The notes under the pieces were generated by a model that was given only the letters and a program-made list of their open reading frames with translations, was not told the DNA's origin and did no database searches. The translations under genes were made by a program, and so were the position numbers. A stretch of DNA of 64,000 nt from a virus (lineage: Duplodnaviria > Heunggongvirae > Uroviricota > Caudoviricetes), in the IMG/VR virus record IMGVR_UViG_2917886563_000007. One strand, 5' to 3'. Shown piece after piece: positions 1 through 64,000 of this stretch (the first letter of the stretch is position 1; every line of letters starts with the position of its first letter).

Positions 1-708
1 CCGACCACTGAGCCCGCCCTTAATCAGGTTCTCCTGAATACGCTGGTATGTGGTCCACAGATCATTGCTCTCATCCTGCCAGCGGCGTGGGGAGAGTATC
101 TGAGGTGCTGTCACCGGCTGGTGGTCCTCACCGAAACGGTACGTCAGTGCAGCCTGTGCCAGAGCCTGTTGTGCAGGTGGCGTCAGCATCAGCGACTGCA
201 TGGCATCCCGCTTCTCTTCCACACGGTCAAAAATCCCCAGCACTTCATACGCTCCTTCGATCACCTGACTCACCACATCCCCTTTGTGCGGCACACGCAC
301 CTCGCCAAACGACTCACCGCAGACGAGTCCGTTCTGGCATACCGCACGGAATAATCCCGGTAGCATCTGATACGAGCTGGAGCCGTCGTGAGAATTGAGC
401 AGAATAATTTCCGGGACCTGCTTACCGGTAATCTGCCCCTCCCGACGCAGGCGCAGCATGTGCTTTGTATGCTCGCGACGCCCTGGGTCAGGTACTCGAG
501 TCTGGCAGGCAAAGAACGGCTGAAAGCCTTCGCGCTGCAGGTTTTCAAGTACAGTAATTGTTGGTATCCAGGTATACCGGGCACTCCGGGACGCATGCTT
601 CTCCTCACTGAACACACTGGGTACCACGCGATACAACTCTTCACGGGTTAACGGCCGGTCACGACGGATAAGATTTGCTGCGCCAAAGCGCGAAGCCAGA
701 CGGGTCAT
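1..708 (-). CDS. DUF932/YfjQ-YafZ family island protein (N-terminal ~236 codons; 3' end lies beyond window start)
   Basis: Minus-strand ORF with ATG at 706-708 (MTRLASRFGAANLIRRDRPLT...), open to the window edge; N-terminus resembles cryptic-prophage YfjQ/YafZ proteins as recalled; sits downstream of the YfjP-type GTPase as in CP4-57. Confidence 0.6.
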   Translation of the reverse strand, partial: MTRLASRFGAANLIRRDRPLTREELYRVVPSVFSEEKHASRSARYTWIPTITVLENLQREGFQPFFACQTRVPDPGRREHTKHMLRLRREGQITGKQVPEIILLNSHDGSSSYQMLPGLFRAVCQNGLVCGESFGEVRVPHKGDVVSQVIEGAYEVLGIFDRVEEKRDAMQSLMLTPPAQQALAQAALTYRFGEDHQPVTAPQILSPRRWQDESNDLWTTYQRIQENLIKGGLSGR

Positions 709-801
709 AAGCAGACTCCTCATGATGGAAAATACATACAAAAAGCCCCGCCGCAAAATCGCGGCAGGGCTCAGGAAACTACGGGTTGGAATGGTTAATG
801 T

Positions 802-1665
802 TCAGAAGAAGAAATCCCAGACTGCACGGGCGACTGATACCACGATGTTGCGTACAGACTGGATAACTGTCCGAACCGGGGCCGGTATGAGTGGCAGGGA
901 ACTTACAGTGTCCAGTACCGAGCCTACTGTTTCACCAAAATCGTCACGGGCTTTTTTATTAACGGCATCGGTACGAAGAGGAGCACTAAGCTGTACCGCT
1001 ACCGGGCTACTGGCCTCACGCGGAAGGCAACGAATCATACGCTCTGCCATCACCCGCAGTCCCCAATGCAGACGAACCGACACCGCACAGATCGGATTTA
1101 CTGGTTGGAATAACTCATGCAGCAAGCAGATTTTGCGACTGATGTTCTGCTTTTGCTCCCTGGAGAGCTTATCACCGCCGCTGGTGGGTTCAGCCTTATC
1201 CGACTGACTGATAACAAACAGCACCTTATGTCGGTAAGCCTCCCCAATTACCTGATGGTAAAATTGTTCATCCACCCCCAGCGCCCGATCATCAGCCTTA
1301 ATCAGCCACAGTACCAGGTCGAGCCGGGGAAGTTGTTCGCGATACAGGGCGGCGTATTCAGTATCGCGCAAACTACTTTCCCCCACGCCTGGTAGATCAA
1401 CAAGGGTCATAACGCTCTCGCCCACTTGCAGGCTAAATTGTAAGGGGACGCGTGTGCAGGCGACTACATCGCTAACCGGTGAAACCTCACTGGCAAACAG
1501 GGCATTGCACAACGACGATTTTCCTGCCCCGGTTTTACCCATAATGCCGATCACAGGCTCGTAGTGAGTAAGCTGGTTTATCTGCTGCAGAATACGCTCC
1601 GATGCCCATTGCGGCAGGTCGGAAAGCGAGTCCTGCAGGTCAAGTAGACCTTCAATTTTTTTCAT
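802..1665 (-). CDS. YfjP/YkfA/YeeP-family GTPase of cryptic prophage islands
   Basis: ORF-track protein with P-loop GIMGKTGAGKSSLCNALF and DLPG motif; likely start MKKIEGLLDL at 1665 preceded by a GGAG RBS. Confidence 0.8.
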   Translation of the reverse strand: MKKIEGLLDLQDSLSDLPQWASERILQQINQLTHYEPVIGIMGKTGAGKSSLCNALFASEVSPVSDVVACTRVPLQFSLQVGESVMTLVDLPGVGESSLRDTEYAALYREQLPRLDLVLWLIKADDRALGVDEQFYHQVIGEAYRHKVLFVISQSDKAEPTSGGDKLSREQKQNISRKICLLHELFQPVNPICAVSVRLHWGLRVMAERMIRCLPREASSPVAVQLSAPLRTDAVNKKARDDFGETVGSVLDTVSSLPLIPAPVRTVIQSVRNIVVSVARAVWDFFF

Positions 1666-1939
1666 CTCAACTCCGCTGAAAAGTAAAACATAAAACGGTA
1701 AAACCAAATGGTTTTACCGTTTAAAAGGAAATGTTCAGGGGAATGATATATATCTTAATGTTTTTAGAATGGATTCATATATGATGTTGATCTTATTCAA
1801 GATATCCTAGAGTATCATTCTGTTGATAACATATTGAATTTGGTTAAAATAATTGAGCCTGATATCCCTTTTTACTGAATTTCAAGAGGTATTGGGTTGT
1901 GTTCGTTCGCCCAATTCTATTGATGACAAGGAAAAGCAA

Positions 1940-4900
1940 ATGGTTAGTAGCCAGTATCCCCGGGGTTCAGAATGGCATAAGTGGGATTTACATATTCACA
2001 CTCCAGCATCTTTTCATTGGAATGGCCCGAGATTTAAGTCAGATCCACGCTCACCAGAGAACGCCCCACTAGTGGATGCAATGATCAATGCTATGAATGC
2101 AGCAGAACCAATCGCATTTGCGATTATGGATTATTGGACCTTTGATGGATGGTTTGCGTTAAAACATCGATTGACGCAAGAAGATGCCCCCAAGCTAGAA
2201 AAAACCGTTTTTCCTGGAATTGAATTGCGGTTGATGGCGCCAATGCGTGGAAGGCTAAATGCTCACGTTCTTTTTTCTGATCATATACCAGATCAGGAGC
2301 TTATTGATTTCAAGAGTAAACTAGAGGTTGCTCTAATAAATAAGTCATTATCAGATTCAGCCTTAATCCAAATAGCTAGGGAGGCTGCACCAGATAAATT
2401 GCGGCATCATAGTCTCAACCAACAAAAGATTCTTCAATCTGATGCTGATGCTCTCAAGGCTGGTTCAATAATAGCCGAGGTTACATGTGAGAGTTATCAA
2501 AAAGCAATTAACAGTGTCAGCAAAAATCAAGCTATTGGGTACATGCCATTTGATACCAATGATGGGCTTACTGAAATTGAGCGTAACGCGCATTATGCAT
2601 TCGCATTAACTCTTTTCAAGACATCACCAATATTTGAAACAAGGGATTATGCTACGTGGGCAGCTTTCGCTGGTGTAAAGGTCCCTGAAAATGAAAGGTG
2701 GTTTGATGCTTTTCAAAAGGCTTTAAATAATAAACCTAGACTTGCTATTTCAGGGAGTGATGCTCACTGCTTTGTTGGAGAACCTGGTAACAATGATCGC
2801 CGAGGATATGGTGACTACCCTTCAGGAAAGGCAACATGGATAAAGGCTAATCCAACATTTGACGGATTAATGCAAGCAATAAGAGAACCAGCAAAACGTT
2901 CATTTATTGGTGCTATTCCTAAAAAACGGAAATTAGTAAGCGAAAACAGAAGTCTATTTATTGAAAAGCTAGAAGTTAAAAAATCAATTGATTCATCAAT
3001 CAATGAATCCTGGCTCGACAATACGGATATACATTTAAATCACGATTTAGTCGCTATTATTGGTAATAAAGGTAGTGGTAAAAGTGCATTGGCTGATATT
3101 GCAGCGTTGCTTGGTAACTCTAAACAAAGTCATCATTTTTCCTTCCTAAAGGAAAATCGATTTAGAGGAAAAACAGGTGAGCCAGCACGTCACTTCAATG
3201 CAAAAATAGTATGGAGTGATGAAAAAGAGTTAACAAAAAACCTTAATGATAATCCAGCAACTGAAAATGTTGAATTAATAAAATACATTCCACAAGGCCA
3301 TTTTGAAGAGTTGTGTAATGCTCATGTATCGGGCCAATCAGATGCATTTGAAAAAGAACTAAGATCTGTAATCTTCTCACATGCAGATGAATCTATACGC
3401 TTAGGTGCTCATGATTTTGAAGATCTGATAGAAAAGCAGGAGAGCTCTCTTCGAAGCCAACTAGAAAGCTATCGTAGTGAGATGCATAAACTCAATGAAC
3501 AAGTAATGTTTATTGAGAGCCAAATGACCGATGAAGCAAAAAAAGCACTTGATGAAATGTTGGCTCAAAAAGTTAGATTACTGGAAGAGTTGATCAAAGC
3601 AAAGCCAGAAGAAGTTCCTGAACCATCTAATGAGCTTACACAGGAACAACAACAAATATCTGAACAGCTATCAAACATCAATCAAGAATTAGAAAAGTTA
3701 CAGAAGCAGCAAGAATCAGACCTAGAAGAACTTACAAAGTTAGCCGGAAAGAGAAAAGCAAGCAAGAATATTAAGGCTGGTTTTGAAATCGTCAAACGTG
3801 CAGTTAATCAATTTGTGTCAGAGTTTGATTCAGATGCTAAACTCCTTGGTTTGGATATAGAGAGTTTAGTTAGAGTTGATGTTGATGAAAAAACTCTCTC
3901 TGCATTAGACGATGCTGGTTCACTTCGTGAAAAAGAAATCAAAGAACGTCAATTAACCCAAGTGGCTAGTAAACAATTAATTTTGGAGAAAAAAGCTCCA
4001 CTAAATGCACAGTTGAATGCCCCACAACAAGCATACCAGTTGTTTAAAGAACAGCTCAAAGCTTGGGGTGAGAAACATGCAGCATTATTAGGAAACAAAG
4101 ATGATCCAGATACACTCGAAGGTATCAAGCATAGAATATCTAAACTGGAGCAACTTCCAAGTCAACGATTAGAATTACATGAGAAACGAAACGATTTGAC
4201 TCGAAAAATTTTTACAATTCTTAATGAGCAAAAAGAGAATCGTGAAACCCTTTTCGAACCAGTACAATCACTTATTCAAAATAATATTCTTATCCGTGAT
4301 GAATACAAACTACAATTTAGAGCTGAACTAAGTAGCACTGCAGATCTAATTTCAAATAGATTATTTTCCATTGTTAAGCAAGCGTCGGGTGAATTTAGGG
4401 GCGAATCAGAGAGTCTTTCAGTAATTAAAGACCTTATGGATCGACATGATTTAAATGACCAAGAATCTTTACTCATGTTTGTCCAGGAATTGCACAGAAA
4501 ACTAGAGAGTTCTTCTAAGAATCCAGTTGGTGTAGCTTCATTGTTACGCAAAGATCGTACAGCTAATGAAGTTTATGACCTTATTTTTGGCTTAGAGTAC
4601 CTTGAGCCAAGATATACATTAATGTTTCAAGATGCTCAAATAGGACAATTGTCTCCTGGACAAAGAGGGGCCTTACTTCTGATTTTCTATCTGCTTGTGG
4701 ATAAAGGAAATACACCAATAATTCTGGACCAGCCTGAAGAGAATCTTGACAATGAAACTATTGTTAGCCTGCTTGTACCTGTTTTAACGGAAGCAAAGCA
4801 AAAACGACAGATTATTATGGTTACACATAATCCGAATCTTGCAGTTGTTTGTGATGCAGAGCAAATTATCCATTGTGAGTTTGATCGCACAAAGGGGCAC

Positions 4901-5014
4901 AAAATAACATATACCCCAGGAGCTATTGAGTGTAGCGTAATTAATAACAAAGTGGTTGATGTTCTTGAAGGAACTATGCCTGCATTTGATAATCGTAGAA
5001 TGAAGTATATGTGA
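1940..5014 (+). CDS. PHP-domain phosphoesterase fused to SbcC/Rad50/OLD-like ABC ATPase with central coiled coil; candidate single-gene defence nuclease
   Basis: ORF track starts at a TTG at 1853; more likely start is ATG 1940 after an aagga RBS. PHP motifs DLHIHT (1985-2002) and GSDAH (2753-2767); Walker A GNKGSGKS (3062-3085); Lys/Glu/Gln-rich heptad-like region about 3400-4300; ABC signature LSPGQRG (4649-4669); Walker B IILDQPEENLD (4718-4750); H-loop VTHN (about 4820-4831). Visibly AT-rich. Confidence 0.75.
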   Translation: MVSSQYPRGSEWHKWDLHIHTPASFHWNGPRFKSDPRSPENAPLVDAMINAMNAAEPIAFAIMDYWTFDGWFALKHRLTQEDAPKLEKTVFPGIELRLMAPMRGRLNAHVLFSDHIPDQELIDFKSKLEVALINKSLSDSALIQIAREAAPDKLRHHSLNQQKILQSDADALKAGSIIAEVTCESYQKAINSVSKNQAIGYMPFDTNDGLTEIERNAHYAFALTLFKTSPIFETRDYATWAAFAGVKVPENERWFDAFQKALNNKPRLAISGSDAHCFVGEPGNNDRRGYGDYPSGKATWIKANPTFDGLMQAIREPAKRSFIGAIPKKRKLVSENRSLFIEKLEVKKSIDSSINESWLDNTDIHLNHDLVAIIGNKGSGKSALADIAALLGNSKQSHHFSFLKENRFRGKTGEPARHFNAKIVWSDEKELTKNLNDNPATENVELIKYIPQGHFEELCNAHVSGQSDAFEKELRSVIFSHADESIRLGAHDFEDLIEKQESSLRSQLESYRSEMHKLNEQVMFIESQMTDEAKKALDEMLAQKVRLLEELIKAKPEEVPEPSNELTQEQQQISEQLSNINQELEKLQKQQESDLEELTKLAGKRKASKNIKAGFEIVKRAVNQFVSEFDSDAKLLGLDIESLVRVDVDEKTLSALDDAGSLREKEIKERQLTQVASKQLILEKKAPLNAQLNAPQQAYQLFKEQLKAWGEKHAALLGNKDDPDTLEGIKHRISKLEQLPSQRLELHEKRNDLTRKIFTILNEQKENRETLFEPVQSLIQNNILIRDEYKLQFRAELSSTADLISNRLFSIVKQASGEFRGESESLSVIKDLMDRHDLNDQESLLMFVQELHRKLESSSKNPVGVASLLRKDRTANEVYDLIFGLEYLEPRYTLMFQDAQIGQLSPGQRGALLLIFYLLVDKGNTPIILDQPEENLDNETIVSLLVPVLTEAKQKRQIIMVTHNPNLAVVCDAEQIIHCEFDRTKGHKITYTPGAIECSVINNKVVDVLEGTMPAFDNRRMKYM

Positions 5015-5024
5015 TGTTTGCATA

Positions 5025-5066
5025 AAACTGCCCATCTATAAGTTTTAGATGGGCAGTTTCTTTCGA
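5025..5066 (+). terminator. Rho-independent terminator after the PHP-ATPase gene
   Basis: Inverted repeat ctgcccatcta / tagatgggcag (5028-5056) followed by a T-rich run. Confidence 0.6.
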
Positions 5067-5195
5067 AGTTACCGGGGGCACATTGGCAGTGCGATAAATC
5101 AATAATATCTTTTATGATATTCGGATTTATATTATGGAATGATATAAGTGCTTATAAACTTTTACTGGAATTTAATGGGGTTGTATTATAACCAA

Positions 5196-5816
5196 CTACC
5201 CTCGACTGCATCCGAAATTTCTGTCACCTTCACCAAATATTTTTGTATCTAACTTGGTTAAATAGTCTAGACGGGTGAGAAGGTCGTTATACACAATGTC
5301 AAAATCCGGATCGTTAACATTCAATACATATCTACAATTCTCCGGGAAATGAACCAGATTCCTGCAATCCTCAGGTTCAAGATTAAGAGCACTATACCAT
5401 GCTCTAGTTATCATATTAGTGAGCGTACCGCTATGTTCATGATGACCCAAGTGATAGTAAGCATCTTTATTGAAAAATAGACAAGTGTGAAAATGACATT
5501 TTCCACTCTGCGTGTATTCCCTTGCCCAGAGTTGGCGTATTGAATTTGGTTTTATTCTAATCCCAGCGCATACTCTACGGTTTTCACTAGCAGCTAATAT
5601 AGCTTTTAATGAATTTATAAAGCGAGATATTGCTCCAGGTTCAAGATTATGAAAACAACAAACTGTGTCGCCATTATCAAGGATTTTCGGATAATGAAGA
5701 TCAACCCTTAACGCCATAGTTTTGGAGAATTGATGAATAGCATTGTTAATCACGGTAGCAATATTGTCTCTATAAGAGATGATATGATTGCCATGAGTAC
5801 CATTATAGATTTTCAT
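5196..5816 (-). CDS. YfjJ/YagK-family protein (island backbone gene)
   Basis: 206-aa ORF; family resemblance to K-12 cryptic-prophage YfjJ/YagK recalled from memory; position between YfjI-like gene and cargo matches CP4-57 order. Confidence 0.55.
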   Translation of the reverse strand: MKIYNGTHGNHIISYRDNIATVINNAIHQFSKTMALRVDLHYPKILDNGDTVCCFHNLEPGAISRFINSLKAILAASENRRVCAGIRIKPNSIRQLWAREYTQSGKCHFHTCLFFNKDAYYHLGHHEHSGTLTNMITRAWYSALNLEPEDCRNLVHFPENCRYVLNVNDPDFDIVYNDLLTRLDYLTKLDTKIFGEGDRNFGCSRG

Positions 5817-6038
5817 AATAATAAGACCATAGTTGCTCTTATCTTAAATAAGAGCATGTTGATTAATATCTTTTCTATAGAGCAAATGAATTAATGTTTT
5901 GGCAATCACATACAACACTTCTATTAGTTATCAATAGAAACGACAATATATTACCTTTCCACCACCATTTACCTATATCAGGTCTGTTCCAGCCTAAAGA
6001 TTACGAGTGCAATTCGCTCTGCATTTAGCTTTGTACTT

Positions 6039-7484
6039 TTACACGATGTATTGTGTGCTGATAGATTGCATATAGTCTATATCAGGACCGATATATAAAG
6101 ATCTTCCACGTTTAGCTATTCTGATTTTTCCTTGCTGAACTAAAATTTCCAATAAACCATCTGCGACTTTCTTTCTTCTCAATCGATTAGGTCCAAAGGA
6201 GTAAATTAACACTTTGTTAAAATAAATTATGGAGTTGTCTTCGCAATATTTTATAACCCAGTTAAATAATTCTTCAGAATCAACTTGTTCCTCTTTTTTA
6301 TCTAGGAGCTTAGGAGGTGAAAATATACGGATATATTCATCTGTAAACCAAAGTGTAATTTCAATTGCTGCCTCTATGGCTTCTAAAGAAATATCACCTT
6401 CCCCATGGTTAAAATAAAATAGAAGTGCTGATATTCTTGCTGCATTTTCTGCAATTTTAGAAGCATAATCTTTGATGTCAGAAAATAATCCAAATCCAAG
6501 CATCCCCATTTCGGACTCTACTTGATTATGAAATTGTATCCATCTTTCTTGTGCTTCCGGAGAAAAGTAGAGGCAGGTCCGTTTGCTGTTTTTATTTGAT
6601 GCAATGTTTGTCTTAATAATCTCCATTAATCTCTTATGAAACAATGGAAGATGTTCATTTGAAGTGACTGGGTTAGTTATTGTTCTGTAACCTTGTTTCG
6701 AGTGAGGTTGACAAATCAAAAATCGATTGAATATCCCAATTCCCTTTGCTATATCACCTTTATTTTTAATATATCTGCTAATAACGCTAGGTTGCGCCAT
6801 CAATCCTGCTGTTAGGGTTGCATTTTTAATTAATCTATCCGGTTCATTCTTTCTTTGCAGTGTGTATGTAGAACCATCCCACATTTTGTTGAGGAAGGGT
6901 AAGTCACCTAGGATATAGCCATTAAATACAGTTCCTGCTTCATCAGAAAAAATTCCGACAGAACGCCAATGACCGGAAAGATAATCTTTTAAAGCAGCGG
7001 GTGTCGCGTCATTAAATATCATCCTATATTTTATTGGTTCTTCTGGGTAAGAAGAAAGAAGTTCTTCAAGTCTTTTACGATGCTCAGAAATATCTCTATT
7101 GCAGCGAATGTCTGACTTGATTTTTGCTATAATTAATTTCTTTTCAATATCTATTATTTCAATTGTGTTTTTGTATGATAGCATTTCATTTAGATGCTTT
7201 TCAAATAACAATTCTTCAAATTCATATATCGGGTTAAATATTTGTTTGTAAACACCTGTTTTCCTTTCTCCAGAATCGGCGATTGTCAACAAATATAATG
7301 ATGCAGGGCCAGTAATGTTATTTATCCTACATACATCTATACTATTCTGACAGGCTAAAGAAATGGCACTTAGTATAGCTGAAGAAATCAATGATAGTGG
7401 GGCTTGAGTATGCTGTTCTACTTCATAGACAGCATTTCTGGCTAGTGAGGGCAGCGTGTGTACAGGGAAATTTTTATCTAACAT
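6039..7484 (-). CDS. YfjI-like large island protein (possibly DUF3987 family)
   Basis: 481-aa ORF immediately downstream of alpA in the same orientation, as yfjI in CP4-57; family assignment from memory only. Confidence 0.5.
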   Translation of the reverse strand: MLDKNFPVHTLPSLARNAVYEVEQHTQAPLSLISSAILSAISLACQNSIDVCRINNITGPASLYLLTIADSGERKTGVYKQIFNPIYEFEELLFEKHLNEMLSYKNTIEIIDIEKKLIIAKIKSDIRCNRDISEHRKRLEELLSSYPEEPIKYRMIFNDATPAALKDYLSGHWRSVGIFSDEAGTVFNGYILGDLPFLNKMWDGSTYTLQRKNEPDRLIKNATLTAGLMAQPSVISRYIKNKGDIAKGIGIFNRFLICQPHSKQGYRTITNPVTSNEHLPLFHKRLMEIIKTNIASNKNSKRTCLYFSPEAQERWIQFHNQVESEMGMLGFGLFSDIKDYASKIAENAARISALLFYFNHGEGDISLEAIEAAIEITLWFTDEYIRIFSPPKLLDKKEEQVDSEELFNWVIKYCEDNSIIYFNKVLIYSFGPNRLRRKKVADGLLEILVQQGKIRIAKRGRSLYIGPDIDYMQSISTQYIV

Positions 7485-7496
7485 AATAACCTCCTT

Positions 7497-7733
7497 TCAT
7501 CGTTTTTCTTCAGAAGCGAAGAGAGTGTGGATATAGCTTTGAACGTCATCCCAGAGCCAGTAGTTTTTTTTGTTAATTTTTTTTGGTCTTACCAAACCAG
7601 ATGGTAATTGATCTTGGCACAACCATTTTCTGATTGTTTGCGGTTTACAATTCAACAGTTGTGCTAAATCATTAGTAGAAACAAGTCGGATGTTGCTTGG
7701 AGATGATGCTTCACTTATTTGAAATTTGCTCAT
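7497..7733 (-). CDS. alpA: AlpA-family phage/island transcriptional regulator (excisionase-like HTH)
   Basis: 78-aa protein MSKFQISEASSP...LLNCKPQTIRKW...; AlpA-type HTH; located next to a P4-type integrase. Confidence 0.8.
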   Translation of the reverse strand: MSKFQISEASSPSNIRLVSTNDLAQLLNCKPQTIRKWLCQDQLPSGLVRPKKINKKNYWLWDDVQSYIHTLFASEEKR

Positions 7734-8206
7734 GATGCCACCCCGGAGATAAAAACGTGGGCAAATGAAGCAATAGGTAGGACGCAGGCTTTGTTTAAGA
7801 GATAGGAGGCGTTTAAGGAAAGGATAGAGAATAAGGAGGATGATCTGAGTACACTTGCAGGCTCGGGATCACCACCTTCACTTGAACCGGTGGAAAAAGA
7901 TCCCTTTGCTGACTTGGTGCTACTACGATGCGCTCTCGAGGTATGAGTTTTAAATGGCACTGAACGAGAAATCACGTTAGCTAAAGCAATTTTGCATGCC
8001 TTGTTTCGTACATTTTTCCGATAAATAGCCTGATCCATTACATGAAGGGCGACTTTCTTATAGTGGTTTTTAAACCATTGCTCAATGGGGAGTCCATTAG
8101 ATGATGGTGAATGGTATTGGATTTCAAAATTGATCTCGGGCAGTCCAAGCAGATTCGCCAGAATCTCTTGACTATCATCTAACACGGGGTTGTAACTATT
8201 AAACAT
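7730..8206 (-). CDS. Hypothetical island protein between integrase and alpA
   Basis: 158-aa ORF whose stop overlaps the alpA start; no recognisable motif. Confidence 0.4.
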   Translation of the reverse strand: MFNSYNPVLDDSQEILANLLGLPEINFEIQYHSPSSNGLPIEQWFKNHYKKVALHVMDQAIYRKNVRNKACKIALANVISRSVPFKTHTSRAHRSSTKSAKGSFSTGSSEGGDPEPASVLRSSSLFSILSLNASYLLNKACVLPIASFAHVFISGVAS

Positions 8207-8334
8207 TCTGATATTTCTCCTCTAGGGTCGTGAACTAATGAGGCGATTTTTATCCAAGTTTCAATATCTGTCAATAACTCTTTTATTTTTCAGGGTTAAT
8301 GTAACATATTGATATTTAATGAAATCAACGCGTA

Positions 8335-9651
8335 TCAACACTCGATTTTTTCATAAATAGAGGCCTGTTCTAAGATCCAGCTCTCAATTTTTTCATGCCA
8401 TTTACGCAACAAATCTAATGGACGACGACGGTAGTGTTTCTCAGCTAGAGCACTAGGTTTATGGCCCATAATCTGCGCAACTATGCCAGTTGGCACTTCG
8501 ACCCATTCGGCGAGCGTACCAAAACTACGACGTAATCCATGCAGGCTGATGTGTGGTAATTCAGCCTTAGCTAAGGCCCGATTGTGTGCGGAACGCGGTT
8601 CAATAATTTTGCCGCTTTTGCTATTACTCCTGAAAACCCAATCCTCCTTATTTACGTCAGAATTTGGTGTTTGCACCAATGCGCGTAACAGGTGAGTGAC
8701 ATAAGGAGTAAGAGGTATGATACGTTCGCCTTCGATCTTGTCTTTAATCCGCATACTTGACCATTTGAAATCGACGTCAGACCACCGAAGTGACGCAATT
8801 TCTTCGCGTCGCGCTCCGGTGAGTAAAAGTACCTGGAGATAGGCCGATGCAATGGGATTGTTGAGGTTACGCACGGCACTGAACCAGCTTTTTAACTGTT
8901 CTTTTTGTAAGCAATCTCCCGCTTTACTCGCTGATACTGGAACCAATTTTCTCACGTTATGATCTTGTGCAAGATCGCCATGGATTATTCCCTGATATTT
9001 TTTCTGGTAATTAACCCATTTGATAAATGCACGCAACAGACGGTAGGCATGAGCAGTGACGGTAGGCCGATTTTGTCTTTCTGTACTTAGCCATGCGGCA
9101 ATGTTCTCTGGTGTTAGTTCCGATAACGGTAGGTCGAGCAAGCTAGCCAATGGTCCAGCCGAGGTTGGGCCCCGGCCTCTTTTTTTACTTTCTCCTCCAC
9201 GGCTGGACAAGTTCACGTGATCGGCAATATAACGTGCAGAGTAAGGACGTTTAGTTTTTGCGCTGATTCCGGTTCTCAATTCTTGAAGATAATCTTCCCA
9301 AGCGCTTGAGAAGGTTACCTTCGTTTTACGAGATTCAGCCTGCTGTGATTCCGCTTCAGCAATTTTTTCTGCTTTAGCTATACGCGGATCTATCCCAGTA
9401 TCGATTAATGTTTGCAGCCGCCTGGCTTCGGCCCTGGCATCATCAATCCTCCAATCGTTAATGTTGCCAATGGTCATGCGAAGGGTTTTTCCCGCATATA
9501 CGCTTTGGAACACAAAAGCTTTTGTTCCGCGAGTTGCCCGGCATGCCAGAGTTGTTACATCCGCATCCCAAAGAAATGCTTGGTTTTTCCCTTCAGTTAA
9601 AGCAAATTTTCGAATACGCTCGAAGGTGAGTTTTTGTCTCGGAAGTGCCAT
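8335..9651 (-). CDS. int: P4-type tyrosine integrase
   Basis: Likely start MALPRQKLTFERI at 9651; C-terminal tyrosine-recombinase motifs (ARREE, HGLRRSF, GHK...Y); adjacent to a tRNA-Thr 3' fragment. Confidence 0.9.
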   Translation of the reverse strand: MALPRQKLTFERIRKFALTEGKNQAFLWDADVTTLACRATRGTKAFVFQSVYAGKTLRMTIGNINDWRIDDARAEARRLQTLIDTGIDPRIAKAEKIAEAESQQAESRKTKVTFSSAWEDYLQELRTGISAKTKRPYSARYIADHVNLSSRGGESKKRGRGPTSAGPLASLLDLPLSELTPENIAAWLSTERQNRPTVTAHAYRLLRAFIKWVNYQKKYQGIIHGDLAQDHNVRKLVPVSASKAGDCLQKEQLKSWFSAVRNLNNPIASAYLQVLLLTGARREEIASLRWSDVDFKWSSMRIKDKIEGERIIPLTPYVTHLLRALVQTPNSDVNKEDWVFRSNSKSGKIIEPRSAHNRALAKAELPHISLHGLRRSFGTLAEWVEVPTGIVAQIMGHKPSALAEKHYRRRPLDLLRKWHEKIESWILEQASIYEKIEC

Positions 9652-9833
9652 TTTTGGGCTCCAGATGAGAAAGGTTACATCACCATAATGTAACGGCTGG
9701 TGTAAGTAAATTAGGGGAATACACATCAACACCTGTCAATTTTTATCAACAGGTGTGTTTTATAAGTTAATGTTTTATAATGAACTAATTGTTTTAAGAG
9801 TAGGTTTTTAAAGGGGTAAAAGTATAATAACGT

Positions 9834-9884
9834 CGCATTCGTAATGCGAAGGTCGTAGGTTCGACTCCTATTATCGGCACCATC
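9834..9884 (+). repeat. tRNA-Thr (thrW-type) 3' fragment; direct repeat, attL of lambdoid prophage and right-end repeat of the P4-like island
   Basis: cgcattcgtaatgcgaaggtcgtaggttcgactcctattatcggcacca matches the anticodon-to-CCA half of tRNA-Thr(CGU) as recalled; the upstream sequence does not match the 5' half, so not an intact gene. Confidence 0.8.
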
Positions 9885-9896
9885 TAAATCAATAAG

Positions 9897-11060
9897 TTAC
9901 ACATCATTAGTACCTTCCTTATTTTTTGACTGGGACAAATTTGGGACCGATGGGTTCAGGATCGAGTCTATTTGCCGTGCGTGTTCGGTAAGGTGATTAG
10001 GTGCAAGGTGAGCATATCGACGAACCATTTCGATAGACTCCCAGCCTCCCATTTCCTGTAACACTGACAACGGGACTCCGGCTTGAACCAGCCAACTTGC
10101 CCAGGTGTGTCTCAAGTCGTGAAATCTGAAATCATCAATACCAGCCCGTCTCAGCGCCGCTTTCCAGGCTGTGTTTGCGTCATACCGCATCTTCCTTACT
10201 GTTGGCGCTTTCGTTCCGTCTGGTTTGGTACAGCTTTCCTTGTACACAAATACCCAACGGTGATGATTCCCGATTTGTTTTTTCAATACGCGACATGCAG
10301 TATCATTCAGCGCAACGCCAATTGCGCGGTTTGATTTACTCTCTTCCGGGTTTATCCATGCCACCCGGCGCTGCATATCTATTTGTTGCCATTCAAGGTT
10401 GATGATGTTCGAGCGTCTTAAACCTGTTGCCAGTGCAAATTCAACAACAGACTTTAATGGCTCCGGACATTCATCAATCAGCCTTTGTGCTTCATGAGGC
10501 TCCAGCCAGCGGATCCGTTTATTCTTTGGTTGAGGCACTTTAATAATTGGTGCCTTATCCAGCATTTTCCATTCACGCTCTGCGGCTCTTAGCAGGGCCT
10601 TTATAAATGAAAGATGCGTTGCCTTCGTTGCAACGGACGCTGGTTTTGGCGTGTATTCTGGAACTGGTTTCCCTTTTTTTCTGCATGCTTCTGCCCTGAG
10701 TTTCCAGTTTTCCTCATGACGCCGGTTCGTCATTTTCTGCATTGCTGAATAAATTTTTGATTCAGTAATGTCTCTTAGTTGCATTCCTGCGAAATGTTGA
10801 AGCCAGAATCCGATCCGGCTTTTGTCATCGTCCAGTGATTTTTTATGTGCTTTCTCTTCGAGCCACCTGACACACGCCTCCTCGAACGTCATATCAGGTA
10901 TTTCACCAAGTTTGCTGACCCGCCATGCTTCAGCCTTTAGCTTGTCATGGAGCTCTGTCGCCTGCCTTTTGTCCTTTGTTCCAAGAGACTGTTTAAATCT
11001 TTTACCGTTCGGCAATGTGAAACTGGCGTACCATATTTCACCTCTGCGGAAGAGTGACAT
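9897..11060 (-). CDS. int: Phage tyrosine integrase, P22-type (thrW-specific)
   Basis: 387-aa protein [24 protein letters not shown]... close to P22 Int as recalled; stop lies 13 bp from the att repeat. Confidence 0.9.
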
Positions 11061-11287
11061 TTTCTTTCCTCTGTTATGCCATCACCCGCGCTCACCTGGA
11101 CAGTATGCAGCGGAGACTGAAGCGCCGCAATGCAGGCTTGTCGTGTTGTGAGGTAAGGAGATTTTGGTTTAGTGGGGTCTTTGCGTGTTGCCTGTAGGCG
11201 GCCTGTTCGTATCCAGTTGGTAGCGGTAGGTCTGGATATCTTGAGAAACTGACAGGCCTCATCGAGTGTGAGGCTGTATGATTCCAT
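10937..11287 (-). CDS. xis: Excisionase (P22 Xis-like)
   Basis: Start [31 protein letters not shown] at 11287; overlaps the int 5' end. Confidence 0.8.
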
Positions 11288-11537
11288 GGTTACCTCTGCT
11301 TTTTGAACGCATGTCACGTAACTTCTTAATGTGTTCTGCCGTTTCGATCTCTTCTGCTATCCGATCTGCATCAGCTTTATTCACAGGTTCAAAGTCATGA
11401 TTAAAGCGGAACATGCTGGCGATACATGTTCTGCCTTTTCGGATGTAGTGAACTTTGTTGTGAGTGGAACGCAGGATTTTGCAGGGAGTGCCGTGTTGGT
11501 CGACGTACCAGGTGTTAGGGTAAATCACTCTGAACAT
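11259..11537 (-). CDS. Hypothetical early-region protein
   Basis: 92-aa ORF in the early leftward operon; start uncertain. Confidence 0.4.
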   Translation of the reverse strand: MFRVIYPNTWYVDQHGTPCKILRSTHNKVHYIRKGRTCIASMFRFNHDFEPVNKADADRIAEEIETAEHIKKLRDMRSKSRGNHGIIQPHTR

Positions 11538-11850
11538 TCTTGGCCTTGTGTTGTGCGGATTGATATTCAGTGCTGATATTCACCTTTATAGCGAACACCT
11601 TTACCGGTTTATCGCCAAAGTGCGGATGTGTGATTGTCTTCACTTCATATCCGTCATACGGAACATCAATTCTGCGACTGAAATCGTCACGCTTCGGATA
11701 TCCCTTCGTGATGATCAGACTGCCATACTCGCGGTTAACGAGGCGCTTTTTCCAGTAGTCATTAACAAGGCGATACTCTTCCGTTTTCTCTCCGCGAATC
11801 ATGGCATCGAAGTATTCACTTTTAACAGCAAGTTGCAGGTTAGCCATCAC
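11515..11850 (-). CDS. Hypothetical early-region protein
   Basis: 111-aa ORF, stop/start coupled to neighbours. Confidence 0.45.
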   Translation of the reverse strand: MMANLQLAVKSEYFDAMIRGEKTEEYRLVNDYWKKRLVNREYGSLIITKGYPKRDDFSRRIDVPYDGYEVKTITHPHFGDKPVKVFAIKVNISTEYQSAQHKAKNVQSDLP

Positions 11851-12068
11851 TTAATCCCCCTTTGTTTGCGGATAAGCTCCAGATCTTGCTGGCAACTGGC
11901 ACAAGTCCGACAACCCTGAACGGCCAGTCGTCTTCGTTCATCTATCGGATCGCCACACTCACAACAATGAGTGGCGGATACAGCCAGGTGGTTCAGACGG
12001 CGCATTTTTATTGCTGTGTTGCGCTGTAATTCTTCGATTTCTGATGCTGAATCAATGAGGTCTGCCAT
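11847..12068 (-). CDS. TraR/DksA-family C4 zinc-finger protein
   Basis: 73-aa protein with CCECGDPIDERRRLAVQGCRTCASC four-cysteine motif. Confidence 0.7.
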   Translation of the reverse strand: MADLIDSASEIEELQRNTAIKMRRLNHLAVSATHCCECGDPIDERRRLAVQGCRTCASCQQDLELIRKQRGIK

Positions 12069-12164
12069 CTCATTAATCCCTGAATTGTTGGTTAATACGC
12101 GTGAGGGTGAATGCGAATAATAAAAAAGGAGCCTGTAGCTCCCTGATGATTTTGCTTTTCATGT

Positions 12165-12380
12165 TCACCGTTCCTTAAAGACGCCGTTTAACATGCCGAT
12201 CGCCAGGCTTAAATGAGTCGGTGTGAAGCCCATCAGCGTTACCGTTTCGCGGTGCTTCTTTAGTACGCTACGGCAAATGTCATCGACGTTTTTATCCGGA
12301 AACTGCTGTCTGGCTTTTTTGATTTCAGAATTAGCCTGGCGGGCAATGCTGCGAAGGGCGTTTTCTTGCTGATGTGTCAT
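12165..12380 (-). CDS. Hypothetical small early protein
   Basis: ORF-track protein; start choice (12380 or upstream) uncertain. Confidence 0.3.
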   Translation of the reverse strand: MTHQQENALRSIARQANSEIKKARQQFPDKNVDDICRSVLKKHRETVTLMGFTPTHLSLAIGMLNGVFKER

Positions 12381-12456
12381 TGAACAAGTCCCATGTCGGC
12401 AAGCATAAGCACACAGAATATGAAGCCCGCTGCCAGAAAAATGCATTCCGTGGTTG

Positions 12457-13014
12457 TCATGCAGCCTCCCGACGGGCAAGAATCCTTGAGCCGAACGCCA
12501 TCAACTCGCCACGATCAACGGTCGTAAAGTGGCAGTGTGTACGGGGGTATGGGTGCCAGATAATGAGCATCGAGCCTTTATTATTTCCACTCACGGGTTT
12601 CCCGGTGAGTGGGTTAATAAATGCCAGTCGTCCTGCCGTGATGAATCTGACCTCACTGGCGGTTTGTATCGCTTCATGAAACCATCCGACAGATGTGTCA
12701 GCAGGCAGTAACATTACACATCCCACACTACTGAATTTGTTTTCAGTGGCTGCCTTTTTCACAAAAGGGGAAATATTGCTGTATGGTGGATTCAGCCAGA
12801 CATAACCAGAGGCATATCCCATTGCTTCAGGCCATGAAGTGGTTAATGTGTTCTGCTCCTGTGAGATAAAAAGCCGACATAGCCGGTTTTTTTCGTTGGC
12901 TGCAGCATCAAGTTGAAAAACGAACTCTGCATTAAGCGCAGCAAAAATCTCTGGTGGTGTGCGCCAGCTGTCGCGATGTTCGGCAGGAGTATTGCTTCCG
13001 GTGAAATCAGTCAT
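12457..13014 (-). CDS. Phage DNA N6-adenine methyltransferase (Dam-like)
   Basis: 185-aa protein with WRTPPEIF and LNPPYS (NPPY) motifs. Confidence 0.8.
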   Translation of the reverse strand: MTDFTGSNTPAEHRDSWRTPPEIFAALNAEFVFQLDAAANEKNRLCRLFISQEQNTLTTSWPEAMGYASGYVWLNPPYSNISPFVKKAATENKFSSVGCVMLLPADTSVGWFHEAIQTASEVRFITAGRLAFINPLTGKPVSGNNKGSMLIIWHPYPRTHCHFTTVDRGELMAFGSRILARREAA

Positions 13015-13165
13015 ACAGCCCCCCGTTTATTATTTATCTCCTCAGCCAGCCGCTGTGCTTTCAGTGGATTTCTGATAACAGAAAGGCCGGGAAATACCCA
13101 GCCTCGCTTTGTAACGGAGTAGATGAAAGTGATCGCGCCTACCCGGATATTATCGCGAGGATGCT

Positions 13166-13846
13166 TCATCGCCATTGCTCCCCAAATACAAAACCAATTT
13201 CAGCCAGTGCCTCGTCCATTTTTTCGATGAACTCCGGCACCATCTCGTCAAAATTCGCCATGTACTTTTCATCCCGCTCAACCACGACATAATGCAGGCC
13301 TTCACGCTTCATGCGCGGGTCATAGTTGGCAAAGTACCAGGCATCTTTTCGCGTCACCCACATGCTGTACTGCACCTGGGCCATGTAAGCCGACTTTATG
13401 GCCTCGAAACCACCGAGCCGGAACTTCATGAAATCCCGGGAGGTAAACGGGCATTTCAGCTCAAGGCCATTGCCGTCACTGCATAAACCATCGGGAGAGC
13501 AGGCGGTGCGCATACTTTCGTCGCGATAGATGATCGGGGATTCAGTAACATTCACGCCGGAAGTGAATTCAAACAGGGTTCTGGCGTCGTTCTCGTACTG
13601 TTTTCCCCAGGCCAGCGCCTTAGCATTAACTTCCGGAGCCACACCGGTGCAAACCTCAGCCAGCAGGGTGTGGAAGTAGGACATTTTCATGTCAGGCCAC
13701 TTCTTTCCTGAGCGGGGCTTTGCTATCACGTTGTGAACTTCTGAAGCGGTGATGACGCCGAGCCGTAATTTGTGCCATGCATCATCCCCCTGTTCGACAG
13801 CTCTCACGTCGATCCCGGTACGCTGCAGGATAATGTCCGGTGTCAT
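13166..13846 (-). CDS. exo: Lambda-type exonuclease (Red alpha)
   Basis: 226-aa protein [40 protein letters not shown]... essentially lambda Exo as recalled. Confidence 0.95.
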
Positions 13847-14628
13847 GCTGCCACCTTCTGCTCAGTGGCTTTCTGTTTCAGGAATCCAAGAGCTTTCGCT
13901 GCTTCGGCCTGTGTCAGTTCTGACGATGCACGAATGTCGCGGCGAAATATCTGGGAACAGAGCGGCAATAAGTCGTCATCCCATGTTTTATCCAGGGCGA
14001 TCAGCAGAGTGTTAATCTCCTGCATGGTTTCATCGTTAACCGGAGTGATGTCGCGTTCCGGCTGACGTTCTGCAGTGTATGCGGTATTTTCGACAATGCG
14101 CTCGGCTTCATCCTTGTCATAGATACCCGCAAATCCGAAGGCGAGACGGGCACACTGAATCATGGCTTTATGCCGTAACATCCGTTTGGGATGCGACTGC
14201 CACGGCCCCGTGATTTCTCTGCCTTCGCGGGTTTTGAATGGTTCGCGGCGGCATTCATCCATCCACTCGGTAACGCAGATCGGATGATTGCGGTCCTTGC
14301 GGTAAATCCGGCATGTACAGGATTCATTGTCCTGCTCAAAGTCCATGCCATCAAACTGCTGGTTTTCATTGATGATGCGGGACCAGCCATCAACGCCCAC
14401 CACCGGAACGATGCCGTTCTGCTTATCAGGGAAGGCGTAAATTTCTTTCGTCCACGGATTAAGGCCGTACTGGTTGGCGACGATCAGCAATGCGATGAAC
14501 TGCGCATCGCTGGCATCGCCTTTAAATGCTGTCTGGCGAAGAGTGGTGATCAGTTCCTGTGGGTCGACAGAATCCATGCCGACACGTTCAGCCAGCTTCC
14601 CTGCCAGCGTTGCGAGTGCTGTACTCAT
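13843..14628 (-). CDS. bet: Lambda Bet (Red beta) single-strand annealing protein
   Basis: 261-aa protein [37 protein letters not shown]... as lambda Bet. Confidence 0.95.
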
Positions 14629-14633
14629 CCGTT

Positions 14634-14930
14634 TTATACCTCTGAATCAATATCAACCTGGTGGTGAGCAATGGTTTCAACCATGTACCGGATGTGTTCT
14701 GCCATGCGCTCCTGAAACTCAACATCGTCATCAAACGCACGGGTAATGGCTTTTTTGCTGGCCCCGTGGCGTTGCAAATGATCGATGCATAGCGATTCAA
14801 ACAGGTGCTGTGGAAGACCTTTTTCCATGTCGTCTGCCAGTTCTGCCTCTTTCTCTTCACGGGCGATCTGCTGGTAGTGACGCGCCCAGCTCTGAGCCTC
14901 AAGACGATCCTGAATGTAACAAGCGTTCAT
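14634..14930 (-). CDS. gam: Lambda Gam (RecBCD inhibitor), short form
   Basis: 98-aa protein [56 protein letters not shown]... as lambda Gam. Confidence 0.9.
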
Positions 14931-15005
14931 GGCTGAACTCCTGAAAATGGCTGTGAAAATATCGCCAGCGAAATGCCAGGCTGATTAGAAAAACAGGAAA
15001 GGGGA

Positions 15006-15212
15006 TTAGTGATTCAGGCCGTTGCCGCGTCCGTCAAGAAAAACTTCCACGAGCAAGTCACGGGTATAAGTGCGCTCGATGCCGCGATGCAGATAAAGCC
15101 GTCCGCGTAAATTAGCTGATGCTGTCCAGGTACCATCTTTGTGTTTGACCAGCATTCCTGGCATGACCGCACCGCGATTAACGGTCTGCGCTCCGTAATG
15201 TTGATGAACCAT
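15006..15212 (-). CDS. Hypothetical small protein in the kil/cIII position
   Basis: 68-aa ORF downstream of gam; overlaps an alternative-frame ORF; identity not established. Confidence 0.3.
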   Translation of the reverse strand: MVHQHYGAQTVNRGAVMPGMLVKHKDGTWTASANLRGRLYLHRGIERTYTRDLLVEVFLDGRGNGLNH

Positions 15213-15769
15213 AAAAACCCCTGCCCGTAAGCTGGGCTGCTGAACATATAGAGACTTCTGCGCGTATTCAGGCGGTGGATGGCCGCCGGTGTCATAACTA
15301 AGCCGCCTCGTTGAAGCGACTGAGGTATGAAGTATCGAGTTGATTTCAGCTGGTCACACCGACGTTCACGCGTCCGTTTCACCCCTCGCACTCCCCGTAG
15401 CCTGCTGAAATTCAAGCTGCGGATCTAAGCGGTCATCGCAACGGTGAAGCGGTAAATCAGGAGATTGCCGCATTCCTGTGCCGTTGTGATGGATTTATAA
15501 TACCTATTGCTATTGATTATATCAATACGTATAAGTATCGAGCGATAGCGTTTGTTGTTATGCTGTTGATACTGAAAAGAATTTAATGTTGAGGTTTTTT
15601 GTGACATTCGACTCAAAATGGATTTTGCAATTAAATAACCAATTGATAACAATGAAAACATTACGGAGAACTAGATAGGCCAAATTACTTGCCACGAAGA
15701 TAGTTGTAAGCGTTGATAACAATGGTATTGAGGAGGGATACCCCCGACAATTGCGTCAGGGGGGAGGGA

Positions 15770-16156
15770 TTATTGGGCTTTAATGTAATTTTTCAACTTT
15801 GCAGTTTGCTCTACAGCGCTAGGAATGCATCCAAACATATTTGCGCATGAAGTTTGAACAACAATTTCGTTCTTATCGTTTCCTAAAGGTGTTTTTACAA
15901 CCTGATATCCAAGCACGGCACTATTTCCAATAGGAGTGTATGTGGAAATTACCGTTTCATCTGCCATCTGAATTTTCCAACCAGAATTCATTGCTATCCA
16001 AGCTTTGGCTCTCGACCAATATGTATCGCATTGCTCTTTACCTTGACAGTAAACTGGTTGTTGAGCTTGTGCGGCAATTTGGGGATCTATTTTCTGAGCA
16101 CATCCAGAGATGCTAATCAGAATAGCTGCTGTAACGAATAGTTTTCTCATTGACAT
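15770..16156 (-). CDS. Predicted lipoprotein in the rex position downstream of cI; candidate lysogen-expressed exclusion/moron protein
   Basis: N-terminus MSMRKLFVTAAILISISGCAQK has a signal peptide and lipobox ISGC; gene starts ~45 bp downstream of the cI stop on the same strand (start 16156 or 16150). Confidence 0.65.
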   Translation of the reverse strand: MSMRKLFVTAAILISISGCAQKIDPQIAAQAQQPVYCQGKEQCDTYWSRAKAWIAMNSGWKIQMADETVISTYTPIGNSAVLGYQVVKTPLGNDKNEIVVQTSCANMFGCIPSAVEQTAKLKNYIKAQ

Positions 16157-16198
16157 TTCCTTTGTTTTGAATATACAACAAATAAATTGGCAAAAAAA

Positions 16199-16891
16199 TT
16201 ATCCGTGTTTTCTATATGTCTGCGGCATGCTTCCAATGACTTTACCGAAGATGAACACTCGGTTCATCTCGTCTTTCTCGATCGGGTCCCACGGTGAGTA
16301 GCTCTTGTTATCAGAGATAACCAGCAGCTTATCCTTCATCATTTGCAGGCGCTTTACATGGGCTGTGTCGTCGTACAGAAACGCATAGATACCATCACCG
16401 TCGAAAGATTTAACTGTGATATCAACGAACAGCAGATCACCTGGTTCGATCGTTCCTGACATGCTGTCACCGCGCACGTTAATGATGCGGATATTTTCCG
16501 CCTTCCTGCCATCGAACATGTGACGAGCATCGTCAAACGAGTACTCAACCGAGCGTAGAACTTCTACAAACTCACGATTGATGACACCCGGCCCGGCACT
16601 GACTTCTATATCAAGAACGTCAATCTTGAAGTATTTGGAATGGTTGACAGCAGGCTTTTCTGATTGTTGACCGTCATTTCTCATCGGGCCTATGCCTGAC
16701 GAGAGCCACTCTGTTCGAACACCCAATGCATTAGCTATTTCAACAATTTTTGTTGAGCCGCGCGCGTTGCCGCTTGTCAGTCTCCAGATTGTGGGTTGAG
16801 CTACGCCAGACGCCTTTGCAAGAGCGCCTTGAGACATTCCAGATTGTTCCATCGCTAGGTTTAAGCGATCAGCAAGAGTTTCTTTTTTCAT
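16199..16891 (-). CDS. cI: CI-type prophage repressor (HTH_XRE + S24 LexA-like peptidase domain)
   Basis: Start MKKETLADRLNLAMEQSGMSQGALAKASGVAQPTIWRL at 16891; C-terminal S24 domain (RGDSMSGTIEPGDLLFVD ... VKRL); divergent from cro. Confidence 0.85.
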   Translation of the reverse strand: MKKETLADRLNLAMEQSGMSQGALAKASGVAQPTIWRLTSGNARGSTKIVEIANALGVRTEWLSSGIGPMRNDGQQSEKPAVNHSKYFKIDVLDIEVSAGPGVINREFVEVLRSVEYSFDDARHMFDGRKAENIRIINVRGDSMSGTIEPGDLLFVDITVKSFDGDGIYAFLYDDTAHVKRLQMMKDKLLVISDNKSYSPWDPIEKDEMNRVFIFGKVIGSMPQTYRKHG

Positions 16892-17000
16892 AAGTTTTAA
16901 TTTATACGCTTGCGTATTGATGGTCAAAAACGTTTTGCTATTGCTTGAGTTAATACGCATTGCTATTATCTATTTATTGCAATACCAATAGGAATTGATA
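16892..17000. promoter_or_regulatory. cI/cro divergent promoter-operator region (candidate OR)
   Basis: Palindrome ATACGCTTGCGTAT (16904-16917), repeated half-site ATACGC (16953-16958), palindrome TATTGCAATA (16976-16985) between the divergent repressor genes. Confidence 0.5.
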
Positions 17001-17228
17001 ATGACAAATCAAACCATTCAACTCGCAATCAGTATTACAGGTAGTCAAAAACGACTGGCAGATCTCTGCGGTGTAGCCCAACCCACGGTTTGGCGTTGGC
17101 TACACGGTGGCGGAATTGATGCCCGCTATGTAATGAAAATTGTCTCAGCCACTGGTGGAAAGATTAAACCAGCAGATATTCGTCCCGACCTCGCACCATT
17201 GTTTAACGCGAGTAATTCTGCCGCCTAA
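17001..17228 (+). CDS. cro: Cro-like repressor (HTH)
   Basis: Start MTNQTIQLAISITGSQKRLADLCGVAQPTVWRWLHGG at 17001 after an agga RBS; divergent from cI. Confidence 0.7.
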   Translation: MTNQTIQLAISITGSQKRLADLCGVAQPTVWRWLHGGGIDARYVMKIVSATGGKIKPADIRPDLAPLFNASNSAA

Positions 17229-17258
17229 TCTGCGGCGTTAACTGATAAGGCAATTACT

Positions 17259-17798
17259 ATGCAACCACTTACATACCAACAGACTAGCGGATTTAGCCCG
17301 ACTGCGGTGATAAATCGTTCTCAAACAAAACAGGCGCCAGGCCACGAAAAAATCCGTGATGCCGTTCGCGCCTGGTCGGCTGCAGATAATCAGGATGTTG
17401 TTGCCGCACTCATTGTGAATGAGTATCGGGAGCTGGGCGGCGGCACCATCGATTTCCCTGATGATGTCAGCCGTGCACGCCAGAAGTTGTTCCGCTTCCT
17501 CGATAACAAATTCGATTCTGAAAAATACCGAAATAACGTGCGTGAACTGACCCCGGCAATTCTGGCGGTACTACCGCTGGAATATCGCGGCCACCTGGTT
17601 GAGCAGGATAGCTTTATGGCTCGGCTGGCTGAAATGGAAAAGGAACTCAGTGAGGCAAAGCAGGCGGTCATTCTCAACGCACCACGCCACCAGAAACTGA
17701 AGGAAATGAGTGAAGGTATTGTGTCGATGTTTCGTGTGGACCCAGATCTGGCTGGTCCACTGATGGCGATGGTCACCACCATGCTGGGGGCAATATGA
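17259..17798 (+). CDS. CII-position regulatory protein (YdaT-like?)
   Basis: 179-aa ORF immediately after cro; family assignment tentative. Confidence 0.35.
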   Translation: MQPLTYQQTSGFSPTAVINRSQTKQAPGHEKIRDAVRAWSAADNQDVVAALIVNEYRELGGGTIDFPDDVSRARQKLFRFLDNKFDSEKYRNNVRELTPAILAVLPLEYRGHLVEQDSFMARLAEMEKELSEAKQAVILNAPRHQKLKEMSEGIVSMFRVDPDLAGPLMAMVTTMLGAI

Positions 17799-17884
17799 CA
17801 GGTTCAGAAATGGCGAAAGCCGGTCTGCTGGAACAGAACCGACTTTCAGGTGCAAATCGTAACGCACTCATTGCGGGAGGAATT

Positions 17885-18814
17885 ATGGCAAACACTGCTG
17901 AGATATTCAATTTTCCAGTGCCGGATGTGGCACAAAAGGAGCCGCGCGTGGCAGATCTCGATGATGGTTATACGCGCATTGCTAATGAGTTGCTGGAAGC
18001 TGTGATGCTGGCCGGATTAACACAGCACCAGCTTCTGGTCTTCCTGGCTGTCATGCGCAAAACATATGGCTTTAATAAAAAAATGGATTGGGTGAGCAAC
18101 GAGCAACTTTCCGAGTTAACCGGGATATTGCCGCACAAGTGTTCTGCTGCAAAAAGTGTTCTGGTAAAGCGTGGGATTTTTATTCAGAGCGGGCGGAATA
18201 CCGGCATTAATAATGTGGTCAGTGAATGGTCAACATTACCCGAATCAGGTAAGAAAAATAAAGTTTACCTGAAAGAGGTAAATTTACCTGAATCAGGTAA
18301 AAAAAGTTTACCCAAATCAGGTAAAGACGTTTACCTGAATCAGGTAAACACAAAAGACAAACTAACAAAAGACAATATAAAACCTTATTCGTCCGAGAAT
18401 TCTGGCGAATCCTCTGACCAGCCAGAAAACGACCTTCCTGTGGTGAAACCGGATGCTGCGATTCAGAGCGGCAGCAAGTGGGGGACAGCAGAAGACCTGA
18501 CCGCCGCAGAGTGGATGTTTGACATGGTGAAGACCATCGCGCCATCAGCCAGAAAACCGAATTTTGCAGGGTGGGCTAACGATATCCGCCTGATGCGTGA
18601 ACGTGACGGACGTAACCACCGCGACATGTGCGTGCTGTTCCGCTGGGCATGCCAGGACAACTTCTGGTCCGGTAACGTGCTAAGTCCGGCCAAACTCCGC
18701 GACAAGTGGACCCAACTCGAAATCAACCGTAACAAGCAACAGGCTGGCGTGACAGCCGGAAAACCAAAACTCGACCTGACGAACACTGACTGGATTTACG
18801 GGGTGGAGCTATGA
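17885..18814 (+). CDS. O: Replication initiator, lambda O-like
   Basis: Start MANTAEIFNF...VADLDDGYTRIANELLEA...RKTYGFNKKMD resembles lambda O N-terminus; ori iterons lie inside the gene. Confidence 0.85.
   Translation: MANTAEIFNFPVPDVAQKEPRVADLDDGYTRIANELLEAVMLAGLTQHQLLVFLAVMRKTYGFNKKMDWVSNEQLSELTGILPHKCSAAKSVLVKRGIFIQSGRNTGINNVVSEWSTLPESGKKNKVYLKEVNLPESGKKSLPKSGKDVYLNQVNTKDKLTKDNIKPYSSENSGESSDQPENDLPVVKPDAAIQSGSKWGTAEDLTAAEWMFDMVKTIAPSARKPNFAGWANDIRLMRERDGRNHRDMCVLFRWACQDNFWSGNVLSPAKLRDKWTQLEINRNKQQAGVTAGKPKLDLTNTDWIYGVEL
18237..18347. repeat. Replication origin iterons (five copies of TACC(C/T)GAATCAGGTAA-like repeat) inside O, followed by an A-rich segment
   Basis: Repeats at 18237, 18266, 18284, 18309, 18331; A/T-rich tract 18348-18385; same layout as lambda ori inside O. 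Confidence 0.8.
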
Positions 18815-19512
18815 AAAACATCGCCGCACAGATGGTTAATTTTGACCGTGAGCAGATGCGCCGGATCGCCAATAACATGCCGGAACAGTACGACGAAAAG
18901 CCGCAGGTACAGCAGGTAGCGCAGATTATCAATGGTGTGTTCAGCCAGTTACTGGCAACTTTCCCGGCGAGCCTGGCTAACCGTGACCAGAACGAACTGA
19001 ACGAAATCCGCCGCCAGTGGGTTCTGGCTTTCCGGGAAAATGGGATCACCACGATGGAACAGGTTAACGCTGGAATGCGCGTAGCCCGTCGGCAGAATCG
19101 ACCATTCCTGCCATCACCCGGGCAGTTTGTCGCCTGGTGCCGGGAAGAAGCATCCGTTAACGCCGGGCTGCCAAACGTCAGCGAGCTGGTTGATATGGTT
19201 TATGAGTATTGCCGGAAGCGTGGCCTGTATCCAGATGCAGAGTCTTATCCGTGGAAATCAAACGCGCACTACTGGCTGGTTACCAACCTGTACCAGAACA
19301 TGCGGGCCAATGCGCTTACTGATGCGGAATTACGGCGCAAGGCTGCCGATGAACTGGCCTGTATGACCGCGCGAATTAACCGTGGAGAGGCGATACCTGA
19401 ACCAGTAAAACAACTTCCTGTCATGGATGGCAGGCCGCTTAATCGTGTTCAGGCGCTGGCGAAGATCGCCGAAATCAAAGCGAAATTTGGGCTGAAAGGG
19501 GCGAGTGTATGA
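18811..19512 (+). CDS. P: Replication protein P (DnaB helicase loader), lambda P
   Basis: 233-aa protein MKNIAAQMVNFDREQMRRIANNMPEQYDEKPQVQQVAQIINGVF... as lambda P. Confidence 0.95.
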   Translation: MKNIAAQMVNFDREQMRRIANNMPEQYDEKPQVQQVAQIINGVFSQLLATFPASLANRDQNELNEIRRQWVLAFRENGITTMEQVNAGMRVARRQNRPFLPSPGQFVAWCREEASVNAGLPNVSELVDMVYEYCRKRGLYPDAESYPWKSNAHYWLVTNLYQNMRANALTDAELRRKAADELACMTARINRGEAIPEPVKQLPVMDGRPLNRVQALAKIAEIKAKFGLKGASV

Positions 19513-19808
19513 CGGGCAAAGAGGCAATTATTCATTACCTGGGGACGCATAAGAGCTTCTGTGCGCAGGACGTTGCTGAGGTAACAGGCGCAACAGTAAC
19601 CAGCATAAATCAGGCTGCGGCTAAAATGGCGCGGGCAGGAATCTTGGTCATTGATGGTAAGGTCTGGCGAACGGTGTATTACAGGTTCGCTACCAGGGAA
19701 GAACGGGAAGGAAAGGTGAGCACGAATCTGATTTTCAAGGAGTGTCGCCAGAGTGCCGCGATGAAGCGGGTTTTATTTGTTTATGCGGCGGGGGGAGGAA
19801 ATCAGTGA
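19509..19808 (+). CDS. ren: Ren-like protein
   Basis: 99-aa protein MTGKEAIIHYLGTHKSFCAQDVAEVTGATVTSINQAAAKMARAG... as lambda Ren. Confidence 0.85.
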   Translation: MTGKEAIIHYLGTHKSFCAQDVAEVTGATVTSINQAAAKMARAGILVIDGKVWRTVYYRFATREEREGKVSTNLIFKECRQSAAMKRVLFVYAAGGGNQ

Positions 19809-19904
19809 GGTTGACGATAACTAATATCTGGCGCTATATTCTGTGCGTTGCCGCAAAATCGGCACACGGGATTGGCGTCCCGGATAAGGTAATCGCGACT
19901 ACTA

Positions 19905-19928
19905 CACGCCGCGAGCGTGTTTTTTATT
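19905..19928 (+). terminator. Rho-independent terminator downstream of ren
   Basis: cacgc-cgcga-gcgtg hairpin followed by ttttttatt. Confidence 0.55.
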
Positions 19929-33901: not shown

Positions 33902-34234
33902 ATGACGAGCAAAGAAACCTTTACCCATTACCAGCCGCTGGGCAACAGTGACCCGGCTCATACCGCAACCGCACCCGGCGGATTGAGTGCGAAAGCGCCT
34001 GCAATGACCCCGCTGATGCTGGACACCGCCACCCGTAAGCTGGTTGCGTGGGATGGCACCACCGACGGTGCTGCCGTTGGCATTCTTGCGGTTGCTGCTG
34101 ACCAGACCAGCACCACGCTGACGTTCTACAAGTCCGGCACGTTCCGTTATGAGGATGTGCTCTGGCCGGAGGCTGCCAGCGACGAGACGAAAAAACGGAC
34201 CGCGTTTGCCGGAACGGCAATCAGCATCGTTTAA
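33902..34234 (+). CDS. D: Head decoration protein D
   Basis: [42 protein letters not shown]... as lambda gpD. Confidence 0.95.
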
Positions 34235-34288
34235 CTTTACCCTTCATCAACAAAGGCCGCCTGTGCGGCTTTTTTACGGGATTTTTTT

Positions 34289-35314
34289 ATGTCGATGTAC
34301 ACAACCGCCCAGCTGCTGGCGGCAAATGAGCAGAAATTTAAGTTTGATCCGCTGTTTCTGCGTCTCTTTTTCCGTGAAAGCTATCCCTTCACCACGGAGA
34401 AAGTCTATCTCTCACAAATTCCGGGACTGGTAAACATGGCGCTGTACGTTTCGCCGATTGTTTCCGGTGAGGTTATCCGTTCCCGTGGCGGCTCCACCTC
34501 TGAATTTACGCCGGGATATGTCAAACCCAAGCATGAAGTGAATCCGCAGATGACCCTGCGTCGCCTGCCGGATGAAGATCCGCAGAATCTGGCGGATCCG
34601 GCTTACCGTCGCCGTCGCATCATCATGCAGAACATGCGTGACGAAGAGCTGGCCATTGCCCAGGTCGAAGAGATGCAGGCAGTTTCTGCCGTGCTTAAGG
34701 GCAAATACACCATGACCGGTGAAGCCTTCGATCCGGTTGAGGTGGATATGGGCCGCAGTGCGGCGAATAACATCACGCAGTCCGGCGGCACGGAGTGGAG
34801 CAAGCGTGACAAGTCCACGTATGACCCGACCGACGATATCGAAGCCTACGCGCTGAACGCCAGCGGTGTGGTGAATATCATAGTGTTCGATCCGAAAGGC
34901 TGGGCGCTGTTCCGTTCCTTCAAAGCCGTCAGGGAGAAGCTGGATACCCGTCGCGGCTCTCATTCCGAGCTGGAGACAGCGGTGAAAGACCTGGGTAAAG
35001 CGGTGTCCTATAAGGGGATGTATGGCGATGTGGCCATCGTCGTGTATTCCGGACAGTACGTGGAAAACGGTGTCAAAAAGAACTTCCTGCCGGACAACAC
35101 GATGGTGCTTGGGAACACTCAGGCACGCGGTCTGCGCACCTATGGCTGTATTCAGGATGCGGATGCATTGAGTGAGGGTATTAATGCGTCTCCTCGTTAT
35201 CCGAAAAACTGGAAGACATCCGGCGATCCGGCGCGTGAGTTCACCATGATTCAGTCAGCACCGCTGATGCTGCTGGCTGATCCTGATGAGTTCGTGTCCG
35301 TACAACTGGCGTAA
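34289..35314 (+). CDS. E: Major capsid protein E
   Basis: 341 aa MSMYTTAQLLAANEQKFKFDPLFLRLFFRESYPFTTEKVYL... as lambda gpE. Confidence 0.97.
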   Translation: MSMYTTAQLLAANEQKFKFDPLFLRLFFRESYPFTTEKVYLSQIPGLVNMALYVSPIVSGEVIRSRGGSTSEFTPGYVKPKHEVNPQMTLRRLPDEDPQNLADPAYRRRRIIMQNMRDEELAIAQVEEMQAVSAVLKGKYTMTGEAFDPVEVDMGRSAANNITQSGGTEWSKRDKSTYDPTDDIEAYALNASGVVNIIVFDPKGWALFRSFKAVREKLDTRRGSHSELETAVKDLGKAVSYKGMYGDVAIVVYSGQYVENGVKKNFLPDNTMVLGNTQARGLRTYGCIQDADALSEGINASPRYPKNWKTSGDPAREFTMIQSAPLMLLADPDEFVSVQLA

Positions 35315-35355
35315 TCATGGCCCTTCGGGGCCATTTTCTCTCTGTGGAGGAGTCC

Positions 35356-35754
35356 ATGACGAAAGATGAACTGATTGCCCGTCTCCGCTCGCTGGGTGAA
35401 CAACTGAACCGTGATGTCAGCCTGACGGGGACGAAAGAAGAACTGGCGCTCCGTGTGGCAGAGCTGGAAGAGGAGCTTGATGACACGAGTGATATTGCCG
35501 TTCAGGATACCCTTCTCAGCCCGGAAAATGCGCTGACCGGACATGAAAATGAGGTGGTATCAGCGCAGCCGGATACTGTGATTCAGGATACGGCTGAACT
35601 GGTCACGGTCGTGGCACTGGTGACGCTGCATACTGATGCACTTCACGCCATCCGGGATGAACCTGTGGCATTTGTGCTGCCGGGAACGGCGTTCCGTGTC
35701 TCTGCCGGTGTGGCAGCCGAAATGACAGAGCGCGGCCTGGCCAGAATGCAATAA
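35356..35754 (+). CDS. FI: DNA packaging protein FI
   Basis: MTKDELIARLRSLGEQLNRDVSLTGTKEELALRVAELEEELDD as lambda FI. Confidence 0.9.
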   Translation: MTKDELIARLRSLGEQLNRDVSLTGTKEELALRVAELEEELDDTSDIAVQDTLLSPENALTGHENEVVSAQPDTVIQDTAELVTVVALVTLHTDALHAIRDEPVAFVLPGTAFRVSAGVAAEMTERGLARMQ

Positions 35755-35765
35755 CGGGAGGCGCT

Positions 35766-36119
35766 GTGGCTGATTTCGATAACCTGTTCGATGCTGCCAT
35801 TGCCCACGCCGATGAAACGATACGCGGGTACATGGGAACGTCAGCCACCATTACATCCGGTGAGCAGTCCGGTGCTGTAATACGTGGTGTTTTTGATGAC
35901 CCTGAAAATATCAGCTATGCCGGTCCTGGCGTGCGCGTTGAAGGCTCCAGCCCGTCCCTGTTTGTCCGGACTGATGATGTGCGGCAGCTGCGGCGTGGAG
36001 ACACGCTGACCATCGGTGAGGAAAACTTCTGGGTAGACCGGGTTTCGCCGGATGATGGCGGAAGTTGTCATCTCTGGCTTGGGCGTGGCGTGCCGCCTGC
36101 CGTTAACCGTCGCCGCTGA
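35766..36119 (+). CDS. FII: Head completion protein FII
   Basis: 117 aa MADFDNLFDAAIAHADETIRGYMGTSATITSGEQSGAVIRGVFDD as lambda FII. Confidence 0.9.
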   Translation: MADFDNLFDAAIAHADETIRGYMGTSATITSGEQSGAVIRGVFDDPENISYAGPGVRVEGSSPSLFVRTDDVRQLRRGDTLTIGEENFWVDRVSPDDGGSCHLWLGRGVPPAVNRRR

Positions 36120-36130
36120 AAGGGGGATGC

Positions 36131-36709
36131 ATGGCCATAAAAGGTCTTGAGCAGGCCGTTGAAAACCTCAGCCGTATCAGCAAAACGGCGGTGCCCGGTG
36201 CCGCCGCAATGGCCATTAACCGCGTTGCTTCATCCGCGATATCGCAGTCGGCGTCACAGGTTGCCCGTGAGACAAAGGTACGCCGGAAACTGGTAAAGGA
36301 AAGGGCCAGGCTGAAAAGGGCCACGGTCAAAAATCCGCAGGCCAGAATCAAAGTTAACCGGGGGGATTTGCCCGTAATCAAGCTGGGTAATGCGCGGGTT
36401 GTCCTGTCCCGCCGCAGGCGTCGTAAAAAGGGGCAGCGTTCATCCCTGAAAGGTGGCGGTAGCGTGCTTGTGGTGGGTAACCGTCGTATTCCCGGCGCGT
36501 TTATTCAGCAACTGAAAAATGGCCGGTGGCATGTCATGCAGCGTGTGGCCGGGAAAAACCGTTACCCCATTGATGTGGTGAAAATCCCGATGGCGGTGCC
36601 GCTGACCACGGCGTTTAAACAGAATATTGAGCGGATACGGCGTGAGCGTCTTCCGAAAGAGCTGGGCTATGCGCTGCAGCATCAACTGAGAATGGTAATA
36701 AAGCGATGA
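36131..36709 (+). CDS. Z: Tail completion protein Z
   Basis: 192 aa in the lambda Z position. Confidence 0.9.
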   Translation: MAIKGLEQAVENLSRISKTAVPGAAAMAINRVASSAISQSASQVARETKVRRKLVKERARLKRATVKNPQARIKVNRGDLPVIKLGNARVVLSRRRRRKKGQRSSLKGGGSVLVVGNRRIPGAFIQQLKNGRWHVMQRVAGKNRYPIDVVKIPMAVPLTTAFKQNIERIRRERLPKELGYALQHQLRMVIKR

Positions 36710-37101
36710 AACATACTGAACTCCGTGCAGCCGTACTGGATGCACTGGAGAAGCATGACACCGGGGCGACGCTTTTTGATGGTCGCCCCGCTGTTTTTGA
36801 TGAGGAAGATTTTCCGGCAATTGCCGTTTATCTCACCGGCGCTGAATACACGGGCGAAGAGCTGGACAGCGATACCTGGCAGGCGGAGCTGCATATTGAA
36901 GTTTTCCTGCCTGCTCAGGTGCCGGATTCAGAGCTGGATTCGTGGATGGAGTCCCGGATTTATCCGGTGATGAGCGATATCCCGGCACTGTCAGAGTTGA
37001 TCACCAGTATGGTGGCCAGTGGCTATGACTACCGACGCGACGATGATGCGGGCCTGTGGAGTTCAGCCGATCTGACTTATGTCATTACCTATGAAATGTG
37101 A
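36706..37101 (+). CDS. U: Tail terminator protein U
   Basis: 131 aa [56 protein letters not shown] as lambda U. Confidence 0.9.
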
Positions 37102-37108
37102 GGACGCT

Positions 37109-37849
37109 ATGCCTGTACCAAATCCTACAATGCCGGTGAAAGGTGCCGGGACCACACTGTGGGTTTATAAGGGGAACGGTGACCCTTATGCGAACCCACT
37201 TTCAGACGTTGACTGGTCGCGTCTGGCAAAAGTTAAAGACCTGACGCCCGGCGAACTGACCGCTGAGTCCTATGACGACAGCTATCTCGATGATGAAGAT
37301 GCAGACTGGACTGCGACCGGGCAGGGGCAGAAATCAGCCGGAGATACCAGCTTCACGCTGGCGTGGATGCCCGGAGAGCAGGGGCAGCAGGCGCTGCTGG
37401 CGTGGTTTAATGAAGGTGATACCCGTGCCTATAAAATCCGCTTCCCGAACGGCACGGTCGATGTGTTCCGTGGCTGGGTCAGCAGTATCGGTAAAGCGGT
37501 GACGGCTAAGGAAGTGATTACCCGCACGGTGAAGGTCACCAATGTGGGACGTCCGTCGATGGCAGAAGATCGCAGCACGGTGACGGCGGCCACCGGCATG
37601 ACGGTGACACCCGCCAGTGCTTCCGTAGTGAAAGGGCAGAGCACTACGCTGACCGTGGCATTCCAGCCGGAGGGCGCAACCGACAAGAGCTTCCGTGCGG
37701 TGTCTGCGGATAAAACAAAAGCCACCGTGTCGGTCAGCGGTATGACCATCACCGTGAACGGCGTTGCTGCAGGCAAGGTCAACATTCCGGTTGTCTCCGG
37801 TAATGGTGAGTTTGCTGCGGTTGCAGAAATCACCGTCACCGCCAGTTAA
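37109..37849 (+). CDS. V: Major tail protein V
   Basis: Start [22 protein letters not shown] as lambda V; C-terminal Big_2-like domain. Confidence 0.95.
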
Positions 37850-37864
37850 TCCGGAGAGTCAGCG

Positions 37865-38278
37865 ATGTTCCTGAAAACCGAATCATTTGAATATAACGGC
37901 GTGACCGTCACGCTTTCTGAACTGTCAGCCCTGCAGCGTATTGAGCATCTTGCCCTGATGAAACAGCAGGCAGAATCCGACAGTAACCGGAAGTTTACTG
38001 TGGAAGACGTCATCAGAACCGGCGCTTTTGTGGTGGCGATGTCTCTGTGGCATAACCATCCGAAGAAGACGCAGATGCCGTCCATGAATGAAGCCGTTAA
38101 ACAGATTGAGCAGGAAGTGCTTACCACCTGGCCCACAGAGGCAATTTCTCATGCTGAAAACGTGGTGTACCGGCTGTCCGGTATGTATGAGTTTGTGGTG
38201 AATAATGCCCCTGAACAGGCAGAGGACGCCGGGCCTGCAGAGCCTGTTTCTGCGGGAAAGTGTTCGACGGTGAGCTGA
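37865..38278 (+). CDS. G: Tail assembly chaperone G
   Basis: 137 aa MFLKTESFEYNGVTVTLSELSALQRIEHLALMKQQAES as lambda G. Confidence 0.9.
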   Translation: MFLKTESFEYNGVTVTLSELSALQRIEHLALMKQQAESDSNRKFTVEDVIRTGAFVVAMSLWHNHPKKTQMPSMNEAVKQIEQEVLTTWPTEAISHAENVVYRLSGMYEFVVNNAPEQAEDAGPAEPVSAGKCSTVS

Positions 38279-38694
38279 GTTTTGCCCTGAAACTGGCGCG
38301 TGAGATGGGGCGACCCGACTGGCGCGCCATGCTTGCCGGGATGTCATCCACGGAGTATGCCGACTGGCACCGTTTTTACAGCACCCATTATTTTCATGAT
38401 GTTCTGCTGGATATGCACTTTTCCGGGCTGACGTACACCGTGCTCAGCCTGTTTTTCAGCGATCCGGATATGCATCCGCTGGATTTCAGTCTGCTGAACC
38501 GGCGCGAGGCTGACGAAGAGCCTGAAGATGATGTGCTGATGCAGAAAGCGGCAGGGCTTGCCGGAGGCGTTCGTTTTGGCCCGGACGGGAATGAAGTTAT
38601 CCCCGCTTCCCCGGATGTGGCGGACATGACGGAGGATGACGTAATGCTGATGACAGTATCAGAAGGGATCGCAGGAGGAGTCCGGTATGGCTGA
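38254..38694 (+). CDS. T: T portion of the G-T tail assembly chaperone, made by programmed -1 frameshift from G
   Basis: Slippery heptamer GGGAAAG at 38254-38260 near the end of G; overlapping ORF in the -1 frame extends to 38694. Confidence 0.8.
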   Translation, partial: GKVFDGELSFALKLAREMGRPDWRAMLAGMSSTEYADWHRFYSTHYFHDVLLDMHFSGLTYTVLSLFFSDPDMHPLDFSLLNRREADEEPEDDVLMQKAAGLAGGVRFGPDGNEVIPASPDVADMTEDDVMLMTVSEGIAGGVRYG

Positions 38695-41248
38695 ACCGGT
38701 AGGCGATCTGGTCGTTGATTTAAGTCTGGATGCGGCCAGATTTGACGAGCAGATGGCCAGAGTCAGGCGTCATTTTTCCGGTACGGAAACTGATGCGAAA
38801 AAAACAGCGGCAGTCGTTGAACAGTCAATGAACCGGCAGGCGCTGGCTGCACAGAAAGCGGGGATTTCCGTCGGGCAGTATAAAGCCGCCATGCGTATGC
38901 TGCCTGCGCAGTTCACCGACGTGGCCACGCAGCTTGCAGGCGGGCAAAGTCCGTGGCTGATCCTGCTGCAACAGGGTGGTCAGGTGAAGGACTCCTTCGG
39001 CGGGATGATCCCCATGTTCAGGGGGCTTGCCGGTGCGATCACCCTGCCGATGGTCGGGGCCACCTCGCTGGCGGTGGTGACCGGTGCGCTGGCGTATGCC
39101 TGGTATCAGGGCAACTCAACCCTGTCCGATTTCAACAAAACGCTGGTCCTTTCCGGCAATCAGTCGGGTCTGACGGCAGATCGTATGCTGGTCCTGTCCA
39201 GAGCAGGGCAGGCGGCAGGGCTGACGTTTAACCAGACCAGCGAGTCACTCAGCGCACTGGTTAAGGCGGGGGTAAGCGGTGAGGCTCAGATTGCGTCCAT
39301 CAGCCAGAGTGTGGCGCGTTTCTCCTCTGCATCCGGCGTGGAGGTGGACAAGGTCGCTGAAGCCTTCGGGAAGCTGACCACAGACCCGACGTCAGGGCTG
39401 ACAGCGATGGCGCGCCAGTTCCATAACGTGACGGCGGAGCAGATTGCGTATGTTGCTCAGTTGCAGCGTTCCGGCGATGAAGCCGGGGCATTGCAGGCGG
39501 CGAACGAGGCCGCAACGAAAGGGTTTGATGACCAGACCCGACGCCTGAAAGAGAACATGGGCACGCTGGAAACCTGGGCAGACAGGACAGCACGGGCATT
39601 CAAATCCATGTGGGATGCGGTGCTGGATATTGGTCGTCCTGATACCGCTCAGGAGATGCTGATTAAGGCAGAGGCTGCGTTTAAGAAAGCGGACGACATC
39701 TGGAATCTGCGCAAGGATGATTATTTTGTTAACGATGAAGCGCGGGCGCGTTACTGGGATGATCGTGAAAAGGCCCGTCTTGCGCTTGAAGCCGCCCGAA
39801 AGAAGGCTGAACAGCAGAGTCAACAGGACAAAAATGCGCAGCAGCAGAGCGATACCGAAGCGTCACGGCTGAAATATACCGAAGAGGCGCAGAAGGCTTA
39901 CGAACGGCTGCAGACGCCGCTGGAGAAATATACCGCCCGTCAGGAAGAACTGAACAAGGCACTGAAAGACGGGAAAATCCTGCAGGCAGATTACAACACG
40001 CTGATGGCGGCGGCGAAAAAGGATTATGAAGCGACGCTGAAAAAGCCGAAACAGTCCGGCGTGAAGGTGTCTGCGGGCGATCGTCAGGAAGACAATGCTC
40101 ATGCTGCCCTGCTGACGCTTCAGGCAGAACTCCGGACACTGGAGAAGCATGCCGGAGCGAATGAGAAAATCAGCCAGCAGCGCCGGGATTTGTGGAAGGC
40201 AGAAAGTCAGTTCGCGGTACTGGAGGAGGCAGCACAACGTCGCCAGCTGTCCGCACAGGAGAAATCCCTGCTGGCGCATAAAGACGAGACGCTGGAGTAC
40301 AAACGCCAGCTGGCTGCACTTGGCGATAAGGTCACGTATCAGGAGCACCTGAATGCGCTGGCGCAGCAGGCGGATAAATTCGCACAGCAACAACGGGCAA
40401 AACGGGCAGCCATTGAGGCGAAAAACCGGGGGCTGACTGACCGGCAGGCAGCGCGGGACGCCACGGAACAGCGCCTGAAGGAACAGTATGGCGATAATCC
40501 GCTGGCGCTGAATAGCGTCATGTCAGAGCAGAGAAAGACCTGGGCGGCTGAAGACCAGCTTCGTGGAAGCTGGATGGCAGGCCTGAAGTCCGGCTGGAGC
40601 GAGTGGAAAGAGAGCGCCACGGACAGTATGTCGCAGGTTAAAAGTGCTGCCACGCAGACCTTTGATGGTATTGCGCAGAATATGGCGGCGATGCTGACCG
40701 GCAGTGAGCAGAACTGGCGCAGCTTCACCCGTTCCGTGCTGTCCATGATGACAGAAATTCTGCTTAAGCAGGCAATGGTGGGGATTGTCGGGAGTATCGG
40801 CAGCGCCATTGGCGGGGCTGTTGGTGGCGGCGCATCAGCATCAGGCGGTACAGCCATTCAGGCCGCTGCGGCGAAATTCCATTTTGCGACCGGGGGATTT
40901 ACGGGAACCGGCGGCAAATATGAGCCAGCGGGGATTGTTCACCGTGGTGAATTTGTCTTCACGAAGGAGGCAACCAGCCGGATTGGCGTGGGGAATCTCT
41001 ACCGGCTGATGCGCGGCTATGCCACCGGTGGTTATGTCGGTACACCGGGCAGCCTGGCGGACAGCCGGTCGCAGGCGTCCGGGAAGTTTGAGCAGAATAA
41101 CCATGTGGTGATTAATAACGACGGCACGAACGGTCAGATAGGGCCACAGGCGCTGAAGGCTGTTTATGACGTAGCCCGTAAGGCGGCAATGGATGTCGTG
41201 ACCGGGCAGATGCGTGATGGTGGTCTGTTCTCCGGAGGTGGGCGATGA
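38687..41248 (+). CDS. H: Tail tape measure protein H
   Basis: 853 aa, same length and position as lambda gpH. Confidence 0.95.
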   Translation: MAEPVGDLVVDLSLDAARFDEQMARVRRHFSGTETDAKKTAAVVEQSMNRQALAAQKAGISVGQYKAAMRMLPAQFTDVATQLAGGQSPWLILLQQGGQVKDSFGGMIPMFRGLAGAITLPMVGATSLAVVTGALAYAWYQGNSTLSDFNKTLVLSGNQSGLTADRMLVLSRAGQAAGLTFNQTSESLSALVKAGVSGEAQIASISQSVARFSSASGVEVDKVAEAFGKLTTDPTSGLTAMARQFHNVTAEQIAYVAQLQRSGDEAGALQAANEAATKGFDDQTRRLKENMGTLETWADRTARAFKSMWDAVLDIGRPDTAQEMLIKAEAAFKKADDIWNLRKDDYFVNDEARARYWDDREKARLALEAARKKAEQQSQQDKNAQQQSDTEASRLKYTEEAQKAYERLQTPLEKYTARQEELNKALKDGKILQADYNTLMAAAKKDYEATLKKPKQSGVKVSAGDRQEDNAHAALLTLQAELRTLEKHAGANEKISQQRRDLWKAESQFAVLEEAAQRRQLSAQEKSLLAHKDETLEYKRQLAALGDKVTYQEHLNALAQQADKFAQQQRAKRAAIEAKNRGLTDRQAARDATEQRLKEQYGDNPLALNSVMSEQRKTWAAEDQLRGSWMAGLKSGWSEWKESATDSMSQVKSAATQTFDGIAQNMAAMLTGSEQNWRSFTRSVLSMMTEILLKQAMVGIVGSIGSAIGGAVGGGASASGGTAIQAAAAKFHFATGGFTGTGGKYEPAGIVHRGEFVFTKEATSRIGVGNLYRLMRGYATGGYVGTPGSLADSRSQASGKFEQNNHVVINNDGTNGQIGPQALKAVYDVARKAAMDVVTGQMRDGGLFSGGGR

Positions 41249-41574
41249 AAACCTTCCGCTGGAAAGTGAAACCGGGTATGGATGTGGCTTCGGCTCCTTC
41301 CGTCAGGGAGGTGCGCTTTGGTGATGGTTACTCCCAGCGCGCGCCTGCCGGGCTGAATGCCAACCTGAAAACGTACAACGTGACGATTTCTGTTCCCCGT
41401 TGGGAGGCCACGGCGCTGGAATCGTTTCTGGCAGAGCACGGAGGCTGGAAAGCCTTTCTGTGGACGCCGCCTTATGACTGGCGGCAGATAAAGGTGACCT
41501 GCGCAAAATGGACGTCGCGGGTCAGTATGCTGCGTGTTGAGTTCAGCGCAGAGTTTAAGCAGGTGGTGAACTGA
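41245..41574 (+). CDS. M: Tail tip protein M
   Basis: 109 aa in the lambda M position. Confidence 0.9.
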   Translation: MKTFRWKVKPGMDVASAPSVREVRFGDGYSQRAPAGLNANLKTYNVTISVPRWEATALESFLAEHGGWKAFLWTPPYDWRQIKVTCAKWTSRVSMLRVEFSAEFKQVVN

Positions 41575-42272
41575 TGCAGGATATCCGGCAGGAAACACTG
41601 AATGAATGCACCCGTGCGGAGCAGTCGGCCAGCGTGGTGCTCTGGGAGATCGATCTGACAGAGGTCGGTGGAGAACGTTATTTTTTCTGTAATGAGCAGA
41701 ACGAAAAAGGTGAGCCGGTCACCTGGCAGGGGCGGCAGTATCAGGCGTATCCCATTCAGGGGAGCGGATTTGAGATGAACGGCAAAGGAGCCAGTGCCAG
41801 ACCAACGCTGAAAGTATCTAATCTGCACGGTATGGTCACCGGGATGGCGGAAGATCTGCAGAGTCTGGTCGGCGGAACGGTGGTCCGGCGTAAGGTTTAC
41901 GCCCGTTTTCTGGATTCGGTGAACTTCGTCAACGGAAACAGTGACGCCGATCCGGAGCAGGAGGTGATCAGCCGCTGGCGCATCGAACAGTGCAGCGAAC
42001 TGAGCGCGGTCAGTGCCTCTTTTGTACTGTCCACACCGACGGAAACGGACGGCGCTGTTTTTCCGGGGCGCATCATGCTGGCCAACACCTGCACCTGGAG
42101 CTATCGCGGTGATGAGTGCGGTTATAACGGTCCGGCTGTCGCGGATGAATATGACCAGCCGACGTCCGATATCACGAAGGATAAATGCAGCAAATGCCTG
42201 AGTGGCTGTAAGTTTCGCAATAATGTCGGCAACTTTGGCGGCTTCCTTTCCATTAACAAACTTTCGCAGTAA
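41574..42272 (+). CDS. L: Tail tip protein L
   Basis: 232 aa in the lambda L position. Confidence 0.9.
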   Translation: MQDIRQETLNECTRAEQSASVVLWEIDLTEVGGERYFFCNEQNEKGEPVTWQGRQYQAYPIQGSGFEMNGKGASARPTLKVSNLHGMVTGMAEDLQSLVGGTVVRRKVYARFLDSVNFVNGNSDADPEQEVISRWRIEQCSELSAVSASFVLSTPTETDGAVFPGRIMLANTCTWSYRGDECGYNGPAVADEYDQPTSDITKDKCSKCLSGCKFRNNVGNFGGFLSINKLSQ

Positions 42273-42277
42273 ATCCC

Positions 42278-43021
42278 ATGACAGAGACAGAATCAGCGAT
42301 TCTGGCGCACGCCCGACGATGTGCGCCAGCGGAGTCGTGCGGCTTCGTAGTGAGAACGCCGGAGGGGGAAAGATATTTTCCCTGCGTGAATATCTCCGGT
42401 GAGCCGGAGGATTATTTCCGGATGTCGCCGGAGGACTGGCTGCGGGCAGAAATGCAGGGTGAGATTGTGGCGCTGGTGCACAGCCATCCCGGTGGTCTGC
42501 CCTGGCTGAGTGAGGCCGACCGGCGGCTGCAGGTGCAGAGTGATTTGCCGTGGTGGCTGGTCTGCCGGGGGGCGATTCACAAGTTCCGCTGTGTGCCGCA
42601 TCTTACCGGGCGGCGCTTTGAGCACAGGGTGACGGACTGTTACACGCTGTTCCGGGACGCTTACCATCTGGCGGGGATTGAGATGCCGGATTTTACTCGC
42701 GAGGATGACTGGTGGCGTAACGGCCAGAATCTCTATCTGGATAATCTGGAGGCCACAGGGCTGTATCAGGTGCCGTTGCCAGCGGCGCAGCCGGGCGATG
42801 TGCTGCTGTGCTGTTTTGGTTCATCGGTGCCGAATCATGCCGCCATTTACTGTGGTGACGGCGAGCTGCTGCACCATATTCCTGAACAACTGAGCAAACG
42901 AGAGAGGTACACCGACAAATGGCAGCGACGCACACACTCCCTCTGGCGTCACCGGGCATGGCACGCATCTGCCTTTACGGGGATTTGCAACGATTTGGCC
43001 GCCGCATCGACCTTCGTGTGA
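42278..43021 (+). CDS. K: Tail tip assembly protein K (JAB/MPN + NlpC/P60-like)
   Basis: MTETESAILAHARRCAPAESCGFVV... with JAMM motif HSHPGGLPWLSEAD as lambda K; 3' end overlaps I. Confidence 0.9.
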   Translation: MTETESAILAHARRCAPAESCGFVVRTPEGERYFPCVNISGEPEDYFRMSPEDWLRAEMQGEIVALVHSHPGGLPWLSEADRRLQVQSDLPWWLVCRGAIHKFRCVPHLTGRRFEHRVTDCYTLFRDAYHLAGIEMPDFTREDDWWRNGQNLYLDNLEATGLYQVPLPAAQPGDVLLCCFGSSVPNHAAIYCGDGELLHHIPEQLSKRERYTDKWQRRTHSLWRHRAWHASAFTGICNDLAAASTFV

Positions 43022-43590
43022 AAACAGGGGCCGAAGCCATCCGGGCGCTGGCCATGCAGATCCCGGCGTTTCGTCAGAAACTGAGCGACGGCTGGTATCA
43101 GGTACGGATTGCCGGGCGGGATGTCAGCACGTCCGGATTAACGGCGCAGTTACATGAGGCTCTGCCTGACGGCGCTGTGATTCATATTGTTCCCAGAGTC
43201 GCAGGGGCCAAGTCAGGTGGCGTATTCCAGATTGTCCTGGGGGCAGCCGCCATTGCCGGATCATTCTTTACCGCCGGAGCCACCCTTGCAGCATGGGGGG
43301 CTGCCATTGGTGCCGGTGGTATGACCGGCATTCTGTTTTCTCTCGGTGCCAGTATGGTGCTCGGCGGTGTGGCTCAGATGCTGGCACCGAAAGCCAGAAC
43401 TTCCCGCATACAGACAACGGATAACGGTAAGCAGAACACCTATTTCTCCTCACTGGATAACATGGTTGCCCAGGGCAATGTTATGCCTGTTCTGTATGGT
43501 GAAATGCGCGTGGGGTCACGGGTGGTATCTCAGGAGATCAGCACGGCAGACGAAGGGGACGGTGGTCAGGTTGTGGTGATTGGTCGCTGA
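42919..43590 (+). CDS. I: Tail tip assembly protein I
   Basis: 223 aa MAATHTLPLASPGMARICLYGDLQRFGRRIDLRV as lambda I. Confidence 0.9.
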   Translation: MAATHTLPLASPGMARICLYGDLQRFGRRIDLRVKTGAEAIRALAMQIPAFRQKLSDGWYQVRIAGRDVSTSGLTAQLHEALPDGAVIHIVPRVAGAKSGGVFQIVLGAAAIAGSFFTAGATLAAWGAAIGAGGMTGILFSLGASMVLGGVAQMLAPKARTSRIQTTDNGKQNTYFSSLDNMVAQGNVMPVLYGEMRVGSRVVSQEISTADEGDGGQVVVIGR

Positions 43591-43650
43591 TGCAAAATGT
43601 TTTATGTGAAACCGCCTCCGGGCGGTTTTGTCGTTTATGGAGCATGACGA

Positions 43651-46600
43651 ATGGGTAAAGGCAGCAGTAAGGGGCATACCCCGCGCGAAGCGAAGGACAA
43701 CCTGAAATCCACGCAGTTGCTGAGTGTGATCGATGCTATCAGCGAAGGGCCGATTGAAGGTCCGGTGGATGGATTAAAAAGCGTGCTGCTGAACAGTACA
43801 CCGGTGCTGGACAGTGAGGGGAATACCAACATCTCCGGTGTCACGGTGGTGTTCCGGGCAGGTGAGCAGGAGCAGACACCGCCGGAGGGATTTGAATCCT
43901 CCGGTTCCGAGACGGTACTGGGTACGGAAGTGAAATACGACACGCCGATCACCCGGACTATCACGTCTGCAAATATCGACCGTCTGCGCTTTACCTTCGG
44001 TGTGCAGGCACTGGTGGAAACCACCTCAAAGGGTGACAGGAATCCGTCGGAAGTCCGCCTGCTGGTTCAGATACAACGTAACGGTGGCTGGGTGACAGAA
44101 AAAGACATCACCATTAAGGGCAAAACCACGTCGCAGTATCTGGCCTCAGTGGTGGTGGATAACCTGCCGCCGCGCCCGTTTAATATCCGGATGCGCAGGA
44201 TGACGCCGGACAGCACCACAGACCAGCTGCAGAACAAAACACTCTGGTCGTCATACACCGAAATCATCGATGTGAAACAGTGCTACCCGAACACGGCACT
44301 GGTTGGCGTACAGGTGGACTCGGAGCAGTTCGGCAGCCAGCAGGTGAGCCGTAATTATCATCTTCGCGGGCGCATTCTGCAGGTGCCGTCGAACTATAAC
44401 CCGCAGACGCGACAATACAGCGGTATCTGGGACGGAACGTTTAAGCCAGCATACAGCAACAACATGGCATGGTGTCTGTGGGATATGCTGACCCACCCGC
44501 GCTACGGCATGGGGAAACGTCTTGGTGCGGCGGATGTGGATAAATGGGCGCTGTATGTCATCGGCCAGTACTGCGACCAGTCAGTGCCGGACGGCTTTGG
44601 CGGCACGGAGCCGCGCATCACCTGTAATGCGTACCTGACCACACAGCGCAAGGCGTGGGATGTGCTCAGTGATTTCTGCTCGGCGATGCGCTGTATGCCG
44701 GTATGGAACGGGCAGACGCTGACGTTCGTGCAGGACCGACCATCAGATAAGGTGTGGACCTATAACCGCAGTAATGTGGTGATGCCGGATGATGGCGCGC
44801 CGTTCCGCTACAGCTTCAGCGCCCTGAAGGACCGCCATAATGCCGTTGAGGTGAACTGGATTGACCCGGATAACGGCTGGGAGACGGCGACAGAGCTTGT
44901 GGAGGACACGCAGGCCATTGCCCGTTACGGTCGTAACGTCACGAAGATGGATGCCTTTGGCTGTACCAGCCGGGGGCAGGCGCACCGCGCCGGGCTGTGG
45001 CTGATTAAAACGGAACTGCTGGAAACGCAGACCGTGGATTTCAGCGTGGGCGCAGAAGGCCTTCGCCATGTGCCGGGCGATGTTATTGAAATCTGCGATG
45101 ATGACTACGCGGGGATCAGCATCGGCGGGCGCGTGCTGGCGGTGAACAGCCAGACGCGGACACTGACGCTCGACCGTGAAATCACGCTGCCATCCTCCGG
45201 CACCACGCTGATAAGCCTGGTTGACGGTGAGGGTAATCCGGTCAGTGTGGAGGTCCAGTCCGTCACCGACGGCGTGAAAGTGCAAGTGAGTCGGGTTCCT
45301 GACGGGATAGCTGAATACAGCGTATGGGGGCTGAAGCTGCCGACGCTGCGCCAGCGCCTGTTCCGCTGCGTGAGTATCCGTGAGAATGACGACGGCACGT
45401 ATGCCATCACCGCTGTGCAGCATGTGCCGGAGAAAGAGGCCATCGTGGATAACGGGGCGCACTTTGACGGCGACCAGAGCGGCACGGTGAATGGTGTCAC
45501 GCCGCCAGCGGTGCAGCATCTGACCGCAGAAGTCACCGCAGACAGCGGGGAATACCAGGTGCTGGCGCGCTGGGATACGCCGAAGGTGGTGAAGGGGGTG
45601 AGCTTTATGCTTCGCCTGACCGTGGCAGCGGATGACGGCAGTGAGCGGCTGGTCAGCACGGCCCGGACGACAGAAACCACATACCGCTTCACGCAACTGG
45701 CGCTGGGAAACTACAGGCTGACAGTCCGGGCGGCAAATGCCTGGGGGCAGCAGGGCGATCCGGCGTCGGTATCGTTCCGGATTGCCGCACCGGCAGCGCC
45801 GTCGCGGATTGAGCTGACGCCGGGCTATTTTCAGATAACCGCCACGCCGCATCTTGCCGTTTATGACCCGACGGTACAGTTTGAATTCTGGTTCTCGGAA
45901 AAGCGGATTGCGGATATCAGGCAGGTTGAAACCACAGCCCACTATCTTGGCACGGCGCTGTACTGGATAGCCGCCAGTATCAATATCAAACCGGGCCATG
46001 ATTATTATTTTTATATCCGCAGTGTGAACACCGTTGGCAAATCGGCATTCGTGGAGGCTGTCGGTCGGGCGAGCGATGATGCGGAAGGTTACCTGGATTT
46101 TTTCAAAGGCCAGATAACCGAATCCCATCTCGGCAAGGAGCTGCTGGAAAAAGTCGAGCTGACGGAGGATAACGCCAGCAAACTGGAGGAGTTCTCGAAA
46201 GAGTGGAAAGACGCCAACGATAAATGGAATGCCATGTGGGGCGTCAAAATTGAGCAGACCGAAGACGGCAAACATTATGTCGCGGGGCTTGGCCTCAGCA
46301 TGGAGGATACAGAGGAAGGCAAACTGAGCCAGTTCCTGGTTGCCGCTAACCGTATCGCGTTTATTGACCCGGCAAACGGGAATGAAACGCCGATGTTTGT
46401 GGCGCAGGGCAACCAGATATTCATGAACGAAGTGTTCCTGAAGTATCTGACGGCTCCCACCATTACCAGCGGCGGCAATCCGCCGGTATTTTCCCTGACA
46501 CCGGACGGGCGGCTGACGGCGAAAAATGCCGATATCAGCGGTAACGTGAATGCGAACTCCGGGACGCTCAACAACGTCACGATAAATGAGAACTGTACGA

Positions 46601-47064
46601 TTAAGGGAATGCTCGAGGCTACTCAGGTCAGAGGTGACTTCGTTAAAGCTGTATCTAAGCCATTCCCGAAAAAAACTGGCTCGTGGGGCGATACGGAAAC
46701 ACCAGGCGGGACGGTTACAGTCACCATTTACGATGATCATAACTTTGATCGCCAGATTATTATTCCGCCCATTATTTTTAATGGTGTGGCGTATGACGAT
46801 CCGGGGAGCGGTAATAACCCGGGAGGTACGCGATACACGGGTTATGGTTTTGAAGTTCGCAAAAACGGCGTATTAATCGCATCCAGAGAAACTAAAGGAG
46901 CCATTCCCGGTAGTTACAGTGCGGTTATTGATATGCCGAGTGGTGGTGGTAGTGTCACTCTGGAGTTTAAGATTTTCCAGAAAGGCAATCAGGGCGCAGG
47001 TAACATCACAGACTGTACGGTGATTGTGACCAAAAAAGCTGCTTCCGGTATCAGTATCCGTTGA
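43651..47064 (+). CDS. J: Central tail fibre / host specificity protein J
   Basis: 1137 aa [54 protein letters not shown] as lambda J. Confidence 0.95.
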
Positions 47065-47124
47065 AATATTTATAACCCCAATACGGGCGCCAGAAATGGC
47101 GCCTTTTATATTTGTGGAGTGAGT

Positions 47125-49494
47125 ATGGCAGTACAGATTTCAGGTGTGCTGAAAGATGGTGCGGGAAAACCAATACAGAACTGCACTATTCAACTGAAGG
47201 CAAAGCGTAACAGCACCACGGTACTGGTGAACACGGTGGCCTCTGAAAATCCGGATGAAGCCGGGCGTTACAGCATGGATGTTGAGTATGGCCAGTACAG
47301 CGTTATCCTGCTGGTTGAAGGTTTTCCGCCTTCACATGCCGGAACCATTACCGTCTATGAAGGTTCCAGTCCGGGGACGCTGAATGATTTTCTCGGTGCC
47401 ATGACGGAAGATGATGTCATGCCGGAGGCATTGCGCCGTTTTGAGGCTATGGTGGAAGAAGCAGCACGTAACGCTGAAGCTGCCTCTCAGAGCGCAGCGG
47501 CGGCAAAGAAATCCGAAACTGCAGCGGCATCATCGAAGAACGCGGCGAAAACCTCAGAAACGAATGCAGCTAACAGCGCACAGGCGGCAGCGGCCTCACA
47601 GACTGCATCGGCAAACTCCGCGACAGCAGCCAAAAAATCAGAAACCAACGCGAAAAATAGCGAAACAGCCGCAAAGACGAGCGAAACCAACGCAAAGTCC
47701 AGCCAGACGGCAGCGAAAACCAGCGAAACGAATGCCAAAGCCAGTGAAACTGCGGCGAAAAACAGCCAGGCTGCAGCAGCTGAAAGTGAGAGCGCGGCAG
47801 CCGGTTCTGCGACTTCAGCAGCCGGATCAGCAACTGCTGCGGTTAACAGTCAGAAAGCAGCGAAGACGAGTGAAACTAACGCAAAGTCCAGCCAGACGGC
47901 AGCGAAGACCAGCGAAACAAATGCCAAAGCCAGCGAAACTGCGGCGAAAAACAGTCAGGATGCAGCGGCCCAAAGCGAGAGTGCCGCAGCTGGTTCTGCA
48001 AGTGCGGCGGCTTCTTCTGCCACTGCATCAGCCAACAGTCAAAAAGCTGCAAAAACCAGTGAAACCAACGCAAAGGCGAGCGAGACTGCGGCGGCTAACT
48101 CGGCGAAAGCATCCGCTGCAAGCCAGACAGCGGCTAAAGCAAGTGAAGATGCAGCCAGGGAGTACGCAAGCCAGGCAGCTGAGCCGTATAAACAAGTTTT
48201 GCAGCCGTTGCCTGATGTGTGGATACCGTTTAATGACTCGATGGATATGATCACCGGATTTGGCCCGGGATATAAAAAAATAACAGTGCGCGATGATGTG
48301 GTCACTATACCATCCGACAAAATTGTCCCGTTTTCCCGCGCGAGTTCCGCGACCTATATCAATAAGTCCGGCGCTCTTACCATTGCAGAAATTAATGAGC
48401 CACGTTTTGAAAAAGAAGGGCTGTTAATTGAAGGGCAGAGAACTAACTATCTAAAAAATTCTAATACACCGGAATTGTGGTACTACCACAGTTTACTGGC
48501 GAAAGAGTATGGGGTTGATAATTACGGTTTTAATTATGCAACCGTCACCGTGACAGACAGTCTTGTAGGCACAACCAGTAGTTATCAGATTCATAGTGTA
48601 ACAGGAGAGAACAGGTTTTCTCTGTCCATCGGTGAAACCTGCACTTTTTCTGCCCGCTTTCGTGGAGTTAATTCACGTTGTCGCGTCCATATATCTCTTG
48701 TTATTGGCGAAAATGTTAAAACATCCGTTGATGTATGTCTGGAGCCAGATACAGGTGAGGTTAAGGCGTACGGTAATAAGGCGCTGGTGACATTCAGAAC
48801 GGAAAAACAGGGGGACTGGTGTTACTTTGAAACAACATATACCGCCGCAGAGAATATTGACGAAGTGGTATGCGGTTTTTTTATAACCAATCCTGAAGAT
48901 GGTGGTTTTTCTTCTGATTCGTCATTAACAATGACTACGCCGCAAATTGAAAAAGGGCCATGCGCTTCATCGTTTATTATTTCCGGAAACACACCAACCA
49001 CGCGCGCCAGTGATATGGTTATTTTTTCAACCAGAAATAACATAAGTTCTGTCCCTTTAAGCTGTCTTGTTGAAATACATAAAAATTGGGACTCTACGCC
49101 AAATCAGGCCCCACGAATTTTAACCACTATTGGCGTGGCGACTAATGATGAACAACTGGTATTTGCTTTCAGGAAGCCTACAAGTCCGGATGTAGAGCCT
49201 TTACCTTATGTTCAGTTTGGAGTGAGATCTGCATATCTTAGTCCATCTGTGAAGGCCGGGCGCAAAATGATTGCTGGTTTTGTCTGTAATAGCTCGACTG
49301 AATTTCGTTGCTGTTGTAATGGTTACCTGTCACCTGTTCAGACTTCGTCATGGAAGAATACCGGAGCTGCACATGAAATACGTATTGGGGGAACTTCTGC
49401 TGGCGGAGACCGCCACTTGTTTGGTCACGTTCGTAACCTGAGAATATGGCATAAAGAATTAACTGATGCGCAAATGGGGGAGAGTATTAAATGA
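47125..49494 (+). CDS. stf: Side tail fibre Stf (lambda-like N-terminus, divergent C-terminal region)
   Basis: MAVQISGVLKDGAGKPIQNCTIQLKAKRNSTTVLVNTVASENPDEAGRYSMDVEYGQYSVILLVEGFPPSHAGTITVYE as lambda Stf; Ala/Ser/Thr-rich repeats; ATG at 47125. Confidence 0.9.
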   Translation: MAVQISGVLKDGAGKPIQNCTIQLKAKRNSTTVLVNTVASENPDEAGRYSMDVEYGQYSVILLVEGFPPSHAGTITVYEGSSPGTLNDFLGAMTEDDVMPEALRRFEAMVEEAARNAEAASQSAAAAKKSETAAASSKNAAKTSETNAANSAQAAAASQTASANSATAAKKSETNAKNSETAAKTSETNAKSSQTAAKTSETNAKASETAAKNSQAAAAESESAAAGSATSAAGSATAAVNSQKAAKTSETNAKSSQTAAKTSETNAKASETAAKNSQDAAAQSESAAAGSASAAASSATASANSQKAAKTSETNAKASETAAANSAKASAASQTAAKASEDAAREYASQAAEPYKQVLQPLPDVWIPFNDSMDMITGFGPGYKKITVRDDVVTIPSDKIVPFSRASSATYINKSGALTIAEINEPRFEKEGLLIEGQRTNYLKNSNTPELWYYHSLLAKEYGVDNYGFNYATVTVTDSLVGTTSSYQIHSVTGENRFSLSIGETCTFSARFRGVNSRCRVHISLVIGENVKTSVDVCLEPDTGEVKAYGNKALVTFRTEKQGDWCYFETTYTAAENIDEVVCGFFITNPEDGGFSSDSSLTMTTPQIEKGPCASSFIISGNTPTTRASDMVIFSTRNNISSVPLSCLVEIHKNWDSTPNQAPRILTTIGVATNDEQLVFAFRKPTSPDVEPLPYVQFGVRSAYLSPSVKAGRKMIAGFVCNSSTEFRCCCNGYLSPVQTSSWKNTGAAHEIRIGGTSAGGDRHLFGHVRNLRIWHKELTDAQMGESIK
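47692..48069. repeat. Two tandem copies of a 189-bp (63-codon) unit inside stf
   Basis: gcaaagtccagccagacggcagcgaa(a/g)accagcgaaac... occurs at 47692 and again at 47881, in frame. Confidence 0.8.
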
Positions 49495-49772
49495 AAGATT
49501 TAACACTCAAATTTGCAGACAGGGCCGACTTTTCGGCCTTCATGGATAGCACGGGCTATTATGATGACGAGTCGATGCAGGATGATATTCTTATTGACGT
49601 GATAGGTAACGTGTACAAAGAAACCGGAGAACTTACTGAAGATGGCGAGCCGGTATGTGTTAAGGAAGACGGATATTTTGTAAACATGCGCATCATTAAT
49701 GATGTGAAAACACCGTCAATATTCGATGAATACGTGGTTGCTGTTGAGCATCAACTTCGTGGCTGGATGTGA
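49491..49772 (+). CDS. Hypothetical small protein between the two tail fibre genes (possible fibre assembly factor)
   Basis: 93-aa acidic ORF translationally coupled to stf. Confidence 0.4.
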   Translation: MKDLTLKFADRADFSAFMDSTGYYDDESMQDDILIDVIGNVYKETGELTEDGEPVCVKEDGYFVNMRIINDVKTPSIFDEYVVAVEHQLRGWM

Positions 49773-49781
49773 GGAAGAAAA

Positions 49782-50822
49782 ATGGCTACATCGACAGTAA
49801 TTCCTGATGACATCAAAACGCTAAAATCCGATGTTAGTAAACTAAAAACTGATCAAGGAAGCTATGCAACAAAATCATATGTAGACAATAAAACAACATG
49901 GAATAGTTATTGTAATGTAATCTATGATCAAAAGTCATTGCCCACAACTGGAACTATATTTAGCGGTAAGATGCACTTGTCAAATAAGACAGGAGAAACC
50001 GAAAACGCTTATAGTGAGATGTACACCAGAAAAAATATTGACGGCACTAAAGATACAATGACAAGGATTGTCACACACAATGGAACAAAAGGTATCTTCT
50101 GGGATTTTAGCGATCTTTACGGTGGGACATTGATTTTCCCAGGAAATGAAGGTTACTTGAAAATGGGTAAGTGCCTCATGTCTTATGGGAATCGTGTTGA
50201 TAACGCCATGATTAAATTTGATTACACAGACACATTACAAATCAAATATGCTAATCATGGGTCAACCATGACATTAAATACACAGGGAACCGCTCACGCT
50301 GGCGTAACAACTCGAATATGGGGCAATTCTAGCCGCCCGGTTGTTTATGAAGTTGGCGTAGATGAGGCTCTGTATATGTTCTACGCACAGAAAACTACCA
50401 GCAATACCTACGAATTAACGGTTAACGGCGCGTGTAATGCAAGTGCATTTAATCAAGGCTCTGACCGGGATCTGAAAGACAATATTCAGGTGATCGATAA
50501 TGCAACCGACCGCATTCGTAAAATGAACGGCTATACATACACGCTTAAAGAAAACGGTATGCCTTACGCTGGTGTTATTGCACAAGAAGCCCTGGAAGCC
50601 ATCCCCGAAGCCGTAGGGTCTATGATGAAATATCCAGACGGTGGGAGTGGATTAGATGGAGAAGAAGGTGAACGGTATTACACTGTAGATTATTCTGGTG
50701 TTACTGGCTTGCTTGTTCAGGTAGCCAGAGAGTCAGACGACAGAATAACAGCACTGGAAGAAGAAAACGCAGAATTAAGACAAAGATTATCTGCAATTGA
50801 GGCGACGCTTGTGTCTAAATAA
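49782..50822 (+). CDS. Second tail fibre/receptor-binding protein with C-terminal intramolecular chaperone (peptidase S74-like) domain
   Basis: C-terminal SDRDLKDNIQVIDNATDRIRKMNGYTYTLKENGMPYAGVIAQEALEAIPEAV plus terminal coiled coil fits the auto-cleaving chaperone domain of tail fibres and endosialidases. Confidence 0.75.
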   Translation: MATSTVIPDDIKTLKSDVSKLKTDQGSYATKSYVDNKTTWNSYCNVIYDQKSLPTTGTIFSGKMHLSNKTGETENAYSEMYTRKNIDGTKDTMTRIVTHNGTKGIFWDFSDLYGGTLIFPGNEGYLKMGKCLMSYGNRVDNAMIKFDYTDTLQIKYANHGSTMTLNTQGTAHAGVTTRIWGNSSRPVVYEVGVDEALYMFYAQKTTSNTYELTVNGACNASAFNQGSDRDLKDNIQVIDNATDRIRKMNGYTYTLKENGMPYAGVIAQEALEAIPEAVGSMMKYPDGGSGLDGEEGERYYTVDYSGVTGLLVQVARESDDRITALEEENAELRQRLSAIEATLVSK

Positions 50823-50828
50823 TATTAA

Positions 50829-50850
50829 GGGGCCGAGCGCCCCGTTTTAT
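50829..50850 (+). terminator. Rho-independent terminator after the tail fibre gene
   Basis: ggggc-cgagc-gcccc hairpin followed by gttttatt. Confidence 0.6.
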
Positions 50851-50864
50851 TGGGTAGGATGAAA

Positions 50865-51158
50865 ATGGATATAACACCTTTCCTTCATGCACTTTGTGCT
50901 GTGGCTGCGCAGGTACTGATTGGCCTTTTTACCGGAAACTGGGCTTACGGAGCTATAGCCGGTTGTACGTTCTTCATTGCGCGTGAACACACCCAGGCAG
51001 AATATCGCTGGATTGAAATGTTCGGGCACGGCAAGCGTATGAATATGCCGTGGTGGGGCGGTTTTGATCCACGCGCGTGGGATGTAGCAAGCCTGATGGA
51101 TTTTTCTGTGCCGGTGGTGGCGTGTCTGCTGGTCTGGGTATTTATCCGTTCAACATAA
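50865..51158 (+). CDS. Small predicted inner-membrane protein (cargo)
   Basis: About 97 aa from MKMDITPF (AGGA RBS 5 nt upstream); two hydrophobic segments. Confidence 0.5.
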   Translation: MDITPFLHALCAVAAQVLIGLFTGNWAYGAIAGCTFFIAREHTQAEYRWIEMFGHGKRMNMPWWGGFDPRAWDVASLMDFSVPVVACLLVWVFIRST

Positions 51159-51454
51159 AAAGTCGCAGCAACTTGTCATGGCGGAATACTGCGGCTGGCT
51201 GGTGAGCTATCGATAGTGCGAGTATGGAATGATTTCCAGCCATTATAGATTTTACGTATTTTTTTGCATGAGAGGATTTGCACCACCTCCCACCGACCAT
51301 CTATGACTATACGCCACCATTTCTAGGGCTGCTATGTGCCAGAAGCGGACATTATGACAGCCAGGAAGCCCTTATCTGAACGAAAAAAATAATGTCGTTG
51401 GGATGGTTTACTTTACAATGTCAGTTTTAAACAGCCTACAAAACAGGTGATCAC

Positions 51455-52357
51455 GTGCATGCCAACATGATTGAATACCTAAATATTTTCATACAGGTTG
51501 TTGAGCAGGGTAGCTTCACTAAAGCTGCTGATGTACTTCAGATCCATCGCCCCACCGTGAGCAAAGCAATACAGCAGATAGAGCATGATCTGGGTGTAAA
51601 ACTCATTTATCGCACAACCCGAAAGCTGAGCGTTACTGCTGAAGGGGATGAGTTCTATCATCATGCCAGGCATGTCCTGGCCGAAGTTAATGACATGATG
51701 GCCAGTTTTTCACCGACTCTTCCACCGCGAGGACGCCTGAGACTTGATGTGCCCCTGGCGCTGGCGCATTCCATATTGATCCCTAATCTTAGGCATTTTC
51801 AGACACTGTATCCAGGTATTGAAGTTGTGCTGGTTTCTTCGGATAAAAAAACTGATTTGATCACGGAAGGCGTAGATTGCCTTATCCGCCTGGGTGCGCT
51901 TCAGGATTCTAGTTTTATATCCAGACGTCTTGGTGACATCCGGATGGTTACCTGTGCAGCCCCGTCTTACCTGCAGCAGCATGAGCGGCCAGAAACACTT
52001 GCGGATCTGGATAAACATCGGGCAATTAACTTTTTTAGCGACCACAGTCGTGACGTCATGGAATGGAAGTTTATCGAAAACGGGAGCATTGTTTCGCTAC
52101 GTCCTGCGGGCAGCCTGCTGGTTGATAATTCCGATATTCTGCTTTCCTGTGCTCTGGCTGGTCTGGGCATTATCCAAGCTACCTATGATGCCGTTGCTCC
52201 CCATATTGCTTCCGGCGCTCTTGAAGAGATTCTGCCGCAATACCCATCGGTGTCAAAGCCCGTGTCAGTGATGTATCCCGACAGGCGCTACCTTTCTCCA
52301 AAAGTGCGCGTCTTTATCGACTGGTTCAGTGATGTTCTGGCCACGCAGATCCGCTGA
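51455..52357 (+). CDS. LysR-family transcriptional regulator (cargo)
   Basis: N-terminal HTH IFIQVVEQGSFTKAADVLQIHRPTVSKAIQQIEHDLGVKLIYRTTRKLSVTAEG; start may be ATG 51467 rather than GTG 51455. Confidence 0.85.
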   Translation: MHANMIEYLNIFIQVVEQGSFTKAADVLQIHRPTVSKAIQQIEHDLGVKLIYRTTRKLSVTAEGDEFYHHARHVLAEVNDMMASFSPTLPPRGRLRLDVPLALAHSILIPNLRHFQTLYPGIEVVLVSSDKKTDLITEGVDCLIRLGALQDSSFISRRLGDIRMVTCAAPSYLQQHERPETLADLDKHRAINFFSDHSRDVMEWKFIENGSIVSLRPAGSLLVDNSDILLSCALAGLGIIQATYDAVAPHIASGALEEILPQYPSVSKPVSVMYPDRRYLSPKVRVFIDWFSDVLATQIR

Positions 52358-52506
52358 AGCAGGCGGATTGTTAATGGATAATTAATACTGAAGTTCCCTC
52401 TCAGCTATTTCTGGTGTGTTTGTAACAACGTAGATTGTTCACAAATGATTCGGGCATCCCTTCGGCATTATTCTGAAGGAGTGCCTTTAACTGAAGAGAG
52501 CTGAAT

Positions 52507-53499
52507 ATGTCTAAAGTTATTACCTTTAACCGTACCGGAGGCCCGGAAGTGCTGGAATTTGTTGATGTACAGGTGCCTGCGCCGACAGCGGGTGAAGTGC
52601 AGATCCGCGTACATGCGATAGGTATCAACCGTGCAGAAATCATGTACCGCAACGGCCAGTATGTTATTGAGCCGGAATTTCCGGCACGTCTTGGTTATGA
52701 AGCGGCTGGCGTTGTGCAGGCCGTAGGTGAGAATGTTGATGAGTTTACCATTGGAGATCTGGTCAGCGTTATCCCTTCATTTATGTTTAATGAATACGGT
52801 ATGTACGGTGAAGTGGTCAATGCACCTGTGCATGCTATCGTGAAGCATCCTGAAAACCTTTCTTTTGAGGAAGCCGCTGCAAGCTGGATGATGTATGTCA
52901 CCGCTTATGGTGCGCTGGTTGAATATGGCAATCTTCAGGCTGGTCAGAATGTTGTGATCCGCGCAGCATCAAGCAGCGTAGGTCTGGCTGCCATACAGAT
53001 AGCTAACATGCTGGGTGCAAACCCAATTGCACTCACTCGGACCTCTGAAAAAAGTGAAATGCTACTGAAAGCTGGCGCAGCTGCCGTCATTGCTACTGCA
53101 GAGCTGGATATGGTTGCTGAAATCAATCGAACAACAGATGGCGTAGGTGCCCATATTGTTTTTGATCCCGTCGGCGGGCCGGACGTGGCAAAACTGACGC
53201 AGGTGATGGCATCACAGGGCATGTTTTTCCAGTATGGCGCGCTCGATAGCCGTGACATGCTTGTGCCTGTATTTAATATTCTCGGTAAGCATCTCACTCT
53301 GCGTGGATATGAGCTGTTTGAAATCACGACTGATTCTGAAAAAATGGCGCGCGCAAAATCCTTCATAACAGAAGGCTTACGAGCTGGCAAACTGAAACCG
53401 GTCATCGATAAAACGTTCCCGTTCGAAGAGATTGCAGACGCCCAGCGCTATATGGAGGCCAATGGCCAGGTAGGCAAAATAGTCGTGACCGTTGAGTAA
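52507..53499 (+). CDS. Medium-chain dehydrogenase/reductase family quinone oxidoreductase-like protein (cargo)
   Basis: 330 aa; GroES-like N-terminal domain and nucleotide-binding motif AASSSVGLAAIQIA typical of NADPH:quinone reductase / zinc-type ADH superfamily. Confidence 0.8.
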   Translation: MSKVITFNRTGGPEVLEFVDVQVPAPTAGEVQIRVHAIGINRAEIMYRNGQYVIEPEFPARLGYEAAGVVQAVGENVDEFTIGDLVSVIPSFMFNEYGMYGEVVNAPVHAIVKHPENLSFEEAAASWMMYVTAYGALVEYGNLQAGQNVVIRAASSSVGLAAIQIANMLGANPIALTRTSEKSEMLLKAGAAAVIATAELDMVAEINRTTDGVGAHIVFDPVGGPDVAKLTQVMASQGMFFQYGALDSRDMLVPVFNILGKHLTLRGYELFEITTDSEKMARAKSFITEGLRAGKLKPVIDKTFPFEEIADAQRYMEANGQVGKIVVTVE

Positions 53500-53830
53500 T
53501 CCTTACCACAGCATTTTATAAATGAGCCTGGTGAAGCCTGGATATTATCCAGGCTTCGATGCAATGGCTCCGGCAGGTACTGCCTTCGATTTCCACGACT
53601 TGAAAATTAAATGTCCTTTTCTCGCTTAAAGGGGGACCTTCAGATCCAAGAGGCTGTCCGCTTGGTGCCAGGAGCGGACGTTACTAACGTGATGATGAGA
53701 TCATCTACGAGAAACAAGTCATATGGGATATATTTCCAATAGAATATGAAAGATTAAACCCTGACTGGAGTTCATCCATTATTTATTACAAGTGAGATTT
53801 TATACAAGAAAAAGGATAAATATTAATTTT

Positions 53831-54274
53831 TCAGAAACCTCTAAATTCATGTAATTTTGAAGATAGCTCTTCATTCTTTTTTATGAAGTCTAATAAATAC
53901 TCTTCAGTTATTATTATTTGATTTCCATCCTTATACTTAGTTGCTAACATCTGGTTATCATTATCTGATGAGATACCTTCCGGAGCGGTGATGCGAAAAC
54001 TATGCATTATTCTATTGCGGATAATGACAAGCTCTTCAAAAAGAGTAGCAATAGTATCGTCTGATTTTTTTGAAATGGTTTCTTTGATAGGGATTTTAAG
54101 CTGGCCAGAAGTTTTATCTATTAACGCATACCAGTTGTAACTTTCATCATCATCTTCCCTTAAAATATTTTCAATGATAAAACCATTGTTGGAGTTGAAA
54201 ACACAAACGGCAGTGCCAACAAGTTCTCTATATTTTTTTGACGGTAATGATTGGCGCGAAAAAACTTCATACAT
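53831..54274 (-). CDS. Hypothetical protein, attR-proximal AT-rich cluster (contains an Rx4H motif; HEPN-like?)
   Basis: 147-aa ORF with gaggg RBS; motif RNRIMH near the centre; AT-rich. Confidence 0.5.
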   Translation of the reverse strand: MYEVFSRQSLPSKKYRELVGTAVCVFNSNNGFIIENILREDDDESYNWYALIDKTSGQLKIPIKETISKKSDDTIATLFEELVIIRNRIMHSFRITAPEGISSDNDNQMLATKYKDGNQIIITEEYLLDFIKKNEELSSKLHEFRGF

Positions 54275-54439
54275 GATAATTTAACCCTCATGAAAGTAGG
54301 TGATAATATCAGAGTTGAACTCTGCTCCGGCAGTGGAGCGCAACCAAATTCGCAGCATTTTCAGTCCTATCCTAACTCTGCTCACTGTATGTCACAAGCG
54401 GAATTTAATAACATCAGGCTATCCCCTTAGCAGGACTGG

Positions 54440-54697
54440 TCACCAGTTATCTTTTGATAAATCAAGGGCTGCAGATTGAATCCATCGCTCATAGGCAGTT
54501 CCCAATTGCCCTATGCTTTGGATACCAGGGATATTCATTGTCAAAATAGCTTGATGGTTAACCTGTTTCGCCCCCCATAAATACCCATACTCTACGTACC
54601 CTCTGATTTTCAAAGCCCTACAAATTACTTCTTTTCTAAAAAAAGCATCAAGTTGAATGTTTTTTGTATAATTAAAGAGATGGTTCTCAGCATTCAT
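54440..54697 (-). CDS. Hypothetical protein; possibly the C-terminal part of a frameshifted gene continuous with 54687-55169
   Basis: 85-aa ORF whose ATG lies 11 nt inside the upstream ORF, just after an A7 (plus-strand T7) tract. Confidence 0.4.
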   Translation of the reverse strand: MNAENHLFNYTKNIQLDAFFRKEVICRALKIRGYVEYGYLWGAKQVNHQAILTMNIPGIQSIGQLGTAYERWIQSAALDLSKDNW

Positions 54698-55169
54698 CTC
54701 TATGAAGTCTTTTTTTATTTTGTATTACTGACAACACTTTCTCTTTATTTAACACTCTACCATAATACGAGGTTCCATCATTGCAGTGTGCGTATATCTC
54801 ATTGAAGTAAACGGATGCTCCTCGCCAATCAGCGAAGCTCAAGGACTCCCCGCTCAGGTGGTTATGATGCAATACAAAGTTAGGCCGATTACTGATTGAG
54901 TCCAGCAATGCTGAAGAGGGATTTGCTCGATTCTCTAGTTTTTCTGTACTGAATTCGAGTAGCGGACCTTTAGGGCAATGAAGTGAAGCAGAGTATTCCC
55001 AGCGTGCACACTCACCGGCTTCGACTAACAATAGTGCGGTTATTTGTTCTAAGTCAGTCATGTTTCTTAACATGCTTAGCTCCCATAGCTTATTGACTAA
55101 TGTATATCGGCAACACGACTCCACATCTTGAGATATCTCTTCATTTTTTGAATCCAGATGTGAGCACAA
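54687..55169 (-). CDS. Hypothetical protein with a divergent JAB/RadC-like HNH..S..D motif
   Basis: 160-aa ORF; motif LHHNHLSGESLSFAD with an upstream Glu (LLVEAGE); the match to JAMM/RadC is imperfect (one residue short). Confidence 0.4.
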   Translation of the reverse strand: MCSHLDSKNEEISQDVESCCRYTLVNKLWELSMLRNMTDLEQITALLLVEAGECARWEYSASLHCPKGPLLEFSTEKLENRANPSSALLDSISNRPNFVLHHNHLSGESLSFADWRGASVYFNEIYAHCNDGTSYYGRVLNKEKVLSVIQNKKRLHRDEC

Positions 55170-55508
55170 TCGTTTAGTTGCATCTTTATTACTTTTTTCA
55201 CACTAGGTATGTCAATTTATAACGAAATTTAAACTTCCGCTCTTCGCTCATAGCAGACATTCACTACAGTTATGGCAGAAAGGTATGCATGTTGGGTGTG
55301 GGGAAGTAGTGAAAGAAAAGAAGACTGCTGAGCCGTTTGTCGTCACGTTTATCTTCATTGGCTATGCGAGTCGTAATACAAGATGGGACAAAACTGAGAC
55401 ACATAAGGCCTCACAATGGCTTGCAAGGCTTTACATGTTTTGATGTGGTGGGACGTGTGAGCGCAGTGTTGATGGGGTAATGCTTTGAATTAGAATCGGA
55501 TTCTTATA

Positions 55509-55556
55509 ATTCGTAATGCGAAGGTCGTAGGTTCGACTCCTATTATCGGCACCATC
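55509..55556 (+). repeat. tRNA-Thr 3' fragment, second direct repeat (attR of lambdoid prophage)
   Basis: attcgtaatgcgaaggtcgtaggttcgactcctattatcggcaccatc repeats the 9834-9884 sequence; no tRNA 5' half upstream. Confidence 0.8.
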
Positions 55557-57656
55557 AAGAAAATCAATAACTTAGCTTAACTTCTCTAAGAAATTGTATC
55601 TTCTGTTATCACTTACAAACGCCTATACGTTGTTATGGGCTTTGGTAGTGTAACACGTATGGGCGAGTAGTTCCCAGGCTCAACCTCGTAACAAGTTCCT
55701 TTGAAGCTGGAAGACGTGCCACCGTCTCTAAACCTTCTACCAAAACTCTTAGCAAGATGTTCCACACCTGGCGCGGTGTCCAATGATGCTACACGTCGTG
55801 AGACGTTGCAGAGGATAAACAGGCTAAATGATGGGAAGAGTTTTAAGTGCAATAGTGGATTAAAGCCCACCTCTTCAAAACCTAACTTGATCGGGAAAGA
55901 ATCAAGCTCTAGCACGGTTTCGTCCACCGGAGTACAACGGGTGCCTGATAAGAGAAGAACTGCTAAGACTTCATAGCTTTTGTGAAAAAGCCCTTTTTAG
56001 TGGATACGCCTACGGCGCTTATTTTTTGGTATAACCATCAAAGGCGCTTTATGGCTCCTATTGTCTTGAAAATGTATCTTTACTTGTATTGTGTTTTATG
56101 CGTAGTCTCCCTGTGTAGTATGTAACTTGTTAATTTTCATATGAATACAGAGGCACACGATGAAAAACATTGCAGCTATAAAACGTAATAACCGCAAGAT
56201 TCACGCTCGTAAGTTCCTGTCTACGCCAGAAGGAAAAGCCTGGCTAGAGCGTAAACAGAGAGAGAACGAAGAAAGAAAACTCCTTAGTGAGTTGAAATGG
56301 CTTAGAGAGGATTTCTGAAAATCTCCAGAACGCAACAGGACGCATTCTAACGCTGTTTTCATTGCTTGGTATAGGAATGTACAGGTGATGTGTGTTTAAT
56401 GCGTCTGTGAGCTTGTTTTGTGCCTTATTTTGCATTTTCATAATGCAGAAGAGAACACGGAAAGCCTTAAAATTAATTATTGGGGTATTTAAGGCTATTT
56501 TCAGGGTATTTAAGGGTATTAAACTTGATTTAATTGATTAAAATATAAACAGATAGTTCTGTATCTTATTGATTTATAAGGTTGTTTTTAAATAAAGGTA
56601 AATAAAAAATAAATAGCCATAAATAGCTATAAATACATCTAAATACCTATATCCCTTCCCTTATGGCTAGATTGCGAGAAGTGCTTAACGCGATTTTCAG
56701 CGCCCCCCGATCTGGAAAATCCAGAATCCCCAAATATCAGCAAGGAATTTTCTTGCGTAATCAACATCGTTTTTACCTATTAAATCATTACACAGAAAGC
56801 CTTTCTGTAATGTCTCTCACTAAACTTTCACTAAACACGAGAATGATCGGTTTTATGTCGGATCAGATGCTAGAAACAGCACCACGTCTCACAAGGGCTG
56901 TAAGCGATGAAACCAGTGTTTATGCGGGTGCAGGTCAAAATATAGGCCAAAATCCATTTAACATAATAAACGTAATATGCACTAAGGAACACATAGAACG
57001 CCTTGAATTGATGTATCAGGGGAAAAGTGATGGATTTTTTACGTAGGAGCACGAGAGGGCTTATGTTGACTTTTGTATGCTATGAAATATAATTAAAGGT
57101 TTTTTTTGTTTTTATCGTGTGATGTAGTGGATTACACAGGGGAATAGATTAAATGGTGTTCTGTTTATACAGGTTTATTTGTTAGATCAACAATTTGGCA
57201 TTTCTAAACAGATGTTTGAACGTTGCCAAATGTCTTGACAACACAAGAAAAGGGCTTGCTATGCCACGCATTACACGAAATAAGGCTGTAAAAACAAAAT
57301 AAATTTTAAAATTTGCACAAACGAGAAAACTCGTTCAGAAACAAGCAGAACAATTTTTAGCCAACAATTTCTGATGGTGTGCTGTAAGCCGCATCACACA
57401 AGGTTTTGCGAAAGTGATGTAAAAGTGAAGAAAGTAAGAATTGCACTTTTAAGCTGCTTTTCATTGAATTTTTTAGTATGGAATTACACAGGGAATAGAG
57501 AGCATTATTCTATGATTTACACAGGGAATATAGGGGGATTATGGCACACACATAGAAAGGCATTACACAGGGTGAGTGCTATGTGATGATTGGTAGTAAC
57601 GGTAGGTCACTGTGAGCTACCCCCTATCAAGTCTAACAGGGGTTTATATGTAGTGG

Positions 57657-58874
<1,218 letters not shown>

Positions 58875-58885
<11 letters not shown>

Positions 58886-59681
58886 AATTTACTATGCCAC
58901 TACAGAGATACTTCCTACGACCTTGATCACCCATCATCGAATCGACGCCGCTTCTATAGGCCCATTCTGTAATGTTGTTCATCTGGTTAACGTCTACACC
59001 GCCCAGCTTCGCACGGCTATACAATTCACCCAGCGTTTCAGCATTCGCAAAGCTGTTAGTAACAAATTCAGAGGCTTTGCTCATAGCCATATACGTAGCG
59101 CCAGCGCCTAAGCCACCCAGCATAACAGCCGCAGCACCGCCGCCAATACTCCCGCTACCCTTAACAGGTGCATAGGCTTTAGCGTGAGCGTTACGATTGC
59201 CATTAATCTTACGTTGTTGCTGTTGTAGGCGTTTCATTTGGCTATTCATACGTGCCAGACTAATAGCTCCTCTTTCATATTGGAGGGCAATTTCTCTAGC
59301 CTGTGCAATAGCTTTATATTGTTCCGCTACAGAAAGGCGGTGCAATGCACTAATGCTTGATCCAACGTCTAAAAGCTTTAATTCTGCCTTCTCTTTGCGT
59401 GCTGCCAGGGCTTTTTGTTCTCTTGCAACTACACGTTGAGCGGCTAATTGTGCTTTAGCATTAGCTTTATCAGCCTGTTCTTGCTTTTTAGCAATATCGT
59501 CTACGTCTTTTTTTGCTTTAGCGGTTGATTGTTTATGTGTCTTAACACGCAATTCTATATCTTTCACCGCCGCCATTTGTTTACGAAGTTTTTCTACTTC
59601 TGCTTTTGCTTTCTCTAATGATGGTCGATCAACCTGGAAGGTGACAACGTTTGATAAGCGGCTGACGTTAAGTTCTAACAT
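58875..59681 (-). pseudogene. Phage structural gene (tape-measure-like, coiled-coil, Lys/Ala-rich) truncated by the IS3-family insertion
   Basis: 268-codon ORF running from 59681 into the IS end, where the frame terminates; no continuation on the other side of the IS. Confidence 0.5.
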
Positions 59682-59715
59682 GCTAATTGTTTCCCTGTAT
59701 TATGATTGTTGTTTA

Positions 59716-59913
59716 TTATTGTTTTTTAGAGCAATAGTATTGAATTGCTTCGAAAGTGCTGCACCCAGTCTGAAAGACACGCTGGCGCACATTATTTGCA
59801 TCAATTTCTAAAAGGCGGCAAAGCGCCGATGTGTTTATAACTGATTCCTCGCTAATAGCTGCCAGTTCTTTTACAGCCTTAAGAATAAAGGATTGTGGGT
59901 TTTCTGTATTCAT
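59716..59913 (-). CDS. Hypothetical small protein
   Basis: 65-aa ORF between the capsid-like gene and the disrupted gene. Confidence 0.35.
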   Translation of the reverse strand: MNTENPQSFILKAVKELAAISEESVINTSALCRLLEIDANNVRQRVFQTGCSTFEAIQYYCSKKQ

Positions 59914-60064
59914 TGGTTTTCTCTCACATACATATTTTTATTTGGGTTTGTAGACAGTAGAAAAACAAAAAGGGCAAAGAGATTCGTTACTGTATTTGCG
60001 CCTACAGGTTAGTTAATCCCTTTACCCTTATTGCCCCGATGGGGAATCGTCTATTAACGCTTTA

Positions 60065-61096
60065 TTACGCAGCAGATCCGAAGATGATAGCTTGCGGAAT
60101 GTTGTTTACTGGCAGATAAGATGTCTCAGTAACCACAGATGGGAATTGGAATTCATCCTTGATTAGATATTGGTGATGCAACACGGCATCTTGACCTAAC
60201 TCAGCATGACGCACACCAACGCCGCTATGAAGCTGGTAACACTGTGCCGCTTTATCCATTACCGGAACAATTGCGAAACCGTTCTCTCCGATGTGAGCAA
60301 CAATCTCAGGAAACATTGACACATCAATAACAGTGATCCCACCAATCTGGAAAGAGTCATAGGCTGGGTTAGAATCAACCATACGGGTAAACAGGGCCGT
60401 AGCACTCGCATCGCCTGCATATTTCACCATGTCACTGATCAGCGGGTTAGATGACAAACCATCAGCAGCAGCGCCAGCAGCAAAGATAATTACACCAGTT
60501 CGCTTTGCAGCAAGACCAGACCCCAGCTTTTCACTCTGTAAGCGCACCGCTTTACGAATAGCAAGGAACGGGTTAACAGTAGTCGATGCAAAGTCGATAG
60601 CGGGTACCGTGGTTTTAGCCTGACCGTCGAGGAAGTCGAGATCACCTTGTCCGGCATATTCAGATTCAACTTTCAGGCCCAGCAGCGCGGTAATCAGATC
60701 CACTTCAACACGGTTTGCGTGTGAACGGTAATGAGCCTCAGAGAAATCATTAACCGCTACCAGCATAGCATCAGAACGGTTTGGATATTGGCGGCTGTAT
60801 TGTTCCAGGTCACGAGAAGTAACAGCGTTAATACTGCCGACGTGTTTCATCTGGAAAAGTTTGTTTGACCATTCCTGACGTTTAGAGGCGTTCCAGTCGC
60901 TTTGAGCGTAAGGCGAGGTTTCCCCAGCTACCTGCACAAACTGATCAATCAGGTCGGTAAGAAGAATGCTGTTTTCTGTATGATATTGCACATCGAACAG
61001 ATCGAGATTAGTAATCAGGGTATTAAGTGCATTCTCATAAGCAAAAGGAGTTACTACCGCAGTATTAACGCCAAAATATGTTGATAAATCATTCAT
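60065..61096 (-). CDS. Putative major capsid protein (lambda E-like size and context)
   Basis: 343-aa ORF directly downstream of a ~127-aa gene, the same arrangement as lambda D-E; no direct sequence match recalled. Confidence 0.4.
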   Translation of the reverse strand: MNDLSTYFGVNTAVVTPFAYENALNTLITNLDLFDVQYHTENSILLTDLIDQFVQVAGETSPYAQSDWNASKRQEWSNKLFQMKHVGSINAVTSRDLEQYSRQYPNRSDAMLVAVNDFSEAHYRSHANRVEVDLITALLGLKVESEYAGQGDLDFLDGQAKTTVPAIDFASTTVNPFLAIRKAVRLQSEKLGSGLAAKRTGVIIFAAGAAADGLSSNPLISDMVKYAGDASATALFTRMVDSNPAYDSFQIGGITVIDVSMFPEIVAHIGENGFAIVPVMDKAAQCYQLHSGVGVRHAELGQDAVLHHQYLIKDEFQFPSVVTETSYLPVNNIPQAIIFGSAA

Positions 61097-61110
61097 TATT
61101 ATTTTCCTTG

Positions 61111-61494
61111 TTAAGTCGTAGGGATCGCAAGTTCTTCATAACCAGCAATTACAAAGCCGAGAGATTGCAGTTTTGCAATAACACTTGCCTTTTCCATACT
61201 GTTAAATTCAATCCCATCTTCAGCCAGAATAACGAAAGTAGGATGTGCAACCACTATGCTTTCCTGTCCTTCATAAGCCGGTTCAACTGCTACGTGAGCT
61301 ATATCAGAAGCGGTTGTTGCTTTGGTGCCATCGGCTTTCAGCAAAGCCCCGACAATAAGATCGTCAGTGAGAGGTGAAGCCAGTTTGACGAGGCGATCTT
61401 GCAGCACTGGATCAGCAGCGTAAGCTACTACCTTACAGCGTGAACGGGAGTTATCCGCATTCACTGCTTTTAATTTTCCATATGGGTTAGCCAT
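61111..61494 (-). CDS. Putative head decoration/scaffold protein
   Basis: 127-aa ORF immediately upstream of the capsid-like gene. Confidence 0.35.
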   Translation of the reverse strand: MANPYGKLKAVNADNSRSRCKVVAYAADPVLQDRLVKLASPLTDDLIVGALLKADGTKATTASDIAHVAVEPAYEGQESIVVAHPTFVILAEDGIEFNSMEKASVIAKLQSLGFVIAGYEELAIPTT

Positions 61495-61498
61495 AAGA

Positions 61499-61738
61499 TT
61501 ATTTTCCTTTCAGTTGTTTAATTTTAGATTTAAGGGCATCAGCAAGACTAACCGCATCAGCCGATTTAAATAATTGAGCAGTGGTAGAACGAAGACTTTC
61601 GGGAGTAACTCCCAACAGTGCGGCAACCTTAATGAGGTTTTCATCACTAACAATCATCGTTTCCCCGTCTTTGCTGATAATCATTTCTTGTTTCATAAAT
61701 AACGTTCCTGTTAGTGCCAGACAAATAAAAAGCCCCAA
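61499..61738 (-). CDS. Hypothetical small protein
   Basis: 79-aa ORF (likely start MKQEMIIS) coupled to the downstream gene. Confidence 0.35.
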   Translation of the reverse strand: MGLFICLALTGTLFMKQEMIISKDGETMIVSDENLIKVAALLGVTPESLRSTTAQLFKSADAVSLADALKSKIKQLKGK

Positions 61739-62680
61739 TGCCGTAAGAGGTTAATTCTGACCAGCAAAGGGGCTTTAACGTGCGGGCAATTACATAATTG
61801 ATAAGTTAAACTATAAGAGGATTAAACATATCAGCAAATACACTTTTTAAATATACTTGATGATATGCTTAAAGGGTGAATAGATACTCCTGAAAACATG
61901 CTCTTAGGAAAACATGCGGAATCAATCAGGAATATCTATTCGGGGCGCGGTGGCCAACCGCTATCTTTCATGGTGTGGATGCACCAGTCAGATTTTAAGG
62001 AATCACTATTCCAATCTACTCACAGATTAAATTTTTAATAATGATTAACTACACCAACAGTAATCTACCGTTTCAGAAAATCGTTTTTACAACCAAAGCT
62101 TATAGATCCGCATTCTATAAAACCCGTTTTGCTATCAATATTTCCAAAGTTTATTGCACCATTCTTAGCTAAACTCTCTCTGCTTGCGGCTAACGCTATG
62201 CAGATGATTGTTTTTGACAACAACTTAATAGATTATTCTGTTACTAACTTCTGTCATTAAATAATAGTTTAATGATGTTAGTAAATAGTTATAAAATATA
62301 ACTATCAGTGTAAGGCTCTTTAATGTTTTCTGACAAAATAAGGAGCTTTAGGATAAGCATAGATGAAAAATAAGAGCGGGAAGGGCAAGGAGATAACACC
62401 TACCCGCTTTTATCAAAATTAAGCACAATGCCTAACAACATTCATCAACACAACGTAGAAACAATCAACAATCAAAGAGGGAGTTATGATTATTCTAAAA
62501 CTTCTTGAGAGATGGAAGGTAATATTTGTTAGAGGTTAATGCCACTCAACCTTTGAGGCTATCACCTTCCATATGCAGGGATTTATGACAGTAGAAGGAT
62601 TAACACCAGTCAAAACCTTTTTATCTACCCCTAATATCATTATATAATGATATCGTTATAAATGCAAATGATTTTCATTA

Positions 62681-62989
62681 TCACTTAGAAGAAATAGCAC
62701 TTTTTGCTAAATCATCTACTAATTGCTGAATCTCTTCACTTGCAGCCTTTAACGTGCTGGCGGTGTATGTGATGATTTGAGTGCACAGCCTGGCATCGTC
62801 CTCTGATAGCTCTAAATCGCTCACCAGAGAGATAAAATCGTCAAGGCTTACATTCACCTTCATTAAGCTAATAACGCATTGAGAGAGCGTGTAATCGCAT
62901 AAATCTGAATAGGCTTGATTTATTCTTGTTTGTAGTGAGATAGTCAGATCTAAAAGTTGTTCCATTGCATTGCTAATATCTTCTTCCAT
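62681..62989 (-). CDS. Hypothetical protein
   Basis: 102-aa acidic ORF, AT-rich. Confidence 0.35.
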   Translation of the reverse strand: MEEDISNAMEQLLDLTISLQTRINQAYSDLCDYTLSQCVISLMKVNVSLDDFISLVSDLELSEDDARLCTQIITYTASTLKAASEEIQQLVDDLAKSAISSK

Positions 62990-63234
62990 TATGCGGCTTC
63001 TCCTTGTAATGCATCATTAATCATATTCAATACGATGTTAAAAGGTGTCTTGAGCGTCAGCACTTCATCACGATAACGCTCTAATGCTTCGTAGTCTTCT
63101 GTTTCTTTTGCCAGTCGGATTAACTCAGCATAGTTTTTTGCATCAGACAGGATCATCTGAAATAATTGTGTTTCTTGAATATAGCCAATCATTATTTTTC
63201 CTTTTTCGAATATTTTCATTGGGCGCTTATACAT
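62989..63234 (-). CDS. Hypothetical protein
   Basis: 81-aa ORF coupled to the downstream ORF. Confidence 0.35.
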   Translation of the reverse strand: MYKRPMKIFEKGKIMIGYIQETQLFQMILSDAKNYAELIRLAKETEDYEALERYRDEVLTLKTPFNIVLNMINDALQGEAA

Positions 63235-63249
63235 ACACCCATCATTTTA

Positions 63250-63633
63250 TTAGTTAGAACGTTTGTTAGAAGCTAATGTATCTTCTAAATGAGCCATCAG
63301 ATCGACTTCCGATGCACCACCTACACAATTATTGAAAGCGTTAAATCCCAAAAAATGATGATAGGAGCTAAACCCTAAAAGCTGCCAACGTTTCAGAGTG
63401 CCATCAGAAATGATAGTTTGTTTTCTTGTTCTTGGGCGAAAGTAAACGCCTGGCATTGACTGGATTATTTCTAATTCTTCATCGCTTAATTCAGGGGATT
63501 CTGCTTCAAGAATAAATATTATCTCTTCCCCTGGAATTTCGTTATTGGTGTGTGTCGGTGGACGTTGTCTTGTTGAATTGAAGTTACTGTTTTTTTCAAT
63601 ACGTTTTAAGTTGTTCTTTTTCTTTCTTCCCAT
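63250..63633 (-). CDS. Hypothetical protein
   Basis: 127-aa ORF with basic N-terminus MGRKKKNNLKRIEKN. Confidence 0.35.
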   Translation of the reverse strand: MGRKKKNNLKRIEKNSNFNSTRQRPPTHTNNEIPGEEIIFILEAESPELSDEELEIIQSMPGVYFRPRTRKQTIISDGTLKRWQLLGFSSYHHFLGFNAFNNCVGGASEVDLMAHLEDTLASNKRSN

Positions 63634-63730
63634 TTTTCCCTCTTTTTATGTGGATTATAAAAACTGGACGCCATTGTTACGATGAATATCGCCATAAATG
63701 CATTTGCCATATGTATTGCCCAATCTGTTG

Positions 63731-64000
63731 TTATTGATTGTTTGTGATAAACAATTCAAAATCTTTGTTTAATTTCAAAAGACGAAATGTAGTGCTGTTA
63801 ATCCCTTCATAATCCAGCACACCGAACGATGTAAAATGGTTTAACCAATGATTCACATGTTGTGCGCTGTAGCCGCCTAAACTACAAAAGCTAACCACTG
63901 TCGGGGGTGAGAACTCTATGTCCAAGACAGCTTTTAAAATGTGGTATCCGCTCTCAGTTATTTCAATAGTTTTGTTTCCTATAGTGATGTTATAAGTCAT
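63731..64000 (-). CDS. Hypothetical protein (may extend beyond window end)
   Basis: 89-aa ORF whose start codon sits exactly at the window edge. Confidence 0.3.
   Translation of the reverse strand: MTYNITIGNKTIEITESGYHILKAVLDIEFSPPTVVSFCSLGGYSAQHVNHWLNHFTSFGVLDYEGINSTTFRLLKLNKDFELFITNNQ

Follow-up and report, generated by a model that had tools for sequence, protein, structure and literature searches.

Organization of the island end

The window (the whole stretch of 64,000 nucleotides that was analysed) contains the left end of an integrated island. This end is marked by an att repeat at 55509–55554 (plus strand), a 46-nt copy of the 3' part of tRNA-Thr (thrW), and a second copy of the repeat lies at position 9837. 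The same att sequence forms the 3' end of an intact tRNA-Thr gene in APEC O1, where a homologous island of 12.2 kb directly follows the tRNA gene, is bounded by a 20-nt att repeat, and encodes a tyrosine integrase. This ~12-kb island is present in ~750 of 5426 complete E. coli genomes (~14%). The satellite-type mobile element supposed in the first-pass annotation is thus borne out by an integrase island at tRNA-Thr with homologs in E. coli. Identity among the island copies is 94–99%, so that arguments from conservation have limited power. Searches for plasmid relatives of the region return essentially none, and no known RNA family is found in 53000–64000 at E values up to 0.1, or at the APEC O1 locus apart from its tRNA.

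The sole RefSeq-annotated gene in the stretch is a conserved, basic 52-aa ORF (56160–56318, plus strand; WP_000788777) that has no Pfam match and whose homologs, at 67–100% identity, occur in E. coli, Klebsiella, Enterobacter and Raoultella. The Klebsiella and Enterobacter relatives sampled are without the phage block, noncoding core and TTACACAGGG arrays described below, and therefore offer no cross-genus test. A gene-free control region follows, ~2.8 kb long in the intact APEC O1 island, of which the window retains the left ~1.3 kb (56319–57648). It is broken at 57648/57649 by an IS3-family insertion sequence (57649–58904, minus strand; orfA with HTH_Tnp_1 and orfB with rve) bounded by TGTAGTGG...CCACTACA and lacking a 3-bp target duplication (ATA vs GAG). 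Beyond the IS lies the inverted interior of an L004-type island (58905–64000, minus strand; 98% identity to locus L004 from 14572 down to 9480), which runs from the 5' part of the tape-measure-like gene via the capsid gene to the gene after rep. All of the repeats considered here lie to the left of 57649 and are present in the IS-free relatives L001 and L034, which excludes the possibility, raised earlier, that they are part of the IS terminus. We read the repeats as elements that act in cis, placed in the control region at the island's attL end.

A 127-aa ORF of unknown function had also been noted between the repeats. The open frame exists (56663–57046, plus strand, 127 codons), but it is not a gene: substitutions fall on the three codon positions in a 9:8:9 ratio, the frame is shifted in L026, interrupted by a stop in L016/L022 and altered at its ends in L017/L027, and the sequence is replaced in other relatives. 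It has no Pfam or PHROG match and is unannotated in RefSeq. Over the first 78 bases it is instead a conserved copy of the probable site at which phi92-like phages cut their terminal repeat.

Of the 13 annotated products of the APEC O1 island, 11 were scanned against Pfam and 9 of those also against PHROGs. Those recognised comprise only the integrase, a Rep-like wHTH protein (phrog_270, 9.6e-10; 222–230 aa), a major capsid protein (PF03864), a tape-measure-like protein (phrog_16051, 2e-51) and a Dit-like protein (PF21821). No terminase or portal is recognised among the scanned products, and the two unscanned ORFs, of 70 and 76 aa, are too short for a large terminase. The island does not fit a Gram-negative PICI (int, alpA, pri-rep, packaging-redirection genes), which has an AlpA-type regulator and a primase-replicase fusion: no scanned product has an AlpA or primase domain, and the Rep is a wHTH protein. 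It does have the hallmarks of a satellite: its own replication module (Rep and the arrays that covary with it), an incomplete set of virion and packaging genes, and a size of 12.2 kb, within the 10–18 kb typical of P4, PICI and PLE satellites, against 148.6 kb for phi92. The Dit-like protein is 58–61% identical (E about 1e-77) to the tail tube initiator of Justusliebigvirus phages, and the tape-measure-like and capsid proteins are ~35% and ~24% identical to those of the same phage group. The island looks like a phage satellite of virulent phi92-type phages, on which it would depend as helpers. A literature search covering satellites of phi92, rV5, Stephanstirmvirinae and Phapecoctavirus and islands at thrW returned no description of it, which is not proof of novelty.

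Two repeat families

Two repeat families had been reported from the control region, and both are found there and are not the product of chance. Each consists of clustered direct repeats, and the first flanks an AT-rich spacer in an iteron-type layout. In family 1, a left array (56483–56520, plus strand) of GGGTATTTAA, described earlier as a GTATTTAAGG family, has a 10-bp period and 3.7 copies by Tandem Repeats Finder, with exact copies of GGTATTTAAGG at 56484 and 56505. It is separated by the spacer, 88 bp long (56521–56608; defined from the sequence and its inverted pairs), from a right array (56609–56648, plus strand) of four ATAAATAGCC-type 10-bp units that is inverted relative to the left array and represents its reverse complement (TAAATACC / GGTATTTA; inverted pairs I10, I16 and I17). 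The same four units can be written as ATAAATAGC-type repeats, a 9-mer that is itself not rare in the window (22 matches vs 17 expected); the non-random property of these units is their tandem 10-bp phasing. For AA/TT 10-bp periodicity, the 70-nt segment beginning at 56477 ranks second in the 64 kb (top 0.014%), and the copy number of the right array in relatives ranges from 3 to 5, changing only by whole 10-bp units. In alignments of the relatives, nucleotide conservation of the arrays is no higher than that of their flanks.

Family 2 consists of asymmetric sites of ~17 bp, with the extended form ATTACACAGGGAATAKAG and also denoted ATTACACAGGGAATA. Exact copies of its TTACACAGGG core occur in the 64 kb only at 57132–57141, 57484–57493, 57517–57526 and 57563–57572, all on the plus strand; ~0.12 copies are expected for a 10-mer on both strands, and four within 440 bp is far beyond chance. 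With up to one mismatch there are 8 matches against 3.1 +/- 1.6 expected, a count that none of 100 shuffles reaches. The first-pass annotation gave the repeat as TTACACAGGG(A/G); the four copies stand, and the terminal (A/G) fails at the fourth, the following bases being G, A, A and T. Two further copies extend the family: a degenerate plus-strand site at 57394–57403, 90 bp upstream of site 2, which reads TCACACAAGG here and TTACACAAGG in most relatives and is conserved in most lineages, and an inverted site, CTACACAGGG (56109–56118, minus strand), located 42–51 nt upstream of the 52-aa ORF and kept in L001 and L005. The TTACAC hexamer reaches 4.2 per kb in the noncoding region of the island, compared to a background of 0.5–0.8 per kb.

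The copies differ in their distribution. Site 1 is specific to the lineage of the window's island and site 3 is likewise lineage-specific, site 2 is shared by all the E. coli lineages sampled (TTACATAGGG in L006, TTACATAAGG in L010), and site 4 reads TTACACAGAG in most relatives; copy number and last bases vary between close relatives. Within the E. coli island family, the best-conserved noncoding stretch is a core (57296–57500; 75–96% identity, all lineages) that the sites bracket. They lie beside the likely origin, downstream of a strong sigma-70-like promoter match (TTGACT-16-TATAAT, 11/12; 57066–57093, plus strand) that is a consensus match only, points rightward into the TTACACAGGG sites and is also present in L001. 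The core tolerates indels and is therefore not coding, and folding reveals no conserved RNA structure in it (-7.7 kcal/mol, 0 compensatory pairs). The two core-bracketing sites are kept across E. coli lineages with all four Rep types then sampled; the upstream one is missing from L023 and L027, and in L006 both carry the same C-to-T change. Two assignments of the sites were considered and rejected. First, integrase arm-type sites would be specific to one integrase and lie within a few hundred bp of the att core; these sites lie 555–2020 bp from the att copy at 55509–55554, and the core sites are also present in L006, at tRNA-Gly. Second, as a promoter or other site of the helper phage they would be expected in phi92, where TTACACAGGG is unenriched in 1–50 kb (the third of the genome scanned) and TTACAC is absent from the terminal region.

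A phage genome-end block in an exchangeable cassette

Immediately after the right array lies a 78-bp block (56662–56739, minus strand, in reverse orientation relative to the phage map) that corresponds to the terminal-repeat boundary of phi92-like phages. It consists of TTGCGAGARGTGCTTAACGCGATTTTCAGCGCCCCCCGAT, ~25 variable nt, and CCCAAATATC. The window's copy matches phi92-like (Stephanstirmvirinae) phages at 43 of 46 nt (93.5%), and that of APEC O1 is identical to phi92 over 40 of 40 nt. The block is invariant among phi92, Klebsiella phage phi1_175008 and Citrobacter phage Tr1, which belong to three genera, and three islands, while the phage flanks are unalignable; what island and phage share is precisely the stretch that does not vary between the phage genera. 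The annotated 343-nt terminal repeat of phi92 ends inside the block, and a prefix/suffix test places the terminal-repeat boundary of the Klebsiella phage inside it as well. The presence of a repeat boundary within the block in two phage genera is most simply explained if the block is an end-forming cut site, which would place the cut near 56685/56686 (TTA|AGC in phage orientation).

Among the islands, only 2 of 89 nt vary at the block, compared to 25 of the 299 nt that follow; the 235 nt before it contain 36 variable sites and a 10-nt indel. Its variability is 4–7 times below that of its flanks. It is found in 428 genomes, with one copy per locus, a median of 1 place per genome, and no annotated feature beneath it. 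A near-identical, single, noncoding copy of a phage end site is present in an island in which no large terminase is recognised. The island and the phi92 terminal region also share a second, collinear block of 22 nt, which 9 island loci contain. No copy of the consensus of the other (left-end) phage junction is found in the island, where the overlap is only the 8-nt CTTTTAAG, and family 1 arrays have no counterpart upstream of the block in phi92-like phages. GGTATTTAAGGCTATTTTCAG resembles the block core at 15/21 positions in this window and at 17/21 (81%) in APEC O1, which is on par with chance pairs in AT-rich DNA, and the resemblance is kept as a lead only. A search of species-representative genomes recovers the exact block from two MAG contigs only. 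None of the 29 metagenome contigs carrying the block is circular or ends at the cut site, for which assemblies are a poor test.

The block and both 10-bp arrays form a swappable cassette (56424–57110; L005 vs L004 and L001) that islands otherwise nearly identical to one another either carry or lack as a whole. Its presence is the sole difference between L005 and L004, which have the same Rep. Full-length copies occur at 12 loci and partial copies at a further 6, arrays and block are found together in 413 of the 428 carrier genomes, and the cut-site cassette is present in ~8% of complete genomes. Mosaic breakpoints fall directly after the block, at 56739, and the block is kept when the adjoining DNA is swapped; in L009, L014, L019 and L025 a serine-recombinase gene replaces everything after this position. 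The noncoding part of this alternative cassette has no phage match. L004-type islands without the cassette are common, and it is therefore dispensable for persistence.

Since the block spans the phi92-like terminal-repeat boundary, the cassette is read as a mimic of the helper packaging and cut site. A competing explanation is that the cassette is a replication or transcription signal of the helper (an origin, primer or early regulatory site) that the island employs to sense or use the phage, with the TTACACAGGG sites serving as operators for an island repressor. The location of the block in phi92, in the noncoding leader upstream of the first genes, would suit such a role, as would a different noncoding block of the island that matches the terminal-repeat leader of T5-like phages and lies upstream of the rep-operon promoter; the inverted TTACACAGGG-like site ahead of the 52-aa ORF and the promoter-like site upstream of site 1 are consistent with operators. 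However, the repeat boundary within the block in two phage genera is most simply explained by an end-forming cut site, and the phi92 counts of TTACACAGGG and TTACAC given above also argue against it. This explanation appears unlikely, if the least so of the alternatives considered.

Rep-specific arrays and the likely origin

A third set of repeats begins at the right edge of the control region. Alignment identifies GTAACGGTAGGTCACTGTGAGCTA followed by TACCCCCTATCAA (57590–57648, plus strand) as the first units of a Rep-specific iteron region, which the IS-free relative L034 continues past the position of 57648 with about five TACCCCTATCAA-type units (arrays at L034 7680–7860). Five array types pair with five types of Rep N-terminal domain, whatever the C-terminal domain. 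The actual Rep iterons are therefore likely to begin at about 57590, with the remainder lost to the IS, and this is the likely origin.

The first-pass annotation had suggested that the two repeat families themselves form an origin, or else a binding array for a recombinase or regulator. As an origin, one or both families would be iterons bound by the island's own initiator, with unwinding of the AT-rich spacer. Several features resemble such an arrangement: the inverted arrays of family 1 around their 88-bp spacer recall SaPI origins, family 2 directly adjoins the Rep-specific arrays, and the island encodes a wHTH initiator. However, neither family follows the initiator. Both stay the same across four different Rep DNA-binding domains: the cassette is found alongside N-terminal types 1–4 and the core TTACACAGGG sites alongside all types, whereas the neighboring arrays from ~57590 switch with the N-terminal domain. 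Further, L004-type islands have no family 1, yet carry the same Rep as L005. The family 2 sites accompany all Rep types and so are not iterons of Rep. The earlier description of a satellite control array was thus right in kind, and the repeats are kept in the homologous E. coli islands as it required, while the origin was misplaced; that either family is the origin is improbable, and the TTACACAGGG sites may yet be a regulator-binding array.

A model for the control region

Taken together, the preferred account, which we hold to be correct by a modest balance of probability, is that family 1 and the block act as a packaging and cut-site mimic of the helper, that family 2 is regulatory or architectural, and that the origin lies at ~57590. 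Several observations speak against this account: the missing left-end junction, without which the making of a full terminal repeat is hard to explain; arrays that are conserved no better than their flanks and that the phages lack; the commonness of islands lacking the cassette; the Klebsiella and Enterobacter relatives, which have neither block, core nor TTACACAGGG arrays; the variation of the TTACACAGGG sites between close relatives; and the metagenome contigs, none of them circular or cut-site-ended. Most likely, the terminase of the helper phage would recognise and cut island DNA at the block, such that island DNA is packaged. The phased arrays may bend the DNA beside the cut site, or provide a surface there for an architectural protein of the host or helper. 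The TTACACAGGG sites are putative asymmetric binding sites, whose binder is more likely to be encoded by the island or the host than to be Rep, and they may control transcription into the adjacent origin, or its firing. Finally, it is very unlikely that the region has no present function, the block being a neutral recombination relic and the repeats the result of slippage in AT-rich DNA that spread with a recently expanded island: the near-identity of the island copies limits the power of conservation, the arrays are conserved no better than their flanks and drift in copy number, and the window's island is itself IS-rearranged, but the segment shared with phages is exactly the phage-invariant part and 4–7 times less variable than its flanks, the block is found in 428 genomes and kept when adjoining DNA is swapped, array changes hold an exact 10-bp register, and four exact 10-mers fall within 440 bp.

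A broader proposal, put forward tentatively and with somewhat less than even confidence, is that an undescribed and widespread family of E. coli satellites parasitises virulent phi92-like myoviruses with direct terminal repeats by means of an exact copy of the repeat boundary in a plug-in cassette, and that the gene-free region collects cis signals from more than one family of virulent phages (phi92-like and, in the intact island, T5-like). If so, E. coli would harbor a counterpart to PLE and ICP1 in Vibrio, a satellite system whose helpers are large virulent phages like those in therapy cocktails. Comparison alone would also have pinpointed the end-forming signal of phi92-like phages, for whose packaging signals a literature search found no description. 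The ~2.8-kb stretch, blank in RefSeq across hundreds of genomes, would then be crowded with functional DNA sites: a mimic of a packaging site, sites for a regulator, and an origin of modular build. A false ORF is also removed from the annotation, and the repeat richness of the AT-rich region is explained without invoking an IS.

Comparison with known systems

Repeated or bent DNA adjoins the cut site in several phages: lambda cosB contains an IHF bend, and the pac sites of P1 and SPP1 have repeated boxes on both sides of the cut. The island is similar in that its 10-bp arrays end 18 bp from the block; it differs in having no sequence similarity to these sites and arrays on one side only, and its bend is predicted from phasing alone. 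SaPI origins consist of two iteron sets flanking an AT-rich stretch. The arrays from ~57590 resemble the iteron origins of SaPI/PICI and lambda-type elements as short, initiator-specific repeats beside AT-rich DNA. Unlike in those origins, families 1 and 2 do not follow initiator specificity, and the likely origin lies ahead of the rep operon, in a long stretch without genes, rather than in or just after rep.

Some satellites carry copies of the packaging site of their helper, including P4, which has the cos site of P2, and cos-type SaPIs such as SaPIbov5. Like P4 and SaPIbov5, the island is a small integrative element with no recognised terminase and a noncoding, near-identical copy of a helper cut site (here 40/40 nt, phi92). 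Unlike P4 and the SaPIs, it would have as helpers virulent myoviruses of ~148 kb whose direct terminal repeats measure 343 bp, and not temperate cos or headful phages, it copies just one of the two repeat junctions, and the site resides in an exchangeable cassette with phased arrays that are absent from the phage. SaPIbov5 also encodes a capsid-protein homolog, Ccm (PMC8569155), and the island similarly has its own capsid-protein homolog. Another parallel is PLE of Vibrio cholerae with its helper ICP1 (PMC10002752, PMC8096241). Like PLE, the island sits in the chromosome, is apparently linked to a virulent myovirus, combines an initiator of its own with a repeat-type origin, and appears to encode proteins that act on the helper virion. 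Unlike PLE, to which it has no sequence relationship, it has a tyrosine integrase at a tRNA gene and its own capsid, tape-measure and Dit homologs.

Genomic setting of the repeats

Window positions 55509–57624 match E. coli APEC O1 at 97.6% identity; the APEC O1 stretch starts within tRNA-Thr (thrW) and is the opening of a 12.2-kb island between att repeats. That island opens with tRNA-Thr and a 52-aa ORF, followed by ~2.8 kb in which no gene is annotated. Small ORFs come next, then a 229-aa wHTH replication initiator (Rep); these are followed by a major capsid protein, a 609-aa tape-measure-like protein and a Dit-like tail protein, and finally by a tyrosine integrase. Relatives of the noncoding region occur in ~750 of 5426 complete E. 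coli genomes and are nearly all chromosomal. No intact tRNA gene is present within the window, but the 3' end of tRNA-Thr occurs twice as a 46-nt copy (9837–9882 and 55509–55554), with ~45.7 kb between. This duplication indicates tandem integrations at thrW, with the repeat-bearing island the last of several elements. The interval includes lambdoid tail genes (43651–50822) and a LysR/oxidoreductase pair (51455–53499). Immediately left of the second att copy, three AT-rich ORFs (147, 85 and 160 aa; 53831–55169, minus strand) probably belong to the preceding element as cargo.

An IS3-family element with ends TGTAGTGG...CCACTACA occupies 57649–58904, and in the IS-free relative L034 the sequence runs uninterrupted through the junction; the repeats are therefore island DNA, and the possibility raised in the first-pass annotation that they belong to an IS terminus is rejected. 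To the right of the IS lies the interior of an island of the L004 type, inverted and 98% identical, beginning inside the tape-measure-like gene, and the island in the window has thus been rearranged. The IS ends lack a 3-bp target duplication; this and the inverted interior are consistent with an inversion between a pair of IS copies. Under this model, the missing origin and rep would lie just past 64000.

The phage block, the noncoding core and the family 2 sites described below are missing from the sampled Klebsiella and Enterobacter relatives. In these relatives (L035–L042) the stretch between a 50-aa ORF and rep, devoid of genes in E. coli, is filled with cargo: a type IIG restriction-modification enzyme, a Dam methylase, an nSTAND/AAA ATPase, a YafQ toxin, resolvases and a small tyrosine recombinase. 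The position is a putative defence-type hotspot.

The 127-aa open frame at 56663–57046, annotated in the first pass as an ORF between the repeats, is rejected as a gene. Substitutions among its 13 distinct copies are distributed 9:8:9 by codon position, showing no codon-position bias; a frameshift affects one copy, stops interrupt two, and the ends of two are changed. Four other loci have a serine-recombinase gene in place of everything after 56739, and the frame has neither a match in Pfam or PHROG nor a RefSeq annotation.

Iterons and family 2 sites

Right of 57585 the repeat set differs in every lineage. Rep proteins are two-domain mosaics, and repeat type tracks the N-terminal wHTH half regardless of the C-terminal half: N-types 1 to 4 accompany arrays of TAGGTCAYWGTGAGCTAGGGGG, CCCTAACAGAAWWCTGTTAGACACCCCCACAG, GTAACGATNNGTTACAT and CCTAGGAAATGAGTTCC, respectively, and a fifth N-type (L034) accompanies TACCCCTATCAA. 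These arrays are the likely iterons of the initiator, and only their first units (57590–57648) are retained in the window.

Both repeat families reported in the first pass are present where it placed them, and its reading of them as an origin or binding array of a satellite or plasmid-like element holds insofar as they lie in control DNA of a satellite-like element; the origin iterons, however, are the Rep-tracking arrays and not either of the two families. Family 2, TTACACAGGG, has exact copies at 57132, 57484, 57517 and 57563 and nowhere else in the window; with up to one mismatch there are 8 matches against 3.1 expected, a count that no shuffle reaches. Overlooked in the first pass were two further copies, one degenerate (57394) and one inverted (56109–56118). 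The 57394 and 57484 sites bracket the most conserved noncoding core (57296–57500). All sampled E. coli lineages retain the latter, and most retain the former (L023 and L027 do not); since the lineages compared site by site, with that of L034 left out, jointly carry Rep N-types 1–4, the core sites are not Rep iterons. One relative, L006, has the identical C-to-T change in both. The remaining copies are specific to the lineage of the window island. Intact relatives have a second ATTACAC group, mostly inverted, beyond the iterons. TTACAC density in the island's noncoding region is 4.2 per kb versus a background of 0.5–0.8 per kb; the phi92 terminal region has no TTACAC. No dyad symmetry is seen in the extended site, ATTACACAGGGAATAKAG. 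The core, which accommodates indels, has no conserved RNA fold, and a strong promoter-like site (57066–57093) points into the family 2 sites. On this positional evidence, we take them to be putative binding sites of a protein that influences transcription or the function of the origin.

Two further noncoding blocks of the APEC O1 island are lost from the window. The first, ~46 nt (GCTTTTATCAAAACCTCGTTAGAACGCGTTTTAGAGCGTTTTAGAC; L001 16964–17020), lies ~90–150 nt upstream of the rep-operon promoter, also occurs at L038 11852 and L040 11792 and in island relatives from Klebsiella, and resembles noncoding sequence of T5-like phages (Demerecviridae). Counted over phages of all kinds, 217 records were matched, including KPN4 (91.5%, E 7e-7) and SE24 (8209–8257, just past gene A2 near the left genome end). 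The second (L001 16080–16600) is a GC-richer ~500-bp block in which a long hairpin, TTCTTCGTG...CACGAAGAA, is accompanied by five mostly inverted ATTACAC sites; it has no Rfam match and occurs only in lineages rich in ATTACAC sites.

The family 1 arrays and their cassette

Family 1 consists of two 10-bp-period arrays detected by Tandem Repeats Finder. The first (56483–56520) contains exact copies of GGTATTTAAGG at 56484 and 56505; the second, its reverse complement, is built of ATAAATAGC units from 56609 and was extended to 56648 by eye and repeat search. The 70 nt from 56477 rank second across the whole 64 kb for 10-bp AA/TT periodicity. Several observations place the arrays in an exchangeable cassette. 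First, the 98.7% identical islands L005 and L004 differ solely there: L005 has the equivalent of 56424–57110 (arrays, phage block and pseudo-ORF) and L004 a serine recombinase. Second, arrays and block occur together in 413 of 428 carrier genomes, and with every Rep type. Third, array copy number ranges from 3 to 5, changing always by whole 10-bp units. In the aligned phages (phi92, phi1_175008 and Tr1) the block has no arrays upstream. We infer that the arrays belong to a packaging-site cassette, in which they would have an accessory and probably architectural role.

The 183-aa serine recombinase (PF00239; L004 6246–6797, L014 1105–1655, L006 6245–6796) occupies the cassette position in many relatives and in some abuts the phage block. 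phi92 also encodes a serine invertase, gp053 (19493–20155).

Relationship to phi92-like phages

A search of phage genomes with 55900–57650 returned a single match, 46 nt (56666–56711) at 93.5% to phi92-like phages, within the block at 56662–56739. The matched phi92 positions, 318–363, span the point where the 343-bp left terminal repeat is annotated to end, and the APEC O1 copy is identical to phi92 at 40 of 40 positions. When three islands were aligned with phi92, Klebsiella phage phi1_175008 and Citrobacter phage Tr1, TTGCGAGAGGTGCTTAACGCGATTTT was invariant, as was CCAAATATC ~45 nt beyond it (CCCAAATATC in all except phi92), and the flanks were unalignable. The Klebsiella phage record, checked independently, has an exact 343-nt terminal repeat ending at the same block position within 1 nt. 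With the repeat end inside an invariant block in two phages, the block appears to be the sequence where phi92-like phages form a genome end, and we infer that the phage terminase cuts there. In the islands the block is 4–7 times less variable than its flanks, and mosaic breakpoints fall directly after it.

The phi92 terminal noncoding region (147160–148269 and 1–698) also contains repeated AATGATAATCATT motifs, which we take to resemble the E. coli Fur box. Two direct repeats of ~27 nt, with ACACACCCCC at their ends, lie there upstream of the boundary block.

The phages' left-end junction has no copy in the island, and metagenome contigs yielded no excised or cut island forms. Such a satellite is not described in the literature searched, an absence that is not proof of novelty. 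A second noncoding block of 22 nt, AATTAAAAATAAGSGGTCTAAA, is common to the phi92 terminal region (147334–147355) and nine island loci (L001 16738–16759), collinear with the boundary block and sharing its orientation, without recurrence in phi92 1–50 kb. Among proteins, the Dit-like protein is 58–61% identical to the Justusliebigvirus tail tube initiator (E ~1e-77), the tape-measure-like protein ~35% identical to its counterpart and the capsid protein ~24% identical to that of the same phage group. The most interesting feature of the region, invisible to the first pass, is what would be, at the start of the ORF, a copy of the terminal-repeat cut site of a putative helper.

Follow-up and report, generated by a model that had tools for sequence, protein, structure and literature searches.

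Head-decoration and capsid genes of an IS-broken copy of a widespread ~13-kb enterobacterial island, a putative phage satellite

The flagged genes at positions 59716-64000 of the window (the whole 64,000-nucleotide stretch analysed) are head-decoration and capsid genes of an IS-broken copy of a widespread ~13-kb enterobacterial island. Four virion genes of this element (decoration, capsid, tape measure, and hub) are homologous to those of the ~148-kb virulent phi92-like myoviruses, by which the Stephanstirmvirinae (Phapecoctavirus and Justusliebigvirus) are meant. The element is probably, though far from certainly, a representative of a putative new, undescribed satellite family that would build its own decorated capsid and chimeric tails. 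All of the flagged open reading frames were found where the initial annotation had placed them, on the minus strand. Its assertion that the window holds no terminase, portal, tail, or integrase gene has to be withdrawn, given that a tape-measure-like 5′ fragment lies directly downstream of the flagged span and that a complete lambda-like prophage (gpA terminase, lambda portal, E capsid, tape measure, J, and integrase) occupies the same window, though this prophage is an element separate from the capsid-bearing island. Tail and integrase genes seemed to be absent from the island itself because of an IS3 insertion and the edge of the window.

The assignment of the 127-aa and 343-aa gene pair to a decoration and a major capsid protein, proposed from arrangement at the outset, is borne out by structure models. 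The 127-aa protein (61111-61494, minus strand) was identified as a head decoration protein from its AlphaFold2 model (pLDDT 70.8, pTM 0.68) and its position. Foldseek placed the ~123-aa auxiliary capsid chains of Sf14, Bas63, and PhiTE at the top of the PDB matches (E 2.7e-5, TM 0.65), lambda gpD and P21 SHP being weaker matches, and the top BFVD matches were named "head decoration protein". The decoration gene, with a dN/dS of 0.17-0.22, is followed immediately by the capsid gene in 74 of 76 metagenome loci. No pairwise similarity to the phage counterpart was detected, and the best match of the family profile in phage PHB05 was the decoration protein gp115, a weak one (E 0.077); the predicted homology with the phage protein is drawn from fold and position only.

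The 343-aa protein (60065-61096, minus strand), recognised by predicted structure and profile as a major capsid protein of the HK97 fold, matches phrog_29 "major head protein" (E 1e-4). Pfam PF03864 (Phage_cap_E) is matched by 11 of 15 members of the capsid family, the window protein itself reaching no Pfam model. The HK97 fold, put forward as a check, was recovered in the model (pLDDT 54.7, pTM 0.57), whose 50 top PDB matches are all HK97 capsids or encapsulins, with PhiTE ranking first (1e-9), the ICP1 coat among the best, and lambda E 13th (Foldseek E 3e-6). Searched against PHB05, the family profile found the capsid protein gp116 as its sole match (E 8e-9), with which a sibling capsid allele also aligns (E 1e-12), at an identity between element and phage capsids of ~23% at best. 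The protein is a distant member of the lambda-E/phi92-type capsid lineage, in a family that is small and isolated (60 matches among 1.84 billion cluster representatives). The likeness to lambda D/E originally noted therefore holds for the identity of the pair but not for kinship with lambda, the relatives being phi92-like virulent myoviruses.

Intact copies of the element begin with one of the tRNA genes thrW, glyU, and leuX, often followed by a serine invertase, and continue with a noncoding stretch of 1.5-2.6 kb that bears iteron-like repeats, then small genes, a winged-helix Rep-like protein, four or five more small genes, and a ~0.5-0.95-kb leader ahead of the capsid operon. The operon opens with a 65-aa gene, continues with decoration, major capsid, and a second 65-aa gene, and finishes with the tape measure, to which some copies add a Dit-like hub. 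The element is closed by attR, preceded by a tyrosine integrase gene that reads in the other direction. In four loci (L001, L002, L003, and L014), 12.7-14.3 kb lie between direct repeats of 20-34 nt that copy the 3′ end of the tRNA. This layout was found in at least ten genera (E. coli, Klebsiella, Citrobacter, Buttiauxella, Kosakonia, Phytobacter, Kluyvera, Scandinavium, Raoultella, and Yersinia), across which capsid identity falls to 29%, and in about 80 metagenome loci, where, with denominators that differ by feature, the tape measure lies downstream of the capsid in 59 of 60, the integrase gene has the opposite orientation in 34 of 40, and no ORF is longer than the tape measure in 24 of 25. 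The element genes are under purifying selection, the hub, tape-measure, decoration, and capsid genes having dN/dS values of 0.08-0.22. Pfam records for element genes are limited to Resolvase, Dit_like, Phage_integrase, and Phage_cap_E, and no function could be assigned to six to eight of the core genes. The Rep-like protein has weak replication-initiator matches, and the iteron arrays differ between variants with different Rep alleles. One copy, with three IS insertions, resides on a conjugative IncF plasmid.

No copy carries a terminase or portal gene, no larger version was seen among about 110 loci, and the element has no protease/scaffold, connector, sheath, tube, fibre, or lysis genes; it would therefore form no particles alone. 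Neither a small terminase nor an Rpp-like factor, pac site, or cos site was identified in it. The terminal overlap of a circular assembly was found in none of 13 whole metagenome contigs of 10-21 kb. The IMG/VR matches, being contigs of 20-58 kb and so longer than the element, show no excised form, and are taken to be prophage calls from their isolate-genome-style identifiers (9 of 10).

The source contig (L017, 100% identical to the window over 10,270 nt) continues past the window end with rep, an invertase, and tRNA-Leu(CAA), then yjgR, lptG, and lptF; the element thus ends at tRNA-Leu (leuX), 4.4 kb beyond, and no complete prophage follows there. The first element gene inside the window is p89 (89 aa, 63731-64000, minus strand), next to the rep-like HTH gene just past the window end. 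It is a conserved small gene with a dN/dS of 0.14, 96.6% identical to L001 24829-25098 and 45% identical to its orthologue in L002, a glyU variant, and had no family match. The core gene p127b (127 aa, 63250-63633, minus strand) encodes a basic N-terminus and an acidic stretch; its orthologues in Klebsiella, Citrobacter, Buttiauxella, Phytobacter, and Kluyvera loci share 25-82% identity, the gene precedes that of the capsid in 50 of 53 metagenome loci, and it gave no Pfam, PDB, PHROG, or PADLOC match. Two further minus-strand ORFs of 81/67 aa (62989-63234) and 102 aa (62681-62989), annotated "hypothetical protein" in intact copies, are kept in E. coli variants, likewise with no family match.

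The ~0.9-kb AT-rich gap is as first described: 61740-62680 (0.94 kb, minus strand, 32-36% GC) holds no conserved or annotated ORF and forms the noncoding leader ahead of the capsid operon, a gap being found at the equivalent place in all family members. Within the leader a promoter scan gave a sigma70-like promoter (62639-62668), overlapped by a perfect 20-bp palindrome (62634-62653); also present is a ~70-nt conserved block that includes a GC hairpin (61947-62010), and a hairpin and T-run (61729-61776) come just before the first operon gene. The leader is 87% identical to that of variant L019, and against L002 conservation is confined to the ~70-nt block, which includes one compensatory hairpin change. 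Rfam gave no match in the equivalent stretch of L001. The first operon gene (61499-61696, minus strand, extendable to 61738; 65/79 aa) is annotated with 65 aa in L001 and has a 59% identical orthologue in L002 but no family match.

On the other side of the capsid gene, a 65-aa gene (59716-59913, minus strand) keeps its position in all loci at 30-47% identity, the place taken in the phage by a 57-aa pre-tape-measure gene, although no similarity to PHB05 gp125 was detectable. There follows the 5′ fragment of a tape-measure-like gene (58905-59681, within ORF 58875-59681, minus strand), some ~259 codons of a 613-aa protein, 96.9% identical to the N-terminus of the intact gene at L001 18936-20777, whose product matches phrog_16051 "tail length tape measure" (E 3e-34). 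The break point is occupied by a 1256-bp IS3-family element (57649-58904, minus strand; ORFs 58520-58831 and 57657-58484) with mapped terminal inverted repeats and TG...CA ends, which has no target duplication, as its flanks (ATA and GAG) differ. Beyond it lies part of another sibling element, of the thrW type, represented by its left end in inverted orientation (55510-57648, plus strand). This stretch contains a 52-aa gene (56160-56318) and noncoding DNA with a 45-nt copy of the tRNA-Thr 3′ end (55510-55554), and it shares 98.3% identity with the E. coli HD12481 element (L016) at the end next to thrW. The window copy was separated from its hub gene and integrase by an IS-linked rearrangement, for which the best explanation is an inversion between an IS copy in the leuX-borne sibling and one in the thrW-borne sibling; these genes are missing only for that reason, and the copy is disrupted and probably inactive.

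The virion genes stand in the same order in the element and in the phi92-like phages. The hub protein is 52% identical to Phapecoctavirus proteins (E 3e-58) and the tape measure 30% identical to that of ~148-kb coliphages by tblastn (E 1e-27), with the respective family profiles matching PHB05 gp127 (E 5e-91) and the tape measure protein gp126 (E 5e-105). Neither family profiles nor BLAST of element proteins gave any match to the resident lambdoid prophage. One such phage, inny, has a stretch of 625 nt that is 95.5% identical to the rep region of the element and is the only phage with that rep-region domain among 50,697 phage records, while an 85-nt noncoding block is common to the element and 65 Phapecoctavirus genomes at 81% identity, a block that goes with the invertase cassette and not with the whole family. 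These shared stretches show recent DNA exchange between the element and phi92-like phages.

The helper dependence, induction, packaging, small capsids, and chimeric tails that we infer for the satellite could come about as follows. Upon infection by a phi92-like phage, the element would be excised and use its own Rep/iteron module to replicate, and expression of the capsid operon would yield a small decorated shell sized for 13 kb. This shell would use the portal, scaffold, and terminase of the helper, though with a capsid so distant from that of the phage such use is not assured. The element's tape measure and hub would enter otherwise helper-made contractile tails, giving chimeric tails, so that the element spreads and helper yield is probably lowered.

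It is conceivable, but rather unlikely, that the element acts instead as a defence island, in which divergent capsid, tape-measure, and hub copies or the small genes would poison the assembly of phi92-like phages; it would then remain unpackaged and move only by its integrase, conjugative plasmids, or transduction. Structural homologues specific to one virulent phage group would suit such a role, as would the copy on a conjugative plasmid and the lack of any identified packaging function, and assembly-interference functions are known in satellites and PICIs (PMC11364771), with Rta in PLE11 as an instance. Against this, no PADLOC model matches the ten element genes tested, the integrase/att, Rep, and iteron modules fit satellite architecture, and the decoration and capsid pair is under purifying selection with co-swapped alleles, suggesting a working shell rather than a poison subunit. 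Defence and satellite readings overlap, because PLEs do both. That the element is the decayed remnant of a temperate phi92-like relative, with a few structural genes left by chance, is improbable: the IS-disrupted, rearranged window copy, the three IS insertions of the plasmid copy, and the absence of most virion genes would agree with decay, but the same minimal gene set and order recurs at three tRNA sites, in ten or more genera and throughout the metagenome loci, with intact ORFs and att repeats, the low dN/dS values, and no larger version with terminase or portal, and random decay would not converge on one layout. The original suggestion of a "satellite or remnant" accordingly stands in its satellite-like part, the remnant being contradicted by the layout kept in many genera and by purifying selection.

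A temperate lambda-like helper, for example the neighbouring prophage, is what the lambda D/E analogy would suggest, and a complete lambdoid prophage does lie in the same tandem array at thrW, both capsid proteins belonging to the broad PF03864 lineage. Such a helper is nonetheless very improbable, considering that element and resident-prophage proteins share no BLAST or profile similarity, that contractile-tailed phages of ~148 kb are what the tape measure and hub match, and that myovirus capsids lead the fold matches, with lambda E in 13th place. Hardly credible is a domesticated HK97 shell, such as an encapsulin-like compartment, or some other cellular use unrelated to phage transfer; encapsulins among the fold matches and the small, isolated capsid family would be in keeping with it, but phage capsids rank above encapsulins, the element encodes no cargo-like enzyme, and the capsid gene is always flanked by decoration, tape measure, and integrase within an att-bounded mobile element.

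Among known systems, lambda D/E shares with the element a decoration gene of ~110-130 aa directly upstream of a ~340-aa HK97 capsid gene and a long-range fold match, yet the window capsid shows no similarity to the lambda-like E in the same window, and the decoration/capsid pairs of phi92-, PhiTE-, and FelixO1-type myoviruses are nearer. The cf-PICIs of Enterobacteriaceae are likewise integrated ~10-15-kb satellites with their own HK97-fold capsid protein. They supply all the head and packaging functions themselves (portal, protease/scaffold, connectors, small and large terminase) and borrow nothing but tails, whereas the element is without portal, protease/scaffold, connectors, and terminases, and its virion genes relate to virulent myoviruses. 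Some cf-PICIs carry putative tape-measure genes (PMC12987554). Genes for a capsid protein and a tape measure protein are also found in the mycobacterial EPIP satellites (preprint PMC12822802). These satellites of Mycolicibacterium prophage HerbertWM thus share with the element a major capsid and tape measure while most virion genes are missing, but are set apart, by description, in also having a small terminase, head-tail adaptor, stopper, scaffold, and serine integrase, and their helper is a temperate actinophage, unlike the candidate helper here. Turning to the Vibrio PLEs, their TAC, TMP, and baseplate-hub proteins are 19-41% identical to those of ICP1 and are built into chimeric tails (PMC11838301; PMC12987554). 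PLEs and the element, likened by description, are both small integrated islands with a large virulent contractile-tailed phage as helper (candidate helper here), and the element's capsid protein has the ICP1 coat protein as one of its best structural matches. PLEs differ in having no capsid gene, the ICP1 coat being reshaped by the external scaffold TcaP, while the element itself encodes capsid and decoration proteins. PLEs integrate by a large serine recombinase, the element by a tyrosine recombinase; no tail assembly chaperone was recognised in the element, whose hosts are Enterobacteriaceae. In the tape measure and hub sub-module, with PLE proteins at 19-41% identity to their helper's and those of the element at 30% and 52%, the tail module of the element resembles that of the Vibrio PLEs.

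The flagged genes were found much as the initial annotation had described them, all on the minus strand of the window: in descending order of coordinates, ORFs of 89 aa (63731-64000), 127 aa (63250-63633), 81 aa (62989-63234) and 102 aa (62681-62989), an AT-rich gap (61740-62680; 32-36% GC) in which gene callers call no gene in any related locus, a 65/79-aa ORF (61499-61738), a second 127-aa ORF (61111-61494), the 343-aa ORF (60065-61096), and a 65-aa ORF (59716-59913). The last of the larger genes, the 343-aa protein, was without a Pfam match in its window form and displayed a weak PHROG match to 'major head protein' (E 1e-4), while 11 of 15 homologues at 40-49% identity matched PF03864 (phage major capsid protein E; best E 2.6e-9). 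An AlphaFold2 model built from 15 sequences was of low confidence (pLDDT 54.7, pTM 0.57); all of its 50 best PDB matches in Foldseek were nonetheless HK97-fold shells. PhiTE (E 1e-9) and the ICP1 coat of the PLE complex stood at the head of the list together with Bas63 and Sf14, and lambda E came thirteenth. The 127-aa protein encoded at 61111-61494 belongs to no family at the sequence level, and a PDB sequence-profile search returned no match. Its model, from 40 sequences, was better than that of the 343-aa protein (pLDDT 70.8, pTM 0.68) and resembles the auxiliary capsid chains of about 123 aa in Sf14, Bas63 and PhiTE (E 2.7e-5, TM 0.65), as well as 'head decoration protein' entries in a viral structure library, with lambda gpD and P21 SHP as weaker fold matches. 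Given the HK97 matches of the one protein and the decoration-fold matches of the other, the proposed reading of the pair as decoration plus major capsid protein is upheld, the former being a predicted head decoration protein on the basis of fold and position.

The suggestion that the window lacks terminase, portal, tail and integrase genes does not stand. The next ORF downstream of the flagged genes (58875-59681) is the 5′ part of a tape-measure-like gene, and a complete lambda-like prophage, which is a different element from the capsid-bearing one, also lies inside the window. This prophage and its cargo genes occupy 9834-55554 between direct repeats of the tRNA-Thr (thrW) 3′ end (9834-9882 and 55510-55554), with an integrase (9897-11060), gpA terminase (28866-30791), portal (30991-32592), E capsid (34289-35314), tape measure (38687-41248) and J (43651-47064). 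As the thrW repeats bracket the prophage, the window represents a tandem array of elements at thrW, and no full tRNA gene is found within it. Elsewhere, an AT-rich island (2-8 kb, about 35-40% GC) encodes a 1053-aa protein with SMC_N and AAA_21 (AbiEii-like ATPase) domains (1853-5014), which may be a defence gene. Three AT-rich minus-strand ORFs of 147, 85 and 160 aa (53831-55169) separate the prophage cargo from the second thrW repeat, the 147-aa and 160-aa ORFs having no Pfam match.

A contig of assembly GCA_004745245.1 (L017) matches the window at 100% identity, and on it the element continues past the window end with a rep-like gene, small genes, a noncoding stretch and an invertase, and stops at tRNA-Leu(CAA) (leuX), 4.4 kb beyond the window. 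The core genes yjgR, lptG, lptF and pepA then follow. Packaging, tail and lysis modules were not found beyond the window end in this contig, and the possibility that a complete prophage continues there can be set aside since the contig runs into the tRNA and then yjgR, lptG and lptF. At the other side, an IS3-family element (57649-58904; 1256 bp) interrupts the tape-measure gene after about 259 codons, without target-site duplication, the flanks ATA and GAG being different. Beyond it, 55510-57648 is the left end of a second, thrW-type sibling element in inverted orientation, including a 45-nt copy of the thrW 3′ end at 55510-55554. The insertion sequence hence joins the 5′ part of a leuX-borne tape-measure gene to the inverted left end of a thrW-borne sibling, a junction that fits an inversion of about 0.4 Mb between IS copies; the simplest account would be an inversion between two IS3 copies, one in each element. 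The integrase end of the window copy was lost from it in this IS3-linked rearrangement, and with both the hub gene (encoding a Dit-like tail protein) and the integrase outside the window, the copy is probably inactive.

The full layout is seen in L001, an intact element in E. coli FDAARGOS_1298 (NZ_CP070115, 400.9-413.9 kb). It begins with tRNA-Thr (thrW) and a serine invertase. After a noncoding stretch of 1.5 kb come two small genes, the gene of a helix-turn-helix protein (226 aa; weak matches to replication initiators), the four small genes known from the window, a 0.94-kb gap, and then a 65-aa gene, decoration, capsid and a second 65-aa gene. The tail genes follow, encoding a 613-aa protein that matches phrog_16051 'tail length tape measure' (E 3e-34) and a Dit-like protein of 225 aa (PF21821, E 4e-27), and a 425-aa tyrosine integrase (PF00589, E 1e-17) is encoded on the opposite strand. 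The element is closed by a 20-nt repeat of the tRNA 3′ end, giving a length of 12.96 kb, and comparable repeats bound the glyU copies in E. coli and Klebsiella and a thrW copy in Raoultella. Like phage satellites in general, intact copies carry an integrase and att repeats, the latter being tRNA 3′-end repeats of 20-34 nt that flank 12.7-14.3 kb.

Some 5.2 kb around the capsid pair recurs at 98-99% identity in the chromosomes of 179 out of 5426 complete E. coli genomes, and at least 1000 E. coli contigs are recorded with a capsid protein exactly like that of the window. The layout recurs in Klebsiella, Citrobacter, Buttiauxella, Kosakonia, Phytobacter, Kluyvera, Scandinavium, Raoultella and Yersinia, across which capsid identity falls to as low as 29%. 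The shared order runs from p127b (the 127-aa core gene at 63250-63633 in the window) and the gap through decoration, capsid and a small gene to the tape measure, which in some loci is followed by the hub gene; the integrase is encoded on the opposite strand. From 80 metagenome loci, the decoration gene adjoins the capsid gene in 74 of 76, and a tape measure lies downstream in 59 of 60. Where the element is fully visible, the tape measure is the largest ORF in 24 of 25. The integrase sits at its usual position in 34 of 40, and the hub gene is present in half (20/40). Searches with Pfam, PHROGs and precomputed Pfam annotations detected terminase, portal, protease, connector, sheath, tube, fibre or lysis genes in no locus of the family, leaving too few genes for making and filling a virion alone. 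The hub, tape-measure, decoration and capsid genes have dN/dS values of 0.08-0.22; together with the same gene order across genera and metagenomes, these low values argue that the element is a family and not a remnant.

Comparison of L001 with L019, a sibling E. coli variant, revealed tape measures that are 98% identical beside capsid genes diverged to saturation (decoration and capsid genes of the two thrW elements, L001 21161-22590 versus L019 5134-6553; pN about 0.58). Such a pairing points to whole-module swapping of head genes and indicates that capsid modules are exchanged as units. A whole element was also encountered on a conjugative IncF plasmid of an avian pathogenic E. coli strain (NZ_CP126938.1, 25734-48055), where IS3-family elements have inserted at three points, one each in the hub gene, the tape-measure gene and the large noncoding stretch. 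Two independent copies, this one and that of the window, have therefore been hit by insertion sequences in the tape-measure gene.

Upstream of the rep operon, the large noncoding stretch contains arrays that resemble iterons: five to six copies of TGTAACnnnnCGTTAC at spacings of 22, 33 and 55 nt in L001 (27073-27260), and five copies of ACCCCnACAGAATTCTGTTA in L017 (7747-7890, beyond the window end). The two elements differ in their Rep-like allele, and the arrays differ between variants with different alleles, as would be expected of a replicon. A role of the serine invertase as a switch was considered and rejected, the sole inverted-repeat pair (L001 26598-26882) having the same orientation in all 14 loci in which it occurs. 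Rfam detected only the tRNA in the intact element, and searches of the small core genes with PADLOC, NCBIfam, Pfam and PDB sequences gave nothing usable. Between the 0.9-kb gap and the structural region of PHB05 (a Justusliebigvirus), the longest match in sense or antisense was 13 nt, within the range of shuffled sequences. The structural intergenic regions of PHB05 contain ordinary sigma70-like promoters, so that a late-promoter motif test on the element is uninformative.

The tail genes provide a tie to phi92-like phages. At 52% identity (E 3e-58), the hub protein matches a protein found in Phapecoctavirus, among others in ESCO5, ESCO13 and nieznany, and the tape measure is about 30% identical to those of coliphages of about 146-150 kb. 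PHB05, whose portal is gp112 and putative scaffold gp114, has decoration (gp115) followed by capsid (gp116). The neck, sheath and tube genes come next, and beyond them a 57-aa gene, the tape measure (gp126) and the Dit-like gp127. Family profiles run against this region matched the hub to gp127 (E 5e-91), the tape measure to gp126 (E 5e-105) and the capsid to gp116 as its sole match (E 8e-9), with gp115 being the top match, a weak one (E 0.077), for decoration. The L019 capsid allele gives a full-length alignment with gp116 (23% identity, E 1e-12), as do many representatives of the capsid family. With the 343-aa protein itself as query, tblastn found no match among 50,697 phage records, hence the need for family profiles and a sibling allele in establishing the phage link. 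The capsid family is small and isolated, with 60 matches at E <= 1e-3 among 1.84 billion cluster representatives.

The replication region offers a further tie. In phage inny (Justusliebigvirus), 625 nt are 95.5% identical to the rep region of the element; they code for residues 1-140 of the Rep-like protein, to which an endonuclease domain is joined. Among the 50,697 phage records, inny alone carries this Rep-like domain. The product, inny_184 (MN850601.1, 119446-120769), is a chimera whose first 140 residues are 87.9% identical to the Rep-like protein and are followed by a second winged-helix region and then the endonuclease domain. The 60-aa gene upstream of it also matches the element, and phage muut has 242 nt of the stretch shared with inny, at 96.7% identity. 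In addition, an 85-nt noncoding block just past the invertase stop codon (L001 28307-28389), present only in invertase-bearing elements, has a counterpart of 81% identity in noncoding DNA of 65 Phapecoctavirus genomes (1129-1209 in the ESCO13 locus; 273-357 in the WPEC4 locus). It exhibited no covariation and no Rfam match. That the block lies close to the ends of deposited genomes does not point to a physical terminus, being due to an assembly overlap of 328 bp in phage WPEC4.

Since the element combines integration and replication modules with four virion genes and is devoid of packaging and most tail genes, it is best read as a satellite that depends on phi92-like virulent myoviruses as helpers. 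Homology and synteny with these phages, and the DNA exchanged with phage inny, would be indirect signs that its induction, packaging and transfer require them. Two genes of the element would suffice for a small decorated capsid, the helper would supply portal and terminase, and the element's tape measure and hub protein would be fitted into the helper's contractile tails. The broader proposal, a widespread new satellite family parasitising Phapecoctavirus, Justusliebigvirus and their relatives with its own capsid and chimeric tails, is advanced tentatively, its chances being put a little short of even.

Several other explanations were weighed against the helper-dependent satellite. The initial annotation had favoured a satellite or a remnant; the satellite-like character is borne out, while a decayed remnant is contradicted by the conserved layout and the constraint on its structural genes. 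It had likewise compared the capsid pair with lambda D/E, a likeness that holds for the decoration and HK97 folds and does not extend to the neighbouring lambdoid prophage. No BLAST or profile similarity was found between element proteins and any protein of that prophage, and dependence on a lambda-like helper is accordingly contradicted. Two further, less likely rivals are a non-transferring defence island and a domesticated shell. At 20-58 kb, the contigs of all ten IMG/VR matches exceed the element in length, and none represents an excised form; nine have identifiers in the style of isolate genomes, and the matches are taken as prophage calls. Among whole metagenome contigs of 10-21 kb, none of 13 tested had the terminal overlap of a circular assembly.

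Phi92-like phages are common candidates for phage therapy, and the element resides in about 3% of complete E. coli genomes, counting the window variant alone. A satellite of this kind could hijack or blunt such phages, affecting host-range predictions and the choice of therapeutic phage. If true, it would be an enterobacterial counterpart of the Vibrio PLEs and a hidden factor in the therapeutic success of phi92-like phages, with a new division of labour in which the satellite gives shell, decoration, tail ruler and hub, and the helper everything else. It would also offer a tractable E. coli system for studying how a capsid protein made by a satellite recruits portal and scaffold of foreign origin, and what leads satellites to replace the tape measure.

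Among known systems, cf-PICIs encode their own portal, protease/scaffold, head-tail connectors, and small and large terminase. The element resembles them in having its own major capsid protein (HK97 fold; PF03864 in family members), whereas portal, protease/scaffold, connectors and terminases were not found in the intact copies and the 25 fully visible metagenome loci. P4-like satellites are characterised by the capsid-size proteins Sid/Psu, a Delta/Ogr-type activator, the alpha primase-helicase and a cos site; unlike in these, no Sid/Psu, Delta/Ogr or alpha families were detected among the element proteins with Pfam, PHROGs and NCBIfam. PLEs have no capsid gene, remodel the helper coat by means of TcaP, use a large serine integrase and reside in Vibrio. 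By this description they are set apart from the element, which encodes capsid and decoration proteins itself, has a tyrosine integrase and is hosted by enterobacteria. Tail proteins are nevertheless encoded by all Vibrio PLEs, namely a chaperone, a tape measure and in many cases a baseplate hub; these are 19-41% identical to their ICP1 counterparts, and the PLEs build chimeric tails (PMC11838301, PMC12987554). The tail part of the element would, by analogy, have a direct precedent there, having its own tape measure and baseplate hub homologous to those of phi92-like phages, the presumptive helpers. Mycobacterial EPIPs likewise have a capsid protein together with a tape measure and also possess a small terminase and connectors (PMC12822802), which the element lacks. 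The satellites of virulent phages described in the literature found are from Vibrio (PLE, PICMI), Streptomyces and Streptococcus; the openly searchable literature yielded no report of one in E. coli or Klebsiella, and its full texts no description of this family or its RefSeq protein accessions. As it departs in defining features from cf-PICIs, PLEs and P4-like satellites alike, the element is best placed as a variant of its own among probable satellites.
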